In this document: positions 1 through 64,000 of the stretch, piece after piece | Layout: each line of letters opens with the position of its first letter | How positions within the stretch are numbered: position 1 is the stretch's first letter | Origin: Mantamonas sphyraenae STR306 | Taxonomy: Eukaryota > Protista > CRuMs | Assembly (NCBI GenBank): GCA_026936335.1 | Contig: JAPMXV010000059.1 | Location: forward strand, 186,001-250,000 | Reading direction: 5' to 3' | Length of the DNA stretch: 64,000 nt | The notes under the pieces: model-generated | What the model was told of the DNA's origin: nothing | Database searches by the model: none | Seen by the model: the letters and a program-made list of their open reading frames with translations, nothing else | Made by a program: the position numbers and the translations under genes

Positions 1-2558
1 TATTGCGAAGTCAGCAGAGGCGTGGTTGGGTTGGGTTCTCCGGCGACGTTCTGCATGCGAAGGGATTCCTCGGTAGGCTCGCGCATGCGTCGGCACACCA
101 TGGGCATGTCATTCTTCATCCACAGACTGACATGGTGCTTGAGCTGGATCATGGCCAGTGCATCTGCCGACTTGGAGGTGGTGCCTATCAGCTTGGGCAG
201 CACACCTCCCAGCACCAGCAACACACTCTGGGACACAGTCGACCACACATTGCCTCCCTTGAACATCTGTACGCTGTAAAAGACAATCATGGCCACCAAC
301 GCAATGCACGGCAGGACCACAAACATGTGCACCGCAAAGGTGTACCGCGGGTCGATTTGCAGGTGATCCAGAAGTACAAAGAACTCCAGCCACGTCATGT
401 CCACACGGCTGCGTGTGGCATCGAAGCCCAGCGCACGTTGGACCATCATGTCGTTCACGTTCAGGCTCTCCTTGCGGTGGCGTCCCCGCCTATGCGAACG
501 CCCGTGGTGCATGTGGTGATGATACACATGATGCGAATGCCGCCTCCTCAGCGACTCTTTGTCCAATCCACGTGCCTCGGCCACGCTGCGTGGGCCCTTG
601 TCTGTTCCTGACGACGACGACGACCTCCCAGCGGCGGACGCTTCTTCGTCGCCGATGTCTGTGGGTTTGCGCTTGCCCTGCTGCGGCCCGTCTGACTCCT
701 CCTCGCCAGTGTTCTGTTCATCTTCATCTTCGTCCATGTCCACCATGCCCTCGGTGACGCCTTCTTCGTCTTCGTCGTCGTCAAAGTCGTGCTCCATCAG
801 CCGTTTTTCGTCCTTTTCCATCTTGTCAAACACTTGCATGACCACCAACTTGGTGGCCATGACTGGGCCAGTCATGGTGCTCCACAGGGTGAGAAAGTTG
901 ACGAATATGGCCACGAGCAGAGCAATCATTGTCGACAGCTCGCTAATGTTGACCGTAATACCGATGAGCACAAATACAAACACATTGGTGACCTTGTACA
1001 TGCTCAAGTACGAGTAGTACGCCAAGGTAAGCAGCCAGATGCCACTGTAGAGCGAAAACAAAAACACACACCCACGCCAAACCGGGTGCGACGACGCAAT
1101 ATCTTCCTCCACATGAGCAAAGTATGCCTCGGCATCCTCAATGGACCGATAGTTGCGCGAACTGAGGCTCGGACGGCCGGGTCGGAGGTATGCGGATGAA
1201 GATGTGGAGGAGATCGAGTCTGTCGAGGCGGTGGAAATTGAACCGTACTCGGCCTCGAGGTCGGTACTGCTCTGTCCGACGGGTGTTTGCATATCGGCGG
1301 CCATTTTGGAGCTCATGCGATCGCGCATCTTCTTGCCCATCATGCCCTTGGTGATGACCACGTCGCGGATGCCGCCGGTGGCACGCGTGACGGCCTTGTC
1401 CAGGGTGCGCAAGTCGCTCACGCCACCGTAGCGAAAGAGAATGTTGATGAGACGAAAGGGAAGAAAGAGATAGGGGAGCAGGGGCACGTAGGAGACGATG
1501 GAAGAACGGCTAAAGAGCTCAGCGTAGCACCGCCTGCGGGCGCAGTCGTAGACGACGTAGTTTGTGCGCAGGAGGATGCGTGTAAAGGCAGCAGAGCATA
1601 CCAGGGAGAAACAGAAGAGGACCAACTTGATGGCAAAGACGACCGGGTTGGCCACAAGCTTGTCGCCAAAGTCGGCTGCATCCTCCACTTGAATGGTTTG
1701 CACCGCGCTGAAGTAGCTAAAGGTGTCCACGCCCTGGTGGACGAGCAACACCGTCTGCAGGACAACCATGACGATTTTGACGCGGAGCAGATAGAACGAG
1801 TCGCTCTCAAGCATGCTGTGGGTGCCCCTGCGGAACAGAAGCTCCAGAAAGGGCAGATAGCCGTTCTTGAGCATGCCGAAGCGCAGATTGTCCCTTCCGG
1901 CACGCTTGTCCACCTCTGCAGCCAAAAGGATGAAAAAGATGAGCCCCACAAGCCAGGATACGATGCTGAGGCTGGTGCGGAAGTTTTCGATTGCTTTCGA
2001 GCCCACGACGACGTTGCAGACAATCTGGTTGGTGAGCACGTGTCGCTGGCAGCAATGGAGCTTGTTGGTGCTCACATGTGACTGGGCATTGTAGCAAAGG
2101 TACCACTGGGGTTCCTCCGAGTCAATCACGGGAGCGCTGATGTCTACCTGTGTAGCGTTCACAATCAGCTCGGCAATGATCTCCTTCTTGGTTTCCATGG
2201 GGTAGGCATCACACCAAGGTGCCAAAGGGATCTCCTCCTTTTGCCAGTTGAGAGTGAGTGTGCCCAGGGAGTACAACTCGAGGTGTTGGTAGGCAAACAT
2301 CAGGTCTTCCGGCCGTTTGGCCAGTGCCCACTTTGTCAGGTTGGCCACTTGCGAGTCCTTGGCCGAGTCGATGTCAAAGTCAAAGTAGAAGACCGGCGCC
2401 ACGATGCCTGTGCTGTCAAACGCGTGGCGGAGGGCGCGAAAATCGCGCAGCGTGAACTCGGTCTGGTTGCCGTCACATATGGCGTGCACACTTGGCAGCA
2501 TGAGGAGCGCAAGGACGGCGAGTAGCATACAGACATGTACGGACTGGGGGCGACGCAT
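1..2558 (-). CDS. Uncharacterised multi-pass membrane protein (~852 aa) with signal peptide; probable stop codon completes 1 nt outside the window
   Basis: Manual translation from ATG 2558 (MRRPQSVHVCMLLAVLALLMLPSVHA-ICDGNQTEF) is open to position 3 and ends ...PLLTSQ followed by TA. Cys-containing ectodomain, about 8 hydrophobic segments, acidic loop, His-rich stretch. Absent from the ORF track because no stop lies in the window. Confidence 0.85.
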   Translation of the reverse strand, partial: MRRPQSVHVCMLLAVLALLMLPSVHAICDGNQTEFTLRDFRALRHAFDSTGIVAPVFYFDFDIDSAKDSQVANLTKWALAKRPEDLMFAYQHLELYSLGTLTLNWQKEEIPLAPWCDAYPMETKKEIIAELIVNATQVDISAPVIDSEEPQWYLCYNAQSHVSTNKLHCCQRHVLTNQIVCNVVVGSKAIENFRTSLSIVSWLVGLIFFILLAAEVDKRAGRDNLRFGMLKNGYLPFLELLFRRGTHSMLESDSFYLLRVKIVMVVLQTVLLVHQGVDTFSYFSAVQTIQVEDAADFGDKLVANPVVFAIKLVLFCFSLVCSAAFTRILLRTNYVVYDCARRRCYAELFSRSSIVSYVPLLPYLFLPFRLINILFRYGGVSDLRTLDKAVTRATGGIRDVVITKGMMGKKMRDRMSSKMAADMQTPVGQSSTDLEAEYGSISTASTDSISSTSSSAYLRPGRPSLSSRNYRSIEDAEAYFAHVEEDIASSHPVWRGCVFLFSLYSGIWLLTLAYYSYLSMYKVTNVFVFVLIGITVNISELSTMIALLVAIFVNFLTLWSTMTGPVMATKLVVMQVFDKMEKDEKRLMEHDFDDDEDEEGVTEGMVDMDEDEDEQNTGEEESDGPQQGKRKPTDIGDEEASAAGRSSSSSGTDKGPRSVAEARGLDKESLRRRHSHHVYHHHMHHGRSHRRGRHRKESLNVNDMMVQRALGFDATRSRVDMTWLEFFVLLDHLQIDPRYTFAVHMFVVLPCIALVAMIVFYSVQMFKGGNVWSTVSQSVLLVLGGVLPKLIGTTSKSADALAMIQLKHHVSLWMKNDMPMVCRRMREPTEESLRMQNVAGEPNPTTPLLTSQ

Positions 2559-2657
2559 GGGTGCGGTGATGATGATCTTGCTACAGTGCTGAATCGAGTG
2601 TGAGCGCAAGCGCGTTCCGAAGCAAAACCCCAGCACCCAGCTGCTTTCGGAGAGTGC

Positions 2658-5600
2658 ATGTTTGGCAAGCTCAAACGCAAGAGCGGCAAGGCCAAGAGTG
2701 GCAGCAGTGGCGACGGCGACGAAGTGGACGCAGAACATGCAGCGTTCATGGCGTCGCTGGGGGTCGATCCGTCTGCGTTCCAAGGTAGGTGATGGGACAG
2801 CGGAGGTTATCCGTGGGTGCATGCACACACCAAACAGTAACAGAGCAGCTAGAAACACGGGACAGAGGTGGTGTGGCTGAGGAAGAATGGCCAAAAGAGC
2901 TGACGCAAACAAGCAGTTCCCACGGAAGAAGCGGACGAGGTGCCTTCTGTGGACGTGGAGGCTATGCAGCGTATGCTACAGGCTATGGGCGGGGACAGCG
3001 ACGACGAAGACGACGATGACGGAGAGGATGTGGAGCTGACGGAGGAGGAAATGCAGGATCCTAGCATGCTGGCGGAGCTGGAGGCCATTGTGAACGGAAA
3101 CGTACCGGAAGTGGGCGCAGGCAAGCAGGCAGACGCAGAAGCTGAGCTGATGGCGTTGCTGAACGGAAGCGGAGGAGGCGGAGCGGCACGCAATGCGCAG
3201 GATGAAGCCATGCTTCGCGAGTTTGCGGTGCAGCAGGGGTTGCAGACTCCCGGAGCAGCGGAATTGGAAGCCATAGCCAACAAGGAGTCGCAGCAGACAA
3301 AACTGAAGCTGCAGGCAATCCAATTGCGCGATCGAGGCGACAAGAAGGGTGCCGTGGAGTGTCTGAAGCGCTCAAAGATGCTGGAACGCGAGGTGGTGGA
3401 TCTGAAGGAGCTGCTGGAAGCACAGGGGATCGATGTGCAGGCAGCATTGCGTCAGAGACAGCAACAGCAGCAAAGGAAGCAAGTAGGGAGCCAAGGGACA
3501 GGAGCAGGAGGCGCAAGTGCACCGGGTAGGACCGGAGGCGGCAAAGAGGCGCTGGCAAACCGTGCACACCGGCTAATGGTAGAGTACAAGCGAGCAGCGG
3601 TGACGGCTAGAGACGCGGGGAATGTTGGGTATGCAAAGGGATTGCTCAAGGTGGCTATGGCGGTGGAAAAGCAGGTGCAGGCTTACAGGGAACTGGGGGT
3701 GGACATTGACGAGAGCAAATTGCCGCCTCCGGTAGCGTCGTTGTCAATGGTCAACGAACTTTTGGGCCTGACGCCGGAGGATTCGGCGGGGGAACAAGGG
3801 CAGGGAAACACGGGTGAAGAGGATGAGGATGACGGTGAAGAGACGCAGATGCTGGACGAGGAAGGGGCACAGAGTGACGCAAGAGGTCGCAAGGCTCTAG
3901 AAACAGTGGTGGATGTGCACAGTGCGCGCAACGAGGCAGTGTACGACATGCTGGAGAGCACACTGAAGAAGCAGGTGACGCTGGCGGCAAAACGGGTGGA
4001 GAATGCGCGGCGAGCAGGCGACACGCGCATGGTGAACCTGTATGAAAAGGAGCAGGAGAACGGGAAAAGGGACTTGGAGTCTTTGTTGAGTGCGAGGTAC
4101 CACCAGCAGGTGCCTCCTCGCTTTCACTACCAGACACGCGTGCACAGGCAGGTGATCACGAACGCCGAGATTGGCGAAGACGAGCTGGAGCTGACCATTG
4201 TGCGCGCGAGCAAGGTGAGGCCGCCCTCGGGATACGACTCGTTGGATCTGTATGTGGCGTACGAGCTGGCGTACCCGTCGAGCAAAGAGGGCGCGAGTGG
4301 GACAAGCAACACGTGCAAGAGCTCGCTGGATCCCGAGTTTGGCCACACGGAGTCGGTGAACATCGAACGAGGTAAAAAGTCGTTTGTGCGCTTTTGTGAC
4401 CGCAAGAAGATGACGTTTGTGCTGTGGCACAGCCGGTTCCTGTTCTCCGACGTGGAAGTGGGTCGCTGCGAGCTTCCGCTCAAACCACTTCTGGACAAGT
4501 GCCAAATGCACGTGCGGATGGAGATTCTGGATGGACGTAAGCGCACAGGAGGCAAGCTGGAGGTCAAAGTACGGCTGCGCGAGCCTCTGGCAGGGCAGCA
4601 AGTGGAAGAGGTGGAAGACAAGGTGCTGATCATCGACGACTACGAGGAACAGCAACAGGTGAGCAGTGCCAGCTCGAGCGCACGGACGAGTGCAAGTGGA
4701 AAAGGCAAGGGCAAGGAGAGTGGTGGTGGTGGTGGTGGTGGTGGTGGGACGTCGACGACAAAGGTGGGCAACGACACAGTGGTGTTGGATCCCAGCTCGC
4801 TTGTGAATCTGCTATCGAATGATGTGATGAAGTACGAAGTATCAAAAATCGAAGAGGCGCAGTCGCAGTACGAGGCGCAGGAGCAACGAGCGCCGAGAGC
4901 ATTGGAGGAGCAACGGCAAGCGATCGCCAGCCAGCAGAAGAAGCTTCAGCAGGCGCTGGTGAGCGGACAGAAGGACATTGCATTGTACATGCGTCAGCTG
5001 ATGGACAAGATGGAGGCGGAAAAGGCCATGGCCTTGGAGTACCGAGCGAGTGGATTGACACAGTATGCCATGGTGTGTCTGCAACATCGGAAAATCATGA
5101 TGGCCGAGCTGGCACGGCTAAAGGACAATTCGTCAGAGGCATACACACAGGCAGAAGGCATGGCACCGACCAAGGCAGCCCAGCCGCTGAATGCCGTGCA
5201 GAAGAAATCGGAAACGGCACAGTCGGACACGTCTGCCCTTCCACAGAGCAACGGGGATGGCGATGGGGATGTGAGCACGGCATCATCATCATCATCGTCG
5301 TCGTCGTCGTCATCGTCGTCGACAGAGGGGCAAGGTGGGCAAGAGGAAGAACCGATGCAACTGCGTGCGGACGACGAGGGCCCAGGCGAAGTGTCGTCGA
5401 TTGTGAGCAACGATGTGCTTGCATGGGAACTGGAGAGGGTGACCAAGGTGATGGAGGACTGTGCGGCACGTGGGGCGGCTGTGCCGGATGACGTGATGGA
5501 ACGGAAGATGGAAATCGACACGGCCATGCTGATGTTGGGCATGAAGGTGCAGAATGGGCAGCTGACCCTGGAGGGTTACTGCGAAATGGTGCGCAAGGAG

Positions 5601-6209
5601 GTGGCATCCATGAACAAGCGAGCACGCATGTACAAAGAGGCGGGTAAAACACAATGGGCCGCGCACGCGTTCAAACACGTCAAGATCATGGAGAAGGAGC
5701 TGGCGGGAGTGGACGAGGCCAACGCAGAGCAATTGGAGGAAATCAAGGCGCGTGAGGAGGAGGCTCAGGCACAAGCGCAGGCACAGGCGCAGGCACAGGC
5801 GCAGCCGCGTGAGGAAGAGCATCCACAGCAGCAGGATGTATCAGGGGAGGCACCGTTTCCGGGCACTGTGTTGCACGAAGCGACACCTGACGCGTCTGGG
5901 GTTGTGCCTTGTGCAGCCGTGCTTGCGTGGGAAAAGGAGCAGCTGACAAATCACATTGGCAGCATCCGGGAATCGGGTCAAGAGCCGTCTGCGCTGTGGA
6001 TCTCAAAGTTCAAAGAGGTGAATGCACGACTTCGCGAAGCAGAGGCCGCCAAGGAAAGTGTGACACGAGAGACAATGGTGGAGTGGGCGGAGCGAGAACG
6101 GGCAGCGGCCATGCAAGCCAAGCAGGAGGGCAACAAGAACATGATGGTCGTTTTTGTCAAGCACGTGAAGCTCATCCAGGGGGAAGCACAGGCTCTAGGG
6201 CTCATGTGA
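2658..6209 (+). CDS. CC2D1: CC2D1/Lgd-like DM14 and C2 domain protein (ESCRT-III regulator); exons 2658-2784, 2917-6209
   Basis: DM14-like motifs (EYKRAAVTARDAGNVGYAKGLLKVA...IDESKLPPP), VPPRFHY, C2 domain ending TGGKLEVKVRLREPL. Intron GTAGGT..GCTGAC..CAG restores frame from MFGKLKRK. Confidence 0.88.
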
Positions 6210-6293
6210 AGCGTGAATTACAAAAGCAATGACACCTAAACCGAACTGATTGTGATTTGCAGTTTATGTGTGTGCAGAGCAGTGCTCAGACGC

Positions 6294-8757
6294 TCAGCCT
6301 TCAAACGGCACCTCGGTCACACTGATCAGCTCCTCGACCTCAACTTCCTCGTAGACCATCTCCGGATCATTGACCGGGTCGTAGCCAATGAGGTCGATGA
6401 TTCGCTCGTGCATGGCGACATACTCGTCCTGCTTGGCCTGCAGGTAGCGGTCCCAAAAGGCACGCTGCTCCTGGCGCTCAGCCAGCTGCTCGCCGCTGAG
6501 CTGCTCCGCACGCACGCGATCCTCCTCGTCGAATCGCTCGGCAAACTCTTTCTTGAGGCGCTTCTTGACCTGGCGCTGTTCGTCTGCAGACAGGAGAGTG
6601 GGCGGTCGCGGACGCCAGATCATCTGCCAAAACTTGTCGCGCGCTGTGCGGTGCACCAGCTTGCCCTGAAAGTCCCACACGTTGAAGCCGTTCTCCAACG
6701 AGTGGCGCCAGTGGTTGACGTAGGAGCACACGTAGCGTCCGGTTGGATCCCAGTTGACGTCGGTCATCATAAAATGTTCACCCTCGCCCATCATGCTCTT
6801 CTTGTCCACATCCCAGAACTGCAGCACGGCGTTGCTGCCCATGCCAGCCATGAGCAGGTATCGTCCCAAGGGGCTCCACTCCAGCATGTCCACCGGCTGC
6901 CTCTCCAGCTCGGCTTGCAGTCCCAGGCCGTCCTTTGTGTTCATGCTGTAGATCTTGGGCTCACCACCCACGATGATGGCAAAGCGGTCACCGTTGGGCT
7001 CCCATGCAAAGGCAGACACCTTGTCTTCGATCTCGATGGCCTGCACAGGCACGCCTTTGTCGCGCAGCCTGAAAAACTCCAGCGTGACGGCGTCCTTTTT
7101 GCCCTTGGCGTCGCGCTTGGCACGCACACACAGAAAGTCGCCCGACGGGTGCCAGTGGAGGGAGAGATTGGTGGCGTTGAAGAGGTTCTTCTGGCCGACG
7201 ATCTTGCGTTCGGGAATGGACATGAGGGTGACGTTGGCCGGCTTGTCGCCGGACTCGGGCACCCAAAAAGCAATGATGTTGTCGGAGGGACTCCACTGGA
7301 AGTCCTTGATGCCAGCGACCTCGATGGCCTTCTTGTCCAGCAGGCCCATGGAGGGAGTCTTGTACACGGACAGCTTGTCTTCGCCGAGACGAGCCACAAA
7401 GTGGTCGTCGTGGCTCCACTTGAAGAAGGGCCAGGGCACCTGGTTGACAATGTGAAACTTGTCCATGGTAAAGGCACGCATGCGACGTCCGCTGCGCACG
7501 TCCCACACGACAATGGCCTGCGGGTCCTTTGGGTTGTCGTGCTCCTGGTTGTTGAACGTCACCATGTACTTTTCGTTGGGCGAAAAGCCAATGACCTTGA
7601 CGTTGTGGTGAGCAAAGCGGCGGAAATACCACTCCTCGCCCATCCACAGGGCCACGCCTTGCGGATGGACGGTGGCCAGGTACGTGCCACGAGGCGACCA
7701 CTCGATGAACCCATCGGTCCAGTTGGTCTCCTTGCGCACCACCTCGTGGTCCTCTCCAAACGGATTGCTCCAGCGCACCTCGGTCTCGTTGCCGTAGCGG
7801 ATGGCGTACTGATCGCGTCCGTCCAGATCCTTCAGGAACCACAGCAGGTCGCCGGGGTCCTCGTAGTCCTTGGTCTCGGGCGGCACAAATTCGTCGGGGG
7901 CGTTGACAAAGCCTTCCACCTCTGTGGCCAGGTTGGCCTTGATGGAGTGGGTTTTGTCCAGGGGCACCCCCTGCAGCGCACGCACGGTTTGCTCAGCGGC
8001 GCTGGGGTTCTCCAGCTCCAGGAAGGCGTACCCTTTGGTTTTGCCCTTGGGTGTGCAGGGCATGGAGACGACGAGCTCGGTGCGGTGGGTCTTGCAGAAG
8101 CGACCAAAACGAGATTCCTCGCCACATGCAACGGTGGTGCCCTTTTCCTCGCCAGGAATGAGGGAGGGACAGGTGCCGTCGGGCACACTGGTGGACTTGC
8201 GCAGCTCCTCGGGCAGTGCCTCTGCGGTGAACTCGGTGAGCGGGCAGGGTGTGACGCCGACCTTTTTCAGCTTTTTCAGGACGGCGGTGATCAGTTTGGA
8301 GCGCTTGCTGAGGGGCACCACGGGCAGGTTGTCCAACACGACGATGTTCTCCACAGAGTAGTTGGCAATGATGGGAGGCAGGTCAAAGTAGATTTCGTCC
8401 TCGTTGCGAGGGTCGTTGAAGCCTCCGCCGCGTTCCTCAAGGGCGTCGGCGGCACGTTTGGAGCTCGACGACGACGAAGACGACGACGACACGGTATCTG
8501 CGTACGACACTGGGGTGGACAAGGTGGCGACACAGGCAGGGGCACATGCGTGGGCGAGCAACAAGGTGTCAGTGGCATGTGGCGGGCGCTGGCAAGGGTA
8601 GATTTCTGTGAAAGTCGGCCGGGGTGCCGCATGCGACGAGCGCAGGTGCAGACGCAGACGAGACAACGGCACAGACACAGGTGTGTGGGCATACGGGAGC
8701 CCAGAGGGGGGGGGGCAGCGTGGGATAAAGTCAGGGGAATTGCAGGATGCACGCACT
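6294..8757 (-). CDS. EIF3B: Translation initiation factor eIF3 subunit b (~738 aa); start codon probably split A|TG by intron 8756-8510
   Basis: RRM (IVVLDNLPVV, KTKGYAFLE, LDKTH), WD propeller (WSPRGTYLAT, WDPTGRYV, LENGF, WRPRPP). Splicing GTGCGT..CTGAC..CAG yields MSYADTV in frame. Confidence 0.96.
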
Positions 8758-8817
8758 TGTGAGAACGGTTTGGGTGGGTGAAGGGGTGCGCTCGTCGCGA
8801 GACAACCAATTTCCAAG

Positions 8818-9572
8818 ATGGTGGGTGACACTGTGGGCACACATGGGCAAACGTGGAGGGAGGAGGCAACGAAACATGGAGAGGGTTGGCGAGTTGGCAC
8901 GAAGCACTGACACAGACGCTGTTGCAGTCGCTGTACTCGGTGAGGAACATGCTCATTCTGGACAACGACGGCAAGCGCATTGCCGTCAAGTACTACGGGT
9001 CGGACGTCAACACAGAGGTGGAACAGCAGATGAAGTTTGAGAGCGAGCTGTTCCAAAAGACGTACCGTGCCAGCGGTGAGTGCAGGGCGTGGCCAAACGG
9101 GCGGGTTTCCCTCTGGGAATCCGGGGTTCCGCCACTTTCACCCCCCGCGAGACTGGACGACGAACTGACAGGCACGCACGCATGCACGCATGCACACACA
9201 GGGGAAATCATTATGTTTGACAACCACGTGGTGGTGTACCAAAACATCGGCGACGTGTTCTTCTACGTGTCGGGACCCTCGGACGAAAACGAGCTGATGC
9301 TTTCGTCGGTGCTGGAGGCGCTGACAGAGACGGTGTCGCTGCTTCTGCGCAACCTGGTGGACAAAAAGACCATGCTGGACTACCTGGACATCGCACTGTT
9401 GACCATGGACGAGATGGTGGACCAGGGGGTGATCATGGAGACCGATTCGCAAACCATTGCCAACCGCGTTACCATGCGCGGCGTCGACGGGGAGGTGCCC
9501 CTCAGCGAGCAAACCATCTCGCAGGCTTTGCAAACAGCCAAGGAGCAGACACTCAAGTTGATCAAGGGATGA
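8818..9572 (+). CDS. COPZ1: Coatomer zeta subunit (173 aa); exons 8818-8820 (ATG only), 8928-9075, 9202-9572
   Basis: MSLYSVRNMLILDNDGKRIAVKYY, ENELML, DEMVDQGVIMETD, LSEQTISQAL; canonical introns with CTGAC branch sites. Confidence 0.95.
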
Positions 9573-9628
9573 ACTGTGGCAGCACAAAATGAAACAAGGG
9601 GTCCAATTTTCTTCTGCTGACGCTCTGC

Positions 9629-12503
9629 TCATCCATCCAGCTCCTCGCCGCTCTTGTCTTCGCCAACCTGAAGCAGCCTGTCAAGCTTGGCTCGTTCCAG
9701 TTCCTGTCGCTCCTTCTCCAGCTCCTGAGGAGTCTTCTTCTCAACCTCCTGACGGCCACGGCGGCCTCGCCTGCGCGCAGCGACGCCACGGGAACCCGGA
9801 CGGCGGGAGAGGAGGAGGAGGAGGAGGAGGAAGAGGACGACGACGAGGAGGAAGAGGCTTGTGTCTGGTCGTCCTCGGGGTCGATGTGTTTGCGGAGGTT
9901 GGGGGAAAGCTTGAAGGTGGTGACGTTGCCTCGGTTGTCGCCGATGAGCACCACGGGGTTGACTGGGTTGAAGACGATGTGGGTGGCTTTGGCGCCCTTT
10001 CGAACGACCTGTTGGACACACATGGGCACGTGCTTGCTCTCGTTGAGGTCGTACACGTGGACCTTGCCCTCGTCGGTCACGGCCGCAAAGACGGTGCTGG
10101 AGTACGGGGCCCAGGCGACGTCGCCGACGGCGTTCTTGAGGTCAAAGGACATGAGTGGGCGCTTGCTGGTGTGGTCCCACAGCTTGACGGTCCAGTCTGC
10201 GGAGCAGGAGAGGAAGGTCTTGGGGTGGTAAGGGTTCCACTTGCAGGCGTACACAGGCATGTTGTGGCCGCTGTACGTTTCCAGGTACTGCGAGATGTAG
10301 GCCTTGGAGCACTTGTGGATCTTGCCCTCCTCGGTGCCAACGATAAACAGGTGCTCCTGGTGGGCGTTGAAGTCGAACGAGCAGCCGCCTGCGAGACCAA
10401 ACAGCGAGCTGTCGTCGGTGTCCTGGTCGTCGCCCTCGTTCTGGGTCAGCTTGAGTTGCATGACGTCTTCAAACACCAGCTCGTTCTTGACCATGGTCCA
10501 GGAGGTGACGCGTCCGTCGGTGCTGACGGAGAAGAAGTTGAGGTTCTTGGCGAGGTCTTCGGCCTGCCACTTGACCTGCCACACGGGGTCTGTGTGCTTG
10601 CCCGTCTTGGCAGTGCTCTTGAAGATGGGCTTGTTGAGCTTGTGGGACAGGTCAAACACCATCACCGTGCCGTCGTACAGGCCGACGCAATGAGGCTGGA
10701 GTGCTGCGGATGGAAGTCCAGGGCCATCACGCCGCTGTCTGTGGAGTAGATGTACTCCGGGTACGACGGATTCTTCAGCGAGAAGCAGCAAATGTAGCCG
10801 CTCATGGGCTTGGAAAAGTCGTAGGAGCCGTATCCGACTGCGAAAAAGTCGGGATAGTCCGGATTCCAGCTGAGGGCTGTGACGTAGTGGCGTTTGGAGG
10901 CCTTGGGATTGGTAAACTTCCACAAGGGCAGGAGGGAGCCCTCCTGGATGAACTCGTCGGCCGGATGTTCGTAGAACTTAAAGTCGCTGGAGATGTCGTC
11001 AAAGATGTTCTGGACGACCATGCGCTCGAGGATGCGTGCCGAGCGAGCCATTTCGGTGCTGTGGATGATGTCGTCTGACTTTTGGTTGGACTGCTGCGCA
11101 GGCGTGTCGTTGGGCTCCTCCTCCTTCTGGCCGAGCTTGGGCTTGGAACGGTCTTTGATGCTACGTTCGCGCTCCTGGTCGTAAATGTACGCGTCGTAGA
11201 TCTGCCACTGCGTGGCCGAGCCGCTGTATGGATTCATGGGCCTCTGAACGGTCTGACACTCGCGGTTCTGTGCGATGGAAAGTGGTGAGGCGGGGAAAGG
11301 TAAATGGAGAGTGTGTCAGAACTGCACGGATGATGGATTGGGATGATGTACACCTACGCGGGGTGGGTTGTTGAAAAAGGTCTGTGCTGCGCGTGTGCTG
11401 TACTTGAACTGGTTGCGCGACTGGTTGCTGGACTTGGCTGCGGCGTCGTCTTCGAGCTCTTCTTCGCCTTCGCCATCGTTCTCCTTGTCGTCGGCACCGG
11501 CGCCTGAGGAGGAGGAGGAGGAGGAGGAGACGCCTGTGTGCAGGACAAAAGGAAAATGAGCACATGGACAAGGGTATATCGAGGGCATATGGGGTGAGAC
11601 AACGCGAGAACAGGGGCGACAACAAAGGTGGAGGCCACGCGCGCAAAATCACTCACCCTCGGTGCTGGTGCCGACCTCCTCGGTCTCGACGGCACCCTTG
11701 TTCTTGGCCTTCTTCTCGAGGTCGAGCAGGCGCTTGCCTTCTGCGCTCTTCTTGTGGACAATGAAACTGTGTTTGTGAAGCGTGGACGGGACCCGTGCGG
11801 GGAAAGGGTGTCAGGGCAAAAAGCGCTGGATGGAGGGAACAGGGAAGAGAGAAAGCGTTGCGCCGCATTTGGAGGTGCTTCACGTACCTGTCGAGAGTAA
11901 AGTGCACCGTGGTCTGGTCGACGGATGGCTCCTGCATGTACTCCATCTCGCGGTAGTTGTAGCGGACAATGTTGTGGGGCCGGGTCGGGTTTGTGGCACG
12001 GAGGATGCGGGTGTGCTCCACCTCAAGCTCCTCCTCAGAGAGCTTGAGCTGGTCTGTAGGGTGGTGGACACACATCGAGTGCAAAGAGGAAGCCGGGGAA
12101 TGGGCACGGGGGTGAGCATGGAGGCCACGATGGCGAGGTTGTGTGCGTGTATGGACGTACCGGCAGGCTTGATGGGTTGTAGCCGTTGCAGATCGAGCGA
12201 GAGGTGGCTGGCGGTGTCGGCCTCCGATTCGGCACGAGCACTGTTGTCCACCTCTTGCTGTTCCTGCTGGCGCTGCGGACGGCGACGGCCTGTGGCTCGG
12301 CCCGGTTGCTGTGGTGACGAGGGTCGACGGTAACGAGCACGGGAGGGGAGAAGGGTGCAACGGGCACGGGCAAACACGAGCAGGGCGCACGAGACACAGA
12401 GTTAGCAAAAGAGGCGCACAAGGGAAGGGCGGGCAACAGTGCATGGGTGGGAGGATGTGCAGTGACGTACGTTTCGGCGACCACGTCGGGTACGGGAAGA
12501 CAT
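9629..12503 (-). CDS. DNAI1: Axonemal outer-arm dynein intermediate chain 1 (IC78-type); 6 coding exons, two apparent 1-nt frameshifts (~10686, ~9808)
   Basis: KPADQLKLSEEEL..TRILRATNP..PHNIVRY, NQF, ATQWQIYDAY, ILERMVVQN, LLPLWKF, KHTDPVWQVKW, VGTEEGKIHKCS, KLSPNLRK. Confidence 0.93.
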
Positions 12504-12552
12504 CGGGGAGAGGAAAGGGTTGAGGTTGCGAGCGGCGGCGCAAGACAAAGGC

Positions 12553-13154
12553 ATGTCGACTAGCAAGGACATTGAACAGGTGTTGAACGAAACAACGTCG
12601 CAGGGCGGCGTGGAGGGCGTGGTGCTGGTGGACGACAGTGGCCTGGCCATTGCAAGTGAGTGCAAAATAGTCGCCAGAGGAGAAATGCAATGCACGGCGA
12701 CGTCGATGGCTGGCTGACACGGACACACGGTGGCTGTTGGGCGTGATTGGCACATTTACACAGCTGCTGGCAACGGCGTGGGCACTGCGTCGGGATTCCT
12801 CAAGTCGCTGGTGACGCGTGCGGACGACTTTGCCGGGGAGAACGCAACCGGGTCGCCGATTGTGACGGTGGAAACGACCACAAGGTAGGCTGTGGGAAGG
12901 CTGGAGAGGGTTCTGCCGCCGAGGAGGCATGCACACGGCTGGATACTGTGTCTCATCGGACACAGAATGGCCGAGACTGGGCGTGGCGTCGCTAGAGGCG
13001 TGGGAGAGTGTGGAATGGGTGTGCGTGTACATCGACTGACGCCCCTTGCACATGAATGATGTACGGATGGGATTGGCACATGGGACCACGCAGCAAGATT
13101 GTGATTCAGGAGAACGAAAAGTGCATCACGGCGGTGATCAAGAGCAACGCATGA
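12553..13154 (+). CDS. LAMTOR5: Ragulator subunit LAMTOR5/HBXIP (94 aa); exons 12553-12655, 12764-12884, 13094-13154
   Basis: Spliced product MSTSKDIEQVLNETTSQGGVEGVVLVDDSGLAIATAGNGVGTASGFLKSLVTRADDFAGENATGSPIVTVETTTSKIVIQENEKCITAVIKSNA matches the roadblock-fold LAMTOR5 pattern; intron phases add up. Confidence 0.85.
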
Positions 13155-13194
13155 GGCTGGAGGCCTGGTGCACGAGCTGTGCCACGGAATACCC

Positions 13195-15812
13195 ATGAGC
13201 AGCAGCAGCACCATCAACAACAGTGGCAGCAGTAGCAGCAGCAGCAGCAGCAGCAGCAACAATGGAGGGGGAGAAAACCTGAGTAAAACCGAATCTGGTG
13301 TGCATCCCGGCAAGGGCAAGGGCGTTGTTGTGCTTGTGCAGGGGTTCAAGTCAGGAACCACCGCCCAACATCTGCACCAGCTCTTTGTCCGCGCCTTGTA
13401 CGTCAACATAGCCGTACACTTTGCATCGCTGGAGGCTCGCGAGTAGGTTGCCATGTGTCATGTGGTGTGGTACCGTGCGGGGTGTGCCGTGCGACTGGGT
13501 CCGTGTTGGGCAAACCTTCGGGAACCTTCCGCTTGGGAACAGATCTAACACATTTCCCACACATTTCCCCCCGGTGTAGCTCTGCGTTTGTGACCTTTGC
13601 AAACGCCGAGGAGGCACAGCGTGCGGTGGAGTGGTATGATGGAGCCTTGTTGGACGGTTCGCGCTTGTTTGTGCGCCTGGCGATGCCTCACAAGCGCGTG
13701 GTGGTGGTTGGCGCGGGGTTGGCTGGCATGACGGCCGCTTTGAGTGCAGCTGAGGCCGGAGCGAGCGTGCGCTTGCTGGAGGCGGAGCCACGCGTGGGTG
13801 GCAACTCGGCAAAGGCCTCGTCGGGTATGAACGCGGTGCCCACGCCTGCGCAGGAGCAGGCCGGTGAGAACGACACGCTGGCCGAGTTTACGGAAGACAC
13901 CCTGGCAAGCGGCAAGGACAAGAGCGACAAGAAACTGGTGAAGGCTTTGGCCCAAGATTCACTCAAGGCATACAAGTTCCTGGAAGGCTACGGGGTTGAC
14001 CTGAGCAAAGTGAGCCGTTGTGGAGGACACAGCCACGCACGCACACACAGGTCGCAGGAGGGCGAGAAACCTGTGAACATCGGATGGTCGATTGTGAGCA
14101 GCCTCAAGGCGGTGGTGGAAGCACACGAGCGCATCGAGTTGATGACTGGGGCGCATGTCAAGGCGCTGATGCAGGAGCAGGGTGTGGTCACGGGCGTCGA
14201 GGTGACGATGCAGTTGGGCGTCACCGACTCGGACGACACGCGTGCAGAGCTGTGTCTGCCTGCTGATGCTGTGGTTGTGGCCACAGGAGGCTACAGCCAG
14301 AACAAGACGATGCTTCAGGCATACCGTCCGGACCTGGTGGACATGCCATCCACCAATGGTCCTTTTGCACAGGGCAAGGGCGTGCAACTGTGCACAGAAG
14401 CAGGTGGCATGGCTGTGCAGATGGACTGTGTGCAGTTGCACCCGACGGGCTTTGTGGATCCGGCCAACCCGAGCAGCAGCAGCAAGTTTCTTGCACCCGA
14501 AGCGCTTCGTGCAAGCGGCGCCATTCTCGTCAACGAACAGGGAGCGGCGTTTGTGGATCCCCTGGAGAAGCGTGATGCAGTGAGTGCGGCCATCCTGGAG
14601 CACTGTGCGGTGCACGAGGGCGCAAACGCACATGTGGCGTACATGATCATGGACGACGGCGTCGTGGAACGCTTCGGCGCAAAGGTGTTTGGGTTCTACG
14701 CTCATGTGAAGAAGCTTATCAGCAGCCACGAGGGCGTGGAGGCGCTGGCTCAGGCGATTGGATGCGATGCAAGTGCGCTGCAAGGAGCCATGGAAGGGTC
14801 GCAGTTGGATGCAAGCGCCTCCACGTTGTACCTGGCCATGGTGACGCCCAGCGTGCACTACACCATGGGTGGTGTGGCCATCAACGCGCAGGCACAGGTG
14901 CTGAGCGAGGCGTACATGGTGCCCATTCCCGGTCTGTTTGCCGCAGGGGAGGTCACCGGTGGCCTTCACGGCGCCAATCGTCTGGCGGGCAACTCGCTGC
15001 TGGAATGTGTGGTGTTTGGACGACGTGCAGGACGCTTTGCAGCCACTACCGAGTCGCGTCAGCCTGCGCTGAGTCCGCAGCAGTGGACGCCGCTGCGCTT
15101 CCGCGAGCTGGAAAAGGTGTCACCAACCACGTCGATTTTCCGCTTTGATTTGCCAAGTGCACAGCAGCAGTCGGGCCTGCAGCTCGGCCAGTACATTGCG
15201 GTGCAGGCCAACCTGGGCGGCGAAGATGTGGTGCGCTACTACTCGCCGTTCTCGCGTCCGGACGACTACGGGGTGCTGGAGCTGCTGGTGAAGATTACGG
15301 CGGACGGTACGATGACGGAGCATCTGAACAGCCTCAAGCCAGGCGACACGCTCAACTTCAAGGGTCCCATCGACGGCCTGGCGCTGGAGGTGGGTTCGAA
15401 GAAGCGCATTGGGATGCTGGCTGGCGGCACAGGCATCGCACCGATGCTGCAGCTGATCCGAGCCCATTTGCTGCACGAGCGCAAGGTGGGCGCCAACGAC
15501 GAATGTGTGTTTGACATGACCCTTGTGTACGGGGCCAAGGACGAGACGGAGCTGGTGATGCGCGAGGCCATCGAGCGCCACCAGAGCAAGCATCCGTGCC
15601 TCAAGACGTACTACGTGCTGGAAAACACACCCGAGGAGTGGACACAGGGCAAGGGCTTCATCACCAAGGACATCATCCAGGCCCAATTGCCCGAGCCGGC
15701 CGAGGATTCGTTTGTGGTGGTGTGCGGTCCGCCTGTGTTTTGCAGGATCATGAAGGGTGCGCTCAACGACCTCGGCTATCGCGAGGGCGAGCACTACTTT
15801 TCGTTTCTGTGA
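13195..15812 (+). CDS. RRM + soluble flavocytochrome c-type fumarate reductase + cytochrome b5 reductase-like (FAD/NADH) fusion; exons 13195-13442, 13580-15812
   Basis: RRM (VLVQGF; SAFVTFANAEEAQRAV..DGALLDGSRLFVRLA), VVGAGLAG, GGNSAKASSGMN, GGHSHARTH, QLHPTG, EALR, RD, HYTMGG, HGANRLAGNSL, then RYYSP, AGGTGIAPM, CGPP and terminal aromatic residue. Confidence 0.92.
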
Positions 15813-15881
15813 TCGCCAAGAGAGCAGAAGTGGGGAGAAGGAAGAGGAGAGAGGAAATGGAGCATGGCTTGGATCGCGATG

Positions 15882-17410
15882 TCAAAAAGGGTTGTTTGCA
15901 CTTTTGCCTCCTCGTGCTTCTTCGTCGACAAACGGACGGTAGGCGGATTGGCCAGAGGCGGTGACCACGACCTGGTCTTCACGGTAGTAGTCGTCCTGGT
16001 CGTCGAGGAGCCCTGTACGATCCATGGTGGAGTCGAGCTTGCGGAAGATTGCTGCACGAACGCTGGGTCGCGAGCAGATGATGCAGGAGAGGACCACGAC
16101 GCAGACAAAGACAATGATAATGGTCATCACCGGACTGGTGGTCTGCACGGTGGCACGGATGCGGAAGCGCACCACACCGGTGGTGTCGCTTTGGCGCGCC
16201 TGGACACCAAGCCACCACGTTTTGTTCGGCCATGAGTAAAAGTTGTTGAAGGTGATGTTTGTGGCGTACGCACCTTCGTTGGCCAGCACGTGGGTCAGTT
16301 CGGAAAACTGGCTGGCATTCTTGTTGCTGCGGTTCATGTCGGACCACTTGTCAAAGGCGCAGTCGTCGAAGCGGACAAAGACGGCGTAGAGACCCTTGCT
16401 TTCCTGTCGTGAGTTGGTGACATCCAAGTCGATGGTGAGAGCACTGAAGCCCGTGTTGGGCACCATGCGGAAGAAGGTGAGGGATCCCGAGTCTGCGGTG
16501 GGGTTGGGCATGGCGACGGCATCCACCCAGGTGCCATTGGTAGGCAGCAGGGAGGGCACCTCGATGGCTTCGACCTCAACCATGCGAGGGTAGGGCATGG
16601 AGACTTCGGACTGGTCACGCACGAGGAGGTGCCTGTCGCCGAGGGAGTTGCTCAAGCAAGGACTGCGTGTGCCCACCACCGTTCTGCCCGTGCCCAACAC
16701 GTTGAACGGATCCTTGGCCAAGTTGTCATTGAAGGAGGACTTGCTCAGATACACCTGGACGAGCTGCTGGTCGGCGAGGCCTCGCGCACGCAGCAGCACG
16801 GTTGGAGGCGGCTGGGTGTCCGACGCAGACGCCGGATACTGCAATTGAGCCAGCCCTGGCGAGGCAACGCCATCTGACGCTTCTCGCCCGTGTGGAGCAC
16901 CACCGTGGGCGCCTGCATGGAAAACACGGCGCAGGAGTACGTCACTGCGCCCGCAGCGGACGGGAAGAACGACACCTGCACGACGGCATGGGCGGCCAGA
17001 ATCTCCGCCGGATTCAGCGTCACGTTGAGGGAATACTCGGAGGCGGCGTTGCCAGGGTTGGAAGGGATGGCGTGGCCCACACTGACAAAGGACGTGTCGG
17101 AAACGTGTGCTTTGTACTCGACGTAGTAGCTTCCCGCCACCTGGGGTGCTTCTGCACGCCAGCGGAAGAGGAAAGCGCTGTAAGGGTCAATGGCGGTGGG
17201 GGTGGCCGCTTTGAGGGTGTCGACTTGAATGGCCCCGCAGTCCTTGGCGGACGTGCTGAGGACATCTTGGGGCTGAGGCGGGCTGAGGATCTTGAAGGAC
17301 TGTGCGTTGACGGAGCTGGCCACGAGGAGGAGGAGGAGGACAAGGAGGGAGACGGACCAGGGAGCGGCGACACTGGAAAGGGAGCGGCGTGGCCTGAGCA
17401 GGTGTTGCAT
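15882..17410 (-). CDS. Uncharacterised type I single-pass membrane protein; one apparent frameshift near 16850
   Basis: Signal peptide (SLLVLLLLLVASSVNA), beta-rich ectodomain, TM (MTIIIVFVCVVVLSCIIC), tail with YRPF and terminal NPF. Two ORFs join by restoring one G in TGG(G)CT. Confidence 0.75.
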
Positions 17411-17473
17411 GTTGGCCACGACAAAAGAGTTGCGCTGGCAGAGGCAAAGCAAACCGCTGGGCACCACCGAACG

Positions 17474-19886
17474 ATGAGCAGGGACAGCAAGTCGGCAAAT
17501 GAGGGACAGGTGGCTCTGGTGGTAGGCAAACTGTTCTCCAAGGCACCCCAGCTGATCCTGGCGCACCGGGTGTTGTTCTCCAAGCGAGACTGGAGGGAGG
17601 CGAAGGAAGCGGATTGGTTCAACTGCCATTTGGTGGAGATCAAAGCTGTGAAGGGCATGCTCAAGCCTTGGCTCAAAGGATTCAAAACGACGCCATTGTG
17701 GCTGGACATTGCCTTGCAGCAGCCCAGCAACGACGAGGGCGAGCGCGAGAAAGTGTTGTTGGAGCGATGGTGTTTCGAGTATCGTCCAAACCGAGAGTAG
17801 GTTTGTGCGGCGGGCGTGTGTGAGCAGGACGACAAAAGGGACTCGAGGCAGGAGCAGACACGTGAGCAGGAGTGCATGGATTTTAGCAAGAGATGCATGG
17901 GGAGCCAGAAGGATGCGCGAAAGGAAAGCGGCAAAGCCGGGGCGAGCCGGAAGCGGAGCGGGCAAAGACACGGAGGGAGCTCACACGGGCGCATGGACGC
18001 ACAGTGGGGGCCAGTGCGCGGGATACAACCAAGTATACAAGCGCAGCATTGTGTTGATGCGGTCGTTGAATGCGCTGCTGCTGCTGCTGCCCGCGTACGA
18101 GCAAGTGCGGAAGCCGCTGAACCGAATCCAAAACAGCGGCTTTGACGTAGGATACAGCGTGGACAAGCAGCCGTCGTCGCTGACGTTCGGCGATGCAGGT
18201 ACGTCACAGGTGTTGCGTGGCCAGGAGCAGGCATGTGTGCCCGTTTGGACACTGGATGCACGTGTGCGGTGACGCGGGGTTTGTGGTGTGGGAAATGGCC
18301 AACTCGGGGCTGACACGGTCGACGTGGTGGCGTGTGTGGAGAACAGAGACGCGTTTGTACAGTCTGGGGCGTGTGCACACAGGCGATGGAAGCATCATGG
18401 TCAGCGTGCAGGCAAGAAAAGACTGCAAGTTTGAGGTATGATGCTGGTGGAGAAATGGCAGCGCAGGGGGAGTGGACACACCACAGGGGGGAGGGGGAGG
18501 GGGCAAGTGCCAGCTGCTGACACGTGCACAGTTTATGCGAGAGCTTCACACGCAAGTGGACATTGTACAGGACTACAGTGGAGGGGACGGGGATTTGGAC
18601 GGGGGTGAGGTGGTTGCCGGGTCGGAAGACGACGGGTCACGCACGGGAGCAAACACGACCGAGGGCCAGGATGGCAAGGGAAGCAGTGGATTGTGACTCG
18701 GGAGGGCCAACGCGTGACAACGGGTAAGGGAAGGGTGGGCAGCGTCATTGGAATTCCACCGTATCCGTCGTCGGGAAGCGGTGAACAGGGCAGCAAAACT
18801 GGCCAATCGTCGCCCATCAACACACCGAACAAACATGCGGGAGGCCACAGTCGCAATGGAAGCAGCGGAAGCAGCAGCAGCAGCGGCAGCAGTGGCGGTG
18901 GAAACAGCGGATCGCACTCGCTGAGCGGCTCGGGTTATTCTCTGGGCTCGACGCCTCCATTTAGCGAGTGGCTGTCCACGTCACCAGGAAACACGGGCGG
19001 CTCACCGTTCATGGGCCAATCGTGGGAAAAACATTCTGCGGACACGGTGTTTAAGAACGTCAAGCCGTTCAAGCAGTCCTGGACGAGTACGGGCTCACCG
19101 AGTCTGGGCGGCGCGGGGGGCAAAATGGACAACGGGGCTACTCCGGGAGGCCAGGGGCGCAGCGGAGGCGCAGGGGGACGTGGCGGCTCCACCACAGGGT
19201 CAGGTAAAGCATCGCGGGAAGGGGATGCGGGCGATGTGAATGGCTCAGACCTGTTCCGCAAGCAACCGGTGCCTGGACGGAAAACGAAAGAAAACGGGCG
19301 TCGTGGAAGCACGAAAGACGTCGAAAGCTCAGGGCAGGGCACGGCCCAAGCAGCCAAGAACCCATCGCGTACAAGCGATTCGGGCCACAGCGGAAGTGGA
19401 CATGACGAGACACAGCAATTGGTGCTGCAGGATGCGGACGAACGAGCGCCAGCGGCGTTCAGCGAACTGGGTGCTTTCGAACATCGGACAGGTGGGTCGC
19501 ACAGCCTGCTGCCACTGGATTCCACACTGTTTGACGCACAGGGGAATGCCCAGGACGAGGGTCGATTGAGTGGGCATGCCAATCGCGAGGCCATCGACAA
19601 TTTTTTGAGCGATATGGACGAAACCTCGTTTGGTGGGGAAGACGGAGCGTCGTCGGTGGTGATGACTATGTCCATGGCACCCAAGCTGCGCATGTTTGAT
19701 ACCTCCAATGCATCTGTGGCCAGCATGCGATTTGAGACAATCCCGAACCTTCTGGAGGACTCGCCCGTCGGCTTTGTCGCAGACGGCTTTGTGACCGAGC
19801 AGTATGCAGAGATGGGTCGTTCCTTTGCCCATTTTGTGCAAGGCTTTGATGATGACGAGGCTGATGAAGGAGAGAAGGACGAATGA
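17474..19886 (+). CDS. ATG13: Autophagy protein ATG13 (HORMA domain + disordered tail); exons 17474-17796, 18005-18198, 18347-18435, 18532-19886; frameshift near 18690
   Basis: KAPQLILAHR, DWFN, PLWLDI, VLLERW, VYKRSIVLMRSLNALLLLLPAY, followed by a Ser/Gly-rich tail; intron phases consistent. Confidence 0.85.
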
Positions 19887-20023
19887 AGCGATGCGGCCCG
19901 TTTCCCACGCAGCCGGCGCCGTTTTGTCAAAGGCTCTGGAAATTTCAGTTTTTCTGTGACCCGCCCAAAACGGGCCACAAAAAAGAAAGTTTCGGCGCCC
20001 GACCGTATCTTCGTTGAACTCGT

Positions 20024-21989
20024 ATGGGAAAAGGACGAAGCAACAGTACCGCGGTAATGCCCAATCTTGGAAAGAGCGAGGAGAACGAGGACTACATGGA
20101 TTTGGCGGAGGCTGATGGGTGAGTTTGACGTGCTCGTCAGGGGCATTCAGCCCGTGTGTAATTTTCCGGTCCCATTCACCGACGACGGATCGTTTGGTAA
20201 TCAGGGCAACAGGAATGACGGTGGCGTGATCCTATGTTGAAGACACTTAGGATGGTGTTTGAGGCGTTCAGCATGCGTGGGGAGGGGCGGCGGAGGCTTG
20301 GATAGCAAGGGCACGGAAGGTGTGTTTGGGGACATGAGACGCGGCAAACACTAACCCCCCCGCAGCCAGAAACAGGGAAGCAGGAGTTCTGGTACGTGAC
20401 GAGAGTGGTCCAACGCGTTTGGGGGATGAGTTCCACAGCGTTTGATGGCGTTTGAACGACTGTGTACAGTCCATGTCGGGCGTTGAGGCGAGCCGGCCCC
20501 ATGCCGCCTCCGGACTCGCTGAGGACAGGCGGTCACAAACCGCGGACCTATGCGCCTTGCACAATCAGCACACGGGAGAGGCTTGGGAGGAGGTACTAAC
20601 ACTGAACACCCAATTTCCCGGGATACAACTGTGGTGAACACGTCGTTCTGCGCCGGGGGACGCTTCGCTGAGACAGGTCTTGAACGAGCAACTTCTCGTT
20701 CGCCCCAGGGCAGGAAAGAACGAAGCACAGCGGAAGTAGAGGAAGACATGGACAGCGTAGAGAGCCGTGTACAACACATCATCAACAACCCATTGCCTCC
20801 GAAGCAGGACGACACATCGGGGAGGCTGTTTCTGCAGAAGTTGATGAACGAGACATTTGAGATGGAGCTAGTCGAACCGCCGTTCACGGCGCAAAGCCTG
20901 AAGGGCAGCGTCATGTCGTGGCCCGGAAACTCGAATGATATGGGCACAGCAAGCAGCGTCGCAAAGGATTCGGGGTCGATGATGTCCTCCGAGCGCTTCG
21001 TGGACGAAACGTCGGCGCAGGAAAGCACGTCCGACCTGCCTGATCTGCGTCAGGTGCTGCTTTCCTCGGTTCATAATTGGCCCTCCAACTCGTCGTCTGG
21101 GTCCAGGCCAAACATGGGAAACACAGAGGTGCCTCAGCGTGGGATCCACCAGGTGGCGTCTATGCACAACCTTGCGTACGGACAGAACAACAACAGCAGC
21201 AATGCGCAGAGGATGTCCAATTACCTTGGTGGAGCGGGAGGAAGCATGTCGGCGATGGGTGGGATGTCCATGGGAGGCAGCAACCCGTTTGCCATGATGG
21301 CGCCTTCGGCGTTGGGTGGGATGTTTGGCGGGTTCGACACAAGCGGCGGCATGGACTCTATGAACACATCTGGATACGGCTCGTCGGTAAGCCGTATGGG
21401 CATGCAGGGAACCACACACAGCATGAGGCCAGACTACCAGTCGCAGCTGAAACAAAAGGCAGACCTTCTTCTGAAGCGCCCTCCGAGCAGCGAGGTGCGG
21501 CCGCGCGCACGCAATTGGCAGGCTTATCTGGATAGCTCCGGGGTAGACAACCTTGAGGAGTACGTGCAGGAAAGCCGGGCGGAACTGGTAGACAAAACGG
21601 ACGAGGACATTGCGTACGACCTGCTGCGCTTCTCGCGCAACGAGCGTGGTTCCGGCTCGCAGAGTCCTACAAACTCGGAGGGATCCAACTCGTCAGGCGA
21701 GTACAGAGGCACGAGAACAGGCACTCGCTCGGGCAGGCGGGAACGCAGCGGATCCACATCCAAACTGCTTGTGTCGGAATCATCGGTCCGTCATGAAAGG
21801 TTGCGCAGTGCGTCGCGCATCCTCAACGATTGGTTTTATGACAACTTCCGCAACCCATACCCGTCGTATGCACAGAAGTTGGTGCTGGTCGACAAGACGG
21901 GTCTTTCAATGAGTCAGCTCAACAATTGGTTTGGCAACAAGCGAATCCGTGTCAAGCGCCAGCTCAAAAAGATTGCCAAATCTCAATAG
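20024..21989 (+). CDS. TALE-class homeodomain protein, PBX/PBC-like (~477 aa); exons 20024-20118, 20366-20391, 20677-21989
   Basis: C-terminal ILNDWFYDNFRNPYPS..TGLSMSQLNNWFGNKRIRVKR. The 5' exons are inferred from GTGAGT/CACTAAC/CAG and GTACGT/TACTAAC/CAG signals with matching phases; exact start and exon 3 acceptor are less certain. Confidence 0.88.
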
Positions 21990-22022
21990 ATTCGCTGTTC
22001 ATGTGTGCACACCCGTGTGTTG

Positions 22023-22440
22023 TTTCCCGCCCACCGAAACTTCCGTCGTCAACATGCGTGCGTGAATCTGCGTGTGCCGTCGGGTGGACCACAACAACCA
22101 ACCTGGGAAATGGCGTACAACTCGGGATTCAGTTTTGACGGCGCAGGTGGATTCGACTCGTCGAGTGCAGGGGGCTTTGGATCTGCATCGGGCGGGTTCT
22201 TTGCAGACAGCGACAACAAGCCGAGCGGGGGCGGGTTTGGCGGCGGCGACAGGACGTCGCGTCCCAACACGCAGCAGTCGCTGACGCCGCTGACGTTGAA
22301 GCAGCTGAACAATGCAAAGGACGGAGATGCGGACGGGCAGGTGGTTGTGGATGGGCACGTGCTGGACAGGGTAGGTTGTTGAGGATGTGGGAGGAGAAGA
22401 GGCGTGTGTGGTTCCTGGGAACGCGCGGGAAATTGGCGCG
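22023..22440. promoter_or_regulatory. Candidate E2F/DP sites of RPA2: TTTCCCGC at 22023-22030 and GCGGGAAA-TTGGCGCG at 22425-22440 (intron 1)
   Basis: Match to the TTTSSCGC consensus at a replication gene; function inferred only. Confidence 0.45.
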
Positions 22441-23366
22441 CTTTGGGTGTCGCCAGCGTGGAAGGAGCAAGAAGGGGGAGGTGTGCGGTATGACTGACAT
22501 CTGTGTGTGTGTGTGTGTGTGCTGCGGTGTGCTGCATGTGTGTCGTGTGTGCGTGTGTGTGCTGGTTTGCGTGAGAAAGGTGTGCGTGGTTGGGATGATT
22601 CTGAGCGTGCAGGCAGGGTCGACAAACACAAACCTGGTTCTGGACGACGGAACAGGTACGGCGGAGGTGCGCGAGTGGTCGAACGATGAGGACACAGAGT
22701 GGCAGAAGCAGCAGCGGCTGCTGTGGACGTAAGTGGAGCGTAGTCGGAGGGAGCGGGGGAGGAACAACACGTGGGAGGTGTGTGTGATGATCAGGAACGG
22801 GAAGCGAGTTTTGGGGCGAAACCGCTGGGGGATGATGGGTTGAGGGGGGCAGCTGACACGGGGAGGTGACGCTGTGCACTGGGTGTGTGTGATGGACCGG
22901 GGACAGTGAGGGATCGTATGTGCGTGCTGTGGTGCAGGTGAAGGCTCTGAACAACCAACGGCGGTTTGTGGCGTCGCAGGTGTTTGTGGTGGAGGACAAG
23001 AACGAGTTGACGCACCATCTGCTGGACTGCATCCGAGTGCACTTGGTGCGTGAGAAGGGCAGCGGCAGCGCAAGCAGCAGCAGTAGCGGCGTTGGAAACG
23101 CGATGGAGACGGAGAGCAAAGGTAGCGGAGGAGCGTACCGGCCTCAGGATTACACAAACGCAGGCGGGATGGACAAGACACAGCAGGCAGTGCTGGATGT
23201 GATCAAGCAGGGTGGGAGTGGAGACAAGGGGATGCACATTGACGATGTGACGAGCCGACTGAGTGAGGTTGCGGATGGGAAGCAGGTGCGCGAGGCAGTT
23301 GACTTTCTGTGCAACGAGGGTCATCTGTTTTCGACGTTTGATGACAATCATTTCCGTGCATGCTGA
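22110..23366 (+). CDS. RPA2: Replication protein A 32 kDa subunit, copy 1 (289 aa); exons 22110-22370, 22580-22728, 22907-23366
   Basis: Gly/Phe-rich N-tail, QSLTPLTLKQL, LDDGTG, NELTHHL, winged-helix C-terminus FLCNEGHLFSTFDDNHF. Confidence 0.95.
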
Positions 23367-23581
23367 TGCTGGAGGCGGGGATCAAAGGAGGAGGGGCGTG
23401 TTTGTGGGGGGATTTCGGAACTGCACACTGCTGCCGTCCTGCGGATCGTAGGGAATACAAGAACCTCGCAAGATGCGCTGTTCACTGAACCATCCAGCCC
23501 GCCCACCGAAACTTCCGTCGTCAACATGCGTGCGTGAATCTGCGTGTGCCGTCGGGTGGACCACAACAACCAATCTGGGAA

Positions 23582-24837
23582 ATGGCGTACAACTCGGGAT
23601 TCAGTTTTGACGGCGCAGGTGGATTCGACTCGTCGAGTGCAGGGGGCTTTGGATCTGCATCGGGCGGGTTCTTTGCAGACAGCGACAACAAGCCGAGCGG
23701 GGGCGGGTTTGGCGGCGGCGACAGGACGTCGCGTCCCAACACGCAGCAGTCGCTGACGCCGCTGACGTTGAAGCAGCTGAACAATGCAAAGGACGGAGAT
23801 GCGGACGGGCAGGTGGTTGTGGATGGGCACGTGCTGGACAGGGTAGGTTGTTGAGGATGTGGGAGGAGAAGAGGCGTGTGTGGTTCCTGGGAACGCGCGG
23901 GAAATTGGCGCGCTTTGGGTGTCGCCAGCGTGGAAGGAGCAAGAAGGGGGAGGTGTGCGGTATGACTGACATCTGTGTGTGTGTGTGTGTGCTGCGGTGT
24001 GCTGCATGTGTGTCGTGTGTGCGTGTGTGTGCTGGTTTGCGTGAGAAAGGTGTGCGTGGTTGGGATGATTCTGAGCGTGCAGGCAGGGTCGACAAACACA
24101 AACCTGGTGCTGGACGACGGAACAGGTACGGCGGAGGTGCGCGAGTGGTCGAACGATGAGGACACAGAGTGGCAGAAGCAGCAGCGGCTGCTGTGGACGT
24201 AAGTGGAGCGTAGTCGGAGGGAGCGGGGGAGGAACAACACGTGGGAGGTGTGTGTGTGATGATCAGGAACGGGAAGCGAGTTTTGAGGCGAAACCGCTGG
24301 GGGATGATGGGTTGAGGGGGGCAGCTGACACGGGGAGGTGACGCTGTGCACTGGGTGTGTGTGATGGACCGGGGACAGTGAGGGATCGTATGTGCGTGCT
24401 GTGGTGCAGGTGAAGGCTCTGAACAACCAACGGCGGTTTGTGGCGTCGCAGGTGTTTGTGGTGGAGGACAAGAACGAGTTGACGCACCATCTGCTGGACT
24501 GCATCCGAGTGCACTTGGTGCGTGAGAAGGGCAGCGGCAGCGCAAGCAGCAGCAGTAGCGGCGTTGGAAACGCGATGGAGACGGAGAGCAAAGGTAGCGG
24601 AGGAGCGTACCGGCCTCAGGATTACACAAACGCAGGCGGGATGGACAAGACACAGCAGGCAGTGCTGGATGTGATCAAGCAGGGTGGAGTGGAGACAAGG
24701 GGATGCACATTGACGATGTGACGAGCCGACTGAGTGAGGTTGCGGATGGGAAGCAGGTGCGCGAGGCAGTTGACTTTCTGTGCAACGAGGGTCATCTGTT
24801 TTCGACGTTTGATGACAATCATTTCCGTGCATGCTGA
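23582..24837 (+). CDS. RPA2: RPA2 copy 2, near-identical; 1-nt deletion near 24687 (assembly error or pseudogenising frameshift)
   Basis: Direct comparison with copy 1: CAGGGTGGAGT here versus CAGGGTGGGAGT. Confidence 0.85.
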
Positions 24838-24933
24838 TGCTGGAGGCGAGGAAAGGAGAAAGGGCGGGTGGGAACACGAACGAATGCAAAAATGGACCCC
24901 ATGTGCACTGTTGTGTTGGCAAACCCTTCATCC

Positions 24934-26837
24934 TCACTCTGACGACCGCTGTGTCTCCGGCAGCAGCTGCATGGAGCTTCCACGAAGCTGCACAATCCCG
25001 TTCACGACCAGATCTTCCTCCTGAATGCGTTGTCGCTTGAGCGCCGGTGCATTCACAAGGCCGTGTACGACTCCTTCCGTCCCTCAGTGACCGCAGACGC
25101 TTTGACGGACGAGCCACTGCTGCTACTGCTGCTGCTCCTCGCCCACATTGCGTCTGCCTCTTCGGCGTCGTCCTCGGCCCGCTGCTCCAGCTTGCGTTTC
25201 CTTGCAGCTTCCACAACACGTGCGCTCACCTCTATGTGGGGCGTATGTTCAGTCATGATGCTCACCGTCCTGTGGTTGGGCGGCATAAACACAGGCACGG
25301 CCAGCGAGTCTTGGATCTTGCGCTTGAGGAATTTCCTGTCGCACCACGGCAACGTGCACAAGCGTCAGCCCTTTGCAGTTCCACACACAACGCACACACG
25401 CACACACGCACACAACCACACCACTCCTTCATCCAACTCACATCTTGCGTCCTTCGCCATGGACCAGCATCACGTTTGACGGTTCTGCTGTTTCCAACAG
25501 TTTCAGAATGCCCTTGGCATCGGCGTGGGCGGAGAAGGACATGTACGACACCTGGCAACGTACGTTGACCACCGTCTTTTTGTCCACTTCCATCACACCC
25601 CGCTGGCCACTCAACAACTTGTGGCCTACTGTTCCCGCCACACAATACCCAGGCAGAATTACCAAGTTGTCCGGCGATGAGCACCACTTTACAAACACCT
25701 TTAGGGACAGGCCCGCGTGCAACATGCCAGGCGTCGCAAACAGCACCATCGGCCCCGGCTGATCGATCATTCCCCGCTGGAACGCACTGATGTGCTTAAA
25801 ATCAAACATGTTGCGCTCCACAAACGTCTCCTTGATCTTTTGGTTCGTCCACTCAATAAACAGCTTGTAGTACATGTTGGCCTTCTCCGTCATGCCCGCC
25901 GACACGTAGATTGGCACCTTCAACTCTTTTCGCTCCCAGTACGTCTCTGTCAGGATGCACAGCTCTTGCGCACGCCCCAGCGCAAACACCGGAATCAACA
26001 CCTTGCCACCACGTGCCACACACTCGTGCACCTTTTGCAGAAACTCCTGTTCGCGTGCACGTTTGCTATCCCGAATTGTCGTTGCGTACGTCGTTTCTGT
26101 GATCAGCAGATCGGGTCGACAGCGGTCCACCTGTGCAGGACCCAAATGCCGGTCGGGTGTCATGTTGTAGTCACCCGTGTACAGCACCGATTCCTGGCCA
26201 ACGCGCACGAGAAACATTGCCGCCCCGAGCACGTGGCCCGCGTAGTACGCCTTGATGGACAGCTCTTCGTCCACCTGCACCGTTTCATGCAGAGACACCG
26301 CCACCACCTTGCTCATGCAGTTGCGGATCATGTCCGACGTGAAAAAGTTCTTTTCCCCCTTGCGATCCACAGACACCTTTCGCATATCCTCCAGCAGGAT
26401 GGGGGCGATGGCTTTCGTTGGCCTCTGTTCGTGCCGGGTACATCGTGTCCCCGATACGGTGATGATTCGTGTGCCGGTGTTAGTCTCCTTGGCATGCAGG
26501 CGGTGCGGTGGCGCATATCCCTGCCGCGGTCCCTCCCACGAAACGCCTCCCTCCATACCGTCATGTAGATGGGTCCGTTGTACCCGCACATCTCTGAGAA
26601 GTACGGTAGTGCGCCGCAGTGGTCGAGATGAAAATGGGTGATCACCACTGCATCGAGCACCTGCTCCAAGTCCCGGCCACTCTGCGTCACGCACGTAAAG
26701 TCTGGGAACCGCCTGTGGTCGCGGTAGCCCATGTGCATGCCGCAGTCAAACATGATGTTCTTGCCTCCGAGCGACACAATCACACATGAGCGTCCCACAT
26801 CCTGTCCTGCTCCCAGAGGGAGGACATGGATCGGCAT
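24934..26837 (-). CDS. INTS11: Integrator catalytic subunit INTS11 (CPSF3L/CPSF73-II), ~554 aa; exons 26837-26559, 26424-25442, 25335-24934; frameshift near 25081
   Basis: [74 protein letters not shown]. Confidence 0.95.
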
Positions 26838-27046
26838 CCCTTTGTTGTTTGCCCTCTGCGGCGCATGTGCATCGGTGTGCTTCCCATTGAAGCCCCACGT
26901 TGTTCCATTTCTCATGTCCAATTTCTTTCCTGCAGCCCATTCTCCTCCTGCAGCCTGAGGCCTGAGGCAGGCCTGTGCAATGAAAGTCCGCGTCGGCTGC
27001 CAACAAATTCAATACCCTCCACAACACCACAGAGACGCATAGCACG

Positions 27047-30000
27047 ATGCAAACACATGCTCTGCGTCGCGCGAGATCTGTACTCGCCATTGTGAGCCTT
27101 GTGGTGGCTGTGGCATGCCTGTATTCTGGTGCGTTGACATGAGTGGCCAATCCCAAAACGGTCTTGGGGCCACCCTCCCCCAAAGCGCTCCGCCCTCTGT
27201 TGTGGGGTTTCCCAACATGCTACACAGCCGTACTTGCTGTGTGTGTTCAATACCATTACCATTCCTGCGCATTCTGTTTCCTGCGTACCGACTGCATGGC
27301 GCCTGTTGCCTGTGGCACTGACACCTCATCCACCGCGTAATCCAATCCCGCGTTTTTTCTGCTCGCGCCGAAATCCGCCTCCGCACAGCCGAGGCAGCCA
27401 TCAGCAGCTTCGCTACCGGCGAAGGAACCGTTGATGTAGGCAGTATCGATATCAAGTAAGTTCACATGCGTTCCCTCCAACTGTTTGGGCCCCTCGCAGT
27501 CCGGACGCTCCTCCTCTTCAATTTTTTGCCTTTTTCGCCTCCCCGTCCCTTCCAAACGTCACTCCATCCATTTGCACCGTCGATACTTTGTGATCCGAGT
27601 ATCTTTGTACCCCCAACTTGATTTGTCGTCGCCTACATTCAACCCCACCCCCCCGTCCTCAATCAAAGGACGCCAAAGTTCACTCACACATTTTCTTGCG
27701 CGCCCGTCGCCCAGACCCAAAGAGGAGCCGTTCACTCTCGGCGCCTGGTTCAAGACAACCAGCACCGGTCGCTCCTCCATCTTCAAATGTGTCGGCTACT
27801 GGGAACTCCGCGTAGTGCCCAACGGGGCCATCGAGTTCCAGTGGACCGTGCCAGGGACGGTTACCCCCGATGCAACTTGCTCGGTGACTTCGGCCACAGG
27901 ATTCAACGACGGAAACTGGCACATGGCGGTATGTCCCGCCCCGTCTTTTCTCACCCAGATTTCACCCCGTATGCACTCTACAGCCCATTTTCATCCCTTT
28001 CCATGTTGCTGACTCCCTCCCCCCTCATGTCGTGCGTCGTCCAACGGATGTGGGTAACGACCGCGTTACATCTTCCTTTCTCCAGGTTGGATACCGCCAG
28101 AAGATCGACGACTGCGGCCTTAGCATCGACGGTGGCACTGCTGTCACCACCACGTCTGGATCTGCAGACAACGACATGGACTGGGGCAAATCATCCACCG
28201 ATCTTACCTTCCGCAAAGGACACAGCCTCGGTTTGTACGGCAATTTCGCTGGCAACACAGCCTTTCACTTTTGGCAACGTTTCTATGAGCCGCCTGGATA
28301 TCTGTACCAGGTTGCATCCCACCGCATGCACGTGCCCAATCGCCACAGTCTCGACATTAAGCGATTCCAGATTTGGTACACCAACGGTGTCTTTTCCAAC
28401 GGCGGCACAGAGCTCCAACCCGACATTGGAGAGACCATTCCCGTCACCGGCTTTGCTTCGGGTGATCTTTCAACCGCTGTCTACCCGACAACACTTGGTA
28501 TGCGGAATCCTGTCCTACCTGCCGCCCAGCTTCACAATTCCACCCACTCACACACTGTTCCTCCCCTCGCTGACCCTCCCCCAACAGCTACGTTGCCCAC
28601 AGAGATTGGAAGCACAAAGAAGGTCCTCCACGCTGATTCGAAGAATCAGATGGGCTACGTCACCCTCAGCGGCGACTGGATTGCAAGCACGTACACCATC
28701 GAGATGACGGTTATGTTTGAAAACGGCGATGGTGACGCCAAGGATTGGGTGTTTTGGGGTGGCCAGGACGCCGCCGATCTGTTTCAGCTCGGAGGCAAGC
28801 AGAGGACCGTCGACAACCGCTGGAGACCATTTTTCCGCTACAGCACCAGCCAGTGCTACGTCTCCAATGATTACCTCAGCAAAGAGGTGTTTTACCACAT
28901 TGCAGGCACTTACGACAAGGGCACGGGCACCGCAAAGCTGTACATTAACGGTGTGGAGACCACACGCGACACGGGAACAACCTGCGACTCCATCGCCACC
29001 ACTTTCAAGGGTCTTGGCTATGGCTACAACGGAGGTGTCTCTACCCCAGGAGGCCCAAACAAGATGTGGCTGTCTCAGGGCCGCCTCTGGAATGTCGTCC
29101 GCACCCAGGCCGAAATCATGGCCGGCCAGGACGTTTGGGCCCAGTACGGCAACCCGGCCCTCTCCTGCATCTGGGAATTTCAATCCGACACCTGGGATAG
29201 TGATGAACTCATTATCGTCAACACTGGAGCGCTCAGCCTCACCCTTGACCCAACTCAACTCACAAACGCCCGCTACATCGAGTACAACGCGGCCAAAATC
29301 GGAAACGATCAAGACAGGCTTCCCCGCATCTACGACACCTTTGCCGGCGCAAATGTCATCACGGCCATCTCGCCCTCAAACATTGCCTGCAACACCCCTC
29401 AACTCACTCTCACTGGCGCAACCTCGGGCTCCACAAAGTGGATTGCCTTTGCAACCGACGGCAACTGCGGAACAGCAAGTCGCAAGTCTCCCACCTCTCT
29501 CTCGGCCACCGCCTCACCCAATCTCAGCGCCCAGATTACCCCCGAGGGTACCTACAAGCTTTGCTACAGCATTGACGGTGGACTCACCTGGAAGCAGCAA
29601 ACCACGCCGTCTGTTCTCGTTGGCGAGGACATGACCAACTCTCCCGTCACCGCTGCAAACTCACCTGTCTCAGACACATACAATGTCAGCATCCTTGGTC
29701 GCCTCAACGGCCAGTCGCACGCCATTACCTGCGCGAAAAAGTTTGTGTGCACGTTCAGCAGCGGCCTCTCCGGCTCCGTGGACGCCGTCCAGGTAGGCGC
29801 CACAGACGAGTACCGTTGCACGCGTGCAATCACCACTCCGGGTACCTACCAGGTTTCTGTCGCCTTTGACGGCCAGGCCGTCACCAACGGCGTCAAGAGC
29901 TTCACCATGAGCGTCGGCCCGGCAAGCACGGCAAGTGACGTCCAGGCCACGTATGACGACGCCGTGGTGGCAGGGGCGACGCGCACCTTTTCCATCACCA

Positions 30001-33000
30001 GCAAGGACCAGTTTAGCAATCCCCGCAGTGGCACAGGCGATTCGTTCGAGGTGCGCGCTGCCATTTCCGGAGGCGCCATCCCAGACATTGTCAACGCCGC
30101 AACCAACACGGCCAGTGGTGTCTACCAGGGCTCCTACATGCCCACACTTGCCGGAACGTACACGGTGTCCGTCTCGGTTGGAGGCCAAACCATCGTCAGC
30201 AACAATGCCGTCTCGGTCAGTGCCCAGACAACCATCAGCCACGCTCTGTCCACATACGCACTCTCGGCGTCCACCATTGCCGCCGGCGCAACCGTAACCC
30301 TCGATGTCACTGCTCGCGATCAGTACACCAATCTCGTGCCCACACTCGGCACATCGGCATTCCAGGCCACCTGGACGCACAAAACCGAGGGTGGACTTGC
30401 TCCGGTTGTGGTCAACACAGGCGCCTATGCCTCCAACAAGTATCCCATCAGCACATCGGCAATCACCGTGGCTGGAGACTACACACTCACCGTGAAACGT
30501 GGCGGGACGGACATTGCCGCGTCGCCCCTGGCTACCTTTACTGTCACCAACGCCGCCGTCAACGCAGCAAACAGTCTTCGGTCGGGCTCGACCGGTGTCG
30601 TCATCAACACAGCCAACCGCTTCACCATCACCGCACGCGATGCATACGACAACATCATTCCCGGGCACACGCTGACCGCAGGCTGCACATTCACCGGTGG
30701 GATCACAGGCGCCGTGTCAAACGGCCCCACCGACGGTGTCTACTACTGCGACTACACCCCAACCGCCCTGGGCACGTACACGGTCTCTCTCACCCTCAAC
30801 AGCAATTTGGTCACGGGTAGCACCTTTTCCCTCGTTGTCGACGCGGGTCCGCACGACAACTCAAAGGTGCTTGTGTTTGGCGGAAACCTGCGATGGGTCG
30901 AGGCAGGCAAGCTTGGTTCCATCCAGCTCCAGTCGCGCGACTCCTCGTCAACCAACCGCAGTTCCCACGACCTCATCACATCCATACAGGCCATCCTTGT
31001 TCCGTACGCAGGTGGCAACAACGTCACAGGCACAGTGGCCAACGCCGCCTCTGGAGGTCTTTACGACATCACCTGGAACGCTACGATTGCCGGTGCCTAC
31101 CAGTTGCACCTCACCAACGAAGGCACCCACATGGCAGCCAGTCCCTACCCGTACTCGGTGACCCAGGCCCGCAGCCATGGGCCGGCCGCCACCCTGCTGT
31201 CGGGCACGTTTCCCTCCTCACACGTCGCCGGCACCACACTGCCAACATACGCCCTGCAGCCGCGTGATCGCTTCCTCAACAACATCAACCGGCCGCCCCT
31301 CAACTGCCACTTCCACAAGGAGGACACCAGTGCTACTGCCAACTACGCCCTGATCAATCCGCTGACCACCTGGCCCGGCACCCTCATGGCCGTCTCATTC
31401 TGGACCATGACTCGCCACAACGGCGGCACAAACACGGTCGTGGGACCTGTCTACGCAACGTCCGCAAGCTCTGCCGCGTTCAAACTGCTCAACCCGGCAA
31501 ACGTACGCATGGTCATCAACGGACAGTCGCTCACCATGCCGTCAGCGCCCGTCATCACCGACGGCAAGTGGCACCACATCCTTGCCCAGTACAACGGCGG
31601 CACGAAAGAAGGGTGAGATCTTCCTGGACGGCGTCAGCTACGGCGAACAAACGTTTACAGCATCGGCGGTGCTCACGTCGGGCATGCTCAGTCTGGGTCG
31701 TGACATCACAGGAACACCTGCTGCGCCTGCTTTTGATGGTGCAAATGCAGCCCGTGCCTGGCTCGACGACCTCGCCATCTGGGAGCGCTCGTTCACAGCC
31801 ACCGATGTGCAGAAGATCCAGTACGCGCAGTTGCGTGGAGACGAGGCCAACCTGAAGAACTTGTGGACGTTTGACGAGTGCATCGTCACACCGATCCGCG
31901 ATCTCAAGGGCGGCATGCACCTCACAGGCAACGGTGCCGACACAAGCACAGCCGGTACAGCCCTTTATCTGCAGGCAAGCGCCGCGTCCTACTCGACACG
32001 CGGTGGCATGACGAACATGCCGACCACTGAGATCACCTTGGGTGGTTGGGTCAAGCCCACCAGCTCAGCCCCTGGTCTCTCCACCATCATCAGCTACAGG
32101 TGCACTGGTGCAGGGTGCTCCCCTGGCAACTATGGAAACGACATCCTTCTGTGGGGCAGCACAGCATCCATCCATCTGTGGATCTCGGACCAGAGTTCCG
32201 GTGGATTCACAGCAGCTGCCGTGCCTGCCAACCAGTGGACGTACCTCACAGCCAGCTGGCGCAAGAGCGACGGGCGCGTGCACATGACCAAGAATGGTGT
32301 GACTGCGGTAGACACCAATGTTGCGGCCCTGGTCAACAGGAATATCCCGGGATCAGGTACAGTCATGATCGGCTGTGACCAGGATAATACTGAAGGACAA
32401 CAAGGCAGCGGCGGTAGCCAGTGCTGGGATGGCGATCTCTCCGAGCTGTTCATGTGGAGAAAGGAAGCAAGTGTGGGCGACATCCAACACTGGATGAAGT
32501 ACGGATTCTCGGGCAATGAGGCCGACCTGACCTTCTACTATCCCATGAGCGACCATGATGGACGCATGTTTTACGACGCCGGACCCTACAAGCAGCACCA
32601 GCGCGTGCAATCAGGCACATGGGCTTTTGTGGCCGGCGTCGACAGCACGAGCCACAAGGATGGGCTGCAGTACACGCTTTCCACGACGCCTGCGCTCAAC
32701 ACAGCCTCCACCCTCGCCCAAGAAACCAATGTCCTGTTCACGAGCAAGGTTACAGGCGGTATCGGCACAGAAGCAAGGAGCTATGCCCTCACGCTCACCG
32801 ACAAGAGCGACTTTGGCGCAAACGCAGCCAACACGCCGCGTGCATACACGATCCTGCCCACCGTGGCACAGGGTGCCGCCAGCACCGCCGCAGGCCCTGG
32901 GCTCAGCGCAAGCACGGCCGGTACAAACGCGCACGTCATCCTGACCGCCCGGGACCAGTACAACAACGAGCACACCGACAACGGCGAGACAGTGGCAGGT

Positions 33001-36000
33001 TCCCTCACACATCAGACGTTTGGCGCCATTGTCGTCCCCATTGTCGTCACCAACGAGGCGGCTGGCCAGTATCGCGTCACCTACAACGCCACAAAGTCGG
33101 GTGTGTACACGTTTGCGCTGACCATCCGTGGCGAGAACGTCAACAGCTTCCCGCGTTCCGTCACCGTGTCACCCAACGTAGCGTTTGGCGGCGAGTGCAC
33201 GGCTGCTGGGGCGGGTCTGGCCAACGCCGTGGCCGGTGTTCAAAACACCTTTTCGGTCACTGTGCGCGATGCGTTTGGCAACCAGCTGACAACGACGTCG
33301 TCCACCGTCACTGCCGCGCTCACCAAGGCCGGAGCACCCACCGTCAACGCCGTCAAGACCGCCCAGAGTGCAGGCGTGTACACCATGACGTACACAGCCA
33401 CGAAGGCGGTCAACTACGACGTCAACGTGCTCGTGGAAGGCCAGGCGGTGCGTTCCAACCCGTTTGTCATTGCCGTCACGCCCAACGCCGTTGTGGCCAC
33501 AAAGACAATCGTGTCTGGCACCGGTGCCACGTCGGCCACGGCGGGCGTGCAAGCCACCATGACGGCCACGCTGCGCGACACGTACGACAACCAGCTGACG
33601 CAGTCGACCGAGACCGTGACAGCTGCACTCAGCACACCCAACGTCGCCGTCAACGTCGTCGCAGCAGGCAACGGCGTGTACACGCTGACGTACACGGCCC
33701 AGGTGGCCAAGTCGTATGTGCTTGATCTGCAGGTCAACACGGTGTCTTTTGGCCAGACTGTGGAGCCGCTGGTTGTGGCTGGACCCGTCAAGGCGTCGGA
33801 GAGCGTGCTCACGGGCGCAGGGCTGTCCAGCACTGTGGCAGGAGACATTGCCACGTTCAACGTGCAGGCACGTGACCAGTTCCAGAACCTCCGCACAGTG
33901 GAGAGTGACACGTTCACCGCCAACATCACGCACGCAACGGCAGCATACACGGTCGACGGCACAGTGACGCCGGGCACAGCAGGGTCGGGTCAGTACAATG
34001 TTGCTTACAACGTGACACTGACTGGAAGCTACACACTGCGCGTGTACGGCAACGGAGAGCTGGCGGGCACGCGCACGGTGACGGTTTCGCCGGCGCAGCT
34101 TACAGTGGCTTATTCGCTGCCTGTGGGCAGTCTCGTGCTTGACAACCAGCCGAGTGTGGCTGGCACCACGTCTTCGTTCACGGTGCAGCTCAAGGACAAG
34201 TTCCACAACAACCGCACCACGTTTGACACGATTGTGGCGCAGGTGCAACACAAGGTGCACGGCGCCAGTGTCCTTGCTTCGGGCCCCACCTTGGGCAACG
34301 GACCAGCGGGAAGCGGCCAACGTACTGTGACTTACCGTGCCACCGTGTCGGGCAACTACGACATCTTTGTGCGCAACAATGCTCAGACGGTGCAAATCAT
34401 CGGCAGCCCGTTCACCGTCCTCGTCAACCCGGACGTCGCCGTGGCCTCAACCAGCTTTGCCTACGGAAGCCAGCTGGCACGTGCCGAGGCAGGGAAGGCC
34501 AACAGTTTCCAGGTACAAATGCGCGACCAGTTCCAGAACAACATGACCAACGGCGGGTTGACTCTGTCGGCCAGTCTGGCCCACCAGGGCTCCTCGTACA
34601 CAGCCACCGGCGTCGCCATCTCTGGCGGCAGCAACGGTCTGTACACAGTGGCCTACAACGCCACGGTGGCGGGCACGTACACGGTCAGCGTGACGTACGG
34701 CGGATCGCTGGTTTCTGGAAGCACCTACTCGCTTGTGGTGGACCCCACTGTGACGCACGGCGTCAACAGCGTGGTGAATGCGCCTGTGGGCAGCGCCACT
34801 GCAGGTGTGTGGAAGACATTCTCGGTGCAGGCACGCGATGCGTTTGGCAACACGCGCACAGTCGCCACAGACACCCTTACGTTCACCAGCACGCACCCGA
34901 CAGGGGCCTCTGCCGTGGCCAACCAGTGGTTGCCCGACGCAGGCAACAGTGGCACCTATTCACTGCGCAGCAACCACACAGTGTCTGGCACGTGGACGGT
35001 CAACGTGCTGGTCAATGGTGCAGCAGCCATCGGCTCCCCGTTTTCGCTTGTGGTGAACCCGAACATTGCGTACGGAAGCACCAGCACACACGACGCGACT
35101 GCAGCCGGACAGGTGGTGGCGGGATTCACGGCGATGTGGAATGCGCAGGTGCGCGATGCATTTGGCAACAACCGCACCACAAACGATGACACTGTCACGG
35201 CTCAGCTGACACACCAGACGCAAGCCATTGCGGCCATCGACGCCACGGTGGTCAACAGCGGTGGCAGCTCCACGGCACGCTACCAGGTCAGCTACACGCC
35301 CACACGCTCCGGCGTGTACAACATCAATCTGCGTGTCAACGGCATGCCATTTGGCACAAGTCCGTTCACCACACTGGTGCTGGCCGCCACGACCAGTGTG
35401 CCCGACTCCATTGCCTACGGCGCAGGACTGGCCAACACTGTGGCCGGTGCGGCGGCCGAGTTTGTCGTCCAGGCTCGCGATCGTTTCCAGAACAACCGCA
35501 CGGTTGCCACCGACACCTTCTTGGGCGAACTGGTGCACAGTACAGCGTCTACCGCGATGTTCAATGCCACAGTCACAGCACACGGCAGCATTGCAGGAGC
35601 GTATCGCGTGCAGTACAACGCCACCGTCAGTGGCGCATACTCTGTGCGTGTGCGCTCTCTCAATGGCACGCACATCTCGGGCAGTCCGTTTGCTATGACC
35701 ACTGCTCCGGCTGCCATCCACCCGCCCTCCAGCGTGGTGGACAACAGAGCCTGGGGAGTGCTCAGCACCGCACAGGTGGTTGTGCAGAGCCGCGATGCGT
35801 TTGGCAACCTGCGCAGCCTGGGTGCCTCGGACAGCTTCAATGTGCGTGTCTTTGTGGCATCTGGCGAACTTGGCGTGACCCAGACAGCGGCCGCAGCAGG
35901 CTTGTACACCTTTGAGTACTTTGCAACCACGCCAGGCAACGTGAACATCACTGCGCGCACGAATGGCCAGATTGTAGGCGCGTCAGAGTGGGCGGTGGTC

Positions 36001-39000
36001 CAAGCGCTGGGCCCCGCAAACTTTTCTGCAATTGTGCCTGATCTGGGAACCGTGGCGGGCGGCACGCAGATCACACTCACCGGAACCAACTTTGTCAACA
36101 CGCCCAAGATGAACGTGATTGTGGGCGGTGTGTCGTGTCCCATGACCTCGTTTGTGAGCAGCACCTCGATTGTGTGCACGACACAGGCGCATGGCACGGT
36201 CGGCTCCAAGGGGATCACTGTGAGCAACAACGCAGGCGTCAACACGAGTGCGGCAAACGCACAGTTCCTTGCCCATGCCACAGAGGTGGTGTCTCTGTTT
36301 CAGCCCAACAACGGCCCCGTGTACGGACGCACAGTGGTGACGGTGACGGGCAGCAACTTCCTGAACAGCCCCTATCTGAACTGCAAGTTTGGCAGCGTGG
36401 TGAGTACCACCGCGCCCACGTTTGTCTCGTCCACCGAAATCCTGTGCACATCTCCTGAGAATATTGTGGGCGACCTTGTGTTTGCCGTGGCGAACAACGG
36501 CCAGCAGTTTGTGCCGGCCGTGGCAGCGGCGGGGTTCTTCAAGTACATCGAGCCTTTCTCGCCGCTGTGCCGTCTGAAGACCGAGCTGCCTGTGGGTCAG
36601 CTGGAGCGGCAGTCCAAGGGTCAGACCTACTTCCCCAACCTGGCAAAGGGAGCAAGCACGGACGGCACGTCGCCTGGTGCTGACATCAACCTGCCCGGAG
36701 GCATTGTGGACGACGACCGCTGCTGCGAAAAGACGCCTGCCAACCAGGGCAAGTACTGCGGAATCCAGTTCCAGCGCCAGTTTGTGGCCAACATGACGGG
36801 TCTGGCACAGGCTGTGGTGAAGCTGCCTCGCCAGGCATTTGTCAACGAGTTTCTGACCACGTGGTTCCGCCCCTGTGCCAACCAGCCGCCTTACTACTAC
36901 GTCGACTATGACGTGAGTGGCAACGGCACATGGACCAACCTGATCACACGCGTGACAAAGTCGGACGCCATCAGCCTCGGAACGCAAAAGCCGTGTTTCT
37001 TCGTTCCTTCCGATCAGGAGGACGCATCGATTTGCATCGACTTTTTGAACAGCGAGCTGCGCGCCACACACTTCCGCATCCGGTTCAACAACACCGAAGG
37101 CGTGATGGGCAAGTTTGGCACCACAACGGACGGTGCCTGGCTGTACGAATTCGAGGTGCACGGTATTTACACGGACACGCCCGAGTTTCTGGACTTTGTG
37201 AATGACCTGTCGGCATGGCCTTCGCAACCCAGCGTCGCCAGCACGGCTATCCCGACGCTGCAGCTGCGCACGCTGAACCACCAGCGCGAGATCCTGCTCG
37301 CCAACGACACGGCGACACAGACAGCCACGGTGCGTCTGCTGCGCGGCAGTACGTTGACCGATGTGACTTCGCTGTACCTGGCAGGTACCAAGACCGTGAA
37401 CCTTGTGGGCGGTCTGGCCACGTTTAGCAACCTCGAGCTCCGCTCGCCGCCGGCTGATCTGTACCGCCTGCAGTTCTCCACAAACAACCTGCTGGTGGAG
37501 GTGCACACCAATCTGACTGTGGTGATTGGTCCTGCGTACGAGGTGCGCCGCACGAGCGCAAACCCAGCCGCCGTATCCACGGCCGCTCTGGTCAACATCC
37601 CTGCGGTTGAACTGCGCCTGTATGACATCAGCAACAGCTTTGTGGGGAGCACGGACAACAGCACGCGCAATGTGAGCGTGTCTCTGTCCAGCCAACCCGG
37701 TGGAAACCCGAACCCGAACGGAGTGCTGATCGGCACCCTGGTGGGGAACATGAGCGCGGGTCTGCTGCAAATCAGCGACTTGCAGCTGGTAAAGCCCGTG
37801 CCCGGAGTGTACAACATCACGTTGAGCATGGACAAGGCTCTGACAGGCGGTACGGAGAGCGTCAGCGTGGCCATCACCATCCAATCTGGCGTCCCGTATT
37901 CACTGGCACTCAATCCGGGCGTTACAGGCACCTACGCGTCGTCTTCTACCGTGGCGGTGAACCAGATCGGCGTGCGTGTGTTGGACATCTCGGGCACGCA
38001 GACGTCGGTGACATTTGGTTCGGCCATCAAGATCGCCGTGTCGACCAACGGCTCCCTTGTGCTGGGAGGTGCAGGTGCCAGCGGGTGCACAGTCAGTAAT
38101 GGTGCGTGCACAGTACCCATCATCACACTGAACAAACCCGTGGCCGACACGTACCTGCTGTCGTTGACGTCGTCGACAGTGCTCAATGCAACCACGGTGT
38201 TGACAATCAACATCGGCAGCCCTGTCGAACTGCGATTCCGCGCAGCCGCACAGCAGTCTCACCCTTCAGTGGGTCTGGTCAACCTGACGAGCATTGTTGT
38301 GGATGCGTACGACATTGGCGGCACGTTTGTCGGAGCCACAGACGGCTCGCGTACGGTGGTTGTGAGCAGCCTGAACGGCACGGCTCTGACCATGCAGGGT
38401 ACTCTGTCATCCACAATGACAGCAGGCACTGTGGACTTCAACGCCATCCAGCTCGTGGCCCCGTCTGTGGGAACGTATGTGCTTTCTTTCGCCTCGGCCG
38501 GGCTGTCGGGACTGCAGAGCACGGTGGAGATCACTGTGGGTCCTGCAGCCAAGCTGGAAGTGACCAGCAGCACCGAAGTGGTGGTGGAGACATTCACAAT
38601 CAACAACCTGCCGAGTGTGAACGTGCGTGCGCTCGATTCAGGTAACTTTTTTGTGGGCACCTCGGACACGGCCAACCGAACCGTGGTGGTGACCGTGTCG
38701 CCGTCGGGCAGTGGACTGAGTGCAGGAGCAACTGGATACATGGTGAATGGCACGGTTGTGCTGTCGCAGCTTGTGCTCAGTTCGCCACAGGTGAAGAATT
38801 ACACAATGACAATTTCGACGGCCGGCCTCCAGTCCACGTCGCTGAAGCTGGCTGTTTTGGGTGGCAACCCGGTGAGCTTGGTGATGTCGCCCACCACAGT
38901 GGGCCCCTATTCGAGTGAGAACCTGGTGCGCCTTGCAAACATGAGCATGTCGTTGCTGGATGCTGGCAACACGGTGGTGGAAGACGCTCGCGCTGTCAAC

Positions 39001-42000
39001 ACCATTGCACGCCTGTTTGCTGTCAACTCGTCGAGTGCGGCCACAGTTGTGGGCACGACGACCATTGTCATGCAGGGCGCCACGGTGGTGTTCCACAACA
39101 TCAGCCTGTACCGTCCCAAGGCGGACGCCTACACGCTGATCTTTGGCGTTGGCGGCATGGCCAACGCCACCGTGGATGTAACCATCCAAGTGGGTGCGCC
39201 ATACTCGTTGCGTGTGACGGGCGGCTCGGGAGCCGTGTTGCCGACTCGTGTGACTGTCCAGGTGCCCAAGAAGGACTTGGAGGTGTTGGACGTCGGAGGT
39301 ACGCTTGTGACGGCGGGTCAACTGGCTGTGAATGTGTCCACGAGTGTACCCTTGGGCGGCCTGGTCCAACGCACATCGTTCCAGGGCGTGGTGTCCTTTG
39401 CTGGTCTGACCATGGACAAACCGGCCAACCAGACGTACGTGCTTACGTTTTCGTCGACGGGTCTGTTGAGCGCAACGAGCACCCTGGTTGTGACTCCGGG
39501 TGTGCCGTACGCTCTCTCCAGCGCCGAGGCTGTGATTGGCCCGCTGCCGTCTGTGGCCAAGGTGAACGTGCATGCGGGTCTGGTGTTGAGTGTGCTGGAC
39601 ACAGCCAACAACGTTGTGCCCAGCACCTATGCAGACTCGCGCACCATTGCTGTGGCACAGACGAGCGGTGCCGAGAGCGGCGTGTTGGGTGGCGACCTGA
39701 GCGTGGCTCTGGTAAACGCCTCGCAGGGTGTGTTTGACAACATCACGCTGACGGCGCCGTCTGTGGGCAACTACACGTTGCAGTTCACCAGCGCAGGGCT
39801 GTTGCCTGTGGATGTCATTGTGCGCATCAAGGTGGGTCCTGCGGTCACGATGGCAGTGCTGTCGCCTGCGTCGGCAACTGCATCGGTGGCAAGCGCCGAG
39901 TTTGCGGCGCTGCCCACTGTGCACGTGCGTGCGTACGACGCAGGCAACACTTTTGTGGCGGCATCGGATATCGGCACACGCCCCGTGTTGGTGTCCATTG
40001 ACAATGGTGCCGTGCTGAACGGCACCACAAGCGTGTCCATGGTCGCAGGCGAGGTGCAGATCTCGGGTCTGTCGATCAAGTTTGCGCCGCGTGGCACGTA
40101 CACGCTGACGGTGTCGTCGGCTGGGCTGACAAACACGTCGATTGCAGTGACGGTGACGCCTGGCAGCACATACAAGCTGAGTGCTGCCAATGTGGCCACG
40201 CCAAACGTGGTGTCGTTGTCCTCGTCGCTGTTTGGCACCGTGCGTCTGTCGACGTTGGACGCAGGCTCGGGTGTGGCCACGCTGGGCAACACCGGACGTG
40301 TGGTGAGTGTGAGCCTGAACGATACGAGCCAGAAACTGGTTGGCAACACGACAGTTGGGGTGAGCGCTTCGGGAGAAGTGAACCTGGACGGTCTTGGCTT
40401 GGCCGCTCCGCGTGTGGGGGCCTACCTGTTGACATTCACCAGTGCGGGTGTGCAGCCTGTGACTCAGGTGGTGACCGTGAGCACGGGACCGCCTGCATCG
40501 TTGTACCGCCTTCCCGGGCAGCCGACGCCGTCTGTGCGTACGGTGGCCAACACGCTGATCCCACCCATCAACATCCGCTCGTTGGATGTGGGCGGGAACG
40601 TGGTGCTGGTGGACAGCAGCCGACCGGTGTCTGTCAATGTGGGCAACGGCACGGCCGGTTTGGGTGTGGCCAACACGGTGTCGGGCGACACCGAGTCGAT
40701 GGTGAACGGCAACGTGACGTTTGGTGCGTTGGTGCTGAGCAGCCCGCCTGCTGGTACCTATGTGCTGCGCTTCTTCACGGGTGGTCTCACACCAGTGGAT
40801 GTCGAGTTGTTTGTCAGCATTGGTCCCGCTGTGAGCCTGAATGCCGTGACGAGCGGCATCACCGCACAGCCGTCGGAAGTGCTCCTGCAGCTTCCATCGT
40901 TCCAGGTGCGTGCTGTGGACAGTGCCGGCGTCCCCGTGGGTGGTATCGATGTGCCCAGCACGCGCACTGTAAGCGTGTGGGCATCGGACAGCCGCATGAG
41001 CGTTCCTGCGACACTGTCGATGCAGAACGGCGTGGCACAGGCAGTCAACATGAGCATTGCGCGCCCGCCTGTGGGTCTGTATGTGGTGACATTTGGCACG
41101 CCTGGTCTGGCCAATGTCAGCGTGACATTCAATGTGACGCTGGGAGCGGCAATTGAGCAGCGTGTCGAGAACGGCGGCGTCCAGTCACTGGCCTCCTCAG
41201 TCAACACGGTTGTGGGCAACATCACCATTGGTGCGTACGAAGCCGGTGGCGCTGCTGTGAACGCTTCGGACAACCAGGTGCGCTCTGTGCGTGCGTACAG
41301 TTCCACGCTGTCGCTTGGCGGCGCGGTTGTGCACCAGATGGTGAATGGCCGCGTGGTGGTCACCGGCTTGATTGCACACAGCCCTACACAGGGCTCGCAC
41401 ACCATTGTGTTTGCCAGTGCAGGTTTGAGCAACACTAGCGTGAGCGTGACGATTGTGCAGGGCGCGCCTGTGAAGCTGACTGTGTTGGCGTACACGACCA
41501 CACCGCATCCGTCTGCGTTCACGGTGCCTCTGAACACGATCCGTGTGCAACTGCGTGACGCAGGAGACGGATTGACAACGCTGGGTGCCGGACAGTCGGT
41601 GCAAGTGCGCACGGATGCAGCCGTGCCGCTGACGGGCACCAAGACCGTGAACGTGACCGGCAACGAAGCGACGTTCTCCTCGTTGCAGTTGAACGCCCCG
41701 AGCAGCGCCGCGTCTCCGTTTGTGCTCGAGTTTGTGGGCCTGGGTGGTCTCAGCGGCGTGACTCTGGACAAGACGCGAGTGTTTGTGTCCACGGGTGCGC
41801 CTGTGCGCATGTCGCTGCCCGCTGGGCTGGATCAGCGTCTGTACCCGTGTGCCGATCCGGTGACGGTGGTGCCTTTTGAGGTGCGTCTGTTGGATGCAGC
41901 CGGAGTGTTTGTGGGCACGGTGGACAGCGCCAACGTGCGTCCGCTCGTGGGCGTGAACATGAACAGCAGCAGCGTGGTGGCATCTGTGCCAAACAGCCTG

Positions 42001-45000
42001 CAGCTGCGTAACGGCACCGTGACGGTGACGGGTCTGACGCTGGCGCGCCCGCGCGTGGGCGTGTATTGGTTCAATTTCACGTCGCCCGGTCTCGGCCAGC
42101 TCCAGACACGTGTTCAGGTCGTTTCGGGCCAACCATTTGCGCTGAGGGCAGCCTCGGCTCAGCCCGTGTCCGCGCAGAGCGCACGTGATGTGTACCTTCC
42201 GCCGATCCGCCTTATCGTGACGGATGTGGGTGGCAACAACCTTGGCGCAGCCGATCCGGCGCAGCGCCGCGTGTCGGTGAGCGTCGTGTCGAGTCCCGGG
42301 TCGTACAACCGAGCCACCGACTCATTTGTGGGTCTGGGATTCGGAGGCCGCGTGGAGGTTTTCAGCGAGAACGGAGAAGTGACGTTCAGCGAACTTGTGC
42401 TGACCCGGCCGCGAGTGGGTCAGATCCTACTCCGCTTTGAGACGCAGGGGCTTGTGTCTGCCTCTGTGAACGTGTCTGTGCAGACAGGATTCCCCGAGCA
42501 GGTGGTGCTGGAAGGCAACAGCACACTCACGGTAAAGTACACTGGCTCAGCCAACGGTGCGGTGCTTGTCAGCCCGCCTATCAAGCTGCTGATTGTGGAT
42601 GCTGGTCGAGGTGTGGTCCCATCTGCGCCTGCAACACGTACGCTGGCACGTGGCAACCTCACTCGTGTGGCGGGCTCGCAATCGCGCAACCAGTTCCTGG
42701 CCATCGACCAGGAAACCGGAGCTGTTAGTGGCGGAATCATTCTGGGAGGCACGCAGGTGCGTGACTTTGTGAATGGTCGCACGTCGTTTGACGATCTGCT
42801 GTTGCGCGCAGTGGAGGGCCCATACTTTCTGGAGCTTAGCCCCGACGGATTTGGTCCGGTGATTGTCAATGTGACTGTGCTCGCTGGGCCGCCCGCGTCG
42901 TTTATTGTGCTGTCCAACGGATCGCGTTCGTACAACAACTCGGGTCCGCTGGCCGAGCCGCCGACGTTCCGTCTGCTGGATCGCCTGGGCAACCAGGCGA
43001 ACCAGACGGGTGTGGTTCTCCTGTTGGACCTTTCGCCATCGGTGCGCTCGCTGCAGGGGACCAGCCAGGCGAGTGACAGCAACGGCGTCATCCGCTTCTC
43101 CAGTCTCGCGTTTGTTGGAAAGTACGGCTTTTCGTTTTCGTACACGATCACCTCGAATCCGAACATCGGGTCACTGACCATTCCCAATGCGGTGACTGTG
43201 GATGAGTGCAACGTGGGCAACGCAAACACGGTGTCGGACGAGCTGGGCTATGGCTGCAAGTGCCAAAAGGGCTATTTCCTGGTGGCCCAGTTTGGCTCGT
43301 CGCTGACATGCCTCCCGTGTCCCACAGCGACCTACCAATCGCTGATTGGCCAGGTGGAGTGCACAGCTTGCCCCGTGTCGATGGACACGGAGGGCAAGGT
43401 GGCGGTGACGTCGCAGAGCGAGTGCAAGTGCATTGACGGGTTTTATGAGCGCACCGAAAACGGTGAACGCAAGTGCCTGAAGTGCACGCCTGGAGCCGAG
43501 TGCCGTCAGGGTCAGACAATCCAGGCCTTGCCGGGCTTCTTTGGTGTACGCCCAGGAACAGATCAGTACATCGCGTGCCCTGAACCAGACGCGTGCAAAG
43601 GTGGTGTCAACAGCACGTGCAACATTGGGTACCGTGGCCCTCTGTGTGCTGTGTGTGAAGACGGCTATGGCAAACTCGGAGAGAAGTGTCTGATTTGTGG
43701 CGACAACGCAGACAACTGGGTGCTGGTGGTGCTGTTCTTCACTGCCGCCACGGCCATGCTGCTGTTCCTGATTCGCACGTCTACAGGCGAAAAGTCGCAG
43801 GCGTCGATCATGATGAAGATTGCTCTGAACTACATGCAGGTGCTTGCGTTCATTGGCGAGTTCCGCCTGAATTGGGCGAGCGAGACGCAGGGTCTGTTCA
43901 GCACAGGCAACTTGGCGCTGTTCAGTCTGAAGCTGCACCCCATCGACTGTGCGACGGGCTGGACCTACTTTGACCAGCTCGATGGCTACATGATGTTCCC
44001 TGTGTTTACCGTGTTTGCGCCGTTGGTGGTGTACGGTGGCACGTACCTGTGGGCCACGCGCATCGCCAAGCTGTTTGGCATGAAGTGAAGCGGCCCGAGC
44101 TGGAGATTGAGCGTGAGGTGTTCCGCGTGAACAACGAGATGGATCGCGACCAGCTGCTGAACAGGATGAAGGAACGCATGGAGAAGGGCCAGAAGGCGAT
44201 GGAATCGGTCAAGAAGATGCCGTTTGCCAAGGCGTGGAGGTACCAAATGCGCAACATGTACGCACTGACGCTGATGGTGGTGCTGTTCATTGCCCACCCG
44301 ATGGTGTCCAAGGCAGTGTTCCAAATCTTCAACTGCATCGAGCTGGAAGGTGGAGCACGCTACCTGGAAGCAGACATGCGCATCGACTGTACGAGTGAAA
44401 AATACCTGTACTATCTGAACACATGGGGCTACCTGATGGTGTTTGGATACTGCATGGGTGTGTTGCTTGTGGGTTTGGGCATCCTGATGAAGAACCGCAA
44501 GCGGCTGCGCCAACCTACAGTGATGGCACGCTACCGCTTCCTGTACGACGGGTACGCCAAGAAGCGCTACTTCTGGGAGATTGTGATTATGACGCGCAAG
44601 CTGATGGTGGTGGCGATCATTGTGCGCTGGAGCACGGCGCCGCTGACGCAGCTGTATGCCGGTCTGTGGATGTGCATGGCGGCCCTTGTGCTTCATCTGT
44701 ACTCGAAGCCGTTTGCAGAGGCCGAGGCGACACGTCTGGAGACGATGAGTCTGGGATCGACGACGGTGACGCTGATGACGGGTCTGATGTTCTACAGCTC
44801 CGAGACGACGGAGGAGGACCACTATCTGATCAGCATTGTGCTGCTTGTGCTGAACGCAGGCACCCTGGCCATGCTGGGACTGGTGATTGTGCGTGAGTTT
44901 ATCCGTGTGGCGCGCAGCAAGAAGATTGTGCAGGAGATGGAGGCGAACCTGGCAAAGCAGCTGGAGGAGAGGCGCATCCACAACGAGAAGATGGCGGAGC

Positions 45001-45980
45001 GCGAAAAGTTGCTGAAGGGATTCGAGGACAGTACACGAGAGAAGAAGGAAGCGATGCGCCGTGGCCAAGTGTCGACAGTGGTGTCGATGGAAAGGCGGGA
45101 GTCGATCCGAGGCTCGCGAGCGGACATTGTCAAGAGTCTGATCGAAGCAAACGAGAAGGGGCCGAAGAACATTGCGCATTCGCTGCAGGAGCTGGAATTT
45201 ACACTGGAGGAACCACCGTTGCGTTCGCGCTTCTTCCGATTTGCAGACACGTACTATGGCGAAGGAGGCGAGGGCCACAGCAGCCTGAGCGAAGCGCAAA
45301 AGGGTCTGTGGCCTGCGCTGCGCAAGTTCATGAATGCTGTTCACGAGCATCCGGACGAGACCGAAAGGATTGCAGAGCTGGCAAACGAACTGGTGGAAGA
45401 GTACCTGGACGAAGACGCGGACAAGTACGTGGCACTGGACTTTGGAAAGGAGGTGGAGATCCTGACGAAGCTGAACAACGGCGTGGTGACAGACAGGCTG
45501 TTTGACGCGATTGTGCTGGCACACTTCAGGACAGCGTTCCCTGGCTTCCAGGAGAGCATGAAGAACCTAAGCGAAGGACCTTCGATGGAGGACCGTGTGG
45601 AGTCCATGAAATCTGCGCTGTCGGACACGAAGTTGCGTCACAAGTTTGACCACTTTGTACGCACGCGCAGTGATCGTCCGCCACACGCATTGCAATTCTG
45701 CAAGGCGACGGTGGCGTACCGTGCCGGATTCGACGGCTGGAGCGAGGAGGAGCGGCACGAGCAAGCGATGGAAGTGCTGCACCGATTCTTTGACGACGAC
45801 GAAGACGAGTACCTGGATATGGTGGACTTTGGCACGCTGATGGAGCAACAGCAGCAACTGGACCGCATGGAGATTGCACGTGCAGACGCGTTTGACGAGC
45901 TCATGCAATTGTTGTTTGTGAAGGAGTTTGTTGTGTGGCGCAAGGAAGTGCTGGAAGTGGGTGAGTTGGCGCTGTTGTGA
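27047..45980 (+). CDS. Giant cell-surface receptor-like protein (~6,050 aa): signal peptide, LamG/pentraxin domains, filamin-type Ig repeats, 2 IPT/TIG, second Ig-like array, Cys-rich repeats, ~9 TM, coiled coil, 2 RGS-like domains. Exons 27047-27128, 27389-27455, 27715-27928, 28086-28497, 28588-45980; frameshifts near 31606 and 44085
   Basis: Spliced N-terminus MQTHALRRARSVLAIVSLVVAVACLYSAEA-AISS; FNDGNWH and ITDGKWHHI LamG motifs; recurrent ARDxFGN; GGTQITLTGTNF; C-x-P-C-P repeats; YRFLYDGY..FWEIVIMTRK. ORFs 28032, 31582 and 44049 overlap mid-domain. Confidence 0.85.
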
Positions 45981-46094
45981 TTGGAATGGACAGGAACTTT
46001 GGATTCATTTGCCATTCACAGCATGGGAATGCGTTTTTGCGTCGGCATGGCAGGGCACGGGGAGAGGCGCAGGCGTAGCCAGCAGAATTCGAGA

Positions 46095-49000
46095 ATGTCG
46101 CAGGCATTGGATGTTGCAACGATGCACATGTTTGTGCGTCGTGCACTGCAGCGCATTATCGAAGAATCCAACTCGCGGCGGTTTGCAAGCCTAAAGAGCA
46201 GCTGCCAAACGGCGTTGGTGGAATTGGACGCGGCTGTGAAAGAGCTGGCCGAGCAAACGGTGGACCATGAGTACGTGCGAGGAAAGGAGGGGAGATGGAA
46301 ATGGGCGAGTGAGAGTAAAGAGGAGGTGTGGGTAACGGTTTGGGACAGGAAACGAGGTGTGGTGGCTGTTCAGGAGGGAGTTTCCCACGAGCAGAGATGG
46401 CTGACCCCGAAGCCCGGCCCTTTTCGCGACGCATCGGCCCGTGTACACAGGCAACTGGACACATTGGCGACAATCTACCTGGACCCTCTGCGCATAGCAA
46501 CTCAGTCGAACCAGGCCAAGTTCATGGTTGTGTCCCTGGATTGCTTTCAGAAGCTGATCGCGTACGGGTACTTCCGAGGGTTGGCGCCGGACCAGGAGAA
46601 TCCCAAGATGAGCCTGATGGACTCTGTGATTGAAATCATCTGTGCGTGCTTCGACCACCCGGACGAAGCGGTGCAACTGCAGATCATCAAGGTGAGGCAC
46701 AGGTGGCAGGTGTCGTGTGTGGGAAGGAGCGCAGCGGTTTGGAGAGGGCCAAGGATCTTGTCTGGCAGGAAAAGTGCTGGCTGCAGCGAGCCGGAAGGTG
46801 GAAAGGCCGCCAAAGGGTGTCCGGCGGAAGGAGCTGTGCAAGTGTGGTGCGAGTGTGGAGGGTATGTGTGGACCACTGACACACGAGGTGTGTGCACGAC
46901 GTATGGATGTGTGTGTGTGGGTGCGTGGGTGTCCAGGCGCTGCTGACGGCGGTGACTTCGCCGACGTGTGAAGTGCACGAAACAAGCCTGCTCAAGGCCG
47001 TTCGCACATGCTACAACATCTTCCTGGTGAGCAAGAACCTGGTGAACCAAAAGACAGCCAAGGGGGCGCTGCAGCAGATGATCAACCTGATCTTCCAGCG
47101 TTTGGAGACACACATGGTGAGTGGATCGGGGGGATCGGCCGGAGCGGGGTGCCCTCCGCGCGCGTTTCCCGACGCACAACGTGACACAGAGCAGCAGTAG
47201 CGAGAAATGGCCACATTCCAGGCTCGGAAACATGCACTTGCTGACACCTCATGCGCTTTTTGGTCGGGATCGGGATCGGATATACGCGTGTACAGGCGAC
47301 TTTGAGCAAACCGACGACGGCGGCCGAAGGCAGCAGCAGCGCGAGTGCGTCTGAGGACACGGTGAAGCAGATGGTGGACACAGCGGCTGCAGCAGTGGAG
47401 GCTGCCAATGGAGAGAGCAGTAGCGAAGCAGAGGCGGAGGGTGGAAGCGGAAGAGGAAGCAGCAGCAGCAGCAGCAGCGGCGGCAAAGAGGGCGAAGAGG
47501 GCGAGGGCAGCGACGGCGCCGAACCTGCGGCGTCTACGGACGAGGAGCAAGAGGTGAACGAGGCGGGACATGTGAAGGGCAAGTACGGGTGGTGCATTGG
47601 TAAGTGAAGACGGCGGGAGGCGCACAGAGGGGCGCCAGGCAAAGGCACGAGAGAGGAGGAAGGAGTAGGCCGAGGCGAATTCTGACACGGCGCGCGTGGG
47701 TGGGCGCCGAGCGCAGTGTGCGGCAAGACGGCAAACATGTATTGCCAGCAAACGAACAGGGCAGTGTGTTCCATGGCATGCAAGGCGCAGAACCTGGAGA
47801 ACGTGTTGTCTGGAGCGGCACAGGAGGGAAGCGCGGGACAGAACGAGCAGGCGGACAAAGAGGTGGACTTTGGCCACGTGGTGCAGAAGGACGCGTACCT
47901 GGTGTTCAAGGCCCTGTGCAAGCTGTCGGTGAAGAAGATCCCCGAAGGATCGCTGAGCGACTCGATCGACATGAAGTCCAAGCTGCTGTCGCTGGAGCTG
48001 CTGCTGGACCTGATTGAAAGCAGCGGGCCGTTCTTCCGCACAAGCGAAAAGTTTGCCCAAGCCATGGAGCAGCATCTTTCGCCGGCACTGGTGAAGAACA
48101 TGCTGTCGCCCATCGGCCCCGTGTTCAACCTTGCGTTGAACATCTTTTATTCGCTGCTGATGAACTTCAAGGTGCAGATGAAGACCGAGATTGGCGTGTT
48201 CTTCACCAACGTGCTGTGGATCCTGGAGAGCCCCAACACAAGCCTCCAGCAAAAGTGGATTGTGTTGCAGGTGCTGTCGCGTGTGTGCAACAACCCGCAA
48301 ACCATGGTGGATATCTTCCTGAACTACGATTGCGACCTGGACGCGCTGAACCTGTACGAACGCATGGTCAACGACCTGTCGCGCATTGGCCAGGGCATCC
48401 ACGCAAGCGAAAAGTGGGTCACTCCTGAGCAGGAAATGGCCATCAAGGAGCTCAGTCTCCAGTGCCTGGTATCCATCCTGCGCTCGCTCGTCGAGTGGAG
48501 CGACGAAATCCGCAGTCTCGAGGCTGACAAGCCGGGCACCAAGGAGTATGAGGCGGAAATGGCACGCAAACGAGCAGAGGAACAGGGCGGGGCTGCAGAC
48601 GACGCAGACGACAGCATGGTGGGAGGGGACACCTCGTCCTCTTCCTCCTCCTCGTCCTCCTCCGCTTCCTCCTCCTCCTCGGCGGCAGCAGCGGCAGCTG
48701 GAGGTGGAGCCGATGAGTCGCAACAGCCTCTGGACGACGTGGAACTGACACAGGAAGAGAGCGAACGCGAGCTGACGCCCAAGGAAATCGAAGAGCTGAA
48801 GGCGCGCAAGATTGCGCTGCAAGAAGGTATCAAACGGTTCAACCGCAAGCCGAAGAAGGGCATCAAGTACCTGCAGAGCGAAGGCCTGCTGGGAACGACG
48901 CAGGCGGAAATCTCAAAGTTCCTCAAGACGACAGAAGGATTGGCAAAGGCGCAGATTGGCGAGTACCTGGGCGAAGGCGACCGGTTCAACATCGAAGTGC

Positions 49001-52000
49001 TGTACGAGTTTGTGGACAGCGAAAGCTTCGTGGGGATGGACTTTGAGCAGTCGCTGCGCACGTTCCTGAACCTGTTCCGCCTGCCGGGCGAGGCGCAGAA
49101 GATCGACCGCATGATGGAAAAGTTTGCCGAACGGTTCTGCAAGGACAACCCGGGCGTGTTTGCAAACGCAGACACGGCGTACGTGCTGGCATACTCTGTG
49201 ATCATGCTCAACACAGATCTGCACAACCCGATGGTGGCCAAGAAAATGACGCTGGAGGAATTTGTGCGCAACAACCGAGGCATCAACGACGACGGGGACC
49301 TGCCATACGAGATGCTGGAGCACATCTACGACCGCATCAAGAACCACGAAATCAAGCTGAAGGACGAGGAAGGCGACAAGCTGGCGGAGGAGCTCAACGC
49401 AACGGACATGAACGACCAGCAAAAGAAGGCGTTGTTGTTCAACCTGGAAACCGAGAACCTGATCCAAAAGTCGCAGGAGGCCATGCGTGGCAAGAGCAAG
49501 AACAGCAAGTTTGTGCGTGGCGATCACGCAGAGAACGTGGCGTCGATGTTCCGCATTACGTGGTGCCCTTTGATGGCAGCCTTTTCTGTGATTCTGGAAC
49601 AGAGCGAAAGCGCAGCGGTGACGGCCCAGTGCCTGGAGGGAATCCAGTTTGCCATTCGCATTAGCTCGACGTTCCTGATGTCGATGGAGCGCAATGCGTT
49701 TGTGATGACACTGGCGAACTTTACGCTGCTGAACAGCATTCGTGAGATGCGCCCAAAGAACATCGAGAGCATCAAGACACTGATCCAGGTGGCACACACG
49801 GACGGAGACAACCTGGAGGACGACTGGCAGCACATTCTGAAGTGCATCAGCGGGCTGGACCATCTGCACCTGGTGAGCGGAGGCGCGGGAATGGGCATGA
49901 GTGGAGGTGGCATGGACGGCGGGCTGTCTGCACAAGCGGGCATGGGTGGAGGGTACGCAGGCGACGCAGGCGGATACGCAGGCGGCGATGGGATGGGAAG
50001 CGGAGGCGGCGGAGGAATGATGGGCGGTGAAAACGGAACGCCTCCACGCCACTCGTTTGCGTCTGGGCGTGCTTCGATCTCCTCGCGCGACTCGAAGGAG
50101 TACATGGACAAGCTGCGGCAGGCGGCAGCGACGGGCAAGCTGTCGCGTGAGCAAGCAGCGATGCTGGAGGAGATCAACTCGCAGCACGTGAACGAGCAGA
50201 TCGACCAGATTGCGATTGACCGTATTTTTACGGACAGCCAGCGGTTGAACAACCAGGCGATTGTGCACTTTGTAAAGGCATTGTGTGCAGTGAGTGCAGA
50301 GGAGATCAGCCAGAGCAACCCGCGCACGTTTTCGATGCAGAAGCTGGTGGAAATTGCCTTTTACAACATGGACCGCATCCGTATTGTGTGGTCGAAGCTG
50401 TGGAAGTCACTGCAGGAGCACTTTTACAAGGCGGCTTGCCATCCGAACGAGCACATTTCGATGTATGCGATCAACTCACTGCGACAGCTGGCGTTCAAGT
50501 TCCTGGAGAAGGACGAGCTGGCAAACTACAACTTCCAGAAGGAGTTTCTGAAGCCGTTTGAAATGATTGTGCGCAACGCACAGGTGGAAATGCAGGAGCT
50601 TGTGCTGGACTGCATGCGCAACATGGTGTTGGGCATGTCGCGCAACATCTCGTCGGGGTGGAAGAGTGTGTTTGCAGTGTTTTCGGCGTGTGCGGGCCCT
50701 GTGCCTGGGCGTGTGCAGCGCTTTGCGTTTGAGATTGTGGAAATGATCATGGAGCAATACCACGGCCTGATGGTGGAGCGACGAGATACGTTTGTGGACC
50801 TTGTGAATTGCCTGGTGGCGTTTGCAAACAACAAGGACGACGAGATGATTAGCGACAAGGCGCTGACGCATCTGCTGGCGTGTGCGCAGGTGGTTGTGTC
50901 TGGTCAGCTGCAGGACGAGCAGATGGACGCCGGAGGAGACTCGAGCGCTGCTGGGGAAGGAGAAGAAGACGTGGCGGGCTCGGTGTCTGGCCAATCGTAT
51001 GCAGCGGTGGTGGGCTCCGGTGCGGGCATGGAAGCAGAAGAGAGCACAACTGTTGTGTTTAGTGACAACGAGGGCGATCTGAAGGTGTGGTTCCCGATCC
51101 TGACAGGCCTTTCGCGCACAGTGGGCCACAAGCGTGAGAGCACGCGAAGTCGGGCTCTGCGAGACCTGCTGGCGCTGATTTCAGACAATGGCGATGCGTT
51201 TGACGAGTCGTTGTGGCAGCTGATCTTCAAAGGGGTGCTGTTTCCCATTTTTGACGATGTACGCCATGCGTTTGTGGAGCCGGACGAGTCTGCGGTGGGT
51301 GAGCTGAACAGCTCGCTGGAGAATCATCTGGTGACGAGCGAGTGGCTCAACACGACGTGTCTGCCTGCTCTGCAGGGCTTGGTCACGGTGTATGCGCGGT
51401 TCTTTGAACGGCTGCCGATGCTGCTGGGTGACGTGCTGGGTCTGCTGTCGAGCTGCGTGACGGAAGGCACAGAGGTGGAGCGCTTGTCGACAATCGGCAC
51501 GTCCTGCCTGCTACAGCTGCTGAAGGAGCTCAAGGGCCAGTTGAGCAACGAACAGTGGGATCTCGTGGTGGACACGGTGGTGGACATGTTTGCGCAGACG
51601 ACGCCGAGTCAGCTGCTGTCGTTTGGAAGCGGCACGGCACAGGAGGTGGTAGAGGAGGAGGCCGGTAAGGATGAGGATCGCGAGGGAGAAGAAGAGAAGG
51701 AGGAGGGCGAGGAGGGTGAGGAGGGTGAGGAGGGTGAGGAACAGCAACAGCAAGGGACGCGCGGAAGCCAAGAGTCGACGGATAGCTTGAGGTACAAGTG
51801 CGTGGCACAATTGCGTCTGATTACTCTGACGCAGGAGCTGGTGGTGCTTTGCTTTGGCGAACTGAGCGGCAAGCAGACAATGCGCATGGTGGAGGTACTG
51901 CAGGGGTCGTATGCGCTCGGCCACGAGTTTAACGAGAATGTGGAGGTGCGCAAGCAGCTGCTGGCGGCAGGGTTTATGCAGAAGCTGCCGAACCTGTTCC

Positions 52001-52374
52001 GACAGGAAAAGGGTGCGACGACGGCAATGGCAGTGATCCTGTTTCAGATGGTGGGCAACGAGTCGACGGCAGAGAAGAAGGCGCTGGCAGAGCCGCGTCT
52101 GATGGCGCTGATTGAGCAGGTGCTCAACGCATACATCTACGACACATATCTGATGGATGTGAACGGAAACCGTTCGAACATCTGGGTGCAGACGGTGGTT
52201 GTGATCCTTTCTGCGTTGTCGGATATGGACGACGACCAGTTTGCCGAGTATTGGCCACGCTTTTACACGCTGGCGGGCGAACTGGTCCTCAGCGACAGCG
52301 TGGAGGTGCGACAGCGCCTGGTGCAGCTGTGGAAGCGCACAGGGAGTATGTGGAACGTTGTGGACAGCAAATGA
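46095..52374 (+). CDS. ARFGEF1: BIG/Sec7-type large ARF guanine-nucleotide exchange factor (5 exons)
   Basis: DCB ([18 protein letters not shown]|ALL), HUS (NYDCD), Sec7 ([31 protein letters not shown]), HDS ([22 protein letters not shown]). Confidence 0.96.
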
Positions 52375-52388
52375 AGAATCGGGACACG

Positions 52389-52844
52389 TCACTCGTCGTG
52401 GGATTTCTCAGGGCGGTTGGTGAGGTCCAGAAGACTCTGAAGGCGCGCTGGAGTGCAGCACAGGGCAGCGCCGAGGATACACAGTGCAGCACAGGCAAAG
52501 GTGGCGTTTGAGGAGTGGTGGACGATGGTGATGAGGCGCGGGAGATACGGGCACCAGTCGGCGAGAGAACGCGTGTGCTTGACGAGGCCGAGGAGGGCGC
52601 CGAGGAAGAACATGGGGCCCTGATCGCCCCATGGGTCGGCGAGGGTGCCGTTTTGATAGCTTTTCATGACATCGAGGCTGCAGTTTGCATCGAAGCGGGT
52701 GCGTAAGTTGTGTGCCTGAGCACGAAAGGCAAAGGCGACCGGTACAGCGAGGACAGCGGTACAGTAAGCAAGAACGCGGAATACACGGCAGGTGAAGATG
52801 ACGGTGGTGTCATGGAGGGGTTGGAAGCGTGGAGCGGTGGTCAT
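52389..52844 (-). CDS. Small hypothetical membrane protein (~151 aa)
   Basis: Open frame from MTTAPRFQ filling the gap between BIG and RNF8, with 2-3 hydrophobic segments; no family recognised. Confidence 0.55.
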   Translation of the reverse strand: MTTAPRFQPLHDTTVIFTCRVFRVLAYCTAVLAVPVAFAFRAQAHNLRTRFDANCSLDVMKSYQNGTLADPWGDQGPMFFLGALLGLVKHTRSLADWCPYLPRLITIVHHSSNATFACAALCILGAALCCTPARLQSLLDLTNRPEKSHDE

Positions 52845-52911
52845 TCGAAGGGGAGGAAAGGAGAGGGACGGAGCGACGGGGGAGGCAGTTCGAAGGTCAG
52901 AGAGAGTTGAG

Positions 52912-54569
52912 ATGTCCACAGGGGCGCGAAAGCGCACGGAAATGGAACCAGCAAGCACGATGCTTTACGAACCACATTGGAGGCTGGTGCACGTAGGGGC
53001 GCCAAGCAGCAGTGGGAGCCTGCAACAGCGGGTGCGCCTGGACCCGCGCAGGTCGCCGATCTGGTTGGGACGCAAGAAGGAGGCGGTGGATGTGTACGTG
53101 TGGCATTGAGGAGGGTGGCAGCGAGGCTGGAAACGGTGTGTGAGATAACACAGGCGATGGGGATGAGGCTGACATGGGGTGCAGGCTGCTCGACTCTGCG
53201 GAACACCCGTCGATGATCTCACGCAAGCACGCATGGCTGGAGTGGCTTCCGCATACAGAGGCAGAGGAGAATGAAGAGGAAGAGGAGGAGGAGGAGGAGG
53301 AGACGCATGGAAGCGCGTCATCCTCGTCATCCTCGTCCCGGGCAGCGTCGTCATCGTCGGTAGTGATGCGGTGGCGGCTGGTGGACAACAAGTCTGTGAA
53401 CGGGGTGTTTGTCAACCGGGAGCGAGTGAAGGAACGATGGCTGAGGTGAGTGAGGAGTCACAACAGTGGAGTGGAAATTGGAAATTGGAAATGGGAAGCG
53501 CGTAGTTGTGCTGACACAGACGTGGCTTCAACTCAGCGCGGGAGATGTGGTGATGTTTGGCGGGCTACGGCCTGTGGCTATGGGGGAGCAATGTCCGAGG
53601 AGGTGGCATGACAAGCTTGAGTTTGTGTTCAAAGTGGAGCAGGAGGAAGGGGACGATGATGGCCAGGAGGAGGTGATGGGAAGGCTGGAGGAGTTTGCAG
53701 GGGCCGAGCCAGACACAAAGCGGCAACGACTGGCAACTGAGCTGCAGCAGCGTGAAATGGAACTGAAAGCATTGCGTGCACAGGTGCGTGCAGCCGAAGA
53801 GGGTCGGAACGCAGAGGTGGAACAGCTGCGGCGGGAATTGGAGGCGCACCAGACAATGACAAAGCAGATGGCATTGCAAGTGGTGTCCGCGCAGAACAAG
53901 GCTGATACAATTGAAAAGGAGTTGAAAGAGATGGAAAAGGGAAAGATGCGAGCCATCGAGCTGGATGCAGATGTGATTTCGGCGCACTTTGAGTGTGCGA
54001 TCTGCTTTGAGGTGATGGTCGAGCCTGCCATGCTGGCGTGTTCGCACACGTTTTGCATGACGTGCATCCAAAAGTGGTTGGAACGGCCCAATAGCAAGCG
54101 TGAATGTCCCGAGTGTCGCACGAGTGTGGCCAACGAACCCACACGGGCGCGCAAGCTCGACGCGGCGATCCAAGCACTGATGGAACGGAGTGCGGACACA
54201 GACATGAGGCAAGGGTACGAGGCACGTGTGGAGGCACGACGCAAGCGATTGGAAGAAGAGGAGGAGCAGGTGAAGAAGCTCAGGGAGGCGTACGACGCGT
54301 GGAAACGTCAGGGAAGCAAGCAAGAGAAGATGCTGAACATTCGCACAAAGTGGCGACCCCAGGACAAAGAGGCGTTCCACACAGCCCTGGACAAGTACAC
54401 AGGTCGTGCACGTGTGGTCTATTGTGAGATTGTGGGCCTAACGCACTCGTGGATTTCCCACGCAAACCACTTTGAGCTGGCGCTGGCTTGCCAGAATCTG
54501 GACGTGGAGTTGGGCCCTCGAGCAGGCGTGCCCGCCATGCGCAGCAAGTTGCAAGCGTTTCTGCTGTGA
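52912..54569 (+). CDS. RNF8: FHA + coiled coil + RING E3 ubiquitin ligase, RNF8-like; exons 52912-53093, 53185-53445, ~53537-54569
   Basis: FHA motifs LGR, ISRKHA, DNKSVNGVFVN; C3HC4 RING CAICFEVMVEPAMLACSHTFCMTCI..CPECR. Confidence 0.8.
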
Positions 54570-54599
54570 AAAAGAAAAGAGAGAAAATGCAGGGACAGT

Positions 54600-54663
54600 T
54601 TACTCTTCCTCCTCATCCTCCTCCTGCTCCTCCTGCTCCTGCTCGTTGTCGTCAGAATCGGAA

Positions 54664-54707
<44 letters not shown>

Positions 54708-54845
54708 TTGCTCTTCGGGCTCCTGCTCGGCCTGGGCCTGCTCGGCAAAGTTGAGCGGCTGCTCTTCCTCATCTTCGTCCTGCTCCTCATCCTCGGGCTC
54801 CTGCTCGGCCTGAGCCTGCTCGGCAAAGTTGAGCGGCTGCTCAGA
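54600..54845 (-). repeat. Coding low-complexity repeats: (GAGCAG)n and a duplicated ~50 nt unit encoding EQPLNFAEQAQAEQEPE
   Basis: Visible as ctcctg arrays and two copies of ctcggcaaagttgagcggctgc on the + strand. Confidence 0.9.
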
Positions 54846-55721
54846 CTCGTCGTCCTCGTCAGCGCTCTCCTCAGCCTCCTGGGCCTCCTCCGAGTTGTCC
54901 AGATCCTCGACGTCGGCGCCGACAATGCCACCCTCATAGGGCACCTGGTCGTCGTCGTGCTCGTCGTCGCTCATCTGCTCGTCCAGATCCATGTCGTCGA
55001 GCTCGGGCTGCTCGTCGCCAGACATCAGAAACTCCAGGGCCTGAGCCATCCTGTGGAACGTGTGGATCGCGTACGACGAGGTGTCGAGGGCGAGAACTGT
55101 TAGCATGGGCTCCATTCACACGCAAAAGAGGCGAGAGTGAATTTCCGCCAAAATCCCTGTGGCAGAGCTGTGCTTTTGAAGCCGCGCCAGCACACGCACA
55201 CACGTCATGCGCACATGTGCCTGCATGCGAGGGGTGTTTGTGCTCCGTGCACGCCGTCTCGCATGGCACATGATGCGGTTTGCTGTGTATGCGGCGCGTG
55301 TGCGGGAATGTGTGGAGGAGAGGGGAAAAACGGGCGGTGGAGAAAAAAGGGGCGGCGGCGAATGTGTCTCGTGCTGGCCCATGTGAAGAGTGCATGTGGC
55401 ATGGAAGGGTGATTGGGCATGTGTGGGGTGGTCCCATGCAATGCAACATACTGGACAGCCGAATCCTCGTTGTCCTGCTCCTGCTCAAGCACCTCCTTGG
55501 TGTTCTGCTCGGCCAGCTCGTTCTCGTCCTCAACAATCAGTCCGTCGTTGTCCACGAACGACTGCTGCTCCTCCTTTGCCTCCTCCTCGGGCGCCGCGGT
55601 CGGCCGGTGCATCCACACTGGCCTGGTCCGCGTCGATCTCCGTCACGGCAATGTCTTGCTCCAACGCCATTGTGAGGGCGGCAACGCCCAGAATCAGCAA
55701 CAGCACAAAGCTCGTCTTCAT
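54600..55721 (-). CDS. Secreted hyper-acidic D/E/Q-rich protein (~282 aa); exons 55721-55452, 55282-55200, 55096-54600; frameshift near 55600
   Basis: Signal peptide MKTSFVLLLILGVAALTMA, acidic blocks, duplicated EQPLNFAEQAQAEQEPE, (QE)n tail; splice phases consistent. Confidence 0.7.
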
Positions 55722-55859
55722 CTGCGGGCACAAAGGGCAATCCAAGACACAAGCGATGAGACACACAGAGTCAGCACGTGTGAGCAACGACAAACGACAC
55801 AGAACGACACAGAATGGATGACGCACAGTTGTTTGTTTTGCCGGCGCCAGCGCCCCGGC

Positions 55860-57265
55860 TCACTTTGACTTCTTTCCTTCCTCCTCCTTGCCATTGTTGG
55901 ACCCCTTGTTTCCCTTTCCACTGGTGGCCTTCTTTTTGTCCTTCTGGTCTGTCTGCTCCTTCTCCTCCTCTTCCTCCTCTTCCTCCTCCACAGTGGTGAA
56001 GTTCCACAGGGTGCCAAACTGTCCAGAAGCGGCCGCAGGCACCATGGAGAACAGGTAGCAGGTGGGCACGAGGTAAAGCAGCGCCGGCTGGGCAGACTTG
56101 AACACGTGCATGACAACAATGGTGACAATCATGCCCACGGTCCATCCCACCATGCCCCACCAGAAGTAGAATGCGGAGAACGGCAGCTTCTCCTCCTCAC
56201 TGTCCTTCTGCGCCTCCTTCTTGCTGTCCTCCTTCTTGCTGCCCTTGTTGCGCTTCTTCTGGGCCTCTTTGGCCTCTTTAGCTGCCTTGGAACCAATCAG
56301 CGGCACGCCGAGCAGCTTCTCGCGTGCAAGCGCGTAGTCAAACTTGAGCATGAGGGCAATAAACATGCCGGGCAGCACAATGTCGCCAAGGCCCAGAAGC
56401 GTCATTTTGGGTTCGGCGCCTGCCACAAGCATGTTCCTGGGAAATACAAGCTTGATGGGGCCGTCAAAGTTGATGGCAACGGTGACCATCACCTCGGTGA
56501 AGAACACAAAGTAGATGTCGTAGAAGAAAAGACCACCGAGGAGCATGGCGGCCGTTGTGTATGCTCCTGCGTCCAAAAACTGGATTCCTTGCACGGCAAA
56601 AGCAATGCCGATGAGGTTGTTTGCCATCCAATGCTTCGTCTGAGCGTACCACACCTCCAGGGCCAGCGTCACGAGCAGGGCAGGGAAATCCAACGCATCC
56701 AAGGTGATGTCGACTGTGTTTACGGTGTGTGTGTGGCATGCGTTGTGTCAGCAGTGGTCGCAATGCCGAGCAAGACGGCGGTGAACATGCAGGAGGGGCC
56801 ACGTCACGCGAGGGGTACCCCAGCGCCACCGCGCTCACACGTACAGTCGAGGAAGCTGAAGCCGTCCCAGTGGAAAGAATATTCGTACTCGACGTCTGCA
56901 TTGTACCAGGAGGAGGGCACAAGGGAGCGCAGGACGAGGGAGACGGTGGAGGCAACGGCAAAGATGCCGACGCCGAGAATGTACAGCATGAGCAGCTGGT
57001 TGACGACCTCGCGGGGAAGCAGCTTGAAACAGGCGTACAGAAAGAGAAGGAAGGAACCAGCCACCACAGGGAACTTCATGGCGTCGCTCTGCTTCATCTG
57101 TTCGGCCTCCTTTTCGTGGAGCCCAGCGTACGCGCCCATGTAGATGCACAGCAGCGACATGGATGTGATGGCCACATGAGCCACCCACATCGAACCATCC
57201 TTGGCGGTGATATCCACACCCGCCACACTCAGCAGCACTTCCATCTCCGCCTCGGTGACGTTCAT
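55860..57265 (-). CDS. HM13: Signal peptide peptidase (presenilin-like aspartyl protease); exons 57265-56845, 56713-55860
   Basis: DAMKFP, HWMANN, FFYDIYFVF, LLGLGDIVLPG, AQPALLYLVP, terminal KKSK ER-retrieval motif. Confidence 0.93.
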
Positions 57266-57374
57266 GGTCCCAGTGTGTGGATTTGACGGCGCACGCGGAC
57301 GCACTGCACACAATCACAGCAAGACACGCAGGTACTGCCGTTGCGCGTGTGACAAACTGACCGCGTCCCTTTGT

Positions 57375-59808
57375 TCAATTCTTGTTCTCTCTCCTTCGCG
57401 TGCTCTTGCTCTTGTCCACCAGCGTCGTGTACAGCTCTTGCGCCTCGTTGACGAGCTTTGCGGTGCCAGGGTACGACGTCAGAGAGTCCTGCTGGCGTAG
57501 CACCGTGTCCAAATTGACCTCCACACTCTCCAGCCTCTCCTTCATGTTGTGAATGACCTCGTCCACAGACGCAAGCATGTCCTCTGTACGTCCTGCTGCG
57601 CGCTCGGACTCCTCGTCTGCATCCGCCCCGCCCTCCTCTTTGCCATTGTTCGCCAGACGACCCAATCTGTCCCGGGTGCCACTGAACGACGAGTCAAACG
57701 TGCGTGGAGAGCGCCAAGCTCGCTTGCCGTCGGCTGTGCTGACACCTGTCCACGTGCTTCTCTTTTCCGGAGTCAGTTGCCATACGTCCACGTCCTGTGC
57801 ATCGGCTGCATCTCCCACCAATCGACGCTGCTGGGCTGTGGTGGTGCGTTCGAACCTGTGTGTGCTGGGATCGGAAAATGTGTACGACAGCGGATGTTCG
57901 ATCACGTGCCGCAGCGCAGCGTACACAGCTCGGATGTCCCCGGAGGCAATGGCACTGTCCACACGGTCGCCCAGCTTGACCAGCATCGGATGGTCGTCCA
58001 ACTGCAACTCGGGAGGATGGTTGTCCAGATGCAGTAGCGATTCCTCCTGATCGGCCAGCTGGCCAGGAACCTGGGTAAGAAACACGCTGCTGTCGTCCAG
58101 TTGCTCGCCTGTCGATGTCATTCCGGCGTGGTCGGCGTCACCCAAGTCCTGTGTGTCTCCGTGTCTGCGTTTGCCCTTGAGTTTGAGCGAGTTTGCGTGC
58201 TCCTTGGCCTTCTGCTCCTGCAGGTGAGTGACCCCCTCGTAGGACTCGTAGTGGTGTTTGTACAGGCCCTGCTTGTGCAGCGTGGGCAGATTGTCTGTGA
58301 TGTGGATCAGATCCTTGGGAGTCCACTCTAGGGTGGGCTTGGGCTTCGCCAACACCTTTGCGCTGAGGGCGATGAACACCTGACGCTCACCAAACGCGTC
58401 GACCAGCTCAGGCAGGTTGCGGCTGCGCTTGCGTTGCAACACAGGGTTGTCCCACAGAATGAGATGGGTCAGGGACGGCATGCGAGCAAGCGGCAACAGG
58501 TCCTCTTCGTGCTCCAGCGCATTCTCCGCTAGTGTCAACACAACCAGCTCCACAAACAGGTCTGAGTGCAGTGCAGGCAGCGTACTGATACCGTTGCCGT
58601 TCAGATTGAGCATCTGCAGGTGAGGAATGCTGCCAAGTGCATACACATTGGCCTCCACCGTTTCCTTGGACCCGCTGCCCAGCTTGTTGTTGCTCAGAAT
58701 GAGGCTCTCCAGCGCGGCGAAATCGTCCATGGACGGTGGCAGCCGTTTGAGGTTGTTGTAAGACAGGTCGAGCTCACGCAAGGATTGCATCTTGGCGAGT
58801 TCGGCGACCGCATCCTCTGTGAGATCGTTGTATGCCAGATCAAGCACCTGCAGGTTCTCGAATGTGCCTGGAGCTACAAAAAGCTGGTGCTGGCCGTTGC
58901 AGTGAAGGTGCAGTTCTTCCAGCACGGGCAGGGCGGCCAGCTGAGTCAGGTCCACCTGGTTGTCGCCGAGGTCCAAATAAGTCAGATTCACAAAAAGGCC
59001 CAGATCCTGGGTTTCCACATAGCGCAGGCCATGGTTATTCATATCCGCCATCTCTGCCTGCTTCGGATGGTCGACTCCGGCAGCGTCGAGCTGCGTGGGG
59101 CGAGGAGAGAGAAAGTGTGTCAGCGTCCACTTGCTCCTGTCCATCCGATGGACACGCACACGCACACCACAGGGGCCAAGACAAGGACACGCACCAGCTT
59201 GAATCCATCCAGGGTGCGCTCAAGCATCCGCGCCTCTCGCTTTGCCTGCTTGGCCTCAAACTCTGCCCGGCGCTTCTTCGCCTCCTCTTCGCTGGCGACC
59301 ATGGCTTCGAATCGGTCGCCCTCCCTGCTGATGGGGGTGATGGTCTGCGGCACGGGCATGGGGGGGAGGGTGGAATGCAGGTGTGTGGGCGATCCATGGC
59401 ATCGAGTGTGAGCAAATGAGCGATGTGTTGGCACATGAGAAGGAGGGAAAGGCCGAACGGAAGCGAGCAACGGTCGATGCGAGCACTTACGGCTTTGCGT
59501 CGGCCCCCCTCGTCGGTGCTGGCCTGGATGCCCAGCGTGGATGCAGCCTCCAATTGTTTGCGCTCCTTTTCACGCATGCGCTGCATGCGCTTCTGCAGAT
59601 CCCGCTTTGCTTGGCCGATCTGTTTGCTTCCTCGTGCTGGGCCTCGGCTTCCTCCGCCGCCTGTGCCACTCGACGAACCCGCACGCGCTTTTAGGGCTCG
59701 CGGCGGGAACGCAGAGTTGAACTGGGATGTGTGAGGGGCGTGTGAGTGGGTGGCGGGGTTGACCGGGTCGAAGCGGGGGTGAACGAGAGCGAGGGGCAAA
59801 CCAACCAT
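57375..59808 (-). CDS. XRRA1: XRRA1-like leucine-rich repeat protein; probable exons 59808-59806, 59721-59491, 59344-59195, 59090-57375
   Basis: NSAFPPRAL, LDGFKLL, F.NLTYLDLGDN, LPVLEELHLHCNG, GTFENLQVLDLAYNDLT resemble XRRA1 from recall; several LRRs and a C-terminal coiled coil. Confidence 0.75.
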
Positions 59809-59829
59809 CTTGCTTTTGGGTTGCTCGAC

Positions 59830-60980
59830 ATGTCGGAGAAGGACGCCAAGGCAGAACCATTGGAGACGCAGGCGAATGAGGAGGGAAAGGGTCAGGCAGA
59901 GACGCAGGACGGGTCAGAGGGCAACAGCAGCAACACACAGGCGCTGGGAGCACTGGCACAAACCGTGGCGGGACTGCAGGGATCGTTTGCAAGCACATAC
60001 ACAAACATGGTGGGCACGCTGCAGCAGTCGGTGAGCATGATGGGCACCTTGAACAGCGTCATGGAAGAGTTTCTTGTGCAAAACATGCGAGTGGGTAGGT
60101 TTGAAGCGGACGCGGGAGATCGCGGGGCGGGCGTGCGCAGAAACTGGGTCCTGGCTGACATCTTTGCCGCTTCAGTGTGCAACGTACACATGAACAAGTC
60201 CACAGGAGCCGGGGTCAAGGCCACTGTGGAAATCAACAACCGATCACGCTTCCCCATCGAGCAAACACGGCTGGAAGTGGCGACGCGCCACAAAGGCCCA
60301 GAGGTGAGTGCGCGCTCACAGTACAGTCAGCAGACACGTGCGGACAGGAATTCACACAGCCCCACGCACGATTGTTTACACATGCACCCGTCTGCACACA
60401 CGCACGCGCGCAGGGTGAGGCGTTGGACGATGCAACAGTGACGGTGGAACCGCAGGAGGTGTTGGAGCCCTTCACCATGGCCGCGTTTGAAACACGCTTG
60501 GTACACATGGACATTGAGACGCAGGGTGTGCGGCAGTTTAATGTGCAGGTGTCGGTCAGCTTCCCGTCGCCCGGCACGGGACAGATGCTGACCACCAAGC
60601 GTGTGTTTGGAGTGTACCTGTTGCACCAGCTGGCACGCCATCTTGCTGATGAGGAGGCAGAAGCAACGGCAACCAAAGGCAATGCCAAAGCCAACGCTTC
60701 GTTTGTGCGACAATTGTTCGGTGTGCCGCAGACGGCTGCGTTGGCCGCTGGCCACACCTGTGTGTTTCACCTTCCCGACTCGGTGACCATGGACGAACGT
60801 GAGGGCCTGGTGTTTGGCAAGGACGACCATACCACCATCCAGGTGCTGGGTGTGAACGACGACGACGACAACAAGTTTGACTTGCTCGTCGTTTCACCGG
60901 ACGATGCCATGACGGGACTGGTGGTCGCCGAAATTGAACGCTTGGATGCCGCTGCTGCTGCCGCCAGCAGTAGTGGATGA
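59830..60980 (+). CDS. Uncharacterised protein (3 exons) with beta-sandwich-like region and SFPSPGTG motif
   Basis: MSEKDAKAE...; introns G|GTAGGT..CTGAC..CAG and GAG|GTGAGT..CAG join ORFs 59746 and 60177 in phase. Confidence 0.75.
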
Positions 60981-61018
60981 GGGAGCCCAGTGTATTTTTG
61001 CATCATCATTCCATCTAA

Positions 61019-62398
61019 TCATTCCAGCACGTCCATTTGTTCGGCAGTCAGCTTGCGCCACTTTTGCTTCTGTTCGTTGAGAAACTCGTCGAGCTTGGCG
61101 ATGTTTGCGTTCATCTGGTCGTTCTGCGACTCACACTCTTTGAGCGATTCGCCAAGCTGCATGAGGGTGACTTCCAGCTTGTGGAAGCGCTGGGTGTTTT
61201 GGCGCAGCAGGTCGTCGAGTTCGCCCTGGTGCATAATGGATTGAGTCAAGCTGTTTGTGTTTGTGTTGCGTTGCGTGCTCGTGTCGAGCAACGCACTGGT
61301 GTGCAGACTGCTGTCACTGTTGTTGTTGTTGTTGTTGTTGTTGTTGGCATTTGTGTGCAGGCTGCCGTACAGTTTGCTGCTGTCCAGGCTGGAGGAAAGG
61401 TAGCGAGAGTAGGACGGCGTGCCCACTACAAACTCGCTGGCTTTGTACAAGGCGCCGGCCCCCTTGCCGGTGGTGGCCTTGCCATTGGCAATGGTGCCCA
61501 CGTCGACTGCACTGGTATTGATGGCGCCTGTGCTTGTGCCCAGCATGCTCAGTGTGCTGCTGGACAGCCCTGGTGTGGACGGAAAGGGCGTGCTTGTCGT
61601 CACTCCGCCTGCAAGGACACTCGAACGGCTCGTCTGCACGGGTGTCCCCGTCTCTGTGCCACCTGCCGACCCGCTACTGCTGCTGCCACTCACACTGCCG
61701 GCAGACATGGATTCAAAGCTGACCTTGCGTTTGGCTGCGGGCGTGCTGGGGCCTCGTTTGCTGCTGCGGCTGCTGCTCGACAACGCCGACGCCACACTTG
61801 ACGACAACGGCATCAAATGGTCTGTGGATGGAGGGACACACACATGAGGCCATGTGGGCCACATAGGATGGAAGTTAGTCGAGTGAGGGTCAGATTCGGG
61901 TCACCTGTGGAGGGTGTACGGATTGGCCGTTGGTGACACCGCGCGGCAAACACACCTTTGGGCACTGTGGCCCGTTCTCCAGAGTCCAACTGTACAGACA
62001 GTGCCCCCGCTGACATGTCCTGGTTGGTGTCTGCCACGTGGACCACGTCGCCCACTTTCATCTCAAAGGACCCCTCGGAGAAGGCCATGGTGGCCACAAA
62101 CATGGTTGCCATGGCCGGTCCAAAGGATTTTCTGGTTTCGTTTGGCCCCCCATGAGCGTGGTGCGACCAGATGCCACTGCATCCGACGGCCCTGCATCCT
62201 TACTGCACGGATCTCTGCACACCACCTCGCTTCTGGCAGGTGGCAATGGCGCTGACGGCAGCAACCGGGTCCAGGGACGCGTTCCGGCCGCCTCCAGCAG
62301 CAGCCACGGCGCGGGTAGCGTAGAAGACGACACCACCGAGAGTGAAAGTCGCTCGGAAGACGAATCACATGAAGAGCACTCTCACGAAGGAGTTTCAT
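61019..62398 (-). CDS. SH3-like domain + Ser/Thr-rich linker + C-terminal coiled coil protein; 5' end uncertain (62112 or ~62398)
   Basis: FVATMAFSEGSFEMKVGDVVHV..GERATVPKG resembles SH3; heptad-rich C-terminus; the upstream exon needs a frameshift near 62346. Confidence 0.55.
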
Positions 62399-62487
62399 CG
62401 CAGCAGCAAGGGAGCAGGCAGATGTTTGAAGGCGGCAAGGGACGAGTGGCGGGCGGCAAACCGAACGGCGCTGCAGCAGGGGGACGC

Positions 62488-64000
62488 ATGTTTGCACCGC
62501 AGACCTACAGCGGACTAAGGGACATGGGCGATGATGGAAAGCCCGTGGGAGCAACGCGGGCGAACAAGAAGCGGCGATCGAAGCGGAACGGGCGAAACGC
62601 GAGGGGCGGGTCAACGGGTGGCGGCGTCGATGCAACCGGCAGCCCGGGACGCGCGGCTGTGCAATTGCCGTCCACGGGAAAACGTGGAATGACGCGTAAA
62701 GACATTGGGGTGCGCAATGCCAAGCCAGACTGGCTGCGCAAGCATGAACGCGCCGAAAGCGGGCAGAGCAACACTGGGAAGCGGCGTAGCAAAACGGCCG
62801 GCGCCACACGACGGCCACTGACGGGAGAGGCGGAAACAGTGCGGCAACGCAGCAGTGGATCGGCGTCGTCACTGAAAGAAGTGTTTGGTTCCTCGTTGAA
62901 CGAGGAGGAGATGGCGACGCTGGCAAAGTCGCTGGAACTGGGTCAGGAAAACAGCGAAGATCTGCAGCAGGATGCCATTGTGCAGGACGACAAACTGTTG
63001 ATGAGAGTCAGCGGACACACTCACAGACGCCTGGACCCAATGCACATGGTGGAGACATCGCCGGGCCATGGAGGCACCACCAGCAACGGTGGTGGCCATG
63101 GAAGCGGCGGCGCAGAAGGCAAGCGAAGACACAGCGACGATGTGCTCGTTGTGGCCATGCTGCCCTCCAGCCACGAACAGGAGCTTAAACGACGCCTCAG
63201 TGTGGGCATTGTGGACAAGCAAAACACAGATGGGGACTCACGCGCACTCGCACAAGGGTCAGGAAGAGCAGCGGCGCATCAACAACAACAGCACACACAG
63301 CACGGGGAGCACAGGCGAGCTCAGACTGCCAGTGGAAGCGTACGAAGGCGTCCAAAGACCAGCAGCCATGGCAACGGCAGCGGCACTGGGGTGTTTCGGT
63401 CGGTGGATGACTACGCATCGGCCGTGCGCACGCGTCCTGGCGACACGGACGGTATCAGCCAGTGGGCGTTGGAAGAGGCCGAGTCCTCCGAAGCGCCGCA
63501 GCGATCTCGCAATGGCAACCACAACGAGGAGGGAGACGGGCAGGTGGACGAAGAGTTGGCACACAGTGTCGAGATGAATCTGCGAGAACTGCGCCGTCTG
63601 CAGGCCCGTTCACGTGCAGAGGGCAACACAGCAAGCCTGGATTGGCGTCCTGACCATTGGTACACCACAAAGGGTGGCGGAGAAAATGGGATGTCTGGGC
63701 GCAAGCTGAATGCCACTGCTCCGCCTCAACGAGCAAAGAGTGCATACGAACGATCGCGCGGGCGCTCGGCAGGATCCAAGTTGGATCGTGAGCAAACGGT
63801 GATGGAGGAAGAGAAACGCACCCAGCGTGCATTGCAACGGCGCGCCAGTCGCCGTGCATCAGCGCACGCCGCAGGCAAGTCGCAGGGTGAAGAGCAGGTG
63901 CGGGCACGTGCGCCTCAAAGTGCACACGCATCGGCAAGGCGGACATCGCTGCACAGTCGCGGCGGATCACGAGGGACGGGTGCCGCACAGTCGTCGCAAG
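62488..64000 (+). CDS. N-terminal part of a low-complexity R/S/G-rich protein running off the window
   Basis: Frame from MFAPQTYSGLRDMGDDGKP appears open to the window end; not in the ORF track because no stop lies in the window. Confidence 0.7.
   Translation, partial: MFAPQTYSGLRDMGDDGKPVGATRANKKRRSKRNGRNARGGSTGGGVDATGSPGRAAVQLPSTGKRGMTRKDIGVRNAKPDWLRKHERAESGQSNTGKRRSKTAGATRRPLTGEAETVRQRSSGSASSLKEVFGSSLNEEEMATLAKSLELGQENSEDLQQDAIVQDDKLLMRVSGHTHRRLDPMHMVETSPGHGGTTSNGGGHGSGGAEGKRRHSDDVLVVAMLPSSHEQELKRRLSVGIVDKQNTDGDSRALAQGSGRAAAHQQQQHTQHGEHRRAQTASGSVRRRPKTSSHGNGSGTGVFRSVDDYASAVRTRPGDTDGISQWALEEAESSEAPQRSRNGNHNEEGDGQVDEELAHSVEMNLRELRRLQARSRAEGNTASLDWRPDHWYTTKGGGENGMSGRKLNATAPPQRAKSAYERSRGRSAGSKLDREQTVMEEEKRTQRALQRRASRRASAHAAGKSQGEEQVRARAPQSAHASARRTSLHSRGGSRGTGAAQSSQ

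Follow-up and report, generated by a model that had tools for sequence, protein, structure and literature searches.

Why should a giant surface protein end in a pair of RGS-like domains, and what could they do there? The question is raised by a locus of Mantamonas sphyraenae, a deep-branching gliding protist that belongs to the CRuMs, the sister group of Amorphea. In the 64,000-nucleotide stretch of DNA analysed here (the window), a sequence-only reading had joined three large open reading frames and three small upstream exons into one adhesion-type receptor of ~6,050 aa. This assembly held: the joined model has no internal stop, yields a surface protein of 6,055 aa and is confirmed as one gene and one polypeptide by spliced contigs, paralogues and the orthologue from M. 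plastica.

Gene model and ectodomain

The three frames lie on the plus strand, as do all features below, at 27888-31616, 31411-44088 and 43974-45980, and contain the motifs quoted from them earlier. Contigs from run X3 behave as spliced RNA; those from run X1 are unspliced. The X3 contigs show four introns with GT..AG joints at 27129-27388, 27456-27714, 27929-28085 and 28498-28587. The three upstream exons had been placed correctly, and the fourth intron, which is 90 nt long and in frame, had been overlooked. Exon 1 (27047-27128) carries the start codon and, according to sequence and hydropathy, most of the signal peptide, which by inspection has a basic N-region, a hydrophobic core and an A-E-A end in exon 2 (27389-27455). 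An X3 contig covers 27105-27127 and the first joint; the ATG lies outside its coverage. Exons 2, 3 (27715-27928) and 4 (28086-28497) are delimited by spliced joints in X3, exon 4 being free of Pfam families. Exon 5 (28588-45980; 17.4 kb) holds both 1-bp frame breaks, and RNA contigs were aligned to it as far as 32850. The 5' third of the gene is thereby seen to be transcribed and spliced.

At the first break, which the earlier reading had proposed to check around 31606 with reads, an extra base at 31608 is missing from the contigs of both X1 and X3, and therefore this break is an assembly error. A LamG domain is cut exactly there, with profile positions 3-92 before and 94-151 after it. At the second break the window is short of one base near 44081, as judged by alignment with two paralogues, in the cytoplasmic loop that follows helix 3 of the membrane module. 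The reads examined cover the 5' part of the gene, and the paralogues and the colinear M. plastica orthologue (6,035 aa, unbroken across both sites) suggest that the frame is continuous here. The spliced contigs of the 5' part show no separate genes, and together with the split LamG domain, the paralogues and the orthologue they rule these out.

If the base near 44081 were truly missing, this copy would be a pseudogene or truncated allele, its protein would end beyond helix 3, without the RGS part. The assembly was Illumina-polished (PMC10492846) and the support at 44081 comes from alignment, which would fit such a loss. Yet an assembly error accounts for the other break, dN/dS is well below 1 after the break, and orthologue and paralogues are unbroken, so that we regard a true loss as highly improbable. 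The architecture would in any case still stand on C5, C70, C7, C32 and M. plastica.

Database searches, run on single exons or frames one by one, returned the Pfam families LamG3, Pentaxin, Filamin (14 stretches), TIG (twice), Ephrin_rec_like, DUF7630, TRP and RGS; NCBIfam gave nothing relevant. Together with motif spacing they bear out the ectodomain of more than 5,000 aa that had been read from the sequence. The signal peptide is followed by three LamG/pentraxin domains, ~14 filamin-type Ig repeats, two TIG domains, a candidate F5/8-like domain, ~18 further repeats and a Cys-rich module, and then by nine TM helices, a coiled coil and the two domains of RGS fold. LamG/ConA-like lectin domain 1 lies at 28653-29117 (PF13385, E 1.8e-10), the first filamin-type array at 29640-31280 (PF00630 four times, PF23616), the split LamG domain 2 at 31335-31812 (PF13385) and LamG/pentraxin domain 3 at 32011-32493 (PF13385, PF00354). 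The second filamin-type array (32860-35900) comprises ~10 repeats of ~105 aa, seen by ten PF00630 matches and motif spacing, and leads to the two IPT/TIG domains (36020-36540; PF01833 twice). The membrane-proximal stalk (37170-43190; ~2,000 aa) consists of ~18 beta-rich repeats of ~110 aa, recognised by motifs that recur at this distance or a multiple of it; the Pfam matches there are weak ones to beta-sandwich families. The Cys-rich juxtamembrane module (43198-43700) matches Ephrin_rec_like (E 1.7e-8) and DUF7630 (E 1.4e-5).

Between the TIG domains and the stalk lies a Cys-rich domain of ~207 aa (36550-37170), defined by conservation, family distribution and an Atlas lead. It is the most conserved part of the ectodomain (74% identity to the M. 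plastica orthologue) and, occurring in ~30 genes including all 16 that bear RGS units, the hallmark of the subfamily. It has no Pfam match; the Atlas lead (F5/8 type C, 0.89) points to what is probably a galactose-binding-like fold of this type.

Membrane module and RGS-fold tail

About nine TM helices of the TRP-like/FLC-related type had been expected, and the module at 43717-44900 agrees with this. PF06011 (TRP) matches with an E value of 1.6e-8 (34.2 bits, cut-off 28.5), spanning no more than the last third of the profile (272-411 of 426); P0003, a protein of the orthologous family, matches profile positions 148-418. Nine helices are seen when the AlphaFold model of a 93%-identical paralogue is read with the sequence, and Atlas structure matches and alignment agree; a plain hydropathy scan resolves the four strongest. 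We know of no solved structure of this module. The last TM helix runs on into a long helix or coiled coil and then a disordered linker (44900-45160; helix 401-477 and low pLDDT at 478-498 in the model). The signal peptide and the odd number of helices would place the tail in the cytoplasm.

Neither motif pattern nor Pfam revealed a GPS/GAIN domain before TM1, where the Cys-rich module is found instead. There were no 7tm families among the Pfam matches of the frames and no GPCR among the meaningful structural matches; the 7tm_3 profile did not match, its control being likewise silent. Nine helices and the absence of a GPS rule out membership of the GPCRs or adhesion GPCRs.

The search for paralogues suggested earlier recovered 110 copies of the module in this genome, fused to RGS units in at least 16 genes. 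Relatives of the module occur in diplonemids, oomycetes, ciliates, green algae, haptophytes and cnidarians, and outside Mantamonas they carry other tails (EF-hand, TIR, START); giant relatives found there are without RGS. Close relatives of the RGS tail were found in Mantamonas only; word-index searches aimed at mid-sized relatives had so little sensitivity (1 and 6 hits) that a similar fusion may exist elsewhere. So far, the fusion is confined to this genus.

The proposed fold check was done on the last 276 aa, which match PF00615 in two stretches (E 3.6e-10). Unit 1 (45177-45560; acidic loop YLDEDADKY) alone reaches E 1.4e-3, with VIA Z scores of 8-10 to RGS domains; unit 2 (45570-45977; FFDDDEDEY) scores above the cut-off (E 3e-5) and matches the RH domain of GRK1 in VIA (Z 8.1). 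The same profile detects nine of 17 paralogous units, and the model of paralogue C43 has the RGS helical fold at pLDDT 86. In VIA, eight named RGS/RH chains (rmsd 5-9 Å) and one axonemal chain fill the first nine rows at Z 7.9-10.2, with the RGS domain of SNX13 as the best match. Foldseek lists RGS1, 8, 2 and 4 on top, at probability 1.0 but E 0.03-0.2. The best PDB profile match is EhRGS-RhoGEF (E 3e-4); phmmer of the tail against the PDB gave noise alone, and single-sequence folding of the last frame reached pLDDT 41. Pfam, AlphaFold and structure search thus show that both units, suspected as RGS-like before, have the RGS fold. Profile, structure and family evidence rule out a chance match.

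Possible roles of the tail

Both units are under purifying selection (dN/dS 0.18-0.41) and are 39-46% identical to those of the M. plastica orthologue. The suspicion of a degenerate EN motif proved correct and extends further, as E-E-N, the Asn128-equivalent and D-x-x-x-R are all lost. The canonical E-E-N motif before helix 4, E87/N88 in RGS4 numbering, is absent from both units and variable across 29 receptor units, though some units of other family members retain traces; D-x-x-x-R near helices 7-8 is not conserved. Asn128 of RGS4 lies in loop 6 and binds G-alpha (PMC7572916). At the equivalent position unit 1 has Ala and unit 2 has Asp or Met. Asn is missing there from essentially all 29 units, where the four commonest states are E, D, A and G, whereas it is present in 6 of 11 soluble RGS domains of the genome and in 4 of 5 canonical ones from outside it. 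Soluble RGS proteins of this genome largely keep the three contact motifs. The one strongly conserved patch of the receptor units is acidic (D in 28 of 29, D/E in 28 and D/E in 27) and sits in the very loop that bears the Asn128-equivalent, between two helices and with D-x-D-x-D spacing. The units as a whole carry a strong negative charge (-13 per 100 aa versus -5.6 in soluble RGS domains).

RGS-homology domains are known to dock activated G-alpha. Some RGS domains are non-GAP scaffolds (PMC3971589). The genome encodes three G-alpha subunits with basic switch regions, and the acidic patch is at the position that normally touches G-alpha. The best explanation, which we favour tentatively and at slightly less than even odds, is a plasma-membrane contact or glycan receptor whose RGS pair docks G-alpha as a scaffold. 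A rod made up of ~35 Ig-like repeats, on the order of 150 nm if extended, would carry lectin-like heads that bind a surface, for instance that of the substrate, of bacterial prey or of another cell. The Cys-rich module would hand on this attachment, or a pull on it, to the nine-helix bundle, the last helix of which continues directly as the coiled coil bearing the RGS pair. The pair would dock activated G-alpha, or hold it with at most weak GAP activity, so that G-protein signaling would be localised to the contact point rather than catalytically switched off. Ligand and mechanical coupling are here purely inferred. It speaks against docking that the RGS tail is absent from many close paralogues, in which the membrane module can thus function on its own.

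The earlier analogy to Arabidopsis RGS1 is weakened: the protein is not 7TM, the three G-alpha contact motifs are lost, and the genome encodes cAR-like GPCRs and Ric8, so that a self-activating G-alpha is not required. Nevertheless, the tail could belong to a true GAP receptor of the AtRGS1 or Naegleria 7TM-RGS kind. With the acidic loop standing in for Asn128 in an altered chemistry, it would speed up GTP hydrolysis by G-alpha, and a ligand would relieve or enhance this effect. The general logic would be that of described receptor-RGS fusions (PMC9283941, PMC3971589), all three G-alpha subunits retain the glycine of switch I, a few units of other members keep their E-E-N traces, and in p115-RhoGEF an acidic EDEDF motif confers GAP activity (PMC9700851). 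That motif, however, lies upstream of the RH domain and not in loop 6, and the genome has intact soluble RGS proteins besides its GPCRs and Ric8. We consider such a GAP unlikely. Docking as a scaffold is likelier because the canonical GAP residues are lost and a conserved acidic loop is found instead.

The loss and variability of E-E-N and D-x-x-x-R would equally fit a different partner. The fold could have been repurposed, the DxDxD loop binding Ca2+ or a polybasic protein or lipid and thereby regulating or clustering a Pkd2-like Ca2+ or mechanosensitive module. The loss of all canonical contacts, the net charge and loop spacing, the EF-hand, TIR or START tails of module relatives and the SNX13 match are consistent with this, and a member of this Pfam family, Pkd2 of fission yeast, conducts Ca2+ when stretched (PMC9727806). 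On the other hand, nearly all units lack the Gly of EF-hand position 6 and usually the position-12 spacing, channel activity of protist members is only putative, and the conserved patch is on the G-alpha face. We rate this reading as doubtful, albeit a closer competitor than the GAP receptor.

Going beyond the docking scaffold, one may speculate, at rather low confidence, that Mantamonas independently built G-protein receptors that are neither GPCRs nor 7TM: giant sensors of contact, built on a nine-helix module of Pkd2/CRMP type, with an RGS tail that controls G-alpha by a new acidic-loop chemistry, possibly gated by Ca2+. If true, this would for the first time tie an orphan membrane family of wide occurrence directly to heterotrimeric G proteins. 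The module includes or resembles the invasion-essential CRMPs and fungal Pkd2, and a natural RGS-fold fusion points directly to a possible G-protein output. The small, soluble RGS pair and three G-alpha subunits form an assayable set.

Comparison with known systems

The architecture had not been recognised as one already described. This applies to the nine-helix version, of which we found no description, but not to receptor-RGS fusions with an adhesion ectodomain, known from Naegleria (PMC9283941). Literature of incomplete coverage yielded nothing on CRuMs with RGS and G protein.

SNX13, axin, GRK and RH-RhoGEF likewise have an RGS fold without the full catalytic set, but they are soluble or sorting proteins rather than giant surface receptors, and the DxDxD loop was not seen in the matches. 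Fungal Flc/Pkd2 proteins share PF06011 above cut-off, nine predicted TM helices and a coiled coil after the membrane domain (PMC9727806; bioRxiv 10.1101/2022.08.11.503631), but their ectodomain is one small Ig-like lipid-binding domain and their tail is disordered.

Apicomplexan and ciliate CRMPs, proposed contact sensors that control organelle exocytosis, have large variable ectodomains, ephrin-receptor-like Cys repeats beside nine TM helices and a cytosolic C-terminus (PMC9670195, PMC9815656). Their core layout as defined in PMC9815656, Cys-rich repeats directly before nine TM helices, is found here as well; the likeness is one of layout, the module relatives recovered being ciliate and other protist members with no CRMP sequence among them. 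CRMP modules are expected from prediction to form heterodimers (PMC9815656). No RGS tail is reported for CRMPs ('RGS' occurs 0 times in PMC9670195).

Arabidopsis RGS1 and other 7TM-RGS proteins also hold the domain at the membrane beside G-alpha (PMC3971589, PMC9283941), but RGS1 has a small ectodomain, seven helices and a single active RGS acting on self-activating G-alpha. A close parallel in gene family is the 7TM-RGS of Naegleria fowleri, with 28 members and RGS domains of shown GAP activity (PMC9283941): an expanded multipass family with adhesion-type ectodomains and C-terminal RGS, in a genome that also has GPCR-like genes. Whereas the Naegleria proteins combine EGF and lectin ectodomains with seven helices and GPS motifs, that of Mantamonas has nine Pfam TRP helices, no GPS-like motif, an ectodomain of more than 5,000 aa and tandem degenerate RGS units. 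Hence the fusion of receptor and RGS arose again, on a non-GPCR scaffold, in CRuMs.

The receptor gene and its two frame breaks

The receptor gene lies at window 27047-45980 (+). Its architecture, an ectodomain followed by a nine-helix membrane module and two RGS units, is real, conserved and expanded, and apparently undescribed. The three large frames named in the sequence-only reading (27888-31616, 31411-44088 and 43974-45980) and the motifs quoted from them are present in the window. The genome searched comprised 78 contigs (25,061,354 bases); the published diploid assembly (FALCON, PacBio with Illumina polish) has 25.06 Mb in 78 contigs and a GC content of 59.19% (PMC10492846). Contigs from four sequencing runs were aligned to window 26950-32850. 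Those of run X3 skip four GT..AG stretches (27129-27388, 27456-27714, 27929-28085 and 28498-28587); thus X3 behaves as spliced RNA, and these stretches are the introns of the receptor gene. The upstream splicing proposed earlier agrees with these joints, but the in-frame intron 28498-28587 had been overlooked.

A check by reads across ~31606 had been proposed as well. Base 31608 is missing from the X1 and X3 contigs, whereas the X2 contigs end at 31606 and resume at 31609, the same pattern as at heterozygous sites. We infer that the assembly retained both letters of an A/G variant at 31608, exactly where a LamG domain is broken in the Pfam search. Near 44081 the window is one base short in alignment with the paralogues on contigs C43 and C5. 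The Mantamonas plastica orthologue P0020, annotated as a complete transcript ORF of 6,035 aa (Trinity gene shared with P0002), is colinear with the receptor through both breaks, and its residues 310-1252, 1252-5413 and 5405-6035 share 36, 47 and 56% identity with the first, second and third frame, respectively. Together with the split LamG domain, this supports the proposal that the three frames encode one protein. The model of 6,055 aa has no internal stops. That the base near 44081 is truly missing and this copy broken is very improbable. Every database search used single exons or frames; exons were joined only in local scripts (X at the unresolved break) for length, frame, hydropathy and a GPS pattern scan.

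Directly after the receptor stop codon follows a BIG/Sec7 Arf-GEF gene (45981-52374, +; DCB, HUS, Sec7, HDS, BIG2_C). Head to head with the receptor, below 26920 (-), lies a metallo-beta-lactamase gene resembling INTS11/CPSF3L by eye, whose start is ~130 bases from the receptor ATG.

Ectodomain, membrane module and RGS fold

The signal peptide is followed by three LamG/pentraxin domains interspersed with ~14 filamin-type Ig repeats, two TIG domains and a Cys-rich central domain of 207 aa (36550-37170, +). The latter had no match in the Pfam search; language-model features provide a lead that it probably has an F5/8 type C fold. It is the best-conserved ectodomain stretch (74% identity to the M. 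plastica orthologue) and occurs in ~30 genes in this genome, where its distance to the membrane module is nearly fixed; it is a candidate ligand or assembly site. C-terminal to it is a stalk of ~18 repeats of ~110 aa each; Pfam places Ephrin_rec_like and DUF7630 between stalk and module. In the N-terminal head (27047-32850), run contigs and assembly differ by 20 non-synonymous and 9 synonymous codon changes, which is close to neutral expectation in a small and incomplete sample that may contain assembly errors.

The membrane module (Pfam TRP, PF06011) is followed by a long helix and the two RGS units. For the C43 paralogue, which shares 93% identity with the receptor in the module, the stretch from the membrane module to the C-terminus was modelled with AlphaFold on 31 aligned relatives (mean pLDDT 86). 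The model has nine membrane helices, as the ~9 counted from the sequence; the last continues as a single 77-residue helix leading to two helical domains. The bundle had no convincing match among solved structures (Z <=7.2) and matches structures predicted for a broad family of eukaryotic proteins whose tails vary (TIR, START, EF-hand and others). The giant relatives P0021, P0022 and P0023 (one from Diplonema papillatum) have an EF-hand-like D-x-D-G-x-G loop after the last membrane helix and no RGS tail.

The RGS fold proposed for both tail units is supported by this paralogue model, the helical domains of which match the RGS/RH structures of SNX13 (Z 10.2), EhRGS-RhoGEF (9.2), axin (8.7), RGS3 (8.4), RGS4 (8.2) and GRK1 (8.1). 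Foldseek ranked RGS chains at the top, with weak E-values.

Distribution of the fusion

The suggested search for paralogues sharing the membrane module gave 110 matches in the genome, and a profile of the RGS-like units found 30 places. In sixteen genes one or two RGS units stand immediately C-terminal to the module; several are unbroken frames (3,400-10,900 aa), and 16/16 have the central domain ~7.5-8.5 kb upstream. The nearest protein relatives are from M. plastica. Against 1.84 billion representatives, the RGS-unit profile gave four strong matches (E <=3e-32), all from M. plastica; beyond these, E falls to 1e-7 or weaker, with mostly ordinary RGS proteins. The fusion, present in M. sphyraenae and M. 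plastica, is thus older than the split of these two species. In the module tree every RGS-bearing row falls into one Mantamonas-only clade (support 99/95), which includes RGS-less members and requires three changes of the RGS label. Diplonema, oomycetes and further assemblies have giant proteins related to the module, in which RGS was not found, and no fusion was seen outside Mantamonas within the sensitivity of these searches.

Synonymous divergence between window 43198-45977 and the C43 paralogue (L032) is 0.13-0.22 in the Cys/TM part and 1.4-1.5 in the RGS tail; the central domains are 99% identical. To judge from these comparisons, stalk and membrane parts of this pair were copied recently and the tails remained distinct. 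Partial additional copies of the C70 receptor RGS tail occur at G000:C70:151823-152536 and 156408-156587. Acidic RGS-like units at G000:C49:555296-555607 and G000:C46:193880-194245, with no membrane-module match nearby, are possibly attached to another receptor type. In L009 (G000:C57:310037-313423) an RGS domain terminates a putative non-lysosomal glucosylceramidase (GBA2-like) sequence, identified by eye only.

Possible G-protein contacts and known systems

Both RGS units are under purifying selection (dN/dS 0.18-0.41 against paralogues). The catalytic EN motif had been suspected to be degenerate, and across 29 receptor units E-E-N is indeed gone, as is D..R; Asn is not among the common states at the RGS4 Asn128 position. 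Soluble RGS domains of the same genome mostly retain the G-alpha contact motifs (Asn at this position in 6/11). In place of these motifs, the receptor units share a conserved acidic stretch, (Y/F)(L/F)D(D/E)DxDxY(V/L)x(V)D(F/Y)G, in the loop bearing the Asn128 equivalent (loop position: PMC7572916). A true GAP with altered chemistry, for which the EDEDF motif of p115-RhoGEF is a precedent (PMC9700851), is unlikely here. Somewhat less doubtful is a non-G-alpha partner, or Ca2+ sensing linked to Pkd2-like activity (PMC9727806). Our tentative preference is that the RGS pair could be a G-alpha scaffold or a weak GAP. In such a scaffold or weak GAP, G-alpha would dock on the acidic face of the RGS units; the lectin-like heads would bind a surface, and the nine-helix bundle, together with the helix that extends from it, would transmit the signal.

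Three G-alpha genes, their switch motifs intact, are present in the genome, alongside ~five genes for cAR-like GPCRs and one for Ric8, and the organism is thus not dependent on an RGS-only system. One G-alpha gene (G000:C59:181506-182727; L019, L020, L022) lies 3.3 kb left of the window and ~30 kb from the receptor gene, which may be chance.

Like the sequence-only reading, which did not recognise the architecture as described, a literature search of incomplete coverage found no account of this nine-helix module fused to RGS. The general idea of receptor-RGS fusions is already known: Naegleria encodes 28 proteins of the 7TM-RGS type, of which several carry EGF, lectin and GPS ectodomains (PMC9283941), and most lineages have TM-RGS fusions (PMC3971589). 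The receptor is not one of the 7TM-RGS receptors, from which it differs in helix number and family, and it lacks the GAP residues; at most, it works like them. Its membrane part has the Cys repeats and nine helices of CRMPs (PMC9670195, PMC9815656), a likeness of layout, and matches the same Pfam family as fungal Pkd2.
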